Shown here in pieces: positions 1 through 64,000 of a DNA stretch of 64,000 nt. The notes under the pieces were generated by a model, which did no database searches, was not told the DNA's origin, and was given only the letters and a program-made list of their open reading frames with translations. Source of the DNA: Schmidtea polychroa (taxonomy: Eukaryota). The DNA lies in contig CM097885.1 in NCBI GenBank assembly GCA_044892525.1, positions 69,130,001 to 69,194,000 of the forward strand, in the 5' to 3' direction. A program made the translations under genes and the position numbers. Within the stretch, counting starts at the first letter, position 1, and the number at the start of each line of letters is the position of its first letter.

Positions 1-367
1 ATAATAAAATTGATGAACGCAAGACGTTGCAATCACCAACATAGTTAATAGAGAAATAACGCATTTGGAAATCGGCCAACTCGAAAATAAAAGAATAATA
101 AATAAAATAAATAATTAATAATATAAAAAATTAAGAATGATTATTGGTCGTATTTATTTACGAAGGACGATAATCAAATGAATTAGAAATGTTATGGCTC
201 GTATTTCCATACAAAAGAACTACGACAAAGAGTGCAGTATTTAAGAAAAAGAAATGGAACACTTATTTAAAAAAGAAAATTGAAAAAAGAAATAATTAAA
301 AAATAGTTATAAAAAATTCCATTAAAATTGATAAAGAAATAATACATATAGTGATGTTCAATAATTA

Positions 368-1399
368 ATGTTTATTAATTATAGTTGTTTTATTAATAGA
401 AAAACACTGGATTATTTAAATATACTTTATTTGTTAATTGTTATTATGATTTGTGAAGAAATTGTAACTCGCGACCACGCCGAGAAAATCGAGTCGATTC
501 AAGTAGTGACAAGAAATCAGCATAGAAAGATGGTTATGGAATCTTTACCTAAACAGGCAGAAGACATTTTAAATTTTAATATCAGAAGATTCGAGAGCCG
601 AAGCACGATAGAAGCAGAGAAATGGCTCAAGAATATTGAAGATTGGATGATCTTTAATGATCTAAATTTAATAAGTATTTTTGATTTGTTATTGTCTGAA
701 GAGGCATCTATTATCTGGAAAGAATTTAAAGATTTCTCCACAACAAATGAAAAAGCTCGTGAATGGTTTAATGACACATTTACAAAAAAGAAGTCCATTA
801 TGGATGAGATTTGTGACTTATCATCAGTGAAACAAAATCATGATGAAAGATTCGTTACACTCGAGATACGACTGAAGAAACTCGTTGACAAGGTTTTCGA
901 CTGTGGAATTTCAAAAGTGAATATTGTTGAAATGATTTTTTGCAACATAGTTCGGAACGAACTTTTGAAAGAAAATATATCAACGAAGGCCAACATCACG
1001 AGAGAAGAAATCAAAAATTTAGCAAGGTATATGAGGCACGAGAAGGTTATGATGCAAGAACGATTGGAAGAAGTTCAGGCAGTAGCTAAATCAACATATG
1101 CAAACGTTGCTCAAGATAAACAGAAGCACGGACCCAAAAATAATCTTTTGATAACAGAATATATTCAAGTCGTCAACCAGAAAAAAGTTATCAATATAGA
1201 AATGAAAGAAACGAAGGACAAATTGATAAAGTGAAACCTGTGGCAAAACAATATAATAAAAGGACAACTACGGATCGTAGACCACCAACGTTAGTTTTAA
1301 TGAAACGAGAAAGGTTTATAATAGATGTTGTGGTTTACCTGAGCCAGTAGAAGAAAGGTTAAGACCTGGTCAATGCTTTTGTTGTGGACAAAGTGATTA
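368..1399 (+). pseudogene. Gag of the host gypsy element (frameshifted near 1234; true start probably near 530)
   Basis: Capsid-like helical sequence (AEKWLKNIEDW...SSVKQNHDERF...LKKLV); leads into the first half of a zinc knuckle (CFCCGQSD) ending at 1399. Confidence 0.7.
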
Positions 1400-2509
1400 T
1401 GTTAGATGATGAGGGTAGGTCCATCACTACATTTAGCTTAAATAAATATTATAATACTGGGCCCAAAAAATATAGAATCAATGTGTGCGCTGAAGAGCGT
1501 AGGTAAATCAAATAGCCCAATTCCCCAACAATCCAATGCATCAAATAGCAACCAACAATTCAATTCCTCAATCAAATTCATCAAATGATGACAATAACTT
1601 CTGTGTGATGAATTAACATTGACCTATTCATTTTTCATTTTGTAGTATATCTTATTGACATTATTCTATGTGCCCTATTTATTTTATTTGTGTGACATTT
1701 TGTGTGTTTCTAACTTTATTTTTATTTTTATTTGTAATTGTATCGGTAAACACAAAAAAATAAATATATATATATAAAGGGTAAATTTATTAGTTTTATA
1801 AAAGAACAATTAAAATTATTAAAAAAAAAATTATTAATATGAAAATTAATTAGTTCTACAAAATAATAATTATAAAACATCTGTTAAAAGAAAATTCTTT
1901 TTTTTAAGCATAAGAACACTTGAAATATAAAAATAATAATTTAAGTGTTTTAAATAAATCCATTGAGTACACATATAAAAATAATAACAAATTATTCTTG
2001 AAAATAATAACACTTGATAATAGAAAATAATAATAAATTATTTTAAGTATTCTTGAAAATAATAAATCTTGATTTTATAATAATAGAAAATAATAATAAA
2101 TTATTTTAAGTATTCTTGAAAATAATAACTCTTGATTTTATGTCTAAAAAATTAATATAAATAGCGATACAAAATTCATTTTGTTCGCCCAAAAATAGCG
2201 CAACGATTTTATATTCGAAGGTAAATCCTGAGGATAATTCAATCATTTGAATCAGCACAAAACGATTCACAAATAGTAAAAGCTTACGAAGACACAACAC
2301 GCACACACAACAAATAACAATAAACATACTTTCTTTTGCACGCATTTCAGTTGGAGAATTTAACAAACGAGTATCGATTGTTCAGAATTGTAATTGGATT
2401 ATATTTGGTAAATTTTACTTTCAATAAACCTTTATATACGTCTTTATTTGTTTTGTTATATATATAAGAACCAGTAAGTTGAGTGTTCCCGAATATCGAG
2501 ACCTCAACA
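1400..2509 (+). repeat. 5' LTR
   Basis: TGTTAGATG...CCTCAACA. Matches 14335-15444 at offset 12935, with two substitutions seen by eye (1420/14355, 2012/14947). Internal ~55-60 bp AT-rich triplication at about 1990-2140. Confidence 0.97.
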
Positions 2510-2511
2510 TT

Positions 2512-2529
2512 TGGTGCCGCGAACCGGGA
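2512..2529 (+). promoter_or_regulatory. Primer-binding site TGGTGCCGCGAACCGGGA
   Basis: Starts with TGG 2 nt after the LTR end. Complementary to a tRNA 3' end ...UCCCGGUUCGCGGCACCA; resembles tRNA-Phe-type PBSs, but the tRNA identity is not confirmed. Confidence 0.8.
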
Positions 2530-2748
2530 CTTTAAAATCAATTATTGTTATTCACAATTTGGGGGATAGGAATTGAGATCAGAGGGTATAGTATTTTATA
2601 TTGGGAAAATATATTTATAAAAACAATATCATTGACCAATTTTTAAATAAATAAATTCAGTTTTGAAAATTATTAAATAATTCAAAAAGATAAAATAGAT
2701 AATCAACCCGAAATAGTTTATAATCTCAGAAATAGAATAGTCTATAGG

Positions 2749-5700
2749 ATGAATAATAATAATAATAATTACATAAAAATTTTACCAGTAGAACCATATA
2801 GAGGAGAGCCTGAAAAGTTCGACGATTTTTTCACTGAGATCGCTCAGTATGCAGAAGCTTGTGGTTGGACACCTGATGAATTAAAAATGAGAATCCCATT
2901 ATACTTAAAAGGCTATGCGTTACAGGCATACAATAACTTAGAGTGTAAAGGGAATAATTTTGATCAACTCGTAAGATATCTGAGAGCAGAAATAGTAATC
3001 GATAGCGATTTACAAAAGATAAATGTTCAAAAATTTAGAAACAGATATCAGGGTACTAGAGAATCAGTTGGTGAATATGTATATACAATTACGGAGTTAG
3101 CGAAAAAGGCATTTGGTGCAGGTGAGCACACAGCAAAATTAATTGAGGATCAGTTTTGGAATGGTATACAAAAATATTTATATAAAGCACTAATTATGGT
3201 AGAATATGGTAATTTAAACGAATTAGTTCATAAAGCTAAGCGTATAGAAGCAATACAACGAGATAGATTTAGTTCACATGTAGATGCAATGGAAATCCAA
3301 AAACCCATAGAGGTAAAATCTGAGTTGGGTAAGTCAGATGACAACATCCCCTGGGAGGAGATGAAACAACTATATTTGAACTTTGTAAAAAATAGACGAA
3401 GGGTAAGCCCGAGTCCAGATAGAAGTCAATCGCCTGAAAACAGGAGAAGGTTTGACAATGTGAGAAATAGAAATTTTGAGAATAGAAACAATAGAAATAC
3501 TTTCGATAGAGACAATCGTTATGAATATAATAGAAATAATTATACGAGAGATAATAGAGTCGATTTTAGTAGAAATAATTTGAGAAATAATAAATATGAT
3601 AGAAATAATAGACATGATAATAGAGATAATACAAATGAAGTGAGACGTAGACAGACAAGTCCATATAGACAGAATTCATACAGAGAAAGGCGAGGGAGCC
3701 CTTATAATAATGATGGTAGAGATAAAGTAAATTTTAATGGACAGATCAAATGTTATAATTGCCAAAAATATGGTCACTTAGCTAAAGTATGTAACAATGC
3801 GCGAAGCGAATCGCCTAATAGAGTGAGATTTAAAAATGAGCCTGAGATAAAACAGATTAATAGTGCTGAGTTGATATCAGCTAATGATGAAATAAACAGT
3901 TTGAGAGAGGAACTAAAAGAATTTAAAACTCAATATGGGAGACTTATTGAGAGAAAGTTAGAAATGTCATTAAATGAGTTTCAGTGTTTTACCAATGATG
4001 TAGATATAGATAATGATGAGTTTCGTGAAGCAAGAGAAGCGGATGAGAAATTTCTTGCAGAAACAAATAGATGTAAAGAGTTAAAAGAAGAATTGAAAGA
4101 GACATTAGAAAAATGGCCTTATGATGATAATGAGACATTGCGTATAATAAATAGAGTTCAAGTCGAAGGAATTGACTTAGAATATGTGAGAAATTTGATA
4201 CCACTAATGGTAAAGAGACAAAATATGACAAGAGTATTTGAATTAGAAATAGAATTGAAAGAAATGATAAAATGCTATGGTGAATTTGTGAGAAAAAATC
4301 AGAAATTACATGAGTCATTAAATATAACTATTGAGGCAAAGGACCTTTCGAGAATACTTATGCGTAGTACAGGGGTACATGTTTGCACAAAAGTGAATAA
4401 AGTGAAACAGATGGCCAGAGCAAATTGGCCCGAAAAATTGGGAGATAATGATAAAGTGAAACTGTATTTTAACGGCGTAGAAATGATGAATAATGAATAT
4501 ATAATTGACTATGGAGTAAACGTCATTGATAACAATATTATTTCTGCAGTAATAGAAAGGCAAGAAAGTAAACAAGTGGATACACCAACTCCATCAGTAG
4601 AATTGAGTATAAACGATGAAAATGACTACGACAAATTATTTAGATTGTGGGATGCTTCTTCAGGAGGGGCAATGAGGTCACCAACAGCTAGCGAGGAAAT
4701 CTTTAAACCTATAGATACTAAATATGATAATTTACATGAGACAATAGAAAAAATTGCGAAACAAGCAAATATGCAGGATGCAGAGACGATGAGACGAGGT
4801 AGGGGAAGGCCTCGAAAATCGGAAATAGCCGAAAAGTCAGATGACAGAAAGGCAGCAGAGCGTTTAAGAGATATTGCAAATAATATGAGACAGGAAGTCC
4901 CAAAAAATCAGGATAATGACAAAGATATAAAGATGATAACTGAGTTAGTTAAAGCAATGAATATGAGACGATTTCCGGAAGCAAAACCATCAGCGTTAAT
5001 AGAAAATATAGTTAAAAAGATTAAATTAATGGAAAAAGAGATTAGAGAATTGAGTGCAGAGGAAGCAAATGAAGAGACAGTGTTAAAGATATTATTTACA
5101 ACAGGAGTTAATCGAGATAAAGTGATTACGGCAATGGCATACTTAATAGCAAGATACAAGAAACTTTTGCGATTGAATCCAAAGAATCAAATAGAAAATA
5201 TCGCTAAAATGATATATAATAAATTAAAGATAGATGCTATGCCATGGATAAAATTAAAGGGAGGATGGAAAATACTGTATGATGAGAGTCTAATAGAAAG
5301 TGCTCAGGAAAGCGTAGAAGATAATATTAATGTAGAAATAGATGATACGGAGGAAACAGTAAAAAATCTAGTAAATAAAACAACTATGAAACCAAGTCAA
5401 AAAGAAAGAAAGTCGACAATGTCAATAGTAATTATAGTAATAACATTGTTATTAGATCTGATAAAAGGGAATAATGCGATCATAGCGTATGACTGTCAGA
5501 ATCCTAAGTGGGGACAGAAATATTCATTATTAGATGTAGAAAATTGCCCAGAGGCTAATCCAACAAAACTAATTGTTGCAGATCCAAAGATTTTTCACAT
5601 ATATCAAGAGTCTGACTTCATTCACACTGAGGCAGGAGAATGTATCGTTAAATATTCAGAGGAAAGTTTTGTATGTAATAAAATAGCGAGAACAATATTA

Positions 5701-8700
5701 ACTCCAACATGGGCACCAGAAGCGATAATAATAGCACCAATCGAATGCGAAAATGCATTTAAAACAAAAAAGATAAAAACGCCGGATGGATTTGAGTTAA
5801 ATGCTCAGGTAGGAGCACGAGTAAGGCAATTAGTAAATGTCGTTGGATGGTCATCAATAGGAGGATATTGTGAAGGAGGAACATATAAAATATGGGGGCA
5901 CGTAGCAGACAATATTGTAGTAAGACGACAATATTATATTGAATTAAGGAAATTCAAGGCGTCATTTGATAGTTCATCAAAGAAAATGATGACACATAAG
6001 TTCTGTACATTAGATGAGACCAGCTGCGATACAGGTGAGTCAATGATCATATACAAGGTAAATAAATACGAATGCCACCTAACTAAACTAAAGACACTGA
6101 AATTCAGAACGATACGAGGTAAACAGTTCACGGATGTAGATTCCAAGAATATCAAAGACCAAAAACGACGAGCAACGATAATTCAAGAGAGAGATACCCC
6201 AACAATATACATGTCAGATTCTGAAACAGAGGCGATGAGGTTTGTGGGAAAAGGTGAAAGTATTAAATGTGGTAAGGCAGTCATACAAACAAATTACGAG
6301 GGAATTTATATCAGCGGAAGTGAAATTAAAGAGGCAAAATCAAGAATAGATAAATTCGATGTCAAGCTAGCGTCATATTTTAATAATAAAATCGACTACT
6401 TTTATCATCATCAGTTAGTACAATTGGACAAAGTATATCAAGCAACTATTGCAAACGATTGTAAACTTAACAGAGAAATTTTAAGAACAAAGATGGCGGT
6501 TGCAGTCACAAACCCAGATTTAATGGCACCAATTTTATTTGCAGAAAAAGGGACATTTGCAAGAGTTGTCGGTGAAGTGATACAAACATTTCAGTGTAAA
6601 CCGGTTAGCGTATCTTTAGCAACAAATAGTAAGTGCACAAACGAACTACCAGTAGTATATAAAGGAGAAACGGTGTATCTCCAACCAATAACAAGGATAT
6701 TAACAGATAAAGACTATGTCCCGAGAAAAATCGATAAATGTACAAATCTATTAGATCCGTTATACAAAATAAATGATGATATGTGGATTACAATGTCAGA
6801 TAGAAAGGAAGCAACTAAACCACAAAAACTAGAACTAACTGAACTTGAGAAAAAGTTAGAATTTCAGGAAGTCAACGAAATGGATAACAATGGGATGTAT
6901 ACGAGAGAGGCGATAGAGAGCGCCAGAAAACATATGTTATTTCCTCATGAAAAAGAAAAAGTTCTTTCTATCATGGTAAACAAAATCATCGAAAATAGTT
7001 ATGGAGGGAATTACAACTTTGATGTATTATTATCAAAAGAGCACTTCAAGAAAGTTGTGTATAGAGTATTATACAGCATATGGGGATATTTTGCGATTCT
7101 CGGAAATACGTTTTCCACTATATTGGGTATATATTATACAGTAGCACTATTGAAAATGATTTGCTCATCATTAGTTTCGTTAAGACAACTGAGACAAGTT
7201 TTTGGTAATTCATATAAAATGATAGCATGTTTATGTCCATTCATAGCCAAATATTTGATCACTGCGAGGCACGATAAGGAAATCAAACGGATGAAAAGTC
7301 GAAGGGAAGAGGGTGAAATAATGATCACCAATGAAAAAGAGGACGATACAAACAGATCAGAAAATATTGAGCAACCACATATTGGGTTATATGATAATCA
7401 AAGAGAACAATTGACAGAATTAAGAAATAATATTGAAATAAGAATCCCAGGTGAAAATGGTAATTGTCATGGTGTTCCAAGGAAAACTTATGGATGTTAC
7501 GGGTTAGAACTTGACGATATATTAGAAGGGTTAAATGAAGCAAGGCCTAAATTACAAATAGTGATAAATGATACGATAATAAAGGCATTATGTGACACAG
7601 GAGCAGCAGCTTCTATGATTCGTGAAGATCAGTTAACCGGAAACCAAAAGAAAAATATTGTGAGCACAAGAGATAGAGTAATTTCATTATCATCACATTA
7701 CATACCATTAAAAGGAGATATCGAATTAACAGTCCACTTTTCGGATCAAGTGGTTGAACATGTCTTCAAGGTAGTAGCAGAATGTAAATGCGTATGTGTC
7801 CTTGGGATGGACATACTCAAAAAGTTAAAAAACTGTGTAATCGATTTAACGGATAGTACAGTCAAACGGAAGGCAATATATCAAGACGCAAGATTTACTG
7901 AGGTAATTGCATTAGAGACATTTGAACTAGAGTATCAAAGTGATCATATAATTCCAGTAAAAGTTAATGTTAAAAGTGAGGACACTTTCATTTTCGAGCC
8001 TGAAACGGCAATATCACGAAATCATAACGTAATGTTAACAGACGAGTGTGTAATTCCAAATAATGGGATAATTCCAATAAGAATCGCGAATTACGAAAGA
8101 AATAAAGTAAAAATTCATAAAGGTACAAAATTGGGAAAGTTGTTCAAAGGTGAATTAGAGCAAACATTTGAAGTATGTGAGATGTCGATGACGAAGGATG
8201 TCAGTGAAAGAATGGTCGAACAGAGTAGAGCGAATAATATCAAATTTTATGATAAAATTAAAATAAATAATAATTATCTAAATGAAACACAACAACTACA
8301 ACTACAAATATTACTTGACGAATACAGTGATGTTTTTGCAAAACACGAATTTGATTTAGGAGATACTGACATTATCAAACATGTAATCGATACAGGGAAT
8401 GCTAGACCAATAAAACAGAGACCCTATAGTGTACCATATAAACTGAGGGAGGAAATAAAACGACAAATTAAAGAATTAAAAGAGGCAGGCGTAATAAAAC
8501 AAAGTTTTTCACAATGGACATCACCTATCGTACCAGTTAGAAAGAAAGACGGGGAAATTCGAATGTGCATTGATTATCGTAAATTAAATGATGTAACAGT
8601 AAAAGACTCATACCCATTCCCAAAAGCACAAGAACAATATGATAAACATAGAGATACTAAATATTTCACAGTAATAGATGCAAATAAAGGCTACATGCAA

Positions 8701-9363
8701 ATTCAAATGGAAGAGGGGGATGCGGAAAAGACAGCTTTTGTGATAGAAGACGGTTTATATGAATATACAAGATTACCTTTTGGGTTAACTAATGCGCCAG
8801 CAACATTTCAACGTTTAATGAATACAGTATTAGTAGACGTACAACATTGCGCAGTATATATGGATGATATATTAATTTCATCAAAAACATTTGAGGAACA
8901 TCTAAAAGATATAGCTAACGTACTAGAAAGATTAAGAAAAGCAAAAATCAAAATAAAACCCACTAAGTGTAAATGGGCAGAACCTTCAGCATTATTCTTA
9001 GGACATATAGTTACAGTAGATGGTATAATACCTAATCCCGATAAAATTGAAGTAGTTAAAAAATTCCCAGTTCCAAAAACATTACAACAAGTACAGGGAT
9101 TTTTAGGTCTCACAGGATATTATCGTAAATTCATACAAGATTATGCAAAAATAGCAGCACCACTAATTGAATTAACGAAAGGAGTCAAAACAAAGGGAGA
9201 GAGTAAAGGAGTGTTAATAGTGCAGGAAATTAACGATAAAATTAACAAGCCACAAAAGAAATGGAAAGATGAACATCAAAAAGCTTTTGATCAACTAAAA
9301 GAAAAATTAATAACAGCACCGATACTAAGATACCCAGACAAAAATCAAAATAAAACCCACTAA
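2749..9363 (+). CDS. Polyprotein part 1: Gag (CCHC at 3751-3792), AT-hook, Bcl-2-like domain, envelope glycoprotein, aspartic protease, RT; truncated by a duplication-induced frameshift
   Basis: CYNCQKYGHLAKVC; RRGRGRPRK; LFTTGVN...PWIKLKGGW; hydrophobic segment then AYDC...YSLLDVENC; TM near 7063-7180; ALCDTGA (7585-7605); LPFGLTNAPATFQRLM and YMDD (8857-8868). Confidence 0.93.
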   Translation: MNNNNNNYIKILPVEPYRGEPEKFDDFFTEIAQYAEACGWTPDELKMRIPLYLKGYALQAYNNLECKGNNFDQLVRYLRAEIVIDSDLQKINVQKFRNRYQGTRESVGEYVYTITELAKKAFGAGEHTAKLIEDQFWNGIQKYLYKALIMVEYGNLNELVHKAKRIEAIQRDRFSSHVDAMEIQKPIEVKSELGKSDDNIPWEEMKQLYLNFVKNRRRVSPSPDRSQSPENRRRFDNVRNRNFENRNNRNTFDRDNRYEYNRNNYTRDNRVDFSRNNLRNNKYDRNNRHDNRDNTNEVRRRQTSPYRQNSYRERRGSPYNNDGRDKVNFNGQIKCYNCQKYGHLAKVCNNARSESPNRVRFKNEPEIKQINSAELISANDEINSLREELKEFKTQYGRLIERKLEMSLNEFQCFTNDVDIDNDEFREAREADEKFLAETNRCKELKEELKETLEKWPYDDNETLRIINRVQVEGIDLEYVRNLIPLMVKRQNMTRVFELEIELKEMIKCYGEFVRKNQKLHESLNITIEAKDLSRILMRSTGVHVCTKVNKVKQMARANWPEKLGDNDKVKLYFNGVEMMNNEYIIDYGVNVIDNNIISAVIERQESKQVDTPTPSVELSINDENDYDKLFRLWDASSGGAMRSPTASEEIFKPIDTKYDNLHETIEKIAKQANMQDAETMRRGRGRPRKSEIAEKSDDRKAAERLRDIANNMRQEVPKNQDNDKDIKMITELVKAMNMRRFPEAKPSALIENIVKKIKLMEKEIRELSAEEANEETVLKILFTTGVNRDKVITAMAYLIARYKKLLRLNPKNQIENIAKMIYNKLKIDAMPWIKLKGGWKILYDESLIESAQESVEDNINVEIDDTEETVKNLVNKTTMKPSQKERKSTMSIVIIVITLLLDLIKGNNAIIAYDCQNPKWGQKYSLLDVENCPEANPTKLIVADPKIFHIYQESDFIHTEAGECIVKYSEESFVCNKIARTILTPTWAPEAIIIAPIECENAFKTKKIKTPDGFELNAQVGARVRQLVNVVGWSSIGGYCEGGTYKIWGHVADNIVVRRQYYIELRKFKASFDSSSKKMMTHKFCTLDETSCDTGESMIIYKVNKYECHLTKLKTLKFRTIRGKQFTDVDSKNIKDQKRRATIIQERDTPTIYMSDSETEAMRFVGKGESIKCGKAVIQTNYEGIYISGSEIKEAKSRIDKFDVKLASYFNNKIDYFYHHQLVQLDKVYQATIANDCKLNREILRTKMAVAVTNPDLMAPILFAEKGTFARVVGEVIQTFQCKPVSVSLATNSKCTNELPVVYKGETVYLQPITRILTDKDYVPRKIDKCTNLLDPLYKINDDMWITMSDRKEATKPQKLELTELEKKLEFQEVNEMDNNGMYTREAIESARKHMLFPHEKEKVLSIMVNKIIENSYGGNYNFDVLLSKEHFKKVVYRVLYSIWGYFAILGNTFSTILGIYYTVALLKMICSSLVSLRQLRQVFGNSYKMIACLCPFIAKYLITARHDKEIKRMKSRREEGEIMITNEKEDDTNRSENIEQPHIGLYDNQREQLTELRNNIEIRIPGENGNCHGVPRKTYGCYGLELDDILEGLNEARPKLQIVINDTIIKALCDTGAAASMIREDQLTGNQKKNIVSTRDRVISLSSHYIPLKGDIELTVHFSDQVVEHVFKVVAECKCVCVLGMDILKKLKNCVIDLTDSTVKRKAIYQDARFTEVIALETFELEYQSDHIIPVKVNVKSEDTFIFEPETAISRNHNVMLTDECVIPNNGIIPIRIANYERNKVKIHKGTKLGKLFKGELEQTFEVCEMSMTKDVSERMVEQSRANNIKFYDKIKINNNYLNETQQLQLQILLDEYSDVFAKHEFDLGDTDIIKHVIDTGNARPIKQRPYSVPYKLREEIKRQIKELKEAGVIKQSFSQWTSPIVPVRKKDGEIRMCIDYRKLNDVTVKDSYPFPKAQEQYDKHRDTKYFTVIDANKGYMQIQMEEGDAEKTAFVIEDGLYEYTRLPFGLTNAPATFQRLMNTVLVDVQHCAVYMDDILISSKTFEEHLKDIANVLERLRKAKIKIKPTKCKWAEPSALFLGHIVTVDGIIPNPDKIEVVKKFPVPKTLQQVQGFLGLTGYYRKFIQDYAKIAAPLIELTKGVKTKGESKGVLIVQEINDKINKPQKKWKDEHQKAFDQLKEKLITAPILRYPDKNQNKTH
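5479..7180 (+). other. Envelope/fusion glycoprotein domain inside the polyprotein, chuvirus/Monjiviricetes G-like (class III)
   Basis: Preceded by a signal-like segment (MSIVIIVITLLLDLIKGNNA). N-terminal AYDC...SLLDVxxC motif, Cys-rich ectodomain of about 530 aa, C-terminal TM (FAILGNTFSTILGIYYTVALL). Family assigned from remembered motifs. Confidence 0.75.
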
Positions 9364-9736
9364 GTGTAAATGGGCAGAACCTTCAGCATTATTCTTAGGA
9401 CATATAGTTACAGTAGATGGTATAATACCTAATCCCGATAAAATTGAAGTAGTTAAAAAATTCCCAGTTCCAAAAACATTACAACAAGTACAGGGATTTT
9501 TAGGTCTCACAGGATATTATCGTAAATTCATACAAGATTATGCAAAAATAGCAGCACCACTAATTGAATTAACGAAAGGAGTCAAAACAAAGGGAGAGAG
9601 TAAAGGAGTGTTAATAGTGCAGGAAATTAACGATAAAATTAACAAGCCACAAAAGAAATGGAAAGATGAACATCAAAAAGCTTTTGATCAACTAAAAGAA
9701 AAATTAATAACAGCACCGATACTAAGATACCCAGAC
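8943..9736 (+). repeat. 397-bp tandem duplication in the RT/connection region (8943-9339, 9340-9736)
   Basis: CAAAAATCAAAATAAAACCCACTAAG at 8942 and 9339. Antisense ORF starts at 9113 and 9510 differ by 397. 397 is not a multiple of 3, so the duplication shifts the frame. Confidence 0.95.
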
Positions 9737-11746
9737 TTTAAAAAACAGTTTATTGTCATGACAGACGCCAGCGGGAAGGCCGTAGGGGCAGTCTTAGGAC
9801 AAGAAGAGGAAAAGGGTAAAGATTATGTAATAGCTTATGCAAGCAAAACATTAAAAGGAGCACAGATTAGGTACTCAACAATTGAGAAAGAACGTTATGC
9901 TATAGTTTTTGCATTAAAACAATTTAAACCATACATATATGGAACTGAAGTAGTAATTAGAACAGACCATAAGCCATTAGAAGGGTTATGGAAACATAAA
10001 GATACATCCAGTAGACTGTTAAAATGGGCAATGAAAATACAAGACATGCACATAAAGATTGCATACAAACCAGGTAGAATAAACAGGAATGCAGATGCAT
10101 TATCACGAATTCCAGAGTTAGGAGCACTAGAAGTTTTTGCATTAGTAACTGAAAAACCAATAGAAATATATGAGGAACAAATGAAAGATCCAGAACTCTT
10201 CAAGATAAGAGAAGAAATAAAAAAGGGAACTAACCAAAAATATAAAATCTGTAAGAAGTTAATTGTTATTGAGGATTTTAGCGGTAAACAATTAATAGTA
10301 GTACCACAAAGATTAAGACAAATTCTTCTATTACAATATCACGATGGTGCTTTAGGAGGTCATTTATCAAGTAGGAAAACAGCAAGCAGATTGATGCAAA
10401 AATATTATTGGGACGATTTGAAAAAGGATGCCAAGAGATGGTGTAATGCATGCACAATATGCGCAACTAGAAAAAATACAGGAACAAAAACTAAAGCACC
10501 TTTACATCCAATCCCAGCTACAACATCACCAATGGAATTGTGCGCAATGGATTTTTTGTGTAAACTACCCACAACAATTAAGGGGAATAAGCACATACTA
10601 GTTTTTAGCGATTATTTTACAAAATGGGCAGAGGCATTTCCTACAAAAGATGAAACAGCAGAAACAGTAGCTAAATTACTTGTGGAAAAAATAATCTTTA
10701 AAATCGGTACACCGAGAAAATTATTAACAGATAAAGGGAAAAATTTCATGAGTGAAACTATAAAAAGAGTAGCTAACATATTTAACATGCATAAAATCAA
10801 CACAACAGCATACCACCCTCAGACCGATGGTTTAGTAGAGAGGTTCAATGGGACATTGCTAAGTAGATTAGCTGTGTTTGTGGGAAAAAACCAAAATGAT
10901 TGGGATGAATACGTTAACCAATGTACATACATCCATAATATCACACCAAATGAGACAACGGGATATTCACCATATTTTCTAATGTTCTTAAGAGAGCCGG
11001 CGACACCGATTGATACAATTTTTGAGCCTCGAGTATCACAATATTTAGATGCGCCAGATTATGTAACATTAATGCAAGAGAGATTACAAGAGGTATACAA
11101 GGTTGCAAATTTAAAAGTTAAATTCAGACAAGAACAATATAAAGCAGATTACGATAAAAATAGCAAACCTCATAATTTTAAAGTGGGAGATAAGGTTAGA
11201 CTTATGTCTCCACAAGTAGGAAAAGGCAAAACAACTAAATTAGCAAGACCATTTAAAGGACCATACGAGGTAGTAAAAGTAATACATGAAAACCTGCATT
11301 TACAAAAACATAAAAATGAGGATCCTATAATAGTACATGTTAACAGATGCAAATTAGCAGAAACAGAGTTAGTAGAAAAACCACCTCACAAATATGGATT
11401 ACGATCGCAAAAAGCACTGATGATGGCAGCGACATTTTTAACAATTATAGGGTTGTGTAAATCAACTGAAGTGGAAAACGAAAACATACACTCAGTAGAA
11501 TACATGGCTGAAGATATTTTAATCAACATTTCACCATATAAAATTAGAGTATATAACTTAAATAAATCACCAATAAGAGACTTGTATCTGGAAACTAGGG
11601 ATAATATACCCAAACTTATGAAAAAAATTGAAAATAGATCAACTAATGAATTTGAAAGAGGGGATAATGTTGAATTCGGAAATCTACAACCCAACACTAA
11701 TTACACACTTTGTGCACAATGGAATACATTAGTTGACACATCATAG
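9608..11746 (+). CDS. Polyprotein part 2: RNase H, integrase (HHCC, DDE, GPY), then signal-like segment and FN3-like domain
   Basis: VMTDASGKAVGAVL, TDHKPL, NADALSR; H...GGH...CNACTIC; MDF, TDKGKNF, VERFNGTL; FKGPYEVV; YGLRS followed by ALMMAATFLTIIGLC and GNLQPNTNYTLC. Confidence 0.93.
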   Translation: MLIVQEINDKINKPQKKWKDEHQKAFDQLKEKLITAPILRYPDFKKQFIVMTDASGKAVGAVLGQEEEKGKDYVIAYASKTLKGAQIRYSTIEKERYAIVFALKQFKPYIYGTEVVIRTDHKPLEGLWKHKDTSSRLLKWAMKIQDMHIKIAYKPGRINRNADALSRIPELGALEVFALVTEKPIEIYEEQMKDPELFKIREEIKKGTNQKYKICKKLIVIEDFSGKQLIVVPQRLRQILLLQYHDGALGGHLSSRKTASRLMQKYYWDDLKKDAKRWCNACTICATRKNTGTKTKAPLHPIPATTSPMELCAMDFLCKLPTTIKGNKHILVFSDYFTKWAEAFPTKDETAETVAKLLVEKIIFKIGTPRKLLTDKGKNFMSETIKRVANIFNMHKINTTAYHPQTDGLVERFNGTLLSRLAVFVGKNQNDWDEYVNQCTYIHNITPNETTGYSPYFLMFLREPATPIDTIFEPRVSQYLDAPDYVTLMQERLQEVYKVANLKVKFRQEQYKADYDKNSKPHNFKVGDKVRLMSPQVGKGKTTKLARPFKGPYEVVKVIHENLHLQKHKNEDPIIVHVNRCKLAETELVEKPPHKYGLRSQKALMMAATFLTIIGLCKSTEVENENIHSVEYMAEDILINISPYKIRVYNLNKSPIRDLYLETRDNIPKLMKKIENRSTNEFERGDNVEFGNLQPNTNYTLCAQWNTLVDTS

Positions 11747-11941
11747 ATAAGGTGCAAAAGACTAAAAACTACTAAAATAAATAGACTTAGAATAAGAAAA
11801 CCAAAAAGAAAGAAGATATCAACAACCAGAAAAACAACTACTATAAATTCAACACCCACACATCCTATATCATAAACGATAACGAATATATATAGGAAAA
11901 CGACATTTAAAGCGGTTAGACAAATATATAAAAAATTAATA

Positions 11942-12250
11942 ATGAAAAATCCAAGACAGTCTGATAGGAAACTGATAAAATTACCTACAGGAAAACCGAT
12001 AGTTATAAATAACTGGAATGAATTACAAGTATTTCAAAAGAAAGCAAGCAAACCACAATGGCCTTTTTATATAATAGCTACAAGTGTAGTATCATTCGCG
12101 ATTTTAGCAATTGTCACTAGTGTACAAGTTTATAAAAAGTACAAGTGGAAAAGGCAGCGGTATCGGCACCGACTGGTCAAAGAAGCACCAGGGCATTTTC
12201 ACTTGGACAAATATATCCCTGGACAATATACTCTGTCCACACTGGTATAA
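11942..12250 (+). CDS. Transmembrane-domain ORF in the integrase frame; probable C-terminus of a second membrane protein
   Basis: WPFYIIATSVVSFAILAIVTSVQVY followed by basic KKYKWKRQR. Same frame as 9608-11746, separated by only two stops (TAG 11744-11746, TAA 11873-11875). Confidence 0.6.
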   Translation: MKNPRQSDRKLIKLPTGKPIVINNWNELQVFQKKASKPQWPFYIIATSVVSFAILAIVTSVQVYKKYKWKRQRYRHRLVKEAPGHFHLDKYIPGQYTLSTLV

Positions 12251-12284
12251 TAACTTAAAAAATTTTAATTACATAAATTGGTCA

Positions 12285-14441
12285 ATGATATATAATAAAA
12301 GTATATATATTAATATTTATATAACTGCGTATAAGGTTAAACCTCAAATGCGCAACAAGCATAAATATTTATTATTTGTTTTTAGAATAGTAATAAGAAG
12401 TTTATCGAATCAATTCAGTCAAATCAATCCCCAAATAAATCAGTCTAATCAAATCGATCCTCCAATAACCCAAAATCAAATCAGCCAATCTAATCAATCC
12501 AATCGTCTTCATTCAAACAAATCAATGCACCCACATACGTCAGTTCACATGCATTCTCAAAGAGCAAAACCTCAGCGAAATCCTGAAACTCAGAAAATAA
12601 GGCAATACGTGCCGATGTTACAGAAACACTACCACAGTTTCTATAAAAACCTGCAAAATAAGATCAGTACAGATGGTACTCCCATTACTATTAGAAGTTT
12701 CCCCAACCAAGTATGCATTCCTAATGATATGAAAATTGAGATAGAAGAAAGGGAATTGCATCTCATCAAATTCAACGAAGCAAGAAGAGTCAAATTAAGA
12801 GAATTAATCGGAGCGTATGACAAATTCCCCAATGCAGAGGAGGCTGCAAGAGCTGGAAAGAAAGTGCCCCATAGAATTTTATTTCACATCACAAAAACAG
12901 AGGTAGCAATATGCCAACAAAGGATACCATTAATCACCACGAGCAATTGCACCATAACAATAAAAACTACAAAAAATGATCGGAGTGTCCCAAACGACTA
13001 CAATGAATTGATAGTCCAAATGAACAGCCTACCCTGTGTCATAGCGATCGAAATATTATACATACCCACGATCCCAAATCCATTTCAGCAGTTGGAACTC
13101 ATTAAATCAAACATTTATATGCATGGAGATTTCATCAGAAGAAAAATGTCATTTACCCACAAAGAATTATCCACGGCGGAGAGACATCATCTGATAATGT
13201 TTGTAGATGCAAAATTAGTATGCGACATCAACAATAACTTAAGGCCAGTAGAGGTCAGCATACGGAATTTTAAGGGTGTAACAATATTTGATGAGAAAAT
13301 TACACCTAGAACGAAAATCCTACATTATTATCCAGAGAAGACAAAGGCCAATAAGGAAAATATCATCGGGAATAAAGATGAATACGAAGCACTGGTCGAA
13401 ATCCAACAGTTACTTTGCGGAAAAATAGTCGTAGGATTCGACATCATTGGAAAACTCAAAGCTCTCACATTAGATCTCTATAATGTTATGGGAGTTAGAG
13501 AAATGTCGGAAGATATATTTATGTGCTCGTACGTCAAAAACGTTGCGCCACACAAGATAAAATTGTCCAACCTGGCATACCAGGTAATCAGACATCACAA
13601 AAGGTGGGACAAAGATAAACGCATAAATAGAATGCTGCGTGAACCCGAACCATTTCCAGCATGGCAAACCACGATGATCGTCAAAGTGATATATGCAATT
13701 GTAGAAAATCAATGGGAAGAAGTTGTTAAATGGGACTCAGAAGCCTTCAGTGAACAACAAATAAAAGATCAGTTATATCCCATTAAAGAAAGTAGTCTGG
13801 AGGATATGTCGGGCGATGAAGAAGACATTTATATAGAACCATCGCAAATCGAATTGAAATTTAATAAAGACGGGACACGCAGGACTTTCGAAAATGAATT
13901 AATGGAAAGCGATGACGACGTAATATTCATCGAAGAGGAGAAAATACGAATGCCTGAAGCAACAGTCAAACTGGAATTACAGGAACCAAAATTCCATCCA
14001 GGAAAACTAATGGAATGCGACCTCGACTCTGATGAGGAATACTTCTCAATCAACGAGCAAGAGGAGGAAAATACGGATATAGACGAATTGGGACCGGAAC
14101 CAGATATCGCAATCGAGGAGGAACCCAATTTTATCATACCCAAGGAGAAGGAGCAGATTACAGAAAAGGAATTGACCCGACATTTTGGAAGGCGTATAAA
14201 TGATGGCGACACATTAAATCTCGCATTGGCAAAAGGCTTCAGCAAAACGAGAATGCTGATAAAAGATAATGAAATCGAGCTGGTACGTAGTGAAAGAGAT
14301 AATGCGGACATTATCTTAACGGCCCAGGGAGGAATGTTAGATGATGAGGGTAGGCCCATCACTACATTTAGCTTAAATAAATATTATAATACTGGGCCCA
14401 AAAAATATAGAATCAATGTGTGCGCTGAAGAGCGTAGGTAA
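12285..14441 (+). CDS. Accessory ORF with a REX4/ISG20-like DEDDh exonuclease fold (about 13190-13700, catalytic residues degenerate) and acidic tail; start uncertain (first ATG 12285)
   Basis: FVDAKLV...VEVSIRNFKGVTIFDEKITP...IQQLLCGKIVVGFDIIGKLKAL...KIKLSNLAYQVI is colinear with the REX4/ISG20 consensus. The last 107 nt lie inside the 3' LTR. Confidence 0.72.
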   Translation: MIYNKSIYINIYITAYKVKPQMRNKHKYLLFVFRIVIRSLSNQFSQINPQINQSNQIDPPITQNQISQSNQSNRLHSNKSMHPHTSVHMHSQRAKPQRNPETQKIRQYVPMLQKHYHSFYKNLQNKISTDGTPITIRSFPNQVCIPNDMKIEIEERELHLIKFNEARRVKLRELIGAYDKFPNAEEAARAGKKVPHRILFHITKTEVAICQQRIPLITTSNCTITIKTTKNDRSVPNDYNELIVQMNSLPCVIAIEILYIPTIPNPFQQLELIKSNIYMHGDFIRRKMSFTHKELSTAERHHLIMFVDAKLVCDINNNLRPVEVSIRNFKGVTIFDEKITPRTKILHYYPEKTKANKENIIGNKDEYEALVEIQQLLCGKIVVGFDIIGKLKALTLDLYNVMGVREMSEDIFMCSYVKNVAPHKIKLSNLAYQVIRHHKRWDKDKRINRMLREPEPFPAWQTTMIVKVIYAIVENQWEEVVKWDSEAFSEQQIKDQLYPIKESSLEDMSGDEEDIYIEPSQIELKFNKDGTRRTFENELMESDDDVIFIEEEKIRMPEATVKLELQEPKFHPGKLMECDLDSDEEYFSINEQEEENTDIDELGPEPDIAIEEEPNFIIPKEKEQITEKELTRHFGRRINDGDTLNLALAKGFSKTRMLIKDNEIELVRSERDNADIILTAQGGMLDDEGRPITTFSLNKYYNTGPKKYRINVCAEERR
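14326..14334 (+). promoter_or_regulatory. Polypurine tract AGGGAGGAA
   Basis: All-purine run directly abutting the TG of the 3' LTR. Confidence 0.75.
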
Positions 14442-15444
14442 ATCAAATAGCCCAATTCCCCAACAATCCAATGCATCAAATAGCAACCAACAATTCAATT
14501 CCTCAATCAAATTCATCAAATGATGACAATAACTTCTGTGTGATGAATTAACATTGACCTATTCATTTTTCATTTTGTAGTATATCTTATTGACATTATT
14601 CTATGTGCCCTATTTATTTTATTTGTGTGACATTTTGTGTGTTTCTAACTTTATTTTTATTTTTATTTGTAATTGTATCGGTAAACACAAAAAAATAAAT
14701 ATATATATATAAAGGGTAAATTTATTAGTTTTATAAAAGAACAATTAAAATTATTAAAAAAAAAATTATTAATATGAAAATTAATTAGTTCTACAAAATA
14801 ATAATTATAAAACATCTGTTAAAAGAAAATTCTTTTTTTTAAGCATAAGAACACTTGAAATATAAAAATAATAATTTAAGTGTTTTAAATAAATCCATTG
14901 AGTACACATATAAAAATAATAACAAATTATTCTTGAAAATAATAACTCTTGATAATAGAAAATAATAATAAATTATTTTAAGTATTCTTGAAAATAATAA
15001 ATCTTGATTTTATAATAATAGAAAATAATAATAAATTATTTTAAGTATTCTTGAAAATAATAACTCTTGATTTTATGTCTAAAAAATTAATATAAATAGC
15101 GATACAAAATTCATTTTGTTCGCCCAAAAATAGCGCAACGATTTTATATTCGAAGGTAAATCCTGAGGATAATTCAATCATTTGAATCAGCACAAAACGA
15201 TTCACAAATAGTAAAAGCTTACGAAGACACAACACGCACACACAACAAATAACAATAAACATACTTTCTTTTGCACGCATTTCAGTTGGAGAATTTAACA
15301 AACGAGTATCGATTGTTCAGAATTGTAATTGGATTATATTTGGTAAATTTTACTTTCAATAAACCTTTATATACGTCTTTATTTGTTTTGTTATATATAT
15401 AAGAACCAGTAAGTTGAGTGTTCCCGAATATCGAGACCTCAACA
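14335..15444 (+). repeat. 3' LTR
   Basis: Direct repeat of 1400-2509; followed by ATTA. Confidence 0.97.
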
Positions 15445-15448
15445 ATTA

Positions 15449-16625
15449 TATGCGATTTGAGTGTCATTGAAGGACAAATGCTTAATGTGCAGTAGGAAGG
15501 TCATTCATTTAGAAGTTGTAATTTGTTTGCAAAATGAAGAAGTAATATTCAAAGACCGGAAGAAGAGTCTATTATATACACGAAGAAGACGACGATAGAT
15601 CAGAAGAATTGATAGAACCAGTCATGTATAATGTTTAAAGAGAAAAAACCAAGAAGACCTGATGTTTACATTTCGTCAGTAGGGTCGAGACAGTAGATGA
15701 GTATAAACAACGAAATGTTGTAATAAAGGATGTGATGTTTAAGAAGGATGATGATAGGAAGTAGAGTGAGATGGAAATAAATGAATTTTATATTAAAATG
15801 ATATGGGATTCAGGAGCTTCAATCAGTGTGACGAGTGAAAAATGTTGGAGATTGATTGGCAGTTCAACATTGATGGAAAGCAGAGTACGGTTGAGTCGAG
15901 TATTTTCAAAAGAAGACGAGAAACCTCTCGGAAGCGTAAATATCGTTGCAAAATGGAACAACAAATGTCGAGAATTGAATGTTATTATTGTCAGAAAAAT
16001 TCATCCAGATTTCATAGGAAGGGTAGACACCATGAGCATATTTGACATGGAGCTTAAAGAAGTCAATAATATTGATGCCGCATTGGTTACTAAGAGATTT
16101 ACAAATTCTGATCGGTTAGAGTTTGCGTTATCGAAGCTCAAGTTGGACAGGAATTCGAAGTTGGGTACTTTAATATCTAAGTTTAGCAACATTTTTATGG
16201 TATCCAGTTTTGACTTTGGTCATACAAAAGTAATAACACATGAAATAACGACTTCAGGTACTCCGATTTTACAAAATCCCAGAAGACAAGCCATACATTT
16301 AGAAAGCAAAATTGAAGAGTTAGTAGAGAATTTATTAGAAGCTGGAGTTGTGAGAAAATGTCAAAGTCCGTGGAACACACCACTTGTGATAGTTGGAAAA
16401 CCAGATGGTTCTATAAGAATGTGTTTAGATTTTAGGTTATTGAATTCAGTGACAGAAAAGTTTTCATTTCCGATGCCAGGCATGCCGTTGTTATTGGATT
16501 GTCTCGGTAAGTCAAAAATATTTTCATCAATTGATTTAGGTCAGGCCAATTATCAGGTAGAGTTGCATGAAAATTCCCAAACCAAGACGGCATTTAGTAC
16601 AAAAGAGGGACAGTTCTGTTTTATT
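15449..16625 (+). pseudogene. Host gypsy gag end, protease and truncated RT
   Basis: Degenerate second knuckle (CLMCSR..GHSFRSC, frameshifted), IWDSGASIS protease motif, RT N-terminus (SPWNTPLV, MCLDFRLLN, SIDLGQANYQV, TAFST); breaks off before YxDD. Confidence 0.88.
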
Positions 16626-16969
16626 TATTACGTTGGATATAATAAATATACTTTATTTGTTAATTGTTATTATGATTTGTGAAGAAATATATATGAAAGT
16701 TTTCCCACTTGCAACCCACCAGTATTTACATTTTATGTATCCATTAAAACTAAATCAGTAATAAAGTTTCATTTCAAAACGATCCAAAAATTACTGAGTT
16801 TTTAATTCAGTATTATTGAAAAAAACATTCCATATTTTGAGACGTTTGAGAAAAAAAACTCTATTATTAAAATCTGAAACATTGAATGTTTTTAAAATTA
16901 TTAAATATTAACAAGCGATCTGCCATATTATAGTTACCATTATAGTTACCAGCCAAAGAGTTGCACCAG

Positions 16970-18228
16970 TCAAAATGTTATACTTTTCAAATCACGCAAA
17001 AACTCGTGTGCCATCAGCATTTCTAATGTCCATCTCGTTTCAATATCTGCAATTAAACATTTTGAAATAAAATCGTTTAATTGGCTCGGAATTCTTTCGG
17101 GAGAGATGTAAGGTATTTGCTTGTTGGTAGTAATATTGTAAATGACTTCTAATGGTGACTTTCTCGCAAATGGCATTTCACCTTGATGACCAACTTATTA
17201 TAATCGATACAGCGAATATCTTTACCTGTTACCAACTCAACTAGAATAGCACCGAGTGACCAAATATCCGATTTTGAACTAGTCATCTGACTATTAAATA
17301 TTTCCGGTGCCATAAAATTGCACGTTCCTGGTTTTGAAAATACGAATCCACTTTCCAATGCTGATGAAGTTGCTCCTGATATAAACTTAGACAAATCGAA
17401 TCCAGAAATCTTAATGTCCTTATTATCATTGAGTAAAATATTCGATGCTATCATTAGTTAACACGCGTAAACGGACTCATTTTTATCTTACTTTTCAAAT
17501 CACAGTGAATAATTTGATTAGAATGCAAATATGTTAAACCTTCTATAATTTGTCCAGTCCATTTATAAATCAATGTAACAGAAATCGGATGGTTTTTTAA
17601 TAAATACTCACGGAGGGATCCCTTAATAAATATAAAAAATTAGCACGTTGAATTGTAATGTCTACTTCTCTCATGAATTCCATTGCCACGTAAAATGATG
17701 ATTCTTCCTTATAAAAAGAAATGAAATTAACAATTCTGGGATGTTTCCGTAATCGAGCATATACAAATAGTTTTCTCCATAGAGGTTTATAAGAAAATTT
17801 AACTTGTTCATATTTTTTAATTGCGAGAGCTCTATCATTTGCTTCGTCATTTGCCATAAAGACCTTTGAATAAATACCTTCGGAAATCTGATTACCCAGT
17901 TTTATTTGATTACCCAATCTTATTAACAAGTTTTAAACATTCTTAAATAGTAATTAAATACTCTGATATCCAAATATAAGCTATATGAGACGTGGGCTCT
18001 ATGTTATAATCTTTCATTAATTTTTCATCTTCCAAAAAAATAACATTTTGATAATAAGCCTTTTGCACAATATTTTCATCATTACAGAACAATGCAAAAG
18101 AATCACAGTTTATTTTCAAAGTTTGTGCTATTCTTTCTTTAAAATTTTGTACTTTTTCTAACTTCGAATATAAAACATTATTCCTTTGACCTTTTGCTAA
18201 AATTGGATACACAGAAACTGAATACAGC
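16970..18228 (-). CDS. Ubiquitin-like domain plus STE/MAP3K-like protein kinase (probable pseudokinase), copy 1; first exon not resolved
   Basis: Ubl motif (FKERIAQTL...LEDEKLMKDYNI), ALAIKKY, HCDLKTSNILL, KISGFD, GTCNFMAPE, SDIWSLG. Introns 17919-17961 (43 nt), 17622-17665 (44), 17448-17491 (44) and a 44-nt intron after ELVTG keep the frame. Confidence 0.85.
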
Positions 18229-20069
18229 CTGAAAAAATAATAATTTTACTAATTATAATTAAAGTTATAATTAAAGTTTAAGATAACAAATACACTCTTC
18301 TATAACAGAATTAATTCGATAAGTAAAATTTTCAAGTAATAAAAACCAGAAGGAAATGTTCCTGGTAAAAAGATATAAAATACTTCATACTAAAATTGAT
18401 ATTCAGCAGCATGAAATTTTACAAAGGTATTAGGCCAAAACTAGAATACATTTCAGGGTGCTTGCGCAAATGATAAAAATAATTAAACGAACATAGAATT
18501 AATAAAAGAATTAATATAGAACACACAAAATAATTTAGGTCACCACTTAAATAACAAAGTCATAAATAAAAAAAATTTCTGAGTTCAACTAACAGAAAAC
18601 TTTTTAACCTCAGCTTGAGTCTAAGACAAATTTTGCAAGGACTTTATTTCAAAAACAAAAATGGAGCGAAGTTTGTAAAAAATTATTTTTATATGACTCA
18701 CAACTCATTACTTCACATAAACTTCGTGTTTTCAAATGTTTAAAATGCTAATTTATAGAACAGAAAATTCTAAGAATATTGTTCAATGAGAGTGAAACAG
18801 TAGATTGCATGGTTCTCTCTTTATTTCGATTTAAAAAGTATATTTTGAAAGTACTTTTTAAATAAAAATTACGATAAAAACAAAAAACAATTGATCACAA
18901 AAAGTCAATATTTATGAGATTCTAAATATAAATTCATTTTTCTAGGACAAACTGTTCTACATATTGCTTGGTTTTATAATTATTTTGGGAGGATTTGAAT
19001 TTGCACTGACTCCGCGCGTTCTTTTGATCAAAATAACTCAGGACCCAACAAATAACAAGGTTTATCTCAAATTACAAATTGCACACCATATCGATATACG
19101 CCGGCTATATTTGTATAAGTTTACAAAGGAAAAATACTCAAGAAATATTTGAAACGGCTGAACAGTCATTTTTCTTTAACATAATCTTTATAATTTTATT
19201 TAAAAATAATTCTTCTTTTACTCTTTATATGATTTCTGATCTCTGAGTTGTGGTTTCTCTATATTTTTTTAGGTAATCTATAATTTCTGGCACTAATCTA
19301 ATTTTCGTTTCTGCTTTTATACCGTTTGGTATAGAAGCCAATTATCGGCTAAATCCAAAAAATCGATATTGTTAGGTGTTTTCAGCCGAGAATTAAATAT
19401 TTCAATGATTTATTAAGATAATTTTAAATGATAAATAATTGACTATTAAAATAACTTTTAAAATAATTTTTAAAATTTTAAGATTGAAAAATTAAACAAG
19501 CTTTTTATTAGTAAATCATTTTTAAATAAATGTATTTTAAATATCGAAATTTTAATAAATGGTTTTGAAAATATTTTATTCAACGCTGAAAATTTGTTTA
19601 AAAATTATACAATATTTCATTAAAAAAATACTTGGAATTATAACGTTAACTTTTGAACCGAATTTAAAAAATAATTTAAAAGATGTGTTAGCTGCATCTA
19701 ATAGATATAATTTATTCAATGATACCGATTCATTAGAGCCTTTAATTATCAATCTGAATTAACTGGTAATCTCCCAACAGTAGTTCCAGAGCTCCATAAA
19801 AATTAAATTATCCACTATTTAGCTTCAATCTGAAAGACCACCAATGCACCTGCCAATATTTTGATTTTTTTATTAGAAATCGAAGCCGAATATCCTTGCT
19901 CTATCATACAGTAGTCCGATGGCTCAGTACTGGCAAAGTTTTATTGAGATTTTTTGAACTCAGAGAAGTAATAAAACCTTTTTTCTAAATGAGAAAAACT
20001 GCCAAACGCCACTATTATTAAACAATGAATTGTTATGAAAAATATCATTAGCTATAGACCCCAAAGAAT

Positions 20070-20650
20070 TGTTCACTAATTGAATTTAAAATATAAAGGA
20101 AAAACTGTGCTCATATGTGAAACGTGTTCTATCGTAAATGCATATTACATTAAACAAGTTTGAACATTGTTGTAAGAATTTTCATATATTAGCGAAGTCC
20201 TCATTTCCAAAATAATTTCACCACGGATATAGTTTCTGAACTTAAACTAGTTACAACAACGTTTTTCGGATCTTAAAGCAAATGCAAAAGACATTTACAT
20301 ATTTCAAAATCCATTTGACTGTATAATTGAGGAGCTTCTGTCAGACCTAGAAGGGATTGATTTACAAAAGGATAATATGTTAACAATAAAATTTAAAGAA
20401 ATGGATTTGTCTCAATTCTATAAATATCTCACAGAAGATAAATACAGTTAACGAAAATCTTATGTACAAGGATTTATATCTACATTTTGGAGTACTTACT
20501 AATGTTAAAGGAAATTTTCAAAAAAGAATTATGTAAAATGGTAATATAGATTATTATTAATAGATGACCATTTGCAAGCTTTAATGATAGAAAATAATAA
20601 CTTGGAATTTTAGTATGAAATATTATTTAAGAAAAAACAATTACAGAAAT
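20070..20650 (+). pseudogene. hAT (SPIN/Charlie, GTF2IRD2-like) transposase C-terminal relic
   Basis: QRFSDL...FQNPF...IDLQ...FYKYL...TFWSTY*C*RKFS...DDHLQALM with multiple stops. Confidence 0.75.
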
Positions 20651-20738
20651 CGTATTATTACAAAATCTACTTTTTTCTATAATACATTTATTAATAAATG
20701 GAAATATTTTATTCGTTTTTTTATGTGTCAGGACAATG

Positions 20739-22412
20739 TGTTGGGTAAAAACATGGCTTCCCGATTTATGTTGAGGATACCTAAATAACAATTTATAAAG
20801 AAATAAATAAAATTACCGGGGGGAAGATCGTCATGACAAACGGGACGATATATGGGAACTCAGAAAAGAAAACGGAAGTAAAAAGAAATGAGAAAGAGGA
20901 AAGAAACAAAAGAAATTAATCAAGAAAATAAAAATTAAGGTCAGTACTAATTAATTAGTACAAAAAGGAAAAGGAATTTGACATCGAAAAAAAGGATAAC
21001 AACAATATTCTTATCTCGATAGCTTGCCAGTGATAATATAATTGCCGGGAGAAGGCGGTTGAATAAAAAAGGAAAAAGGGAAACTATCTTGACAGCTGTC
21101 AGAGATAAAAATGGAATAGTCGGGGACGGCAGGAGAAAGAAAGTGGAAAAACACTTGATTATCTTGAGTGCCACAATATAAGCAAAAAAAATCAATAAAT
21201 TGAAGAATCATCGAAATCGAATGTGGAAAACGGGACAGGTATAGAGTAGCTAATGGTCAACAAGATGATGGTTAGGGATTTATCAGAAAATGGTTAGGAA
21301 GGGTCGAAAAGCATTCAAATGTATGAAAACAGAAAACGTTAATTAATTAATTAATTGGCTAATAGAAAACCCGAGCTAATGGGAAACCCGAGCCAATGGA
21401 GAACCCGGATAGATGAAGGAAACTCGGGCGGGGTAAACAAGAAGAAAAGCAAACAGAAGGAAGATTTGGGCCCATTATCTTGACACAATGATTAATTGGA
21501 AAAGCAAGGAGAAGATAGGGCGTGTAGAAAGGCCATTAATTATCTTGGTTCGTTGGACCATTATGGGTGACAGCCGAAGCAGATACGTGGAAGCAAATGT
21601 CAAGTGAAAGATTGGCTCGGCAATAACCATTTGTCATCCCGATTTCGAGGAGTATATGAGGAAAGGGAAAATCAGAGCAAATCGGCATTTTGCCTCAGCT
21701 AGGGTTAGAAGAAACCGAATTAAGAATAAGCAAAACGAATTAAGAAGAATAGGGAAGAGAAGACATAGAATAGGAATACGGAAAGGTGAAAAAGAATCAA
21801 ATCAAACAGAAAAAGAGGAAAACGTGGGTCAAGAGAATCTAAAGAAATAAAAGGTGAATATTATCTATTTACATAGCATCAACGCCGAGCGGAGAATAGG
21901 TCAAACGTAACTTTGATTATTGATTGTAAAGTGCTGAGAAAAGATTGTGAATTTTGTTATTTCAATATACGTTGGGTCGTTATTGTTTTGATTTAAAGGA
22001 CACGAGGAGACAGAGGGAACCGACTTAAATTAACCAAAAACCCAACAAGTTGAAGAAAAGAATTAGTTGAAAAATAAAACGAAAAGTTATTTGAGTATTT
22101 GAATAAATTTGTGAAGAAGGTCAAAGAAAACAACCAGCTCAAAGTCCCAGTTGATAAACCAATCAGTAATTTGTGATCTTTTAATCCAGTGTTACACGCA
22201 AGTGGTATTCCTCACTGAGTGTTGTAATAAGCCTTGTACAGTCACCAAGCAGAGTGTTGTATTGATTGTCAGCGTAAAGTGAAAGTTTAATTGTGATTAT
22301 CAATAAAGATTTCAGTTGTCAAGTGTTATTTGTGGATCGTATCAAGATCGTATCCAATGACACATTTGGAGTCAGAGTAACATTTAGAATTATCACAAAC
22401 TCTAACCCAACA
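20739..22412 (+). repeat. Solo-LTR-like element (family copy C)
   Basis: TGTTGGG...CCCAACA terminal inverted 7-mer; AATAAA near the 3' end; both ends homologous to 30109-31001, 35121-36141 and 47208-47294. No TSD found. Confidence 0.7.
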
Positions 22413-23509
22413 AAAATAAATTTCAACCTTTTTTGTTTCCTTGAGTAGAATTATCCATATAAATATCTTAGAGTTTGTTATCAACCCACTAAGCTTAAAA
22501 TTTTACGTGTTGGTCTTTTTCAAAAGAAGTTTGCTTACCCCTGACGTATACTATGAAAATGCTGAGTGCCGAATTAGAATAAATAAAAATGAAAACATTA
22601 AGTGATGAAACATGTGACATTAAAATGATTGAGCATTTTGTTCTTCCATAAGGTTTTTATTTTCTTCATTATTATTCGATACTTTAACTGTATTGTTTAA
22701 AAGATCGCATTTTTTGTAAGTATCTCGTTTTAGAAAATCTTAGTGATTTCAAATATATTATTTATAATTTACTTCAAAATGAAAAGGTAACGTAAAAATG
22801 AATAATTTAAATATTACAAGTGACAAAATCAATGTTATATTGAAAGTTGGTGGAAATGTCAACCCGATTGAACTATAAATGGCCTATTGAGTTATGGTCT
22901 GCATGTCATTGGTTTAAATAATTATTTGATTTCTAATTATATTAATTTAATAATTTTTTTAGCTGTAAACGTCTGTACAGAAAGTGGTGAACCATAAATG
23001 AAACATCAAGCTAAAACCTAGGGTTAGGAGGGTGGGTGGTAGATGTAACATTTTTTACTATTACTAAATTTTACACTAAAGCGTAAGTTAACCGATTTTT
23101 TTAGTCAATAATATAATCAAAATTTATTGATAATTAAAACAATTTATTGATAATTTGCAAATGATCCTACATTAAATGTTGTCCTTTTAGGAAAGCGAAA
23201 TTCGTTTCAAGTTAACTATTAATAAAAAATGTAAAATTTAAGTAAAATCATGAAATCATTCAATATTGCAATATCGTTAAATTAATAAATTTTATTTTAG
23301 CACAATTCAAAGCTTGAGCAATTATTTACCATTAAAATACTATTTACAATCTTTCCGATTCGAATTAAATTTATTATTCATACTTAGCTAATTTCAATAG
23401 TCAATGTGCCCAATCCTTGAAATCATAATGATTCATTGACTTATTAAATTAATAAAATTAGATTTCAAATTAATATACAATTTTTATATAATGGAATAAA
23501 CTGTAATAC

Positions 23510-23801
23510 TTTTCATATACATTTATTGTATCTCCGTCAATCAATCCACATTCAGCTAGAATTCCATCTAATAATAAATCAAAATTGTGATAGATATCTA
23601 CAATTTCAATTTTTAAAATGTCTGTTATGTAATTTTTTAATTGATTTATTGTTTGTTGTTGTTCAATTTGAATGCTTTCTTCAAACTTCAATTGTTCAAT
23701 TTCTCCATTTTCTATCAACAGAATTAAAGTTATAGGACTACTAAACGCAATTACATTTTGATAAAATTTACTAATTACCTTAAATTGTCAACTTTATTCA
23801 T
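23510..23801 (-). CDS. Small ubiquitin-like (beta-grasp) protein, copy 1; 3' exon unresolved
   Basis: ATG at 23801, short GT-AG intron, then ...QTINQLKNYI...LLLDGILAECGLIDGDTINVYEK|GT. Paralog at 45691-45980 has the same exon layout. Confidence 0.6.
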
Positions 23802-26299
23802 TCTTTGATTTTACACCAACCGGCAATTGATAATCATTTATTAGGCTTTTTAAAATATAAATATTAACTTACCTATATATAATAATATAATAAATATGCA
23901 TGTGTCATAGCCAGAACTTAGTTAAACGCTTGTGACATTAATTTATACATATAGGTCATATAGTTATTTAATATAGATTTTCTTAATTACACAAAGGATA
24001 GTATAATAACTATTACCATTATTATATTTTATTTTTTATATAAACAAATGTAATAAATATGAATAAATTGTTGAGAATATGAAGAAATAAAAATAATTGG
24101 AGTGAAACAAATGTTGGCCAAAAACTGATTTTGATAAAATAAAACGATTAATTGTGACTAGAATGCGTTAAATCTAAACACAACAACCAAGTAAACATGA
24201 AAAATGGACCAAACAATACCAAAGTCGAGGAACATAAAAAGAAATGACAAAAGCAAGAAGTATAGCACAAAACAAATATCAATAATTAACACAAATTCGA
24301 ATTGACGGCAATAAACAAAAATAAGAATTAAAAACAAATATTTAATAATAATAATAGATAAATAAATTAAAAATGTGCCGGGGAAACAAGAGAAATAACC
24401 CAGTTGTTTAAATAAAGCGAGAAACAACGCAGGGAAAATGCAAAAATTCAAATTGGAAAAGAAAGAGTGAAAAAATACAAGAAATAAATAAACACGTAAA
24501 ATAAAATAAGAGAGGAAAGAAAATATAATCGAAAATTAGATTAAGAAACAAAAAATAAATAAGAATTAAAAATTGAAAAACAAGAAAACGAAAAAAATAC
24601 AGATAAAACTAATTAAAACCAAATATTCAATGGTTGAAAAAATGAAAAAAATACAAAAAAGGTTTTAACAACGCTTATAAATTATAGCTTAGACATGGAC
24701 CAATAATAAGAAAGCAAAGGCGAAAAAATGAACTATCAATACAAACATTTTACAGAAAAAGTGGTGAACACAGGGAAAATAAAATTTTTAAAATTAAAGA
24801 AAGATGCCTGACAAAGAAATTACAGAGAAAGAAAAAGATAAAGAATAATTGATAAAAAGGACAAGTGGTGGGTCGCTGGTAATCCACATATTACCCGTTC
24901 GTGTCGTTTTCAACGAAACTTAAGATATAATGAGTTGTTTAACCATCCCACACCCGTTAATTTATCAACGTTAGTAATGTAACGTATGGGGGAAAACGCT
25001 CAAGAAGTGAGTGTACATCTGCACACCATAATCGTCGAGCATTCGAATGGGTTCGCGAGCTGCTGATAGAATGCCTATGTCCAACTTTTTTAAAAATTTT
25101 ATTTAATGAAACCTGCTCGTAAGAGTCAGGTGTGTCTTTCGGGACGAGTCATGATCTCTGTATGACCATAGTTAGTTAATCATATACTATTTTCTAATCT
25201 TTGAAGTTCTGGCTCAATTGAGAGCTAGAGACATCGGGGACATCGGGGACATTGGGGATATTAGTATTTTATTTTACTTTTATTTATTCATTTTCCTTCT
25301 TTTTCCTTTTAATCTTTATTTATTTATTTTTGTTTTTTTAATATCAAAGACAAGTCAATACAAAATCAACCAAACTACAAAATAAATAAGACATCGCAAC
25401 ACAAAGATAAAAAGGTTTAATTACAATAAAAAAGCCATCACAAGGCATAGTCATTATTATTTAATTACTATTTATTATTTAGTTATTATTTAGTTATTCT
25501 TAGTGTATATTGTTAATTTTTAAGATTATTAATTTTTTTAAAATGTGGTCCATATATATTAAGTGATATTAAATCTCACTTTTACTTATTCATAAAAATT
25601 CTTCATAATACATAATTAAAATATAATGTTGTCCAAAAAAATTTAATATAGTTCATTTAAACAAAAAAAACTTTTGCTAAAACACTTGACGATCAGTATA
25701 TATTTATATATATTGTAATTTGCTATGACTGCTGTGTGCATGCATATTTTTTTGCTAATGACTTAATTTCTTTTCCTTTGAGTCCTATATTTTTTGTGCT
25801 TTGTTGTTATTATTGTCCCAGGTACCGAGACTTCATACATTTAGTGCTGCTAGTGTTGTGTCTTTTTCATCCCGCTTTGTTTCGAATGCAAGATTGTTGT
25901 ATTTGTTGTGGTTATCTGCGCGTGCTTGGTCAAAGAATCCCGTATAATCATATGACACTTTAATGCTTAGTATGTGTATTTTTTTGTTTCTATTCGACTT
26001 TATTATTAAATCTTGTCTTAATGTTGTGCTTACACCAGGCGGTGCTCTTTCTGTGTGTACTTCATATTTTTTTGATATTTTTTTGACTTTCCTATAACAT
26101 GGTTATTAGGGTTATGAATTTTTTTAAAAGAGAAGCCTGTGGCAGCATAAGATGAACTTTTATATATAAAAGCATATATGACTTTTTCTAGTAATAAATA
26201 TTCAAAAACACTGCACTCCAAACTTAAAATATATAGTCACAAATTCAATTATATTCAAAAATTCAAACATTTATTAATTATAATGTTTATAAGTATAAA

Positions 26300-26700
26300 T
26301 TTGTATTTACAAATCTGAGGTATAGGTATTTGTCATTTTTGCATTTTCTCAAAAGGTCTTCTATCATCGTCACCGCTCTCTCAGCCACAAAATTGGAACG
26401 GGGAACATCAATAACTGATTCCTCATTTAGCCAATGTCTTTTAAAGCATTTTATAGCCTTCTGATATCTGAATTAAGAGATACCAAGAAGGACCTCGTCA
26501 TAAACATGGCCATTAAAATGTTGATAGGAGAACCATTAACAAATCATGTATTTTTGAAGAGGAGTCTTCTGTGTTTTCGTCTGTTATGTAATGTATTTGG
26601 TCTTTTTGTTGAATCTCTAGTTGAAATTTGTTTTCTAATGTTATCATTCTTATCCCTATATTAAATTTCCCTCTTAGGCGTTTCATGGAGTCGCGGAATT
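26300..26700 (-). pseudogene. Degenerate DNA-transposase-like C-terminal fragment (family not assigned)
   Basis: Frameshifted ...KRHWLNEESVIDVPRSNFVAERAVTMIEDLLRKCKNDKYLYLRFVNTN* resembles NxxAERxV-type transposase ends. Confidence 0.35.
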
Positions 26701-27544
26701 TTTCAAATAGTCAGTGTGTTCCCCATATTTCTCCTTTAATTTCAACGTTAGTGCTTTGTCTAATACCCTGTTTTGTCGTGGAATCTTGTTTTCATTGATT
26801 CTATGAGTTCTATTGTTATAAATTCTGTCATGCTGATATCACTTGAATTTATTAATTTCAGCATGTATACTTTGTATTAAGTATTCGTCAATGCTGGTTA
26901 CAAAAACTGGTTGGAAAAATACTTTCAATACCAGTTAGTAACACATTTGTTGAGCGGATATTTTCTCTGATGTGAAATTTATAGACGGATGAACGCAATT
27001 GCTTGTATTTGCAATGGTCAAAGTTGAGTTATGTACAAAAATAAATTACAACATGACATGTTCAGCTTTTTTTGATTATGTTAAGAATCCAGAGCAGATA
27101 CAATTGTTGAAAAGTTGTTCTAACAGTATGAAATAAGATTTTAAAATTAATAAAAAATAATAATTTGTTTTAGTGTTTTATTTCACGATTACATTACTAT
27201 ATAATATATCGTATGATAAAGTAAATAAGTTATTAATAATAATACTTTATTTACGCAATTGAAAATTACAAAAAAAAATATTAATATATACTAGTAAGTA
27301 TTTGTCAATTAAAAAAAATCTCTGATTTTTGAAGCAAGTAAGAGTGGCACCCTTATACATGAGTATGTTATTTTGTGATGTTTCATTCACTATTTAGAAT
27401 GGAAAATTTTATTAATCAGTTAATTTTGGCCTGTGGCGATAATAGATTTTTGTCATGCTGATATCACTCGAATTTATTAATTTCAGCATGTATACTTTGT
27501 ATTAAGTATTCGTTAATGCTGGGTACGATCCCTAATCCTCCTAA

Positions 27545-27993
27545 TGGAGCATCCGTTAAGGATGTCCCCTAAGCGGGAGGGGGAGGGGGTATCTACATAG
27601 GGACATATGGGGGAAGGGGGTCCAAGAGCTTAGGACATCCTCAGACTAAACCTAATACCTACCAAATCACCATGGGAGGACGAGTAAACATTAGACTGAA
27701 ATAATTTCGGCTACTAGTTAAAAGACAGATGCCTATATTAGCTTTATTAATTTTGTTTCAAAAAATGGATTCTCTTTTTAAATTTGGACAATTTTTACTA
27801 AAGCTTAAACAATATTATGTATTACCAGCAACAAAATAATCTGCCTAATATTATAATTCTATGTTCTAAATTTCGTCTGAAAATAAGGGAGTTCTGTTTT
27901 CGGATGTCCCTGGGGGACTCCAGAAAAGGGACAAGTGGGGGGGGGGGGTCAAAAAGTGCTTATTTTCGGGGGACGTCCCTAAGTGATGCTCCC
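27545..27993. mobile_element. 449-bp MITE, PIF/Harbinger-like
   Basis: Imperfect ~24-bp TIRs (TGGAGCATCCGTTAAGGATGTCCCC / GGGGACGTCCCTAAGTGATGCTCCC) flanked by TAA at both ends (27542-27544, 27994-27996). Confidence 0.7.
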
Positions 27994-30108
27994 TAATTTG
28001 CAATGAGTAAAAATAAATCATTATTAATATTTTGGTGTATGTCTTTAATCAGTTTTTTTTATTTTTTTATACTTAAGGGGAAGATTAGTCGGGAACGTAT
28101 AAATGTTTTACATGCGTTATATTTTTTTGTGTTTATGTAGGTCGGATTCAAAAAGTTTCGTTGTGTCTGTCATTTCCTTATATAATATGTCGTCAATATT
28201 GTAAGTTCCATTTTCTCGGAAGTTAATGCCTAGGCATTCTAAGCATTCTCATGAACTATAGGTATTTTTTCATTAAATATTGTTAGTATTTTATCCTTAT
28301 TGTTTTAATTTTGTCTAAAGTATCTGCATTTACTTGAGTCTATTGTGTGTATTTTTCATCATCAGTTGTGTCAATAAGGATAATGTCAATATTGTCACTG
28401 TTGTTATTATTGTCATGATTGTTGTGTGTTTTGTTTCTATCTGTTTTAGGTGTATTTTCAGCAGTATTATATAGCGGGGTATAAGAGAGTGGGCTACACC
28501 AAACACCACTGAGATATGTTCTCTATAGTGGTGGTTAGCGTGTAGAGCAATTTCTCACTCACCAATTCATTTACAATTCATGTACTGAATTGCTCATCAT
28601 TTATGCATGTTGGAAATTTATTTTAGCCATTTTACAAATGGTTTTCAAGTAAATTTTTTTATTTAAAGTAAATTTTAAGACTTGAATTCTGATCCATATG
28701 AGATATGAGATCATTATTCAAGTTCTAAAATATTACTTTTAATCAACAGTATAATTATAAATTATTTTTAATTAATTTTCAGTGTTCTTTTAGGAAATCA
28801 AATTTGGATTGAAAAGATATTGAACCAAATTCATCTGCTCTTGATATTTCATTAAAAATATAATTTTAAAAATTTTCAACGATCTTTTTTTTTCTAAAAA
28901 TTGTCTAAAATAAAGTTATTATAGAAACGTATCTCATCGTTACATTTCTACAAATCAAAAGTTTGTATGTGTTTTTTAGTATGTGTTGTGTTTGTGTGAT
29001 GTTTTTAATATTTCTTCCACTTTTCAGATTTCTATAGTATAAGATGTATCTCACTGAGCTATAATTGAGAACATTAACGTGATATCAAAGTATGTATGTT
29101 TCTATAATGTAAGATTATTGATTTTTTTGTTATATTATAGGAAATGGTTCTCAGTGGTGTTTGGTGAATATGTGATTGAGTTACTCTCTGTGTTTTTAAT
29201 TGCATTTTGAGATATTGAGTGTTTGCTGTTGATTTTATTTTTATCGTTCTCAATTGTTGTATTTTGCTGGTAAGAAGAAGTTGTATGTTGTGAGTCGATT
29301 TCCTTAAGAGTATCTTTTTTATTTATGTTTGTTTGTTATCATAGGAAGATAATGTAGAGGATATTTATTAAAAGGGTCTGCTGTGATAGTTGAATGTTGT
29401 TATTTTGTCTAGTTGTTGTTCATTTCATAGCATTATTTGTTTTATCGCGTTCAAAGATGTTTATTATTGATATTAAGATCGGTATGTATTGCATTGTTAA
29501 TATGTGGTATGGTGTTTGGTAGGAAAAGGTTATCATGACATCTATGTCTATGTCAAGGTCAACTTTGTTTATGGGATGTTCAGATTGTGGGCGGTCCCCT
29601 GACTGATTTAATTTAAATTTTATACTTTCTAGTTGTGGTTTAGGTATTGGTAAATGGTGATTGTTATCGCGAGTAATTATATTTTGGCTTTCGTGGGATG
29701 TGCTAGGAATTGGTTTAAAGTAATGCGGTCGTAGTATTGAATTTGCTCGTGGGCCTGACTGGTTGGTCGATGCTTGCTGATTTTGCACTAAAATTGACAT
29801 AAACCTAATTAAACTAATGAATTCGTTACATAATTTCTGAAATCAACGTAAAATTAGGATTTATTATAAATTACAACGAAAAGCTCGATTCCATGGTTTT
29901 TCCAGACAAAATAAAGGTTTGACTCAAAAGTTTCTGCCACTGAATAAAACTTTCCGGAATGAAATGTATTAGTTCGTTGTTAATAAATTTGTACCATGAC
30001 TTCTGCAATAGTTCTATTATAACAATAATTATTAATGTTTATTAGAATTTTCAATATTTCTAAAAATATTTAATTATAAAATATTTAATTTGTATGAAAT
30101 TAAAAATT

Positions 30109-31001
30109 TGTTGGATTATTGAGTTGGTGATAAATTTTAAATGTTAATCTGACTCCAAGCGTATCTTTATATGATTCACAAATAACACTTGACAACAGAA
30201 ATCTTTATTGATAATCACAAATAATCTTTCTCTTTACACTGGCAATAGATTCATAACTCTGCTTGGTGACTATACAATGCTTATTACAACACTCGGCGAG
30301 GAATAGCACTTGTGTATAACACCGGATTAAAAGATAACAAATTACTGATTGGTTTATAAACTGGAATTTTGAGCTGGTTGTTTTCTTTGACTTTCTTCAC
30401 AACTTCTTTCAAATAATCAAATAACTTCTTTTCGTTTTATTATTCAACTAATTCTTTTCTTCAACTCTTCTCCAATAATTATTTTCCACAATTATTTCCT
30501 TTACAATTATTTTTGACAATCGTTTGTCCAACAACGTTTCGTCTAACGTCTAGTTCTCTCCAATAATTTTATTTCTCAAATCGTCTCTCAAATTGTCTCT
30601 CAAATCGTTTTCAATTTCGTGTCACTTTGTCTCTAATTTTTCTTCTAACTTTGTTCTAATTTCATGTTCACCAGTTTTCCCTTATATAGTTCGCTTCTCT
30701 TGTGGCACTCCAGATAATCAAGTGTTTTCCCACTTTCCTTCTCCTGCTTTTCCCGACTGTCCCATTTTTATCTCTGACAGCTGTCAAGTTGTTTTTCCCT
30801 TTTTTGTTTGACCGCCTTCTCCCATCAATTCTATTATCACTGGCAAGCTGTCGAGATAAGGATATTGTTGTTTTCCTTTTTCCCCGATTTCAAAATTCCT
30901 TTTCCTTTTTGTAGTAATTAATTAGTACTGATCTTGATTTTTATTTTCCTGTTTGATAACTTTTATTTCATTTCTCTTTCTCATTTTTTAGTAACATTAC
31001 A
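30109..31001 (-). repeat. LTR-like element (family copy A, lacks the middle part of copy C)
   Basis: Highly similar to 35121-36030 and to the ends of 20739-22412 in reverse orientation. Confidence 0.7.
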
Positions 31002-31136
31002 ACTCATTATATCACCATATATCCGTTACTTACCCTCGAGACTCACAATATGGTGTTATGTAAACATGCACAATTTAGCACCGCATAAGATGGGTGCGTT
31101 TCTGTCCCGAGAGGATGTCTCATAAGTCAGCGGATT

Positions 31137-31590
31137 TCAACGACCTGGTAGTACTATCCGAGGTCGACCTCGCTTCTTGGGTGTGTCTGTAGTTGGTTTC
31201 TGAGATTCACGGGACCCGTTCCACGGATGGTCCAGTCCGTGCTGGATGGCGGGTGGTTCCGTGGTTCCGTGGGGGTCTCCGAGCTTCTCCGACATCATCA
31301 AGGGCCAACATTTGAGCCTGTTTTGCATGGTTGATGTATGTCTCAACTTTGGGTTCTACTGGTATGGTGTCTCCGTACATCCATTCGTGGATCCGGTACC
31401 AGATCCATCTGGACCTAAGCCTAGCAAGAGATTGAGCTTCTGCGTCCTCAGGAGGGGAAGTTGGGCTTTCGTTATTGTCCGGAGTGGTCTCATGATTAAG
31501 ATCGGCCGACGAAATGCTGGTTTTGAGAGCTATATGTCGTTTCGTTCGGTTGGACTTAGCTAAATCGTATCGATCTGATAGCATTTTCAC
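31137..31590 (-). pseudogene. Possible degenerate gypsy integrase C-terminal region upstream of LTR copy A
   Basis: RWIWYRIHEW...ETYINHAKQ resembles a decayed GPY/F module; another frame ends in TPKKRGRPR; directly adjacent to an LTR-like repeat. Confidence 0.4.
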
Positions 31591-32288
31591 TAAACGGTTA
31601 ATGACAATAGTTTATAATAAAAAAAATTAACCACACCGTTTCTTCCCAAACTAATTCCAAATCACAAACTAATAACCCTTAAGGGAAAAACCACGTTATA
31701 GACCATCCTTTCAGCAACCCTTACCTGCTATCCGATTTGATGGTCACCTGCTAAACAGCCCTGGTTCGAACTTACAATACAAGTCGAGGTGTAGCTACCA
31801 ACAAACAACACCATTTTTTGTCCATCAGATTGAAGTTATGAAGTTATAACTCAACAAAAGAAGAATAACGTAGCTTTGTGAATCCCCATTTCGGAAATCC
31901 CACAGGTAACCTGAATACTAACTTGGAATTTAGCCATTACAAATTACCACTCTAGCTCGAGGTAACACAAAAAGAAATAAATCTCTAGAGCTCGGCATAC
32001 GAATTAATTTACCAATCGCGTTAAATCTTCTGGTTTCGTAAGCAACCTAATTTAATGGCCCTTGGATTATTTCTATGCTTAACTTAACTGTTTATTATTT
32101 ATTCATCCTTTTATTTACCTATCTTTTCGACATCTATATCCTATACTGTAAAAATTCAGTTGACTAGTGGATTTTATCTTTAATTTCCTCATAATATTTT
32201 ATCTACTTTCATCTTAATCCAGTGAATTCTAAGTAATAATCCTTTACGTGATTTGTAAATTGGTCATTTAAATTTGTCAAAATTATTA

Positions 32289-34413
32289 CCGTAATTTCCG
32301 GTCTATAAGTCGCGGTTTTTTTCAGACGCTGACGGTGCTGCGACTTAAATAAAGGAGCGACTTATATAATAAGTTTAATCACGGGCCGTTTCTATAATAA
32401 ATCTAAATGTAATCAACAATTTGTGACTGTACTGTCTTTGATGAACTGATAATTGATGCCGTGGTTATCAAAGGCCCTTTTTGTAATATGATACAATCAT
32501 AAACCATCACCATCATTATAATATATCTAAGACGCCATATAGCCTATTTCGTAAACCAAGCTTACAGGATGTCTAGGCTAGGCGAACTGCCGCCATGTTG
32601 GCGTGTCAGTTTAACTGCCGATCTGATTGGTCATTTCGGACCCTGGATCCGAAATTTGAGAGCCCATCAAACAAATGTCAGCTTTAATCACCAGATGGCA
32701 GTGTATATAAGACCGCTGTAATAGATTTCCTGTCAAAACAATTTAATTTTTTAAATTAAAATATACCGAAAGTTTAGTGCAAAATGAGTTCCAACAAAAC
32801 AAGGAAATCGTACACTGCCGAGTTTAAGCTGCAAACTATCAAATTTGCTGAGGAAAACGGCAATCGAGCGACTGAGCGGCGATTTAATATTAGTGAAAAA
32901 CTAGTTCGAGACTGGCGAAAATCAAAAGATGCGCTGTTGCTGACAAAAAGAATCAAGCGGGCGAATCGAGGTCATAAAGCAAGATGGCCAGGACTGGAAA
33001 ATCAGCTTTCTAAGTTTATTGTGGAGCAGCGAGCTCAAGGTCGCGGAATATCAACCGTCCAAGTTCGTCTTAAGGCCAAAGAAATAGCGAATGATCTGGG
33101 AATTGATGAATTCATTGGTGGACCATCTTGGTGTTTTCGTTTCATGAAGCGCCAGCAGCTCTGCATCAGATCAAGAACGATCATGTGTCAACAACTGTCT
33201 GCTGACTACATCGAAAAAATCCGGAATTTTCGTGAATTCATTTATTCAAAAGTCGCGAAATATGAAATCATTTCAGATCATATTATCAACATGGATGAAG
33301 TTCCACTCACCTTCGATATTCCTCTGGGCCGAACTCTCAATAACAAAGGTGAGAAAACGATCAACATAAGAACAACTGGCCACGAGAAATCGCACTTAAC
33401 GGTCGTGCTGTCATGCTGTGGTGATGGAAGGAAGCTTCCTCCAATGATAATCTTCAAAAGGAAAACCATGCCAAAAGAGGCATTTCCCAACAACGTGATC
33501 ATTCAAACCAACGCAAAGGGATGGATGGATGAAGAAATGATGAACATATGGTTGGAGAGATGTTTCAAAAAGAGGCCTGACGGATTCTTCAAAACTAAAA
33601 AGGCATTGCTCGTAATGGACAGTATGCGAGTTCACATCACAGAGAACATAAAAACGAAAGTTAAAGGCAACAACTCGATTCCTGTCATTATACCAGGTGG
33701 TCTGACGAAGGTGCTACAGCCTCTGGATATTTCTGTCAACCGAAGTTTCAAGGTCCATCTGCGTCGTTTGTGGGAAAGATGGATGACCAGCGGTGAACAT
33801 AGCTTTACGGCAACAGGTCGCATGCGTCATGCCACCTTTGCGGAAGTGGCCAAATGGGTGGTCGAGGCATGGGATAAATTGAATCCGGCGATTATCACCA
33901 GTGGATTCAAGAAAGCGGAAATCTTACTGGCAGACAATGATGACAACGACGACTCTGATAGCGATGATGATGATGACAACTATGAACTGACTGTACCAGA
34001 TGAAATTGCTCAATTATTTGAAAGCGATACTGAAGATGAAGGCATTAATGGATTTAATGGATTTACAGACTCTGATTTTTATTGATAAACTTAACTTCAT
34101 TAAACGACATTTATAACTTAGGCATTTCGTTTTATTGATATAAATAATCTCTCTATAAATTAAAAAGAAATATTCCACGTTATTAAATACTTGCGCTAAA
34201 TGATTTTTGTTCTCACCTCTTCTCTTTAGTGTCTTTAATTAAACTTGGCGACCACCACCGAACAAAGTAAACATTACCGCAGAGGCATGCTTATTACTGT
34301 ATAAGTGCGACTTAAATAACGGAGCGACTTATATATTAATTTTTCCAAAATTTTAGCCATTTTTTACAATTGCGACTTGTACACAGGAGCGACTTATTAC
34401 CCGGAAATTACGG
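32289..34413 (+). mobile_element. Intact pogo-superfamily DNA transposon (DD35D, Passer/POGK-like)
   Basis: TIRs CCGTAATTTCCGG...CCGGAAATTACGG extending imperfectly to about 25 bp, TA TSD (32287-32288, 34414-34415), repeated GCGACTTA subterminal motifs. Confidence 0.95.
32784..34085 (+). CDS. Pogo transposase, 433 aa (Brinker-type HTH, CENP-B HTH, DDE_1)
   Basis: RKSYTAEFKLQTIK, WCFRFMKR, NMDEVP, VMDS and QPLD with 35 residues between the second and third Asp; acidic tail; no stops. Confidence 0.95.
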   Translation: MSSNKTRKSYTAEFKLQTIKFAEENGNRATERRFNISEKLVRDWRKSKDALLLTKRIKRANRGHKARWPGLENQLSKFIVEQRAQGRGISTVQVRLKAKEIANDLGIDEFIGGPSWCFRFMKRQQLCIRSRTIMCQQLSADYIEKIRNFREFIYSKVAKYEIISDHIINMDEVPLTFDIPLGRTLNNKGEKTINIRTTGHEKSHLTVVLSCCGDGRKLPPMIIFKRKTMPKEAFPNNVIIQTNAKGWMDEEMMNIWLERCFKKRPDGFFKTKKALLVMDSMRVHITENIKTKVKGNNSIPVIIPGGLTKVLQPLDISVNRSFKVHLRRLWERWMTSGEHSFTATGRMRHATFAEVAKWVVEAWDKLNPAIITSGFKKAEILLADNDDNDDSDSDDDDDNYELTVPDEIAQLFESDTEDEGINGFNGFTDSDFY

Positions 34414-35120
34414 TAAGTAATCCTTGTTTAAACTTTTGAAAAATTTAAATTTGTTCATCTGTAATATTTACACAGTAAATTATTATATAATTTTAGTTTT
34501 TTAATATTTCAGATTTATAATGCCTAATTACCAAACCAACTAGCTCCGTCGGTGCTGGGTGAGCTGTTGGAGCCATAGGTTCACATCTCATCCTCACTTA
34601 GACAAAGTTGTCGGCTTCGGTACGGTCATCTTTAACTAGTGATTCATTTTTAACTCAGATTTTATATCTAAATGATCCACACCTAGCAAAAATATTGATA
34701 TGGAAATTATTTCAATGTAGTTAACTGCTCTCGACCTTAACTCATAGCGGATGTTAAGTTATGCTCTAGTTTCAAACCGAAAAAAGGAAAGAGACTAATA
34801 ATCATAATAATGGTATTAATAATGATAATAAAATTAATATTAATACTAGCAGTAATAGGATTTATAATAACAGCAACTATAATAATGATGAAATTCTAGA
34901 GAATAATATGCGTCTTATTAAAATAATAATGATCCTATTAACTATAATAGTAAAGCTGTGTATGTCATCGTAGCCTATGAAGATGGGAAAATAGCCTTGA
35001 TTGTTGAAGTTTAGCATATATATCATTCATAGTAAGAATTATAACTTAGTCAACTATCGTGATATAACCTGGGGAGAGGGTATTTGTGAAAATCATGCTT
35101 TCATGAATTTAACATACTTG

Positions 35121-36141
35121 TGTTGGGTTATTGAGTTGGTGATAAAATTTAATGTTCTTTATATAATTCACAAATAACACTTGACAACAGAAATCTATAT
35201 TCATAATCACAAATAATCTTTCTCTTTACACTGGCAATAGATTCAACACTCTGCTTGGTGACTATACAATGATTATTACAACACTCGGTGAGGAATAGCA
35301 CTTGTGTATAACACCGGATTAAAAGATCACAAATTACTGATTGGTTTATCAACTGGAATTTTGAGCTGGTTGTTTTCTTTGATTTTCTTCCAAACTTTAT
35401 TCAAATAATAACTTCTTCTAACTTCTTTTCGATTTATTATTCAACTAATTCTTTCCAACTCTTCTCCAATAATTATTTTCCACAATTATTTCCTTTACAA
35501 TTATTTTGACAATCGTTTGTCCAACAACGTTTCGTCCAACGTCTAATTTTCTCCAATAATTTTATTTCTCAAATCGTCTCTCAAATCGTATCTTAAATCG
35601 TCTCTCAAATTGTCTCTCAAATTGTCTCTCAAATCGTTTTCAATTTCGTGTCACTTTGTCTCTAATTTTTCTTCTAATTTTGTTCTCTTTTCATGTTCAC
35701 CAGTTTTCCCTTATATAGTTCGCTTCTCTTGTGGCACTCCAGATAATCAAGTGTTTTCCCACTTTCCTTCTCCTGCTTTTCCCGACTGTCCCATTTTTAT
35801 ATCTGACAGCTGTCAAGTTGTTTTTCCCTTTTACCTTTTTTGTTTGACCGCCTTCTCCCATCAATTCTATTATCACTGGCAAGCTGTCGAGATAAGGATA
35901 TTGTTGTTTTCCTTTTTCCCCGATTTCAAAATTCCTTTTCTTTTTTGTAGTAATTAATTAGTACTGACCTTGATTTTTATTTTCCTGTTTGATAACTTTT
36001 ATTTCATTTCTCTTTCTCATTTTTAATTTCTTTTCACTTCCGTTTTCTTTTAAGTTTCTATAGGCCGTACCGTTTGTCATGGCGATCTTCCCAGAGGTAA
36101 TTTTATTTATTTCTTTATAAATTGTCAAAAGAGTTACAACA
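35121..36141 (-). repeat. Solo-LTR-like element (family copy B)
   Basis: TGTTG...CCCAACA termini on the minus strand; homologous to copies A and C. No TSD found. Confidence 0.7.
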
Positions 36142-37019
36142 TGCAAACACATACTTCAACAGTGGTCGCCCAACTTCTGCCAGTGAGGCTGATAATGCGG
36201 CTTCATTGCGCAAGCGTCGCCTGGTGCATTCTCGTTTGTCCGACTTACATTTCAGTTATCGTCGAATCGTCTGGTTCTACCACTCGTATGTTCACACTTC
36301 GCGGTGAAAAGATATGATGTTCTTATCTGAATTCTTGTCGGCTTTTATTTTCACTAGTATAATTATTATTACTTTGTTTAAAATGATGTTAATGGTTTTA
36401 ATTTTCACTGCTGTCAGTATAATTTAGTTAATTCGTGCAATTTAAATTCAATTTTTCAAAATCGTACAAAATGATTCACTGAATTGAAATACATAATTTA
36501 TAAATTGGCTACATTCTGTATCATTTTTTACCATAAATTGACGAGAATTTAAGTCGAATAACTTAATTACTCGCATCACATAGTCCACTGAGATGAGCTT
36601 CTATGGTCAGTTATATCAATTTTTTCGATTTTTAGTAAAATTTTGTTTGAGTAACTCGAAAATGCGCTGAGTCGATTTAAATAAATTGCTCACGCCAAAG
36701 AGCTTACTGAACATTTATGAGACGAGCCCTTAATGTTCTGTATTGAGACCTTGGTAACTGCGAACAAACTAAAAAAACCTTTCCAGTTCACTTTAATATA
36801 ATTTAGTTTTGCCTTATGATTGTTTTCTTTTGCAACAGAAGGCTACAAGGGATGAAAACTTTCTGTTCTTCACTTTACATAAATTTTAATTAACATGACT
36901 TTTGACTAAAACACACATTGTCTTAAACGCAGCCATATCTAGTAAAAAGAGATTATGTCAAAACTGACACATCCATAGTTATAGGTACATTGTAATTTCC
37001 GTGCGTCTAGTGTTAAGTG

Positions 37020-37340
37020 ATCATAATTTGAAATTACAAGGCAAAAAAAACTCATCACTCAGTTGTACGATGATATCAAATGCTTCATTGCAAAACTAAA
37101 ATTATGGAAGACACAGTTGTCACGTATAAAATTTGGTTCATTTTCCTAATTGCAATGTTCGGTTTCATTTATTTATGTGAACAGTTATTTTCATTTATGA
37201 AATTAACCAAAGCATCCCAAATGATAAAGCTTATTGATAAACATTTGTCAACCTTAAAAATGGGAACGACAAACCCATTTAAGCCGAACATAAAAATAAT
37301 TGTTATGAAAAAGAGGCATCAAACCTCAGGACAAAAATAA
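37020..37340 (+). pseudogene. Internally deleted hAT (SPIN-like) transposase relic
   Basis: NLKLQGKKKLITQLYDDIKCFIAKLKLWKTQL joined to AMFGFIYLCEQLFSFMKLTK...KHLSTLK...KKRHQTS. Confidence 0.75.
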
Positions 37341-37559
37341 TTCTAATTGTAATAAATAAACTGTTTTTTGAAAATGTAAATTGCTTTTTTTCATCTCATC
37401 ATTTAAAATCTCGATCAGAATTATTATATATAGCGTTGGGACAATAGCTTAATTTAGTCGTTATAGTAAGTATGCAACGGCTATTTTTGATGTTGAAGTC
37501 AATATGTTGTCAGTTCGGAAGGTGAAAAAATCAAATCTAAGCACACTGATCCAAAATAT

Positions 37560-37964
37560 GTGTTGGTAGGACGTCATTCTGAAGGTTTCAGAAAATTTAA
37601 ACATAAAATCCTCAAACATAAGGCTATATTTAGGATTGTTTCAACGTTTTGCAAGGTTGGTAGCATGTTCACTAATAAGTCTCTAACTCCAGTTGGTTTG
37701 TGTTCAGAACTCGTGTATCAATTTCAATGTAATGGGTGTAATGCCACAAACATTGGAGATACTGCCCGTCATCGCTGCACTCGAGTTTTTGAGCATTGTC
37801 GACGGAATGGATTTACCCACATTAATGATCATTTTAGGAGGTGTATCAATAAAAAAATAAGTATTGCTGATTTTAAGATCTTGTCGAAGAGTTTGAGTAA
37901 TTACTGGAAACGAGTAACATACGAGGCGTTGTTGATTAGATCTTTAAATCCTATAATTCTATAA
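37560..37964 (+). pseudogene. Penelope-like element GIY-YIG endonuclease relic
   Basis: LVYQFQCNGCNATNIGDTAR...RVFEH...HINDH...DFKIL...YEALLIRSLNP. Confidence 0.8.
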
Positions 37965-38202
37965 TCCTATAAGTATTTTGAATGTACTTAAATAATTTAA
38001 CTTTTATATTTAATATTTGGGATGATGTTGTTTGTAAAAGTTTTTTGTATGAGAATGTTAACAATTTTCATGCTTTTTTAAAATTAAAATAAGTCTTATA
38101 TGATTAAAAAAATGTTTTTCAAAATTTTATTAAAATATCTTTTTGATACATTTATTAATTTGTTTGAATATTATTTTCATTTAATTGTGATTAATACGAT
38201 TC

Positions 38203-38460
38203 TTAGCCTGAGAAAAATGTTAAACGGTCGAAATATATAGCAATGTTATATTTTAATGTACTTAGTTGGCGATTTTCTATTATAAAAACGTTGCCTTCGT
38301 TTTGATTATTTATAATACAAAATGTTACAGTGCTTCCTAAATTTTTGATGTGATCCGCGGCGTACTCAAAATACCTTATGCGTTCCTTGGTGCATTTTGA
38401 GTTTGACGCCCTATATACAATGATAAAGACGATTCTTATTGGTAGTTCAAGGAATGTCAA
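38203..38460 (-). pseudogene. Possible LINE AP-endonuclease fragment
   Basis: IRIVFIIVYRASNS resembles the IxxVYRPPxS motif; no other motifs preserved. Confidence 0.35.
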
Positions 38461-39591
38461 TATTTCGTAATAGTCAATATGTTGGGGTTCAGTAAGAACC
38501 GGAATAAAAGATATTAGGAAAGCTTTTGAATTAAAAAAAATTAATTATTAATAGTATTAAATAATTACCAAAAATAGAACTAAAATTACTAATTTTAGAA
38601 TTTAATTATAAATAGTAATAAACAATTACTATATTTAGATTCTTAACAAAAATAGTATTTAAATAAAAATAAGTAGTAAAAATAGTAATTAAATAATTAT
38701 TATTAATAAAATAGATTAAATAAAAATAATACAAATACCGTTGTAAATTTTAGTTTGGGATACAAAATAGGAGAGACGAAAAGAAAAGACAATATATTTA
38801 GGAGGCTCACGATTAAGTAAACGAAAGCAAAAGCTATTTTTAGAAAATAATCGAGACAGTTCTAATTTCTATAAATTATTTATCGATCGGTGATATTTAA
38901 TGCGGAATATATTATTTCATCATTGTTTCACAAGAGTCAAAACGATTCTAGTTAGTTTATTAATTAATTACAATAATAATAAATATTCACATTTTAATAT
39001 TTAAAGATTTAAATATATCTAAAGGGCACAGTCATCAGCCAACATTTTTTGTAGCTGTTTTGACTGTTTTAAATAAAACTATTAACCAATTATCTGGGTT
39101 AATAGTATCGCGGTTAAATTTCGGGAATCCCTCTTCCTTATCCTTTCACCTATATCGGGCTGCTGGCGCCTTTAGGGTCAGCCTTGATTCTTTAAAATAA
39201 TCTTTAGGGCGGTTTGTATAACCGATATCTGTACTTCAGCGTGCAGCTAGTTATTTTTGGGATTATTTGTTTACCAATTTTTGTGGTTAATACATATTTA
39301 GTTTTAATAAAACTTTAAATCATATTGTTATTTATTTATTTAATAAACACGCGCAACCTAACAGATAATTTGTGGAGTCAAATCTTTTTGTGTTAGATCG
39401 AACGACCCATCGAACCTAACAAATAACTCATAGTTTTTAATATTAAAAAAATTGCAAATTTGTAAAATGTATGTTCAAATAAATTGGAAAAAATAAGGCC
39501 ACAAAAATATGTTTTGTCAATCAAATTCATAACATTAAAGTGACTAGTCTAATGCTTGTAACCAATCATAAAACTAGCATCAGTTTAAATG

Positions 39592-40846
39592 TCAACAGAA
39601 AACACTAAAGAAATTATGCTCCAACAAATTTCCAGCATTCTCCCTATCTTGGTAATTTTCTCTCAAACAAATGTTGATTAAATTTTGCAAATCGGACGAA
39701 GTTTCTTCTGGAAACACAAACGGTATTCTTTTAAATTCAGATATCTGTTTACATACACTGCTTGATACCATACCGGGAAATGGTTCTTGTCCTTTATGGT
39801 GGGTTTATTATAATAGGTATAGCATATAGCACTACCTGTAACAAGTTCGACAAGAATAGCTCCAAATGACCAGATATCGGATTTTAGACTGGCTAATTTC
39901 TTAATTATTATTTCCGGTGCCATATAATTGTATGAGCCAGGCTTAGAAGTGAAAATTCCCCCACAAAGTGCCTCCAACGTTTGACCTTGCATATATTTCG
40001 CCATATCAAAACCAGAAATTTTGATATCCTTATTTCCATCCAACAAAATACACGATGCTGTCATAATCTAATTCACAATGATAGACTGAATTCAAACTTA
40101 CTTTTCAAATCACAATGAATAACTCTTTCACTGTGTAAATAAACTAAACCCTCTAGAATTTGTTTTGCCCATTTACCAATCAAATCTATAGAAACAGAAA
40201 CATTTTCTCGCACATACTCACGGAGTGATCCCTCAACATATACATTTAAAATTAACACGGGAAGAATTTAATTATTACTCCTTTCATATATTCCATTACC
40301 ATGTAAAAGTAGGAATCATCTTTGTGATAGCTATTCAAATGCATAATTCTGGGATTATTCCCTAATCGCTCATATGCGAATAATTCTCGCCAAATTTGCT
40401 TGTAGGTTTGTTCAGTGGAAACATATTTTTTAATTGCCAATGCTCCATCAACTGTCTTGAACACCTTAGAAAATGAGCCATCGTGTAACTTACTTTCCAA
40501 TTTTATTTGATCACCAAGGCTTATTAATATATTTTACACATTCGTAAAAATCAAAAAATAATACTCCGAGATCCAGATATAAATCAGAGTTGATTTGGAG
40601 ATATCTTCATAATCTCTCATTAATTTATTATCTTCCAACAATGTTACACGTTGATCATACACATTGTTATGATTAGTTTCCAAGTTACAAAACAATGCTA
40701 AAGAATCTACTGATTTATTTGGAGCAATTCCTTTTACTGTTCTTTCCTTAAACATTTTTACGCTTTCTAAGTTAGAGAAAGTCATATTACTTTCCTGGGT
40801 TAAACTTGAAATGTTATATAGAGATACAGAAGAAACACGATGTAAC
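39592..40846 (-). CDS. Ubiquitin-like domain plus protein kinase (probable pseudokinase), copy 2; first exon not resolved
   Basis: Same exon structure as copy 1: introns 40520-40564 (45 nt), 40232-40278 (47), 40058-40101 (44) and a 44-nt intron after ELVTG. ALAIKKY, HCDLKTSCILL, KISGFD, GSYNYMAPE, SDIWSFG; stop at 39592-39594. Confidence 0.85.
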
Positions 40847-41464
40847 CTGAATTATTATTTGGTAATAATATATATTTACTATGATATAAAATTAATATTA
40901 ATATATTAACAGATAAATCTCATTGCTATGACTTGGACCTTGCTTTGTCGTGAGAATATAATTAAATTAATGAATTAAATAAATAATTAAATAAAAGTAA
41001 AATAAAATATTAAATAATTGTATGCTGTGAATTGATGTGGTATGCAGATTCTTATGCTTACATTACTGCTAGTATTTAATTGAGCATTAATATATTGAAT
41101 GAGCATTAATATAATAAAAATGTATTATTCTGTGTTGATTATTATTTTTTATTAATGATTTGTGCAAGGAAAACCTGTAGAGCCCGACAGCGTCTCCAGT
41201 GAAAATATGTAGCGGGACAGTCGGTGTTCCTGTATGTAATGCGCGTTACAATAATAAATTAACAAAATTTAACCAACAATTTTAATTCTGAAATTTTAAA
41301 TAACACTAAAAATTATTAACCTTAATCGGTTAATTAATCAAGGATTTCAGTTCAGTTGGAAATAGATTAGTATTTTCAGAGTCGAATGGATCAGGAATTT
41401 ACTTGACGTTCGAATCTAGGAGAATGGATCGTGAATCGTATAGTTCAAGATTCTGGTCGAAAGT

Positions 41465-41660
41465 AGTATACTGTAGCTTCTCGTTTTCTTCTTTCCACAA
41501 ATTTTATTTTCCTTTAGATTCTAGAAATAGTAATATACTATAGCTTCAGGTTTTCTTCTTTTTCACAAATTTTATTTTATTTTGGGTTTATAGGTTCTGG
41601 TTTTCTTCTTTTCACCGATTTTATTTTCTTTTAGATTTTGGAAATCCTAATATTTTTTTC
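41465..41660. repeat. Degenerate tandem repeat, about three copies of GTTTTCTTCTTTTCACAAATTTTATTTT...
   Basis: Core motif recurs near 41480, 41550 and 41600. Confidence 0.6.
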
Positions 41661-42399
41661 CGTTTGTGTTTTGTAAATTCTTTATAGTAAATTATTACTA
41701 TAGAGAATTACTATATAGGTCTTTTAATTATATCGCAGGGTCTGTGACTCGGATTAAGTTAGATTGAGTATTTTGTATTTACATTGAAAAAATATATATG
41801 TAAACCAGTAACATTACATTACAATAATAAAGATTTAGCATTAATTTAATATTATAGAAATTATTTTTGATCATTGATTTATTTAAAGAATTACATTAAT
41901 TTAAATGAAAAAATACATTAATCAATTTAAGAAAAAACATTAGACAAAAAGACCATTATTTAATATTATTTTGAAATTGAAAAATCACAGAACATTATTT
42001 ATAAAATTGGCATTATTGCGCCCTGTGTGGTTCATATATCTGGCGCCCATAAAACCCGAATTCAAATCAGCCTACTATAATAATTATAATATTCATGTTG
42101 AGATTGTTAACTATATATTCATCTCCAGCTATTATAATAGGTGGTAATGCTCTTAAAATTCTGTTGCTAATTGAAAAAATGACAGGAGCCCATTTTGTGG
42201 ACTAACATTTTTCAAAATACACACCTACGAAAGCACGCTAATGGACCAGTCCAATCAGCAATGTTAAAGATAGGCTAGTTAGTGTGACGTTTTTTCGTGC
42301 AGGCCATTTGATAATTTCTTTTATTTATATTTTGTTATTTTTTGGTAACAGTAAAAAATGTTACATTCCAATTTTACGCCACCCTTGTTACGGCCCTGT

Positions 42400-42720
42400 C
42401 ATTATTTTAGTAAAGTTGTTTTAGGTTTCGAAAGTCTTCCCTAATTGCGCTTGGTTCCAATATCGACATTTTCTGCCTCTGGTGGTGGTTTTGCAATACT
42501 TTAATCTGATAGCCATACCAACCACATGTTTGCAAATGTAGTGCTTTATAAATGCAGGGTAGGTTCAATATTGTTCCTTGTTTTTGTAGGCGTGAAAAGG
42601 TACCCACTTTGTTCGAGTTTGTTTTGAGTGTTTTGTATTAGAAGCTGTGTTGTCTTGGGTGTTGTCTATTTCTTCTTCTGTATCGCTTGAATAATGTGCT
42701 AAGCGTTGTGATTGAGCCAT
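42400..42720 (-). pseudogene. SWIM zinc-finger (MULE-like) transposase relic, N- and C-termini with the middle deleted
   Basis: ATG at 42720; YPAFIKHYICKHVVGMAIRLKYCK then, after a frameshift, PPEAENVDIGTKRN*GRLSKPKTTLLK*, matching the C-terminal pattern of invertebrate SWIM transposases. Confidence 0.6.
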
Positions 42721-43393
42721 TTAAAACTTTGAATTTGAATTTTTTATTCATATTAATAAATATAAACAACGATTACTTTTCAAAAAATTAATGCTCATCC
42801 AATTTAATTAATGCTAAATTTCTTTAATTCTCATTAAAAAAAAATAATGCTCGTTTAAATATAAGTGTTACATTATTTGACGCTGAATAAAAATCTTAGC
42901 GGAGATTTGTTTAAATATTGCAAAAAAATTGCATTTTTTAAATTTAATAAATATTAGTATTTAATTATGAATATTATAAACACTAAAAGTATAACAACTA
43001 ACATGGCGAACACGATGGACAATTTTATTAAACCGTCAGCAGAATTCAATTTTTTATTAATCCAAAGTATTTATTGCAATCAATTCCTTACAAATTCAAA
43101 AACTTTTAGTATCCAGGAAATTACAGATCTTAATAATTTTCATCTGACTTTTTACATGGTTTATTAATTTTTATAAAAAATAATAAAAACAAAAAGTTTA
43201 TTAATAGCATGCAAAAAATAAAATTATGAGCTAAGCCACGAAGGTAATCCATTCTGTCACGATTACCATAATCTCGAACAATACGTTGAACACGAAGAGT
43301 ACTGTCTCGGTAATGTGTTTTGACTGCAGGATTATGAGTACCACTGAATTTCCCACGATTAATTTGCCGAATACGATTTCCATTTAATCTCAT

Positions 43394-43433
<40 letters not shown>

Positions 43434-43499
43434 TGTTTTAAATTTTAAAATAACAGCATTAATTTCGATTTAACTAGTTTAAAATATCTTTTAGGATAT

Positions 43500-44180
43500 T
43501 TTCCTTGCAAGATCGAGATTGTAGAGAGGGTGATCTAAGAGAAAAAATCCATCTTCTCAATTACAACCGCACTTTTATTACCACAGAGAAGCCATAGATA
43601 GAGACCGCATAGTTTTCCGAGATTAAGTTTGTATATGTTCACGAGAATGCTGTAGTAGGCGTGATTAATTCACTTTGATTCACAAAAATTGTCAACTTCA
43701 ATCACTTTCGATGACATGTTCGAAATCTCATCTTCCTGGAACTTCTTTTTTTACCGGATTAACGCTGTCTCAGAAACATACATGGATAAAGGGGTTTCAT
43801 CAACAGTAATGATATTTTTGAGGAATTGGCCGTCATGCCCATCAAAAATGAGAAGGTTTGTCTGGCAGCATTCCTTCGGAAATAAAACGTAGGGCGGTCC
43901 TAGATGCCAATTATCTCACTTCAGATTCATCCTGGATGTCATATGCACCTCCGGTATTTACATTAAACCGTTGTGAGATATCCTTGATAGTGATTCAGTG
44001 TTTTCCTTTCACAATTTGCAAACATTCCTCCTTTTTTGATCGGAAACTCCACAATGATGACCAACTCTCTAATCATAAAACACTGATTGGCAACCACGTT
44101 TGAACTGGCTAATCTAATTATAGATTGTAGTATGAGGGGAATATATTTCCATAAATTGTATGCAACGGATTCCATATTTG
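43500..44180 (-). pseudogene. Mariner/Tc1 transposase relic
   Basis: QFLKNIITVDETPLSMYVSET (first catalytic Asp region) and an upstream HTH-like segment (NQCFMIRELVIIV); many stops and frameshifts. Confidence 0.55.
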
Positions 44181-44339
44181 CTGATTGTTATCACCACATA
44201 CAAAACAAAGAATTTACTCGATAGAATATAACATGACTTGACAAATAAATTGAAAATGCATTCACCTATGCATGTGTTGGGATATTATTTTTGCAAAGTC
44301 GGTTTTCTTTGACTTCTCGTGTTCTTTATCAAACAAACC

Positions 44340-44810
44340 ATCGAAACCCAACACAGAATAAATTTATTAAATTTCAATCACATGAACATTTTGCCCCTGC
44401 TCGCGAAGGTAGAAATCCAGGGGTCAATCGACTCCTCTGGTACGAGTTTAGAATTGCTTTAAATTACTAGAATCTATTTATTGATCGATAACTGACTTTA
44501 GTGATAGCTCTTTACTTCTTTTTATTTCTTCGAACAACTCGCTTCTCGCCTGTTTCTGAGCTCTCTTTTTATACTCTTTCTGCCATGGGAATTATCTACA
44601 TGATTTGAAATTATTGGGAATTATCGGTATTCATGGAACCTTGGGTAAATATTTTGAAGGTTATTCCAACAGTTTAATTTGTTTACCCTTCATTCATGTT
44701 GGGCGGAGTTTGCTTTCCCTATCCGGGTGTCAGTGCACTGCGGGTTTTCTTCAGCGTTCGGGTTTCCCATTACGGATTGATTAACTTTAATTAATTTGTT
44801 TTTACGTTAT
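44340..44810 (-). repeat. Diverged LTR-like fragment related to the middle of copy C
   Basis: Shares the TAATGGGAAACCCGA...ACCCGGATAG...GGGTAAACAA motif series with 21335-21440. Confidence 0.4.
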
Positions 44811-45690
44811 AAATTTTCCTGTGAGCCCTTTACTAAATTTTCGTTATTATTTCTGAATTTTTCTTTTAATTTGGCGTTAAACCATGCCCATTTCCCCGAT
44901 TAATATCGATTTTCGATTTTTATTAATTTTTAATTATTTTTTTTGTACTTTTGTTGTTTGGAGCTTTTAATTGATTTTTCGGGTTTTAATACAAACCCTA
45001 ACACATGTGAATATTAGAACAAACTATCTTTCTGTAACCATAGATAATATATTATGATTTCACTAGAATATTGTTAAAGTAATATTACTTTTTATTGAGT
45101 GGTCCTGGTACTTATTGAAGGCACCACGTATGTTATCTTTAACAAGGATTTATTCGACAGTAGCTTAAATGCTATACAAAAATCAAGTGAGTAATATAAA
45201 ATTATAGCTCTAACACATACAATTGGCAAGGTTATAACTTAATGCAAATTACGGATGTGATGAATTGATCATAAATTAATCTTTAAGTGCTGAAAGTTTT
45301 ATTGAAGTTATAACATATGACGTCAGTAATGAGAACAAGGAAAACTATAAAGAAAACAAGGGTGAAATTTCAAAAATTCCAACATCCTTAAACGCTCTAT
45401 TAATATTATTTACCTCCACCAATCACATTACATCGATTTTTAGGATTCTCAACAAATTTATCAACACTTTTTACTGAAATTCGAAAAGTAGCAACCCCAT
45501 TGACATATATATTTATCCACCTCTGTTTCAATATTAATTAAACCACTCAACAATTAGTAATTCTCTAATTTCAGTGAATTAAATATAGATATTATTAAAT
45601 TAAGCGGATGTAAGCATTATCAACAACTGTTTAAAAAATAATAATGATATTATTAATACTCTAATCTAAAAATGAATAAAATTTAAATAC

Positions 45691-45980
45691 TTTTCAAATA
45701 CAACTACCGTATCTCCATTATTCAATCCACATTCAAATATAGTTCCGTCTCTAAGTTCAGTCAGACCTTTCATAATTGATTCAATTTCTATGTCATAGTT
45801 TTGGGAAATTAAATATTTTAATTCATCTATCGTATTTTGTTCACCAATTTGAATAGCTTTTTGGAAATTAAATTCATGATTTTCTTCACCAATTACTTGA
45901 AGATCTAAAGATATAATTCTATATCGTTTAATTTAATTTTAATAATTCAATTTATTTAATTACTTTAAAAATGTCTCCAT
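45691..45980 (-). CDS. Small ubiquitin-like protein, copy 2; 3' exon unresolved
   Basis: ATG at 45980, 45-nt intron, ...QNTIDELKYLI...LRDGTIFECGLNNGDTVVVFEK|GT; paralog of 23510-23801. Confidence 0.6.
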
Positions 45981-46389
45981 TTTATTGTTTCAGATTATTG
46001 AAATGAATATTGTATTTTTTACGAAAAATGTCATGACAATAATCAGGAATTCTATTAATTTTCAAATATAGGTCATGTAGATTTTTTGGGAGTTATATTT
46101 CTTATTTATTGCATGTAAATTAAATCGATTAATTATTTTTTAATAATAACAAAATATCAAATAATATGCTTAATATGTAAAGAAATATGTAAAAGCTTTA
46201 ATATTCATGATTTACTTCGGTAACAATTTTGTTTAGTTTAATTATGCAGATGTCACTATTACGCCCATCAGCCGTATTCGGCCTACAAGGGCTTTTTAAC
46301 CCGACTCTGGCTATTCTTAATCTAATGAATACTTCTCTCCAAAGGAAAATTCTATTATTTTCTTGAAAAATTGTTTATTATCAATTTTA

Positions 46390-47294
46390 TGATTCTCCTT
46401 CTCATACCATCTTTATTTATGATATGGCAAAAAAACTTAGTTTCACATTTCAAAAAGTGAGATTTCTCTCGACTCAACTTTAATCCAGATGTTTTAATTC
46501 TGTTTAGGACATTTTTTACTCTTTTATGTGTTCCTCCTTAGTATTTGAAAATATTAAGACGTCGTCCAGGTACACTACAGCTTCTTTCCAATTTAGTGAT
46601 CCAAGCACTTTGTTCATTAATTTCTGGAAAGTAGCAGGAGCCGCTGCTATCCCAAATGGCATACGATTGAAGCAATATTGCTCATTCTTTGTAGAGAAAG
46701 CCGTTTTCGTTTTTTGAATCTTCAGTTAACTCCACTTGGTAATATGCACTGCCTAAATCCAGTGTTGTGAAAAATCACGATCCATTAAGAGCGTCTATCA
46801 TTTCTTCTGTATTTGGTATTGGAAAAATAGGTCGCTCTGTTACTAAATTTAATGCTCGAAAATCTAAGCAAATGCTTATCTCATCTTTGTCTTTCTTTTT
46901 AATGCATACCAGTGGCGAATTCCGTGGTGATTCGCATTTCTTTATAATACCATTCTTTTCCATCTCGTTAATATTTTCTTCTATTTTCGATAAGAGGTGT
47001 AATGGTTTACGTCTTGGGTTAATAAGAATTGGAGGTCCTGTCGTATTTATCTCATGTTGTCCTATTTCTGTTTTACCAATGTCCCATTTATGTTTCATAA
47101 ATACTGTCTCATATTCTTCAATCAATTTCTCGATTTCTTTGTTTTCTTTTTCCATTTTTAAAAATCCTCTTTCTTTTGTTCAATATAACTTATCTCTTAT
47201 TTCTCACTGTCGGGTTATTGGGTTGGTGATAAAATTAGATTTCTTACTCTGACTCCAAGCGTGTCTTTGACTGACCCACAAATAACAATTAACA
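46390..47294 (-). pseudogene. Gypsy RT relic with adjacent LTR U5 fragment (47208-47294)
   Basis: SPRNSPLV, ICLDFRALN, TLDLGSAYYQV, then after a frameshift MPFGIAAAPATFQKLM and YLDD. The neighbouring fragment matches the CCCAACA end of the solo-LTR family. Confidence 0.85.
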
Positions 47295-48399
47295 CTGTGT
47301 TGGGCTAGAACTGATTTCTAGACCCAAACTTCTAATTGTGGCTGCAATGTGTAGGTACACAACATGCAAAAAGCAAAAAGTATAGCTAAATATTAAAAAC
47401 TACACCAAATAAACAATGGTAATTAAAGGTGAAAACAACAAAAAATAAACACAGAAATTAAATAAAATTATACAAAAGCAAGAAGTTATGCAAAATCAAA
47501 CTCAAAAATATCCAAATAAACATAGAATTACAAAAACAGACTCGAATAACTTAAAAAACGGTAAAAACAGTAAAAATTTCCAGAAAACCCAGAACATTCC
47601 ATAAAAATGGCGAGGACCATCACAAAAGCCATCTAGAATAATAAAAGTTAGGAAAATAAATAAATTCGTATTAAAAATAAAAAATCTTAAAAAGAAATTC
47701 ATAAAACATGAGTTAAAATAAAAATAAAATTAAAATTAACATGGAATGTTCTGGAACCGTTCCAAATCCATCATGGACGTCAAATTAATGAAAAATAATT
47801 AAAAAATAAAAATTTAAAAATAGAAACAAAAATTATGGCCCAAAAATTGCCATTAAAAATATCAAAATCGCAAAATAGAAAATTCTGGAATAAAAAGAAT
47901 TCGAGTTTGTTTTAATGCATCAATACATACACGTGTACAAAATAGGTATATATACTGACACGTTTCAGCCACAGATCATCATTATTTTATGCCAAAATTT
48001 TTTTGTACTATTGCTTCATTTTATTGATTATTATTTTATTTCATTATTATGTATCTATTGTTGACCCATTTATGTTAAACGATTAAAATGATTTATATTT
48101 TGATTTTGCTTAATTAATTTTTTTTTGTTGTGTGTGATGTACGGATGTTCAACGGCGTACTGGTATTCCTGCGTCGTTGTTCAGACCTGCATCCAATTTT
48201 GTAAAATCTCATAGGACATGTAAACCTGCATTATCTATATTATATTAATCCATATTATACGGCTCTTTTTGTTCGGGTCAGCCGGAGGTCGAACTACTTC
48301 ATGGTCCTGCCATGGAGTTAGGTCGAGGAAACCATCCGCCTGACTCTTTGTATTTATCTAAGGTCAACCGTAAATGGTCAACAAGTAAATATTACCAAC

Positions 48400-48780
48400 A
48401 TTATTAGCAGATTTACTCATATTATTAATATTATTATTCTTCTTAGTAATATCATTATTTTTATCATTATTATTATCCCTAGTATTATTAAGGTAAATTA
48501 CAACGATTTACAAGCAAATATTATCAACATTATTGACAGTATTACTCATATTATTAATGCTATTATCCTTCTTATTATTATCATTATTATTACCATTATT
48601 ATTATCATTACGATTATCATTATTATTATTATTATCATTATTATCATTTGTACCATCACTATTATCATCATTTTTACTATTACTAAGGATATTATTACCA
48701 CTATCACCCTTAATTTCATGGTCATTAATGTCATCATTAATAGTATTAACATTAGTAGCATAGCTATCCTTATTCGACGA
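48400..48780. repeat. (ATT/ATC)n low-complexity microsatellite region
   Basis: Runs of ATTATT/ATCATT generate spurious N/D-, L- and I/M-rich ORFs. Confidence 0.85.
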
Positions 48781-48919
48781 AAATAAACTTAGAAACTGAA
48801 TTATTAATTTTGGGATTCCCCAGTAGGTAGATAGTGGCCTACGGCAGCAATGACCCCCCCCATGGGGGGGGGGGGGTTCTGCTGCCGTAATTTTTTTGCT
48901 GCAACTTTTGATTACGCAA

Positions 48920-50200
48920 TTTTTCAGACTATAGTGAGGGGGTCTCGATGGTCCTGGGATTTTCAATGCAAAAAAAATTTTTTCTATACAAAAACGATGG
49001 TCCTGGGATTTTCAATACAAAAAAAATTTTTCTATACAAAAATCCGACTACCACTAAAAAAGCATGGAATTTTCACACTATAGTGAGGGGGTCTCGATGG
49101 TCCTGGGATTTTCAATGCAAAAAAAATTTTTTCTATACAAAAACGATGGTCCTGGGATTTTCAATACAAAAAAAATTTTTCTATACAAAAATCCGACTAC
49201 CACTAAAAAAGCATGGAATTTTCACACTATAGTGAGGGGGTCTCGATGGTCCTGGGATTTTCAATACAAATAAAATTTTTTCTATACAAAAACGATGGTC
49301 CTGGGATTTTCAATACAAATAAAATTTTTTCAATACAAAAAGGCGGTCTCACTAAAAAAGCATGGAATTTTCAGACTATAGTGATGGGGTCTCGATGGTC
49401 CTGGGATTTTCAATACAAATAAAATTTTTTCTATACAAAAACGATGGTCCTGGGATTTTCAATACAAAAAAAATTTTTCAATACAAAAAGGCGGTCTCAC
49501 TAAAAAAGCATGGATTTTTCAGACTATAGTGAGGTGAGTCTCCTTGGTCCTGAGAAATAGGTGGTCTACACTAGAAAAATGTGGTAATTTAAGGTCTCAG
49601 GATATTTTCAATACAAAAAGCTGGTCTACACTAAAAAAGCCAAGGATTTTTCAGACTATAGCGAGGTGAGTCTCCTTGGTCCTGAGAAATAAGGGGGTCT
49701 CGATGGACCTGGGATTTTCAATACAAATAAAATTTTTTCTATACAAAAATCCGACTACCACTAAAAAAGCATGGAATTTTCACACTATAGTGAGGGGGTC
49801 TCGATGGAACTGGGATTTTCAATACAAATAAAATTTTTCTATACAAAAATCCGACTATCAATAAAAAAGTCAAGGATTATTCACACTATAGTGAGGGGGT
49901 CTCGATGAACCTGGGATTTTCAATACAAATAAAATTTTTTCTATACAAAAATCCGACTACCACTAAAAAAGCCAAGGATTTTTCAGACTATAGTGAGGGG
50001 GTCTCGATGGTCCTGGGATTTTCAATACAAAAAAAATTTTTCAATACAAAAAGCTGGTCTACACTAAAAAAGCATGGTAATTTAAGGTCTCAGGATATTT
50101 TCAATACAAAAAGCTGGTCTACACTAAAAAAGCCAAGGATTTTTCAGACTATAGTGAGGTGAGTCTCCTTGGTCCTGAGAAATAGGTGGTCTACACTAAA
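48920..50200 (+). repeat. Modular tandem array (149-bp main period, with 60-70 bp variant modules); mirrored at about 62440-63780
   Basis: Recurrent ACTATAGTGAGGGGGTCTCGATGGTCCTGGGATTTTCAATACAAA; repeat-derived ORF starts at 49064 and 49213 differ by 149. Confidence 0.9.
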
Positions 50201-50214
50201 AACGTGGTAAATTT

Positions 50215-50610
50215 TTCAATTAAAGTAAATAATGGTCCAAATTTTAAAATTAAAGTAAATTATGGTTCTAAAAATTAAATTATAGTAAATTATGGCTCAA
50301 ATTTTTAAATTACAGTAAATTATGGTCCTAAAAATTAAATTACAGTAAATTATGGTCAAACATTTTAAATTAAAAAAAACAATGGTTCAAATTTTTCAAA
50401 TACAGTAAATTATGGGTCTAAAAATTAAATTACAGTAAATAATGGTTCTAAAAATTAAATTAAAGTAAATTATGGTTCTAAAATATTAAATTACAGTAAA
50501 TTATGGTCCAGATTTTTCAATTAAAGTAAATAATGGTCCAAATTTTTAAATTAAAGTAAATTTAAGTTCTTAAAAATTAAATTACAGTAAATAATGGTCC
50601 AAATTTTTAA
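50215..50610 (+). repeat. ~30-bp tandem array (AAATTACAGTAAATTATGGTCC...); mirrored at about 62030-62420
   Basis: About 13 degenerate copies visible. Confidence 0.85.
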
Positions 50611-50999
50611 ATTAAGTAATCAATGGTAAAAAATTTTAAATAAGTAAATTAAAGTAATAATTTTTAAATTAAGTAATCAATGGTAAAAAATTTTAAATAA
50701 GTAAATTAAAGTAAGATTTTAAAATTTAATTACAAAATAATAGAAGGTGTTTGAGAATTGAAATTTTTTAATGAAAATTTTTATGAAATAATTTTTAAGT
50801 AATTTTTAATAGAAATTTTAATGAAATATTTTTCAATGGTAATTTTTAATGGAAATTTTTATGGAATAATTTTTTAAGTAATTTTTAATGTAAATTTTTA
50901 TGAAATATTTTTCAATGATAATTTTAGATGGAAATTTTTAAGATAATTTTTAATGAAAATTTTTATGAAATATTTATCAAAGACAAATTTTAATAATAA

Positions 51000-52420
51000 T
51001 TCAACAACAAACCAACAACTTAGTACCAACAACCAGTAACTTACGAACATGTATTAACAACCAGATACCTACAACTAGTTACTAACAACTAGTTACATGA
51101 TACTAAGTAAATACAACCACCTAACAAGTACTAACAACCAAAAACAAGCAACCAACCAGGTACCAGTTACCAACTACTAAGTACCTACAACCAACTAGTT
51201 ACCTGATACCAAGTACTTACAACTAAATACTAACAACCAGTTACCTGATACCTAGTACTTACAACTAGTTACTAACAACCAAAAACAAGCAACCAACTAG
51301 GTACCAAGTACTAACAACCAAAAACAACTAGCTAACAACTAGATACCAAGTACCTACAACCACCTACCTATTAACTAGCTACCAAGTACTAACAACTAAC
51401 AACAATCAGGTACTAGATACCAAGTACTTACAACCTACAACAACTAGGTACTAAGCATTATCAACCAAGTACCTAAAACCACCTAACAAGTACATACAAC
51501 CAACATCAACCAGGTACCTACAACTAGATACTAACAAACAGTTACCAAGTACCTACAACCACCTACCCATTAACTAGCTACAACCAGCTAACAACTAGCT
51601 ACCAAGTACTAACAACCAACAACCAGCTAACAACTAACAACCAGATACCTACTACTTACAACCAACAACTAAGTACTAACAACCAGCTAACAACTAGATA
51701 CTAACAACCAGTTACCTGATACCAAGTACCTACAACTAGATACCACGTACTAAATAACTCTCAAACAACCAAGTACCTACAACTAATTACCAGATACCAA
51801 GTACTATCAACCAGCTAACAACCTGATACCAACTACTCACAACCAGATAACAACTAACAACCAGATACCAAGTACTTACAACTAGTTACTAACAACTAGC
51901 TACCAACTACTAAGTACTAACAACCAACATCAACCAGGTACTAAGCATTATCAACCAAGTACTAACAACTAGATACCTAGTTACTAACAACCCGCTAACA
52001 ACTAACAACTAGATACCAAGTACCAGTAAATTACGAACATGTATTAACAACCAGATACCTACAACTAGTTACCTGATAGCAACCAACTAGCTACCAACTA
52101 CTAAGTACCTACAACCAACATCAACCAGGTACTAAGCATTAATTACCAACTACTAAGTACCTACAACCAACTAACAACCACCTACCAAGTACTAAGCATT
52201 ATCAACCAACTACTAAGTACCTACAACCAACTAGCTACCACCTACCAAGTACTAACAACCAGTTACCAACTACTAAGCATTAATTACCTACAACTAGTTA
52301 CTAACAACTAGATACCAAGTACATACAACCAACATCAACCAGGTACTAGATACCAAGTACTAACAACCAAGTAACTTACCTAGTAATAAGCACTGTCAAC
52401 TAGATACCAAACACTTACAA
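51000..52420 (+). repeat. A/C-rich shuffled minisatellite; mirrored at about 60220-61640
   Basis: Built from ACAACCAG, ACAACTAG, ATACCAAGTAC and TAACAAC modules. Confidence 0.85.
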
Positions 52421-52726
52421 GCAGATGACCACATGAAATTATTGGTTAAATATGAAAATAAGGGTTATAATTAGTTGTTAAGTAAATTATGGTGTAAAAT
52501 TAAGAAATAAAGAATAATTAGGTAAATTAAAGTAATAATTTTAAAAAAGTAAATTAAGGTTCAAATTTTAAATTAAATAAGTAAATTAAAGTAATAATTT
52601 TTAAATAAGTAATGTACTAAGTAAATTAAACTAAGATTTTTAAATTTATTATCAAAAGATTGAATAACAACCAACTTTTTTGAGAAATGTAATTTATAAT
52701 GAAAATTTAAATGGAAATTTTAATGG

Positions 52727-52758
<32 letters not shown>

Positions 52759-53194
52759 TAATAATAATAATAAAAATAATAATAATTCAACAGTTACCAA
52801 CAATCGGTTACTAAATATTTTTAACTAAGTGCTAACAAATACTTACAACTAGATACCACGTACTAACTCTCAAACAACCAGATACTTACAACGAACTACT
52901 AAATATTCTTCATTGTATTTTATGAAATGCTTTTTAAATTAATTTTTTATCTATCTTCAAAAATATATTTAATTACAATCATTAGAAAAACCTTTTCAAA
53001 TTTAACAAAAAATGTTGATTTTCATCAAAAAACCACAACTCATCACCACGTGGATTTCAAAATAATTTTAATTACAATGAAAGACTAATGAATTCTAATT
53101 TACAAAACATTCTTCTTTTAAATGATAACTTATTATTGCAATGTAAAAATCGCATTCAATAAATACTTATTGTTGATCAGTTTTATTATATATA

Positions 53195-55336
53195 CTCTGA
53201 GTTTATCCGACAGGATGTTTTGACCCCCTAAGGGTACTGGTCGTAAGGGTATTAGTCGTAAGGGTACTAGTCGTAGGGGTATTGGTAACTCTCAACCCCC
53301 CACCTACCCATTAAGTAGTTACTATCAATCAGCTAACAACTAGATACCATGTACTAACAACCACCATCAAAACCCATCGAGAAATTAACAACACTGTACC
53401 AACTACCAAATACAAGAAACCAACAACTTAGTACCAACAATCAACTAACAACACATAAAAATAATAGCAATTAAATAAAAAAAAAATTATTCTTCATCGC
53501 ATACACTATTTTCTTATCAAAATCTAAAAAGTCAACCAACTACTTACAACCAACAACTATGTACTAACAAATTGATCTTTAAAAGCAAATACTCATCACT
53601 TGAAAAATTAGATGGAAAATTATTTGAACTCAAGGCATCAATAACTAGGTAAAATTTGATTAAATTATTGTAAAAATTTAAATTATTCAAAATAAATATC
53701 ATAAAAATTTAATTAATGGACAGGAAAAAATTCTAATCATTAATCATCCAGTAAATAAAAAAAATACTGATCATTCAAGTTGAATCAACTAAGATAATAA
53801 ATTAATAAAAGTTTTGAAATAAGATCTAGATTTAGATTGAATAAAATTAATTTTAATTATTTTTGTAAAAGTAATACATGTACTCAAATTGATTGACTGA
53901 TTTCTCAATATATTCAAAAAATCAGTATAAATTCATTACAATTATCAAAGTCAGCAATCTACAATAAAAATAATTATCATTAAATTCCAAAAGAGACTAG
54001 ATAACTAATGATAACATCTAACAAACCAGTAAATTCATTTAAATGGCAATAATTGGTATATCCAAGTGAATTCTCTAATAAAATCATCTAAAAAGCATCA
54101 TTTTCCCTAAATATATCAATATTTAAAGATTGGTATTGTAATGATAAAGTCAATCGACTATATCTCCCTTACAATGATCTATTTCCATCTTAACCCATCC
54201 CTCATTAAATTTAATAACCGACAATATCCCATCTTAACCGATCTCTCAGCAAATATTTCTACCCTTTTAAACATCTATCCGATTATATCCCTTATTTTCC
54301 CTAAAGATTTCACCCACTTGAGCCCTTTAATATATATCAATCCTCTTAAAATCCTCAGAGAACTTCAAAAATCTGACTTTTAATTAATTGTTATAGAACC
54401 AGACAAATAATAAGAGCCCATTAAAAGATCAAAATTCACTAAATTTTCTACAAATATTTACCATCAAATACTGGAGATGATATATATTGTTTGATCATAA
54501 TTCTTCAGCTATTCAACCAATCATTTTCAAGCAATAACAGCAAACTAAATTTCTGTATATCCTACAATAATTATCACGTAAATTTAAAGTCCTTGATAAA
54601 GTTGGTTTCTTAGCTTATGTTTTTTAAAGGGCATCAATGTGTAAATATTCTTAGAAAATTATTCTTAGAAAATTATTTATTCAAATATATTACAAAGTTA
54701 TCATCAAAAATAACTTAATTATTAACCTAATTGTCAATGAAATTAATTTTTATTTAAAAACTATTCAATAAAATACAACTAATTATCAAGAAATTAATTA
54801 AATTTATCAATTAAATTTATCACCATTAAAACTTTTAATCAGTCAACATGAAATTCTTAGAAAATTATTCAATATCCTCATCAAAATTTATCCTACCACT
54901 TGATTATTGTACAAACTTTAATTATTAACCTCATTAAAAATAAATTTTTATTTAAAATTAAAAAACAAGTCAATAAAAATACATTCAATTATCATGAAAT
55001 TAATTAAATTTACCTTAGAATTAGCATTAAATTAGAGATATTCACAAAAATTACGGAAATTCATGAAAATAATGGAAATCCATAAAAATGATAGAAATTC
55101 ATAAAAACGATAAAAATTCACAAAAATGATAGAAATTCACAAAAATGATAGAAATTTACTTGAATAAAACCATCAACTCTAAACATTATCAATACCTTAA
55201 ACATCAAATTTGCCTAAATAATCATTCAAATAAAAGCATTAAATGATCAGTACCCTTGCGACATGTTGAATGTGAGTAGTACCCTTGTGAGCAATACCCA
55301 TAGGGGGACAGAATATTTTGTCGGATAAACTCAGAG
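53195..55336. mobile_element. 2142-bp non-autonomous TIR element nested in the left arm
   Basis: Perfect 18-bp TIR CTCTGAGTTTATCCGACA extending imperfectly to about 45 bp, TA(TATA) on both flanks, GGGTAC subterminal repeats. Confidence 0.75.
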
Positions 55337-55826
55337 TATATATTAATTAACTCATTCTTCATTGAATTAGTCAAATTATCATAAATTTCGATAAAAATTC
55401 TAAAGTGGTAAGCAATGTAAAGAGAAATATTCTTTAAACTTTGATAAAATTAACAATGAAGGTGGTAAGAATCTTCATTAAAGTGAGGAAATTATTCATT
55501 ACTCGATTCAAATGGGTGAAAATAATTGGTAGAATAATTCATTAATGGATCATTGAATGGGCATAGATAAGAAGAAAGTTGATAAGAATGCAAATATATT
55601 AATTGAATTTATTTAAAATTATTTCATAAAATTCATAAATTTAATAAAAAAAAGAAATATTTGTGGGGAATAATTAATCAAAATCGGGGGGAATATAAGT
55701 GATAATAATTAGTGGAAAATAGAGAATCGGGGGGATATAAGTGAGGAGGATATATAATTTAAACTAGTTTATTACATAACAACCCGCGTCTAGTTTATTA
55801 CATAACAAGCTGTGAATGGTATTTTA

Positions 55827-56783
55827 TTGAGAATTATTGATTAGGTCTTTTTTATAATTTTTGAATAAGTACTTTAATACCTTAATAATTTAAATGTTTT
55901 GATTTACACTAAATAATTTCTAAATCAATTACCCTTTTCAATCAAAATAAGATCAATTATATACCTTTTTATAAAATTCAGTTAAAATTAAATACTTTCC
56001 ACTAAATTTAAAATATATAAATTTTATAAGTTTTTCAAATTTTCAAATAATGTAAATAAGAAATTAATCTATTACCAGTTACATACTTATTGACGGAATT
56101 ACGTAATAGAAATAAAAAGTAACTTAGGTTATTTTTTTTTCAAAATTATGACTAAGTCCTTTAATATTGTAATAATAGCTATTTATTAATAAATTTATTA
56201 TTTTACGTTAAATATTTCAAAAACAATTATCATATTATTAATTATATTACCCTTTTTAATCAAAATAAGATAACTATTCAAATAGATGATTTTTATAAAT
56301 TACAATAAAAATTAAATACTTTTACACTAAATTTAAAAATATAAATTTTATAAGTAAATGTGAATAAGAAATAAGTGTATTATCAGTTATAGACTTTTAA
56401 AACTTATTGATTAGATATTAAAAGTTACTTTTTTTTCAAAAAGTCCTTTAATATTGTATTCTATTCATTATTAAATTTACTATTTTACACTAAAATATTT
56501 TAATTTAGAAAACAATCATCATAATATTAAATATGATACTTCAATCAAAATAAGTTAATACTCAAATATTTGTCTTAAAAATTAAATCAAAATTAAATAC
56601 TTCACTAAATTTTAAGTAAAGTTTTTTTAAATTCTCAAATAAATGTTAACAAGATATTAATTTATTAATCATTATAGACTTTTTAAACTTATTATTGGAA
56701 TAAAAAACAATATAATGATATTCAAAATATATACAATTTTAAAATATAATTAAAATTAAATTACATACTAGGTAAAATGTTGG
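55827..56783. repeat. 957-bp non-palindromic AT-rich spacer made of about three diverged ~300-bp direct repeats
   Basis: AATCAAAATAAG at 55940, 56258 and 56543, each followed by AAAATTAAATACTT..CACTAAATTT. Confidence 0.8.
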
Positions 56784-57299
56784 TAAAATACCATTCACAG
56801 CTTGTCATGTAATAAACTAGTCATGGCTTGTTATGTAATAAACTAGACGCGGGTTGTTATGTAATAAACTAGTTTAAATTATATATCCTCCTCACTTATA
56901 TCCCCCCGATTCTCTATTTTCCACTAATTATTATCACTTATATTCCCCCCGATTTTGATTAATTATTCCCCACAAATATTTCTTTTTTTTATTAAATTTA
57001 TGAATTTTATGAAATAATTTTAAATAAATTCAATTAATATATTTGCATTCTTATCAACTTTCTTCTTATCTATGCCCATTCAATGATCCATTAATGAATT
57101 ATTCTACCAATTATTTTCACCCATTTGAATCGAGTAATGAATAATTTCCTCACTTTAATGAAGATTCTTACCACCTTCATTGTTAATTTTATCAAAGTTT
57201 AAAGAATATTTCTCTTTACATTGCTTACCACTTTAGAATTTTTATCGAAATTTATGATAATTTGACTAATTCAATGAAGAATGAGTTAATTAATATATA

Positions 57300-59441
57300 C
57301 TCTGAGTTTATCCGACAAAATATTCTGTCCCCCTATGGGTATTGCTCACAAGGGTACTACTCACATTCAACATGTCGCAAGGGTACTGATCATTTAATGC
57401 TTTTATTTGAATGATTATTTAGGCAAATTTGATGTTTAAGGTATTGATAATGTTTAGAGTTGATGGTTTTATTCAAGTAAATTTCTATCATTTTTGTGAA
57501 TTTCTATCATTTTTGTGAATTTTTATCGTTTTTATGAATTTCTATCATTTTTATGGATTTCCATTATTTTCATGAATTTCCGTAATTTTTGTGAATATCT
57601 CTAATTTAATGCTAATTCTAAGGTAAATTTAATTAATTTCATGATAATTGAATGTATTTTTATTGACTTGTTTTTTAATTTTAAATAAAAATTTATTTTT
57701 AATGAGGTTAATAATTAAAGTTTGTACAATAATCAAGTGGTAGGATAAATTTTGATGAGGATATTGAATAATTTTCTAAGAATTTCATGTTGACTGATTA
57801 AAAGTTTTAATGGTGATAAATTTAATTGATAAATTTAATTAATTTCTTGATAATTAGTTGTATTTTATTGAATAGTTTTTAAATAAAAATTAATTTCATT
57901 GACAATTAGGTTAATAATTAAGTTATTTTTGATGATAACTTTGTAATATATTTGAATAAATAATTTTCTAAGAATAATTTTCTAAGAATATTTACACATT
58001 GATGCCCTTTAAAAAACATAAGCTAAGAAACCAACTTTATCAAGGACTTTAAATTTACGTGATAATTATTGTAGGATATACAGAAATTTAGTTTGCTGTT
58101 ATTGCTTGAAAATGATTGGTTGAATAGCTGAAGAATTATGATCAAACAATATATATCATCTCCAGTATTTGATGGTAAATATTTGTAGAAAATTTAGTGA
58201 ATTTTGATCTTTTAATGGGCTCTTATTATTTGTCTGGTTCTATAACAATTAATTAAAAGTCAGATTTTTGAAGTTCTCTGAGGATTTTAAGAGGATTGAT
58301 ATATATTAAAGGGCTCAAGTGGGTGAAATCTTTAGGGAAAATAAGGGATATAATCGGATAGATGTTTAAAAGGGTAGAAATATTTGCTGAGAGATCGGTT
58401 AAGATGGGATATTGTCGGTTATTAAATTTAATGAGGGATGGGTTAAGATGGAAATAGATCATTGTAAGGGAGATATAGTCGATTGACTTTATCATTACAA
58501 TACCAATCTTTAAATATTGATATATTTAGGGAAAATGATGCTTTTTAGATGATTTTATTAGAGAATTCACTTGGATATACCAATTATTGCCATTTAAATG
58601 AATTTACTGGTTTGTTAGATGTTATCATTAGTTATCTAGTCTCTTTTGGAATTTAATGATAATTATTTTTATTGTAGATTGCTGACTTTGATAATTGTAA
58701 TGAATTTATACTGATTTTTTGAATATATTGAGAAATCAGTCAATCAATTTGAGTACATGTATTACTTTTACAAAAATAATTAAAATTAATTTTATTCAAT
58801 CTAAATCTAGATCTTATTTCAAAACTTTTATTAATTTATTATCTTAGTTGATTCAACTTGAATGATCAGTATTTTTTTTATTTACTGGATGATTAATGAT
58901 TAGAATTTTTTCCTGTCCATTAATTAAATTTTTATGATATTTATTTTGAATAATTTAAATTTTTACAATAATTTAATCAAATTTTACCTAGTTATTGATG
59001 CCTTGAGTTCAAATAATTTTCCATCTAATTTTTCAAGTGATGAGTATTTGCTTTTAAAGATCAATTTGTTAGTACATAGTTGTTGGTTGTAAGTAGTTGG
59101 TTGACTTTTTAGATTTTGATAAGAAAATAGTGTATGCGATGAAGAATAATTTTTTTTTTATTTAATTGCTATTATTTTTATGTGTTGTTAGTTGATTGTT
59201 GGTACTAAGTTGTTGGTTTCTTGTATTTGGTAGTTGGTACAGTGTTGTTAATTTCTCGATGGGTTTTGATGGTGGTTGTTAGTACATGGTATCTAGTTGT
59301 TAGCTGATTGATAGTAACTACTTAATGGGTAGGTGGGGGGTTGAGAGTTACCAATACCCCTACGACTAGTACCCTTACGACTAATACCCTTACGACCAGT
59401 ACCCTTAGGGGGTCAAAACATCCTGTCGGATAAACTCAGAG
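57300..59441. mobile_element. Mirror copy of the nested TIR element in the right arm
   Basis: Exact mirror coordinates (paired positions sum to 112636); same TIRs and TA flanks. Confidence 0.75.
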
Positions 59442-59877
59442 TATATATAATAAAACTGATCAACAATAAGTATTTATTGAATGCGATTTTTACATTGCAA
59501 TAATAAGTTATCATTTAAAAGAAGAATGTTTTGTAAATTAGAATTCATTAGTCTTTCATTGTAATTAAAATTATTTTGAAATCCACGTGGTGATGAGTTG
59601 TGGTTTTTTGATGAAAATCAACATTTTTTGTTAAATTTGAAAAGGTTTTTCTAATGATTGTAATTAAATATATTTTTGAAGATAGATAAAAAATTAATTT
59701 AAAAAGCATTTCATAAAATACAATGAAGAATATTTAGTAGTTCGTTGTAAGTATCTGGTTGTTTGAGAGTTAGTACGTGGTATCTAGTTGTAAGTATTTG
59801 TTAGCACTTAGTTAAAAATATTTAGTAACCGATTGTTGGTAACTGTTGAATTATTATTATTTTTATTATTATTATTA

Positions 59878-59909
<32 letters not shown>

Positions 59910-62900
59910 CCATTAAAATTTCCATTTAAATTTTCATTATAAATTACATTTCTCAAAAAAGTTGGTTGTTATTCAATCTTTTGATAATAAATTTAAAAAT
60001 CTTAGTTTAATTTACTTAGTACATTACTTATTTAAAAATTATTACTTTAATTTACTTATTTAATTTAAAATTTGAACCTTAATTTACTTTTTTAAAATTA
60101 TTACTTTAATTTACCTAATTATTCTTTATTTCTTAATTTTACACCATAATTTACTTAACAACTAATTATAACCCTTATTTTCATATTTAACCAATAATTT
60201 CATGTGGTCATCTGCTTGTAAGTGTTTGGTATCTAGTTGACAGTGCTTATTACTAGGTAAGTTACTTGGTTGTTAGTACTTGGTATCTAGTACCTGGTTG
60301 ATGTTGGTTGTATGTACTTGGTATCTAGTTGTTAGTAACTAGTTGTAGGTAATTAATGCTTAGTAGTTGGTAACTGGTTGTTAGTACTTGGTAGGTGGTA
60401 GCTAGTTGGTTGTAGGTACTTAGTAGTTGGTTGATAATGCTTAGTACTTGGTAGGTGGTTGTTAGTTGGTTGTAGGTACTTAGTAGTTGGTAATTAATGC
60501 TTAGTACCTGGTTGATGTTGGTTGTAGGTACTTAGTAGTTGGTAGCTAGTTGGTTGCTATCAGGTAACTAGTTGTAGGTATCTGGTTGTTAATACATGTT
60601 CGTAATTTACTGGTACTTGGTATCTAGTTGTTAGTTGTTAGCGGGTTGTTAGTAACTAGGTATCTAGTTGTTAGTACTTGGTTGATAATGCTTAGTACCT
60701 GGTTGATGTTGGTTGTTAGTACTTAGTAGTTGGTAGCTAGTTGTTAGTAACTAGTTGTAAGTACTTGGTATCTGGTTGTTAGTTGTTATCTGGTTGTGAG
60801 TAGTTGGTATCAGGTTGTTAGCTGGTTGATAGTACTTGGTATCTGGTAATTAGTTGTAGGTACTTGGTTGTTTGAGAGTTATTTAGTACGTGGTATCTAG
60901 TTGTAGGTACTTGGTATCAGGTAACTGGTTGTTAGTATCTAGTTGTTAGCTGGTTGTTAGTACTTAGTTGTTGGTTGTAAGTAGTAGGTATCTGGTTGTT
61001 AGTTGTTAGCTGGTTGTTGGTTGTTAGTACTTGGTAGCTAGTTGTTAGCTGGTTGTAGCTAGTTAATGGGTAGGTGGTTGTAGGTACTTGGTAACTGTTT
61101 GTTAGTATCTAGTTGTAGGTACCTGGTTGATGTTGGTTGTATGTACTTGTTAGGTGGTTTTAGGTACTTGGTTGATAATGCTTAGTACCTAGTTGTTGTA
61201 GGTTGTAAGTACTTGGTATCTAGTACCTGATTGTTGTTAGTTGTTAGTACTTGGTAGCTAGTTAATAGGTAGGTGGTTGTAGGTACTTGGTATCTAGTTG
61301 TTAGCTAGTTGTTTTTGGTTGTTAGTACTTGGTACCTAGTTGGTTGCTTGTTTTTGGTTGTTAGTAACTAGTTGTAAGTACTAGGTATCAGGTAACTGGT
61401 TGTTAGTATTTAGTTGTAAGTACTTGGTATCAGGTAACTAGTTGGTTGTAGGTACTTAGTAGTTGGTAACTGGTACCTGGTTGGTTGCTTGTTTTTGGTT
61501 GTTAGTACTTGTTAGGTGGTTGTATTTACTTAGTATCATGTAACTAGTTGTTAGTAACTAGTTGTAGGTATCTGGTTGTTAATACATGTTCGTAAGTTAC
61601 TGGTTGTTGGTACTAAGTTGTTGGTTTGTTGTTGAATTATTATTAAAATTTGTCTTTGATAAATATTTCATAAAAATTTTCATTAAAAATTATCTTAAAA
61701 ATTTCCATCTAAAATTATCATTGAAAAATATTTCATAAAAATTTACATTAAAAATTACTTAAAAAATTATTCCATAAAAATTTCCATTAAAAATTACCAT
61801 TGAAAAATATTTCATTAAAATTTCTATTAAAAATTACTTAAAAATTATTTCATAAAAATTTTCATTAAAAAATTTCAATTCTCAAACACCTTCTATTATT
61901 TTGTAATTAAATTTTAAAATCTTACTTTAATTTACTTATTTAAAATTTTTTACCATTGATTACTTAATTTAAAAATTATTACTTTAATTTACTTATTTAA
62001 AATTTTTTACCATTGATTACTTAATTTAAAAATTTGGACCATTATTTACTGTAATTTAATTTTTAAGAACTTAAATTTACTTTAATTTAAAAATTTGGAC
62101 CATTATTTACTTTAATTGAAAAATCTGGACCATAATTTACTGTAATTTAATATTTTAGAACCATAATTTACTTTAATTTAATTTTTAGAACCATTATTTA
62201 CTGTAATTTAATTTTTAGACCCATAATTTACTGTATTTGAAAAATTTGAACCATTGTTTTTTTTAATTTAAAATGTTTGACCATAATTTACTGTAATTTA
62301 ATTTTTAGGACCATAATTTACTGTAATTTAAAAATTTGAGCCATAATTTACTATAATTTAATTTTTAGAACCATAATTTACTTTAATTTTAAAATTTGGA
62401 CCATTATTTACTTTAATTGAAAAATTTACCACGTTTTTAGTGTAGACCACCTATTTCTCAGGACCAAGGAGACTCACCTCACTATAGTCTGAAAAATCCT
62501 TGGCTTTTTTAGTGTAGACCAGCTTTTTGTATTGAAAATATCCTGAGACCTTAAATTACCATGCTTTTTTAGTGTAGACCAGCTTTTTGTATTGAAAAAT
62601 TTTTTTTGTATTGAAAATCCCAGGACCATCGAGACCCCCTCACTATAGTCTGAAAAATCCTTGGCTTTTTTAGTGGTAGTCGGATTTTTGTATAGAAAAA
62701 ATTTTATTTGTATTGAAAATCCCAGGTTCATCGAGACCCCCTCACTATAGTGTGAATAATCCTTGACTTTTTTATTGATAGTCGGATTTTTGTATAGAAA
62801 AATTTTATTTGTATTGAAAATCCCAGTTCCATCGAGACCCCCTCACTATAGTGTGAAAATTCCATGCTTTTTTAGTGGTAGTCGGATTTTTGTATAGAAA

Positions 62901-64000
62901 AAATTTTATTTGTATTGAAAATCCCAGGTCCATCGAGACCCCCTTATTTCTCAGGACCAAGGAGACTCACCTCGCTATAGTCTGAAAAATCCTTGGCTTT
63001 TTTAGTGTAGACCAGCTTTTTGTATTGAAAATATCCTGAGACCTTAAATTACCATGCTTTTTTAGTGTAGACCAGCTTTTTGTATTGAAAATATCCTGAG
63101 ACCTTAAATTACCACATTTTTCTAGTGTAGACCACCTATTTCTCAGGACCAAGGAGACTCACCTCACTATAGTCTGAAAAATCCATGCTTTTTTAGTGAG
63201 ACCGCCTTTTTGTATTGAAAAATTTTTTTTGTATTGAAAATCCCAGGACCATCGTTTTTGTATAGAAAAAATTTTATTTGTATTGAAAATCCCAGGACCA
63301 TCGAGACCCCATCACTATAGTCTGAAAATTCCATGCTTTTTTAGTGAGACCGCCTTTTTGTATTGAAAAAATTTTATTTGTATTGAAAATCCCAGGACCA
63401 TCGTTTTTGTATAGAAAAAATTTTATTTGTATTGAAAATCCCAGGACCATCGAGACCCCCTCACTATAGTGTGAAAATTCCATGCTTTTTTAGTGGTAGT
63501 CGGATTTTTGTATAGAAAAATTTTTTTTGTATTGAAAATCCCAGGACCATCGTTTTTGTATAGAAAAAATTTTTTTTGCATTGAAAATCCCAGGACCATC
63601 GAGACCCCCTCACTATAGTGTGAAAATTCCATGCTTTTTTAGTGGTAGTCGGATTTTTGTATAGAAAAATTTTTTTTGTATTGAAAATCCCAGGACCATC
63701 GTTTTTGTATAGAAAAAATTTTTTTTGCATTGAAAATCCCAGGACCATCGAGACCCCCTCACTATAGTCTGAAAAATTGCGTAATCAAAAGTTGCAGCAA
63801 AAAAATTACGGCAGCAGAACCCCCCCCCCCCCCCCCCCATGGGGGGGGGGTCATTGCTGCCGTAGGCCACTATCTACCTACTTTCCCCTATCGCTAAATT
63901 TAGCTGCATTAGCCCTATCTACCCATAAACTCACGGAAGATCACTAAAGTCTATCTTTAACAACACCCCCCCCGGAGGACGACGTCAAAGTATTAATTTA

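Follow-up and report, generated by a model that had tools for sequence, protein, structure and literature searches.

Retroelements in which env precedes pol have already been described. According to the available text of Arkhipova and Yushenova 2019 (PMC6431247), the planarian element Burro has Gag-BCL2-env-PR-RT in a single ORF. GAG-ENV-POL elements, with ectodomains flanked by two TM domains, are reported from flatworms, nematodes and bryozoans in the accessible part of Chary and Hayashi (eLife 2026, PMC13524379), where ENV before POL is also cited for nematode endogenous retroviruses (Sacco et al. 2022). The Env-before-Pol order that the initial annotation of our locus had considered unusual is therefore not novel, since it has been published for both Burro and the GAG-ENV-POL elements. 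Actually, Smed_errantivirus_3 (PMC13524379) has, like the element analyzed here, the GAG-ENV-POL order and a gB-type Env, and a printed stretch of 246 residues of this Env is colinear with ours, with about 43 differences (~82% identity, counted by eye). The position of ENV, the class III fold and the kinship to Smed_errantivirus_3 (from this by-eye comparison) are those of the GAG-ENV-POL errantiviruses of the HSV/gB type.

The element is found in a window of 64,000 nucleotides of the Schmidtea polychroa genome, and all coordinates are positions within this window on the forward strand. It is a Ty3/gypsy LTR element of ~14 kb (1400-15444). The 5' LTR (1400-2509, 1110 bp) and the 3' LTR (14335-15444) have TG...CA ends, differ at 2 of 1110 bases and are flanked, directly upstream and directly downstream, by the 4-bp target-site duplication ATTA. 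A primer-binding site (2512-2529) complementary to the 3' end of tRNA-Phe(GAA), the complement being present in the genomic tRNA-Phe genes, and a polypurine tract (14325-14334) were also identified. Six Smed elements were left without an assigned PBS tRNA by Chary and Hayashi (PMC13524379), in contrast to the tRNA-Phe found here. The PR-RT-RH-IN order, the gypsy-type RNase H, the H2C2 integrase and the absence of a Pao peptidase A17 match (Pfam) agree with Ty3/gypsy as well. The Pol modules comprise the aspartic protease (7531-7830, PF00077, E 8e-7), the reverse transcriptase core (8530-9012, PF00078, E 5e-36) and RNase H plus integrase (9737-11200, PF17917, PF17921 and PF00665), and the RT is 50-57% identical to those of database polyproteins in pairwise comparisons. 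The window had no matches in Rfam and tRNA scans, and a metagenome scan gave two loci. The window copy is a broken, recently inserted member of a young, multi-copy retrovirus-like family.

A first ORF without stops (2749-9363) carries a zf-CCHC, an AT-hook-like motif, a Bcl-2-like region, a Monjiviricetes_fusion domain, the aspartic protease and the RT, and a second one (9329-11746) carries RNase H and integrase (Pfam). As had been proposed, the frame is broken by a perfect 397-bp tandem duplication (8942-9736) inside RT/RH. It is private to the window copy (0 of 33 sisters) and may be either biological or an assembly artefact; four public runs, as contigs, covered 29-30 of 30 bins, with lower depth over 9016-9516. 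The public runs listed for the element included no RNA data set. We have compared 39 sister stretches, counting each junction among the copies that cover it. One open frame was found from Gag to the middle region in 33/33, across Bcl-2, signal and Env in 30/38, across Env, TM and PR in 32/38, from PR to RT in 35/37 and from integrase to a second signal in 28/30, so that the absence of stops or shifts between Gag, Env and Pol holds in most sisters. The stop at 11744-11746 is read through to a second TM (12068-12124) in 26 of 30 sisters and is a second lesion of the window copy, not the end of the family ORF. Four of the 29 sisters with both ends are uninterrupted between the Gag ATG and the ORF end, with 3029-3034 aa. 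The family frame of ~3,030 aa thereby shown runs Gag-linker-Bcl-2-like-signal-Env-TM-PR-RT-RH-IN-signal-ectodomain-TM-tail. The single ORF of 2866 aa proposed initially had the one-frame order right, but it was a hypothetical repaired frame and is too short compared with the natural copies, from which the length is taken here. Likewise, the frame does continue past IN as an "extension", but the membrane protein encoded there had been missed. All modules evolve under purifying selection (dN/dS 0.03-0.22 wherever dS is unsaturated).

The Env region is present at 96-100% in 40/40 scored copies, and its position in frame between Gag and PR is a family trait. It is scarcely conceivable that Env entered the window locus alone as a secondary insertion, or is there by misassembly. 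The perfect duplication in the window may itself be an artefact, which would favor such a reading, but Env is in all the scored copies, the junctions are in frame in most sisters, and other families in the genome and database proteins have the domain order for which sister copies were to be searched. A secondary insertion is ruled out by the sister copies sharing Env in frame.

The polyprotein starts with Gag (2749-3800), which has one CCHC zinc knuckle (zf-CCHC at aa 333-348, E 1e-3) and a dN/dS of 0.09 against a divergent subfamily copy. The linker that follows (3802-4989, dN/dS 0.13) contains a weak SUMO-like match (PF11976, E 0.054, below the cut-off) that is a lead only. The two modules previously noted before Env were both recovered, the AT-hook-like motif as RGRPRK at aa 686, near nt 4804, and the Bcl-2-like domain (4990-5300) as a match to PF00452 with E 7e-5, below the curated cut-off. 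A PF00452 match is found likewise upstream of Env in two other families and three database proteins; a single-sequence PDB search with this region gave no Bcl-2 match.

The Env ectodomain (5479-7065) is a predicted class III fusion glycoprotein of the chuvirus G/herpes gB type, matching Monjiviricetes_fusion (PF24664, aa 893-1543) with E 4e-89. The fold proposed for 5479-7180 was recovered against both references, as the predicted structure (pLDDT 89) matched herpes gB with E 1e-14 and chuvirus glycoproteins with E 2e-38 to 3e-35 (TM-score up to 0.76). The sequence profile matched herpes gB at no better than E 0.002, and a single-sequence PDB search gave nothing relevant. In an unrooted tree, with rows chosen by similarity to the window Env, 14 polyprotein-embedded Envs split from 16 stand-alone relatives (branch 100/98). 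An improbable alternative is that the element carries Env and the second membrane protein as passengers and moves only intracellularly, with no particles leaving the cell. The absence of N-glycosylation sequons from aa 876-1535 of Env (relatives have 1-5) would suit passengers, as would the replication of Env-less derivatives, seen as an identical deletion in two copies. Against this, Env is 88-89% identical between subfamilies (pN 0.06, pS saturated), among the most conserved modules, and its cysteines are retained across 90 relatives.

Signals and TM segments were called from hydropathy alone. The hydrophobic segments claimed to lie before and after Env were located at 5413-5469, as the core of a putative internal signal sequence with a basic n-region (5413-5478), and at ~7066-7176, the membrane-proximal region and TM anchor, with an equivalent segment in relatives. 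An equivalent of the first signal precedes Env in all 11 long relatives listed, and its position coincides with the start of stand-alone relatives of ~650 aa after their own N-terminal signal, which agrees with its proposed role as an internal signal. The cleavage site predicted earlier, NNA/IIAYDC, is at a position homologous to A/[IL]xAYDC in relatives. However, Asn at -3 is atypical under the -3,-1 rule, and IKG/NNA is therefore an equally likely candidate. The numbers of lysines and arginines before versus after a segment agree with the model for signal 1 (5 versus 1), signal 2 (4 versus 0) and TM2 (3 versus 7), and are uninformative for the Env TM (4 versus 3). Behind the Env TM lies a third segment of moderate hydrophobicity, which is stronger in other families; if it made the number of crossings even, Pol would be misplaced. 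The layout signal-Env-TM-Pol-signal-ectodomain-TM recurs at 10 of the 12 loci that belong to other Env families in the genome (Env 40% identical) and in 7 of the 8 distant polyproteins reaching past IN. That signal peptidase processes the polyprotein is a well-supported prediction.

Past the integrase the frame continues in a putative second internal signal (11417-11461), a predicted luminal Ig/FN3-like beta-sandwich with a Ser/Thr-rich stalk (11462-12067), interrupted in the window copy by the stop at 11744-11746, and a TM anchor with a basic cytosolic tail (12068-12253) that is the natural end of the family ORF, 7 of the 15 residues after TM2 being K or R. The second ectodomain has two sequons and a dN/dS of 0.21 and matched Pfam fn3 at E 0.067 and an atlas entry at 0.80, with low recognition. 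Its model (pLDDT 59.5) had a best Z of 6.3 among Ig/FN3 folds and no Foldseek match at E 0.001. Homology of the second ectodomains in this genome to those of distant polyproteins was rejected. A profile search did no better than shuffled tails, the A2 versus P0154 comparison was negative, a profile-profile comparison gave E 0.0085 with a probability of 4.7, and only an L-x-P-x-T/S-x-Y-like motif was common (5/8). Complex prediction for Env and the second ectodomain gave a score of 0.00, which speaks neither for nor against a complex.

Downstream there is an ORF of 777 codons (12108-14441, first ATG at 12285) under purifying selection, containing an ISG20/REX4-like exonuclease fold at ~13152-13730. 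This region matched atlas RNase_T clusters at 0.93-0.94 and no Pfam family. A relative search gave one match, a chimeric-looking protein of 550 aa. The relative L096 is 25% identical to the window protein (E 1e-16) and matches ISG20L2 (E 1.5e-9) and ISG20 (E 1.3e-7). The window protein has the fold of ISG20/REX4 DEDDh exonucleases but not their D-x-E, D, H, D catalytic residues, with D-A-K at ExoI, K in place of the ExoII acid and no H or D at ExoIII, whereas L096 retains D-A-E, an acid and H-x4-D. The ORF opens within the TM2-coding region in 19/20 close copies and 4/4 variant copies. A seemingly invariant block of 30 nt (12149-12178, folding z -2.66) was dropped as evidence because its synonymous conservation was equal to that in other windows.

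Besides the long frame, the family encodes the downstream ORF with an exonuclease fold. Taken together, we consider it probable that the long frame is translated at the ER as a four-crossing polyprotein and that particles bud with a class III fusogen. The ~3,030-aa ORF would be translated at the ER with four membrane crossings, Gag and the Bcl-2-like portion remaining cytosolic. Signal 1 would direct Env to the lumen, where signal peptidase would release it, and the Env TM would bring Pol back to the cytosol, where the element protease would free PR, RT and IN. Signal 2 would then export a second type I membrane protein, and the budding particles would carry the fusogen. We regard both the Bcl-2-like domain and the catalytically degenerate exonuclease as accessories that probably modulate the host. 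The 1:1 stoichiometry of Gag, Env and Pol proposed initially would hold only with unspliced, unrecoded translation.

It is rather unlikely, but less so than passenger status for Env, that the continuous ORF is real while several RNAs or recoding make the products, the four-crossing precursor being minor and the output not 1:1. Splicing that skips Env or gives extra Gag, or termination by frameshift, would be possible routes, and both copia, by splicing, and Tf1, by degradation, are precedents for a single ORF yielding Gag in excess. The downstream ORF, whose frame opens inside the TM2-coding region, requires some such route, and internally deleted derivatives keeping Gag could provide structural proteins in trans. 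On the other hand, neither the slippery heptamers in common with a divergent copy nor the windows of synonymous sites rose above background or gave a standout site, and an Env-skipping joint was absent among the 15 of 36 joints listed, which argues only weakly against splicing as these are contigs, none known as RNA. No recoding or splice signal was found in these three analyses. The ER-translated precursor is the preferred reading.

A wider and more tentative possibility is that the gypsy elements with GAG-ENV-POL order form a large lineage of retro-transcribing viruses that derive two envelope proteins from a single four-crossing polyprotein. A conserved gB-type fusogen would precede Pol, and an Ig/FN3-like protein that evolves faster and serves in attachment or triggering would follow integrase. 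A captured pseudo-nuclease of the ISG20 type would be a decoy against the RNA defence of the host. If true, the two envelope proteins would form an entry system of two components, not known from other retroelements and recalling the need of herpes gB for partner glycoproteins. With the conserved signal-plus-TM module after integrase, the membrane topology of these elements becomes testable and their class III fusogen gains a candidate partner. The module has a bearing on the cell-to-cell spread of envelope-bearing retrotransposons outside insects, called unresolved in the available text of Chary and Hayashi (PMC13524379). The many copies of this young family make the model accessible to tests with RNA, ribosome-profiling and proteomic data from the host.

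The nematode endogenous retroviruses that Sacco and colleagues published in 2022 (J Gen Virol) reportedly have a continuous gag-env-pro-pol ORF, in hosts and with accessory ORFs said to be unlike those of our element. Anakin (Dezordi et al. 2020, PMC7642597; cf. the database protein P0158) has a chuvirus-like glycoprotein that shares its Pfam family with the window Env, but on a BEL/Pao backbone and at the 3' end, neither of which applies here. The bdelloid Juno and Vesta (Rodriguez et al. 2017, PMC5408684) are LTR elements with a 3' accessory DEDD exonuclease ORF, as in the window; their ORF3 is an RNase D-like DEDDy type whose residues are intact, while ours is ISG20/REX4-like and degenerate. 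The main text of Chary and Hayashi (PMC13524379) does not contain the terms "polyprotein", "Bcl", "accessory", "fibronectin" or "fused", and its accessible part describes no post-integrase membrane protein or exonuclease ORF, whereas the window family has both. Neither of the two was found in the literature searched, and they seem to have been overlooked previously. Burro, or GYPSM1, of Schmidtea mediterranea (PMC6431247), compared by its description in the available text, which does not mention a C-terminal membrane protein, has Gag-SUMO-like-BCL2-env-PR in one ORF, as does the window element (with SUMO-like and Bcl-2 matches below Pfam cut-offs). It is >30 kb, with an ORF of 4,873 aa, two to three zinc knuckles and MATH, BIR and ankyrin domains, against ~14 kb, ~3,030 aa, one knuckle and no such Pfam matches here. 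The element is probably a compact relative of Burro and a close counterpart of Smed_errantivirus_3.

The LTR element spans 1400-15444 of the window, with two LTRs of 1110 bp each that have TG...CA ends, differ by 2 mismatches and are flanked on both sides by ATTA. Its primer site (2512-2529) is complementary to genomic tRNA-Phe(GAA) genes at their 3' end; at one locus (L106, G000:C1:34234000-34234900) such genes form a tandem array with a period of 255 bp. The element is nested inside an older gypsy element (gag-like 365-1231; PR/RT 15765-16679), a decayed host whose remnants lie at 365-1234 and 15765-16682. In the first ORF (2749-9363, 2204 aa), protease and RT are preceded by a zinc knuckle, a motif resembling an AT-hook, a Bcl-2-like region whose E of 7e-5 is below the cut-off, and a PF24664 (Monjiviricetes_fusion) match at E 4e-89; the second ORF (9329-11746) encodes RNase H and integrase. 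The two are split by a perfect 397-bp tandem duplication (8942-9736), already recognized in the initial annotation as what breaks the frame and present in none of the 33 sister copies covering that unit. Elsewhere in the window, an ORF of 435 codons (32778-34085) presumably resembles a pogo/Tigger-type DDE transposase, and the stretch 48864-63832 holds satellite-like arrays and a perfect inverted repeat of 6272 bp (49555-55826 / 56810-63081) with a 983-bp spacer, which is either a fold-back element or an artefact of assembly.

Of 305 candidates in the genome 40 were scored, which gives at least 40 copies of the Env region, 96-100% identical; 10-kb stretches of the other 39 were compared with the window. 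Among the sisters covering each junction, the frame was open from gag to the linker in 33/33, across Bcl-2/signal/Env in 30/38, across Env/TM/PR in 32/38, from PR to RT in 35/37, from IN to the second signal in 28/30 and from the ectodomain to the second TM in 26/30. Four of the 29 sisters with both ends keep the whole frame open, beginning at the Gag ATG. Env between Gag and PR is therefore a family trait, and the order Gag-Bcl-2-Env-PR-RT, first read from a single copy, is confirmed by both the domain matches and the open junctions in most sisters. Since sister frames read past 11744-11746, the stop there is a second lesion of the window copy, and the 2866 aa originally assigned to the ORF fall short of the 3029-3034 aa of the four open sisters. 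The element is genuine and belongs to a multi-copy family with recent activity. Four loci (L015, L096, L072 and L074) are internally deleted derivatives. Two of them, from different families, have lost RT-RH-IN and kept Env and the second membrane protein; the other two have one deletion in common, which fuses Gag-Bcl-2 with the TM2/exonuclease region, and this derivative has therefore been copied. At L068-L071, L076, L080 and L081 the polyprotein is 97-100% identical between subfamilies, with TM2 at 74-90% and the exonuclease at 66-69%, a divergence in the 3' part that suggests modular exchange.

An AlphaFold model of Env, built on a 90-sequence alignment (mean pLDDT 89), matched chuvirus glycoproteins in Foldseek at E 2e-38 to 3e-35 (TM up to 0.76) and herpes gB at E 1e-14 (TM 0.44). 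Together with the PF24664 match, this bears out the chuvirus-like, gB-type fusion glycoprotein proposed at the outset. A search of 1.84 billion proteins gave 1054 relatives at E 0.001; among the 150 listed, the nearest are long polyproteins with PR after Env, the complete ones also with RT-RH-IN, and more distant ones are of ~650 aa, where the match starts at the AYDC motif, downstream of an N-terminal signal. Some distant polyproteins (P0002, P0005, P0014, P0153-P0157) have two or three aspartic-protease domains, some of them directly after the Env TM or just ahead of the second signal. One Gag-Env-Pol polyprotein (P0007, HBK71150.1), catalogued under a Flavobacteriaceae MAG, is probably animal DNA binned as bacterial.

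Past integrase, the family frame continues into a signal-like segment, a beta-rich domain of ~100 aa that on weak though consistent evidence may adopt an Ig/FN3 fold, a stalk rich in Ser/Thr, and a TM followed by a basic tail. This second membrane protein is under purifying selection (dN/dS 0.21), and is 61% identical in a comparison where Env is 88-89%. Of 12 loci from the genome's other Env families, 10 show the four-segment layout too (one stops early, one is broken), as do 7 of the 8 database polyproteins reaching past IN; P0157 lacks it, and the C-terminal TM of P0016 is less clean. P0013 and P0018, which end at or before IN, and the BEL/Pao protein P0158 were dropped from this count. Homology between near and far second ectodomains is only suggestive at the sequence level. 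In a divergent subfamily (L072-L075, L085, L086) the frame of the second TM continues into that of the downstream ORF, and the basic tail survives in another frame.

Judged by hydropathy, the family ORF has four hydrophobic segments (5413-5469, ~7066-7176, 11417-11473 and 12068-12124). Charge bias is neutral at the second, the Env TM; it agrees with a signal leading into the lumen at both the first and the third, and with a return to the cytosol at the fourth. Pol has to be cytosolic to work, therefore an odd number of crossings must come after Env. From these features we infer a polyprotein that would cross the membrane four times. Against this topology count the lack of sequons in the Env ectodomain of the window copy (1-5 in relatives), the residue at -3 of the proposed Env cut, atypical under the rule for signal cleavage sites, and a mildly hydrophobic third stretch after the Env TM.

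The downstream ORF (12108-14441, 777 codons) is open in many copies, and its subfamilies are 60-70% identical among the 125 copies scored of 1248 candidates. In the atlas it falls among RNase_T/ISG20 clusters (0.93-0.94). ISG20L2 and ISG20 are matched by a relative located next to a different Env family, and this relative keeps the catalytic motif; in the window family most catalytic residues are gone. pN is 0.19-0.23, with pS saturated. The product may be an RNA-binding pseudo-nuclease.

For the post-integrase membrane protein and the ISG20-like ORF we found no published description in the texts consulted, although figures, Repbase entries, the Grohme supplement or further supplement rows might have one. 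What this analysis adds are the conserved membrane protein, the degenerate exonuclease and the model with four membrane crossings. DEDDy accessory ORFs are borne by rotifer LTR elements (Rodriguez 2017, PMC5408684), and Anakin, the BEL/Pao elements with a chuvirus-like glycoprotein, was defined in Dezordi 2020 (PMC7642597). Burro, a giant planarian element with Gag-BCL2-env-PR-RT in one ORF (Arkhipova and Yushenova 2019, PMC6431247), is named without domain detail in the text of PMC8532177 and PMC11410931. The Burro-like domain set and the resemblance of Env to elements of Schmidtea mediterranea suggest that the host is a planarian. The GAG-ENV-POL order itself is already known, from elements of nematodes, bryozoans and flatworms whose ENV is of the gB type (Chary and Hayashi, PMC13524379); one of these, Smed_errantivirus_3 of Schmidtea mediterranea, has an Env stretch ~82% identical to the window Env when compared by eye.

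Follow-up and report, generated by a model that had tools for sequence, protein, structure and literature searches.

The window, i.e., the whole analysed stretch of 64,000 nucleotides from Schmidtea polychroa, carries a gene-less palindrome of 15,061 bp at positions 48822 to 63882. Two arms surround a spacer and constitute 93.6% of the element, which is enclosed by a short direct duplication. The following features were delimited:

48816..48821, + strand: left target-site duplication TTCCCC, present as a single copy in eight paralogous empty sites
48822..55826, + strand: left arm, 7005 bp (self-BLAST, arm comparison)
48822..48844, + strand: terminal 23 nt, identical to the ends of coding Polinton copies (sequence comparison); presumed candidate for the origin and integrase site
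48840..48891, + strand: sub-terminal G+C-rich hairpin around a C-run and a G-run (folding energy, end-type comparison)
48921..51000, + strand: tandem repeats of 149, 101, 60, 30, and 13 bp; TIR-homologous part (repeat analysis, comparison)
51001..55826, + strand: inner arm, non-coding, with ACC-rich and AT-rich sequence (composition, homology comparison)
55827..56783, + strand: spacer (loop), 957 bp, 15% G+C, with an internal offset repeat of ~318 bp; used as family marker
56784..63882, - strand: right arm, 7099 bp, with an extra 26-bp unit, an extra 60-bp unit, and eight extra homopolymer bases (arm comparison)
63883..63888, + strand: right target-site duplication TTCCCC (sequence)

Self-BLAST of the window returned a single inverted match, 48822-55826 against 63882-56810, and the arm and spacer lengths given in the original prediction were reproduced exactly. 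The same applies to its account of the 94-bp difference between the arms: a base-by-base comparison attributes it to the 60-bp unit (62998-63057), the 26-bp unit (56800-56825), and eight C/G homopolymer bases. Once both units are taken out of the right arm, 6963 of 7005 bases agree when read outwards from the inner end and 40 when read inwards from the tip; the remaining difference is C8/G13 versus C10/G19. Hence, the arms differ by three indel events and by no substitution. The ends, predicted as AGT...ACT with a TTCCCC duplication, read AGTAGG...CCTACT with TTCCCC on both sides. The first 100 nt, which hold the sub-terminal hairpin, fold as DNA with -23.8 kcal/mol, and the stem of this hairpin varies in step between end types.

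The palindrome had been described as coding-free, and no gene was detected in it. The longest ATG-started frame comprises 94 aa; a tblastn search with the proteins of the coding Polinton family described below gave no match below E 0.11 and revealed no decayed coding remnants. Genes for PolB and integrase are absent (ORFs from ATG of at most 94 aa; tblastn), as are, according to tblastn, those for ATPase and capsid, which are present only in the coding family. A comparison with Rfam yielded nothing beyond one weak chance match; for a 7SL head in particular, neither the left arm and spacer of the window element nor five related loci gave an SRP match.

The element is inserted in a retrotransposon remnant. 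The empty site predicted for it exists at eight places elsewhere in the same assembly, and run X1 likewise contains it, in the form of a loose contig end. Among the contigs listed, none spans the filled junction, so that this one insertion is not backed by independent reads here. This, together with the lack of substitutions between the arms, which could reflect polishing, would fit an assembly artefact built from fold-back chimeric reads or collapsed arms. Such an origin is extremely improbable, however, as the differing flanks rejoin into an empty site that is present eight times, the arms differ by three indel events, and matching duplications were found at 15 other copies. The window element is a real, recently inserted copy.

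A coding Polinton family sharing its ends was found in the same genome, and these termini adjoin Polinton genes. This family has the same first 23 nt as the window element and shows homology to its outer ~2.2 kb. In nine of ten polymerase loci sampled, the identical terminal 23 nt were accompanied by TIR homology of 67-82%, corresponding to 48921..51000 in the window, and copies with the capsid marker are likewise bordered by the window-type end. The potential helper encodes a polymerase (PF03175), an A32-type ATPase, an rve integrase, and a double-jelly-roll capsid protein (predicted fold with pLDDT 93, Foldseek E 1e-15). Pfam gave no name to helper ORFs of 344, 338, and 408 aa; the 408-aa ORF was assigned by structure prediction, while the 344-aa ORF resembles only viral hypothetical proteins. 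Among nine copies, the capsid gene shows 0-1 differences in 1224 bases, and the coding family is very young. Median lengths are 16.5 kb for gene-less and 17.6 kb for coding elements; 20 of 28 spacer-bearing elements measure 14-18.5 kb, and six of eight coding elements 16.6-17.9 kb.

The window element could alternatively be a cut-and-paste foldback element (FB, Galileo, or Mutator-like) that merely resembles Polintons. Its TIRs, long and internally repetitive, enclose a short loop and so have the foldback architecture, and TIR extension and exchange among copies are shared with FB/Galileo, as passages of PMC3573991 describe. According to the same passages, however, these elements rely on a P-superfamily cut-and-paste transposase, have TIRs of about 0.3-1.2 kb, and show no Polinton ends. 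The ends of the window element belong to elements with Polinton genes rather than to a cut-and-paste transposase family, and they are, together with the outer 2.2 kb, common to polymerase-, integrase-, and capsid-coding elements. This alternative is therefore already largely refuted and very improbable.

The spacer marker has 605 exact matches in the genome; the first 100 listed lie scattered over 110 Mb of the largest contig. Matching 6-bp duplications flank all four copies of one sample and 11 of 18 further copies of another; insertions with different 6-bp duplications, as the original prediction demanded of a mobile element, are thus found in many copies. The gene-less, TIR-dominated elements form a dispersed family of several hundred members with the ends of the coding family and 6-bp duplications. 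A centromere-type locus, i.e., inverted repeats around an AT-rich core, had been offered as an alternative by analogy to fungal regional centromeres. The spacer, with 85% A+T between inverted repeats, has the expected composition. Nevertheless, the dispersal of the 605 markers, i.e., of hundreds of copies, the transposition footprints, the insertion in a retrotransposon remnant, and an animal-type genome leave this reading a negligible probability.

Unlike arms are common among relatives (k-mer sharing of 0.37-0.71 in 12 of 13), many of them between intact duplications, and since arms are often unlike, symmetrisation is not obligatory. In favour of the reading preferred below, twelve symmetric copies contain 21 copy-private variant sites on both arms versus 14 on one arm, whereby 12 of the 21 derive from a single copy. 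Even relatives with no more than 80-84% spacer similarity measure 15.4-17.7 kb; short end pairs of 2.5 and 8.0 kb also occur. The outer arms had suggested a polarity in which one arm travels with the spacer and the other is replaced, but no such bias was found at the inner flanks, where among 74 pairs the 5' flank is more alike in 17 and the 3' flank in 37. The pairs L105/L109 and L088/L089 were rejected as independent asymmetric insertions; they share flanks, represent segmental duplicates, and were counted once.

Fold-back from one end, originally proposed for the window element, is shown for polymerase-bearing relatives but not for the window lineage. In five palindromes, each arm contains the polymerase, and all five inverted polymerase pairs are palindromes flanked by target-site duplications. 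One of them (C1:264.96 Mb) folds at an imperfect hairpin with a 5-nt loop that is already present in unfolded sister genes; up to the fold point, its arm repeats one helper end in inverted orientation, and a clean 6-bp duplication lies outside. Fold-back events thus occur in this system. In the window element, only the outer 2.2 kb of the 7-kb arm match coding copies, while nothing similar to the inner 4.8 kb and the spacer was found among the coding pieces sampled; positions 54443-55088 are 73% similar to a region that lies upstream of the polymerase in one of the polymerase-bearing palindromes. The unmatched inner part and the unlike arms of relatives point to an old recombining satellite lineage rather than a fresh copy-back product. 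Short palindromes with target-site duplications (7.4 and 12.6 kb) and the short end pairs show that full length is not needed for integration.

Giant identical arms might also result from host processes that act on a non-autonomous Polinton derivative once it is inserted, namely gene conversion from arm to arm, ectopic recombination, and break repair, instead of protein-primed replication, in which case the size match would reflect common descent only. Flank-swapped and duplicated copies are present in the family, and in some copies the two flanks are reverse complements of each other; moreover, the P-type element Galileo extends its TIR by recruiting inner sequence, as part of PMC3573991 describes. 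We nevertheless regard host processes as unlikely, because the fold centre at C1:264.96 Mb lies on a hairpin of the parent gene inside a clean duplication, perfect duplications persist at copies with unlike ends, and lengths are retained despite the divergence of the spacers.

Our preferred reading is that the window element is a non-autonomous satellite of the resident Polinton/Maverick family, which we consider probable. It is supported by the shared ends, the 6-bp duplications, and the similar length. AG...CT ends, a 6-bp target duplication, and a size of 15-18 kb agree with Polintons/Mavericks as described in passages of PMC10748475, PMC8097293, and PMC6431247. In contrast to these, the window element lacks genes, its TIRs of 7 kb exceed the 100-1,500 bp (PMC10748475) or 46-1,447 bp (PMC8097293) given there, and its end AGTAGG is not exactly the (AGT)2 or (AG)3 of Polintons; the coding family here has the same end. 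The inverted duplication of one end and the presumed helper dependence resemble AAV snapback genomes (passages of PMC10924063), as does, in the polymerase-bearing relative, the fold at a short hairpin. Unlike snap-back and copy-back genomes, the window family is integrated, inherited, of full helper length, and contains filler that was not found in the helper.

In vitro, template switching reportedly produces palindromic mini-genomes of phi29 (Esteban et al., 1997). Gene-less zebrafish Polinton derivatives, possibly with long TIRs, are reported in Repbase and by Kapitonov & Jurka (2006); should they be palindromic, the architecture as such would not be new. The literature searched, with the founding papers and Repbase outside its scope, contained no description of palindromic gene-less Polintons, and a phrase match concerned Tlr1; this does not establish absence from print.

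Having the same ends and a similar length as Polintons, the satellite most likely borrows their enzymes in trans to copy and jump. Integration would very probably be carried out by the retroviral-like integrase of the helper. It is also rather likely that the protein-primed polymerase of the helper copies the satellite outside the chromosome, starting at either end. The displaced strand would form a panhandle of several kb, and template switching, from arm to arm as well as from one molecule to another, could both re-symmetrise the arms, as in the window copy, and shuffle them, as in mosaic copies. Homology-restoring panhandle models exist for adenovirus and PRD1, with direct evidence for panhandles described as lacking in a passage of PMC11886824. 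On balance, we slightly favour an origin of the giant arms by fold-back priming, as in the polymerase-bearing relatives, after which coding DNA would have been swapped for filler.

More tentatively, the length near 16-17 kb might reflect passage of the copies through the capsid of the helper. It is equally speculative that a size-matched satellite combines replication by the helper polymerase with capsid packaging, its arms serving as length-variable filler held near helper length. If true, the satellite would act like a heritable defective-interfering genome outnumbering this helper family, and the sub-terminal hairpin would belong to the origin or packaging signal. In that case, the genome would also testify indirectly to a particle stage in the cycle of animal Polintons; according to PMC8097293 (2021) and PMC10748475 (2023), Maverick particles had not been observed. 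The replication route is a model.

With a coding family of very recent age next to hundreds of gene-less palindromes, a single genome offers natural footprints of this route, namely fold points, arm conversion, and length constraint, as easy observational targets. Such elements escape gene-based Polinton surveys, and palindromes of this size probably give rise to rearrangements and to breaks in assemblies. The family would account for close to 10 Mb (1.2%) of the assembly if all 605 copies had the full length of about 16 kb.

Self-comparison resolved the gene-less palindrome, in window coordinates, into two arms around a spacer of 957 bp.

Left arm, 48822-55826
Right arm, 56784-63882

The geometry given in the original prediction was reproduced exactly, down to the 94-bp difference between the arms, which is made up of a 26-bp unit, a 60-bp unit and 8 bases of homopolymer, with 0 substitutions. 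TTCCCC borders the element at either end. Both flanks joined by a single TTCCCC form an uninterrupted site that the assembly contains 8 times (control 0), and in a contig of sequencing run X1 the left flank passes directly into the right flank. This empty site fixes the target duplication at 6 bp, as had been claimed, and excludes a simple fold-back chimera as the source of the palindrome; among the contigs listed, none spans the filled junction. Absence of coding also held: the longest ATG frame measures 94 aa, and proteins of the coding family, the resident Polintons with polymerase, integrase, ATPase and capsid genes, gave nothing below E 0.11 in tblastn. The assembly comprises 781 Mb with four large contigs, and the window is part of a 272-Mb contig. 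The palindrome is hosted by decayed, repeated retroelement-like sequence (window 46700-48821 and the right flank) with an RT-like frame on the minus strand.

The further copies expected elsewhere were found, and the window element is one copy of a dispersed family, not a single occurrence. Its terminal 139 bp yielded 40 scored matches at 94-100% and its spacer 40 at 98-100%; a 24-mer taken from the spacer has at least 605 exact occurrences in the assembly (control 0), and exact matches to two variants of the end number 136 and 638. All four copies paired from the terminal 139-bp matches are palindromic around a homologous spacer and contain no frame of 200 aa; their target duplications match in 4/4. 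Eleven of 18 further copies, including one segmental duplicate pair (2/11), carry matching duplications, with lengths of 15,982-17,612 bp. Among the other seven, one agrees at 5/6 bases, two possess both ends but flanks that do not match, and four have one end only.

A coding Polinton sharing the element ends, likewise predicted, is present. A PF03175 profile search of the assembly gave 91 scored matches among 8818 candidates. Nine of ten sampled polymerase loci have a common gene set upstream, including A32-type ATPase, rve integrase, TBP-like and RING genes, and an element end downstream, whose first 23 nt are identical to those of the window element in 8 of the nine; their TIR and the outer ~2.2 kb of the window arm match at 67-82%. 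The tenth locus represents a different Polinton family. The gene set also encodes a 408-aa protein, and its predicted model (pLDDT 93) matches double-jelly-roll major capsid proteins (E 1e-15). Its gene shows 0-1 differences per 1224 bases among nine copies, and thus the coding family is very young. An exact marker from this gene occurs at least 202 times in the assembly; set against 605, this compares gene-less copies with this helper family only, other Polinton families being abundant in the genome. The integrase is split over two adjacent frames in 9/9 pieces holding the gene set. The intervals noted for the TBP-like gene, the RING-finger gene and this integrase of the coding family are 581-1093, 2311-3471 and 7630-8775 of locus L074.

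The window element is real: it is a palindromic satellite of a Polinton family, present in high copy and devoid of genes, and it bears the testable marks of a non-autonomous Polinton derivative. It is not an autonomous Polinton, from which it differs by its lack of genes and by TIRs far above the 100-1,500 bp given in PMC10748475. By resemblance only, it would work like a snap-back defective genome and may be likened in appearance to a foldback transposon (as outlined in PMC3573991). No description of palindromic gene-less Polintons was found in the literature searched, the founding Polinton papers lying outside that search. Non-autonomous zebrafish Polintons have been catalogued.

The proposed copy-back origin stood in part. 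Five inverted polymerase pairs occur among the 91 PF03175 matches, and each (5/5) is a palindrome bounded by 6-bp duplications; their lengths range from about 7.4 to 16 kb and their centres differ. The centre of the 7.4-kb palindrome falls within its polymerase gene, at an imperfect hairpin whose loop is 5 nt long; unfolded sister genes already have this hairpin, and the asymmetry of the parent is retained. Such a centre is the expected footprint of single-strand fold-back priming. The origin of the window lineage is less clear: its inner 4.8 kb of arm and its spacer match none of the sampled coding pieces, the exceptions being short repeats and one polymerase palindrome, at 73%. The centre of another polymerase palindrome (L053:5965-6266, contig C1:126.06 Mb) resembles either a miniature element or the junction of a head-to-head dimer, with two converging ends ~300 bp apart beside repeats of the TIR type. 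A separate Polinton family, whose DNA shows no relationship to that of the window element, also forms a palindrome at loci L065-L067 (C1:235.38-235.40 Mb), which is flanked by TSDs and carries the polymerase in each arm.

Within the gene-less family the arms are mosaic. When the two outer arms of one copy are compared, k-mer sharing is 0.97 in one of 13 relatives and 0.37-0.71 in the remaining 12, and copies with different end variants retain perfect duplications. Near the spacer, 12/24 copies are symmetric; here, private sites lie on both arms in 21 cases (12 from one copy) and on one arm in 14. Repeated arm-to-arm copying and exchange between molecules could produce this pattern, and strand-displacement replication with panhandles would fit both. 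Panhandle replication is a model for adenovirus and PRD1, for which PMC11886824 states that direct evidence is lacking. The main rival source of arm-to-arm copying is host gene conversion. Multimeric forms occur as a 25-kb element at L154-L156 (contig C2:135.577-135.602 Mb), with two spacers 9.7 kb apart and mutually reverse complementary flanking 6-mers, and at C2:12.029-12.067 Mb, with three ends on the same strand 7.5 kb apart.

Bases 19-70 of the window element are predicted to fold around a C-run and a G-run. A stem of 6-9 bp is found in 66/77 distinct ends, and its five sequence variants are each still complementary, which suggests a possible role as single strand. Local template switching without selection can also change stems in this way, and the ends compared are related.

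In the largest contig, element length was surveyed over the first 96 Mb, where 120 exact ends gave 44 pairs <40 kb, defined by exact ends alone and sorted by the markers between them. The spacer marker occurs in 28, the capsid marker in 8, neither in 8 and both in 0. Median lengths are 16.5 kb for spacer-marker and 17.6 kb for capsid-marker pairs (p 0.09); 20/28 gene-less pairs measure 14-18.5 kb, and in 21/28 the spacer lies at 0.46-0.55 of element length. For intact vertebrate Mavericks, PMC8097293 gives a mean length of 16,862 +/- 1,678 bp, which its authors interpret as a constrained genome size. That the family is a capsid-packaged satellite matched in size to its helper is a bolder reading, which we hold only tentatively and consider rather unlikely; part of the agreement in length may stem from common descent, and the genome also holds shorter integrated forms.

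The window further contains a large Ty3/gypsy-type element (1399-15447) with 1114-bp direct repeats 99.7% alike and a perfect 397-bp tandem duplication (8942-9736); its first long frame combines Bcl-2-like, viral fusion glycoprotein (PF24664), protease and RT domains. A DDE transposase frame of Tc5/pogo type with Brinker and HTH domains lies at 32778-34085, and another dispersed repeat occurs in both orientations at 20788-22414, 30107-30988 and 35121-36125 (85-89% alike).
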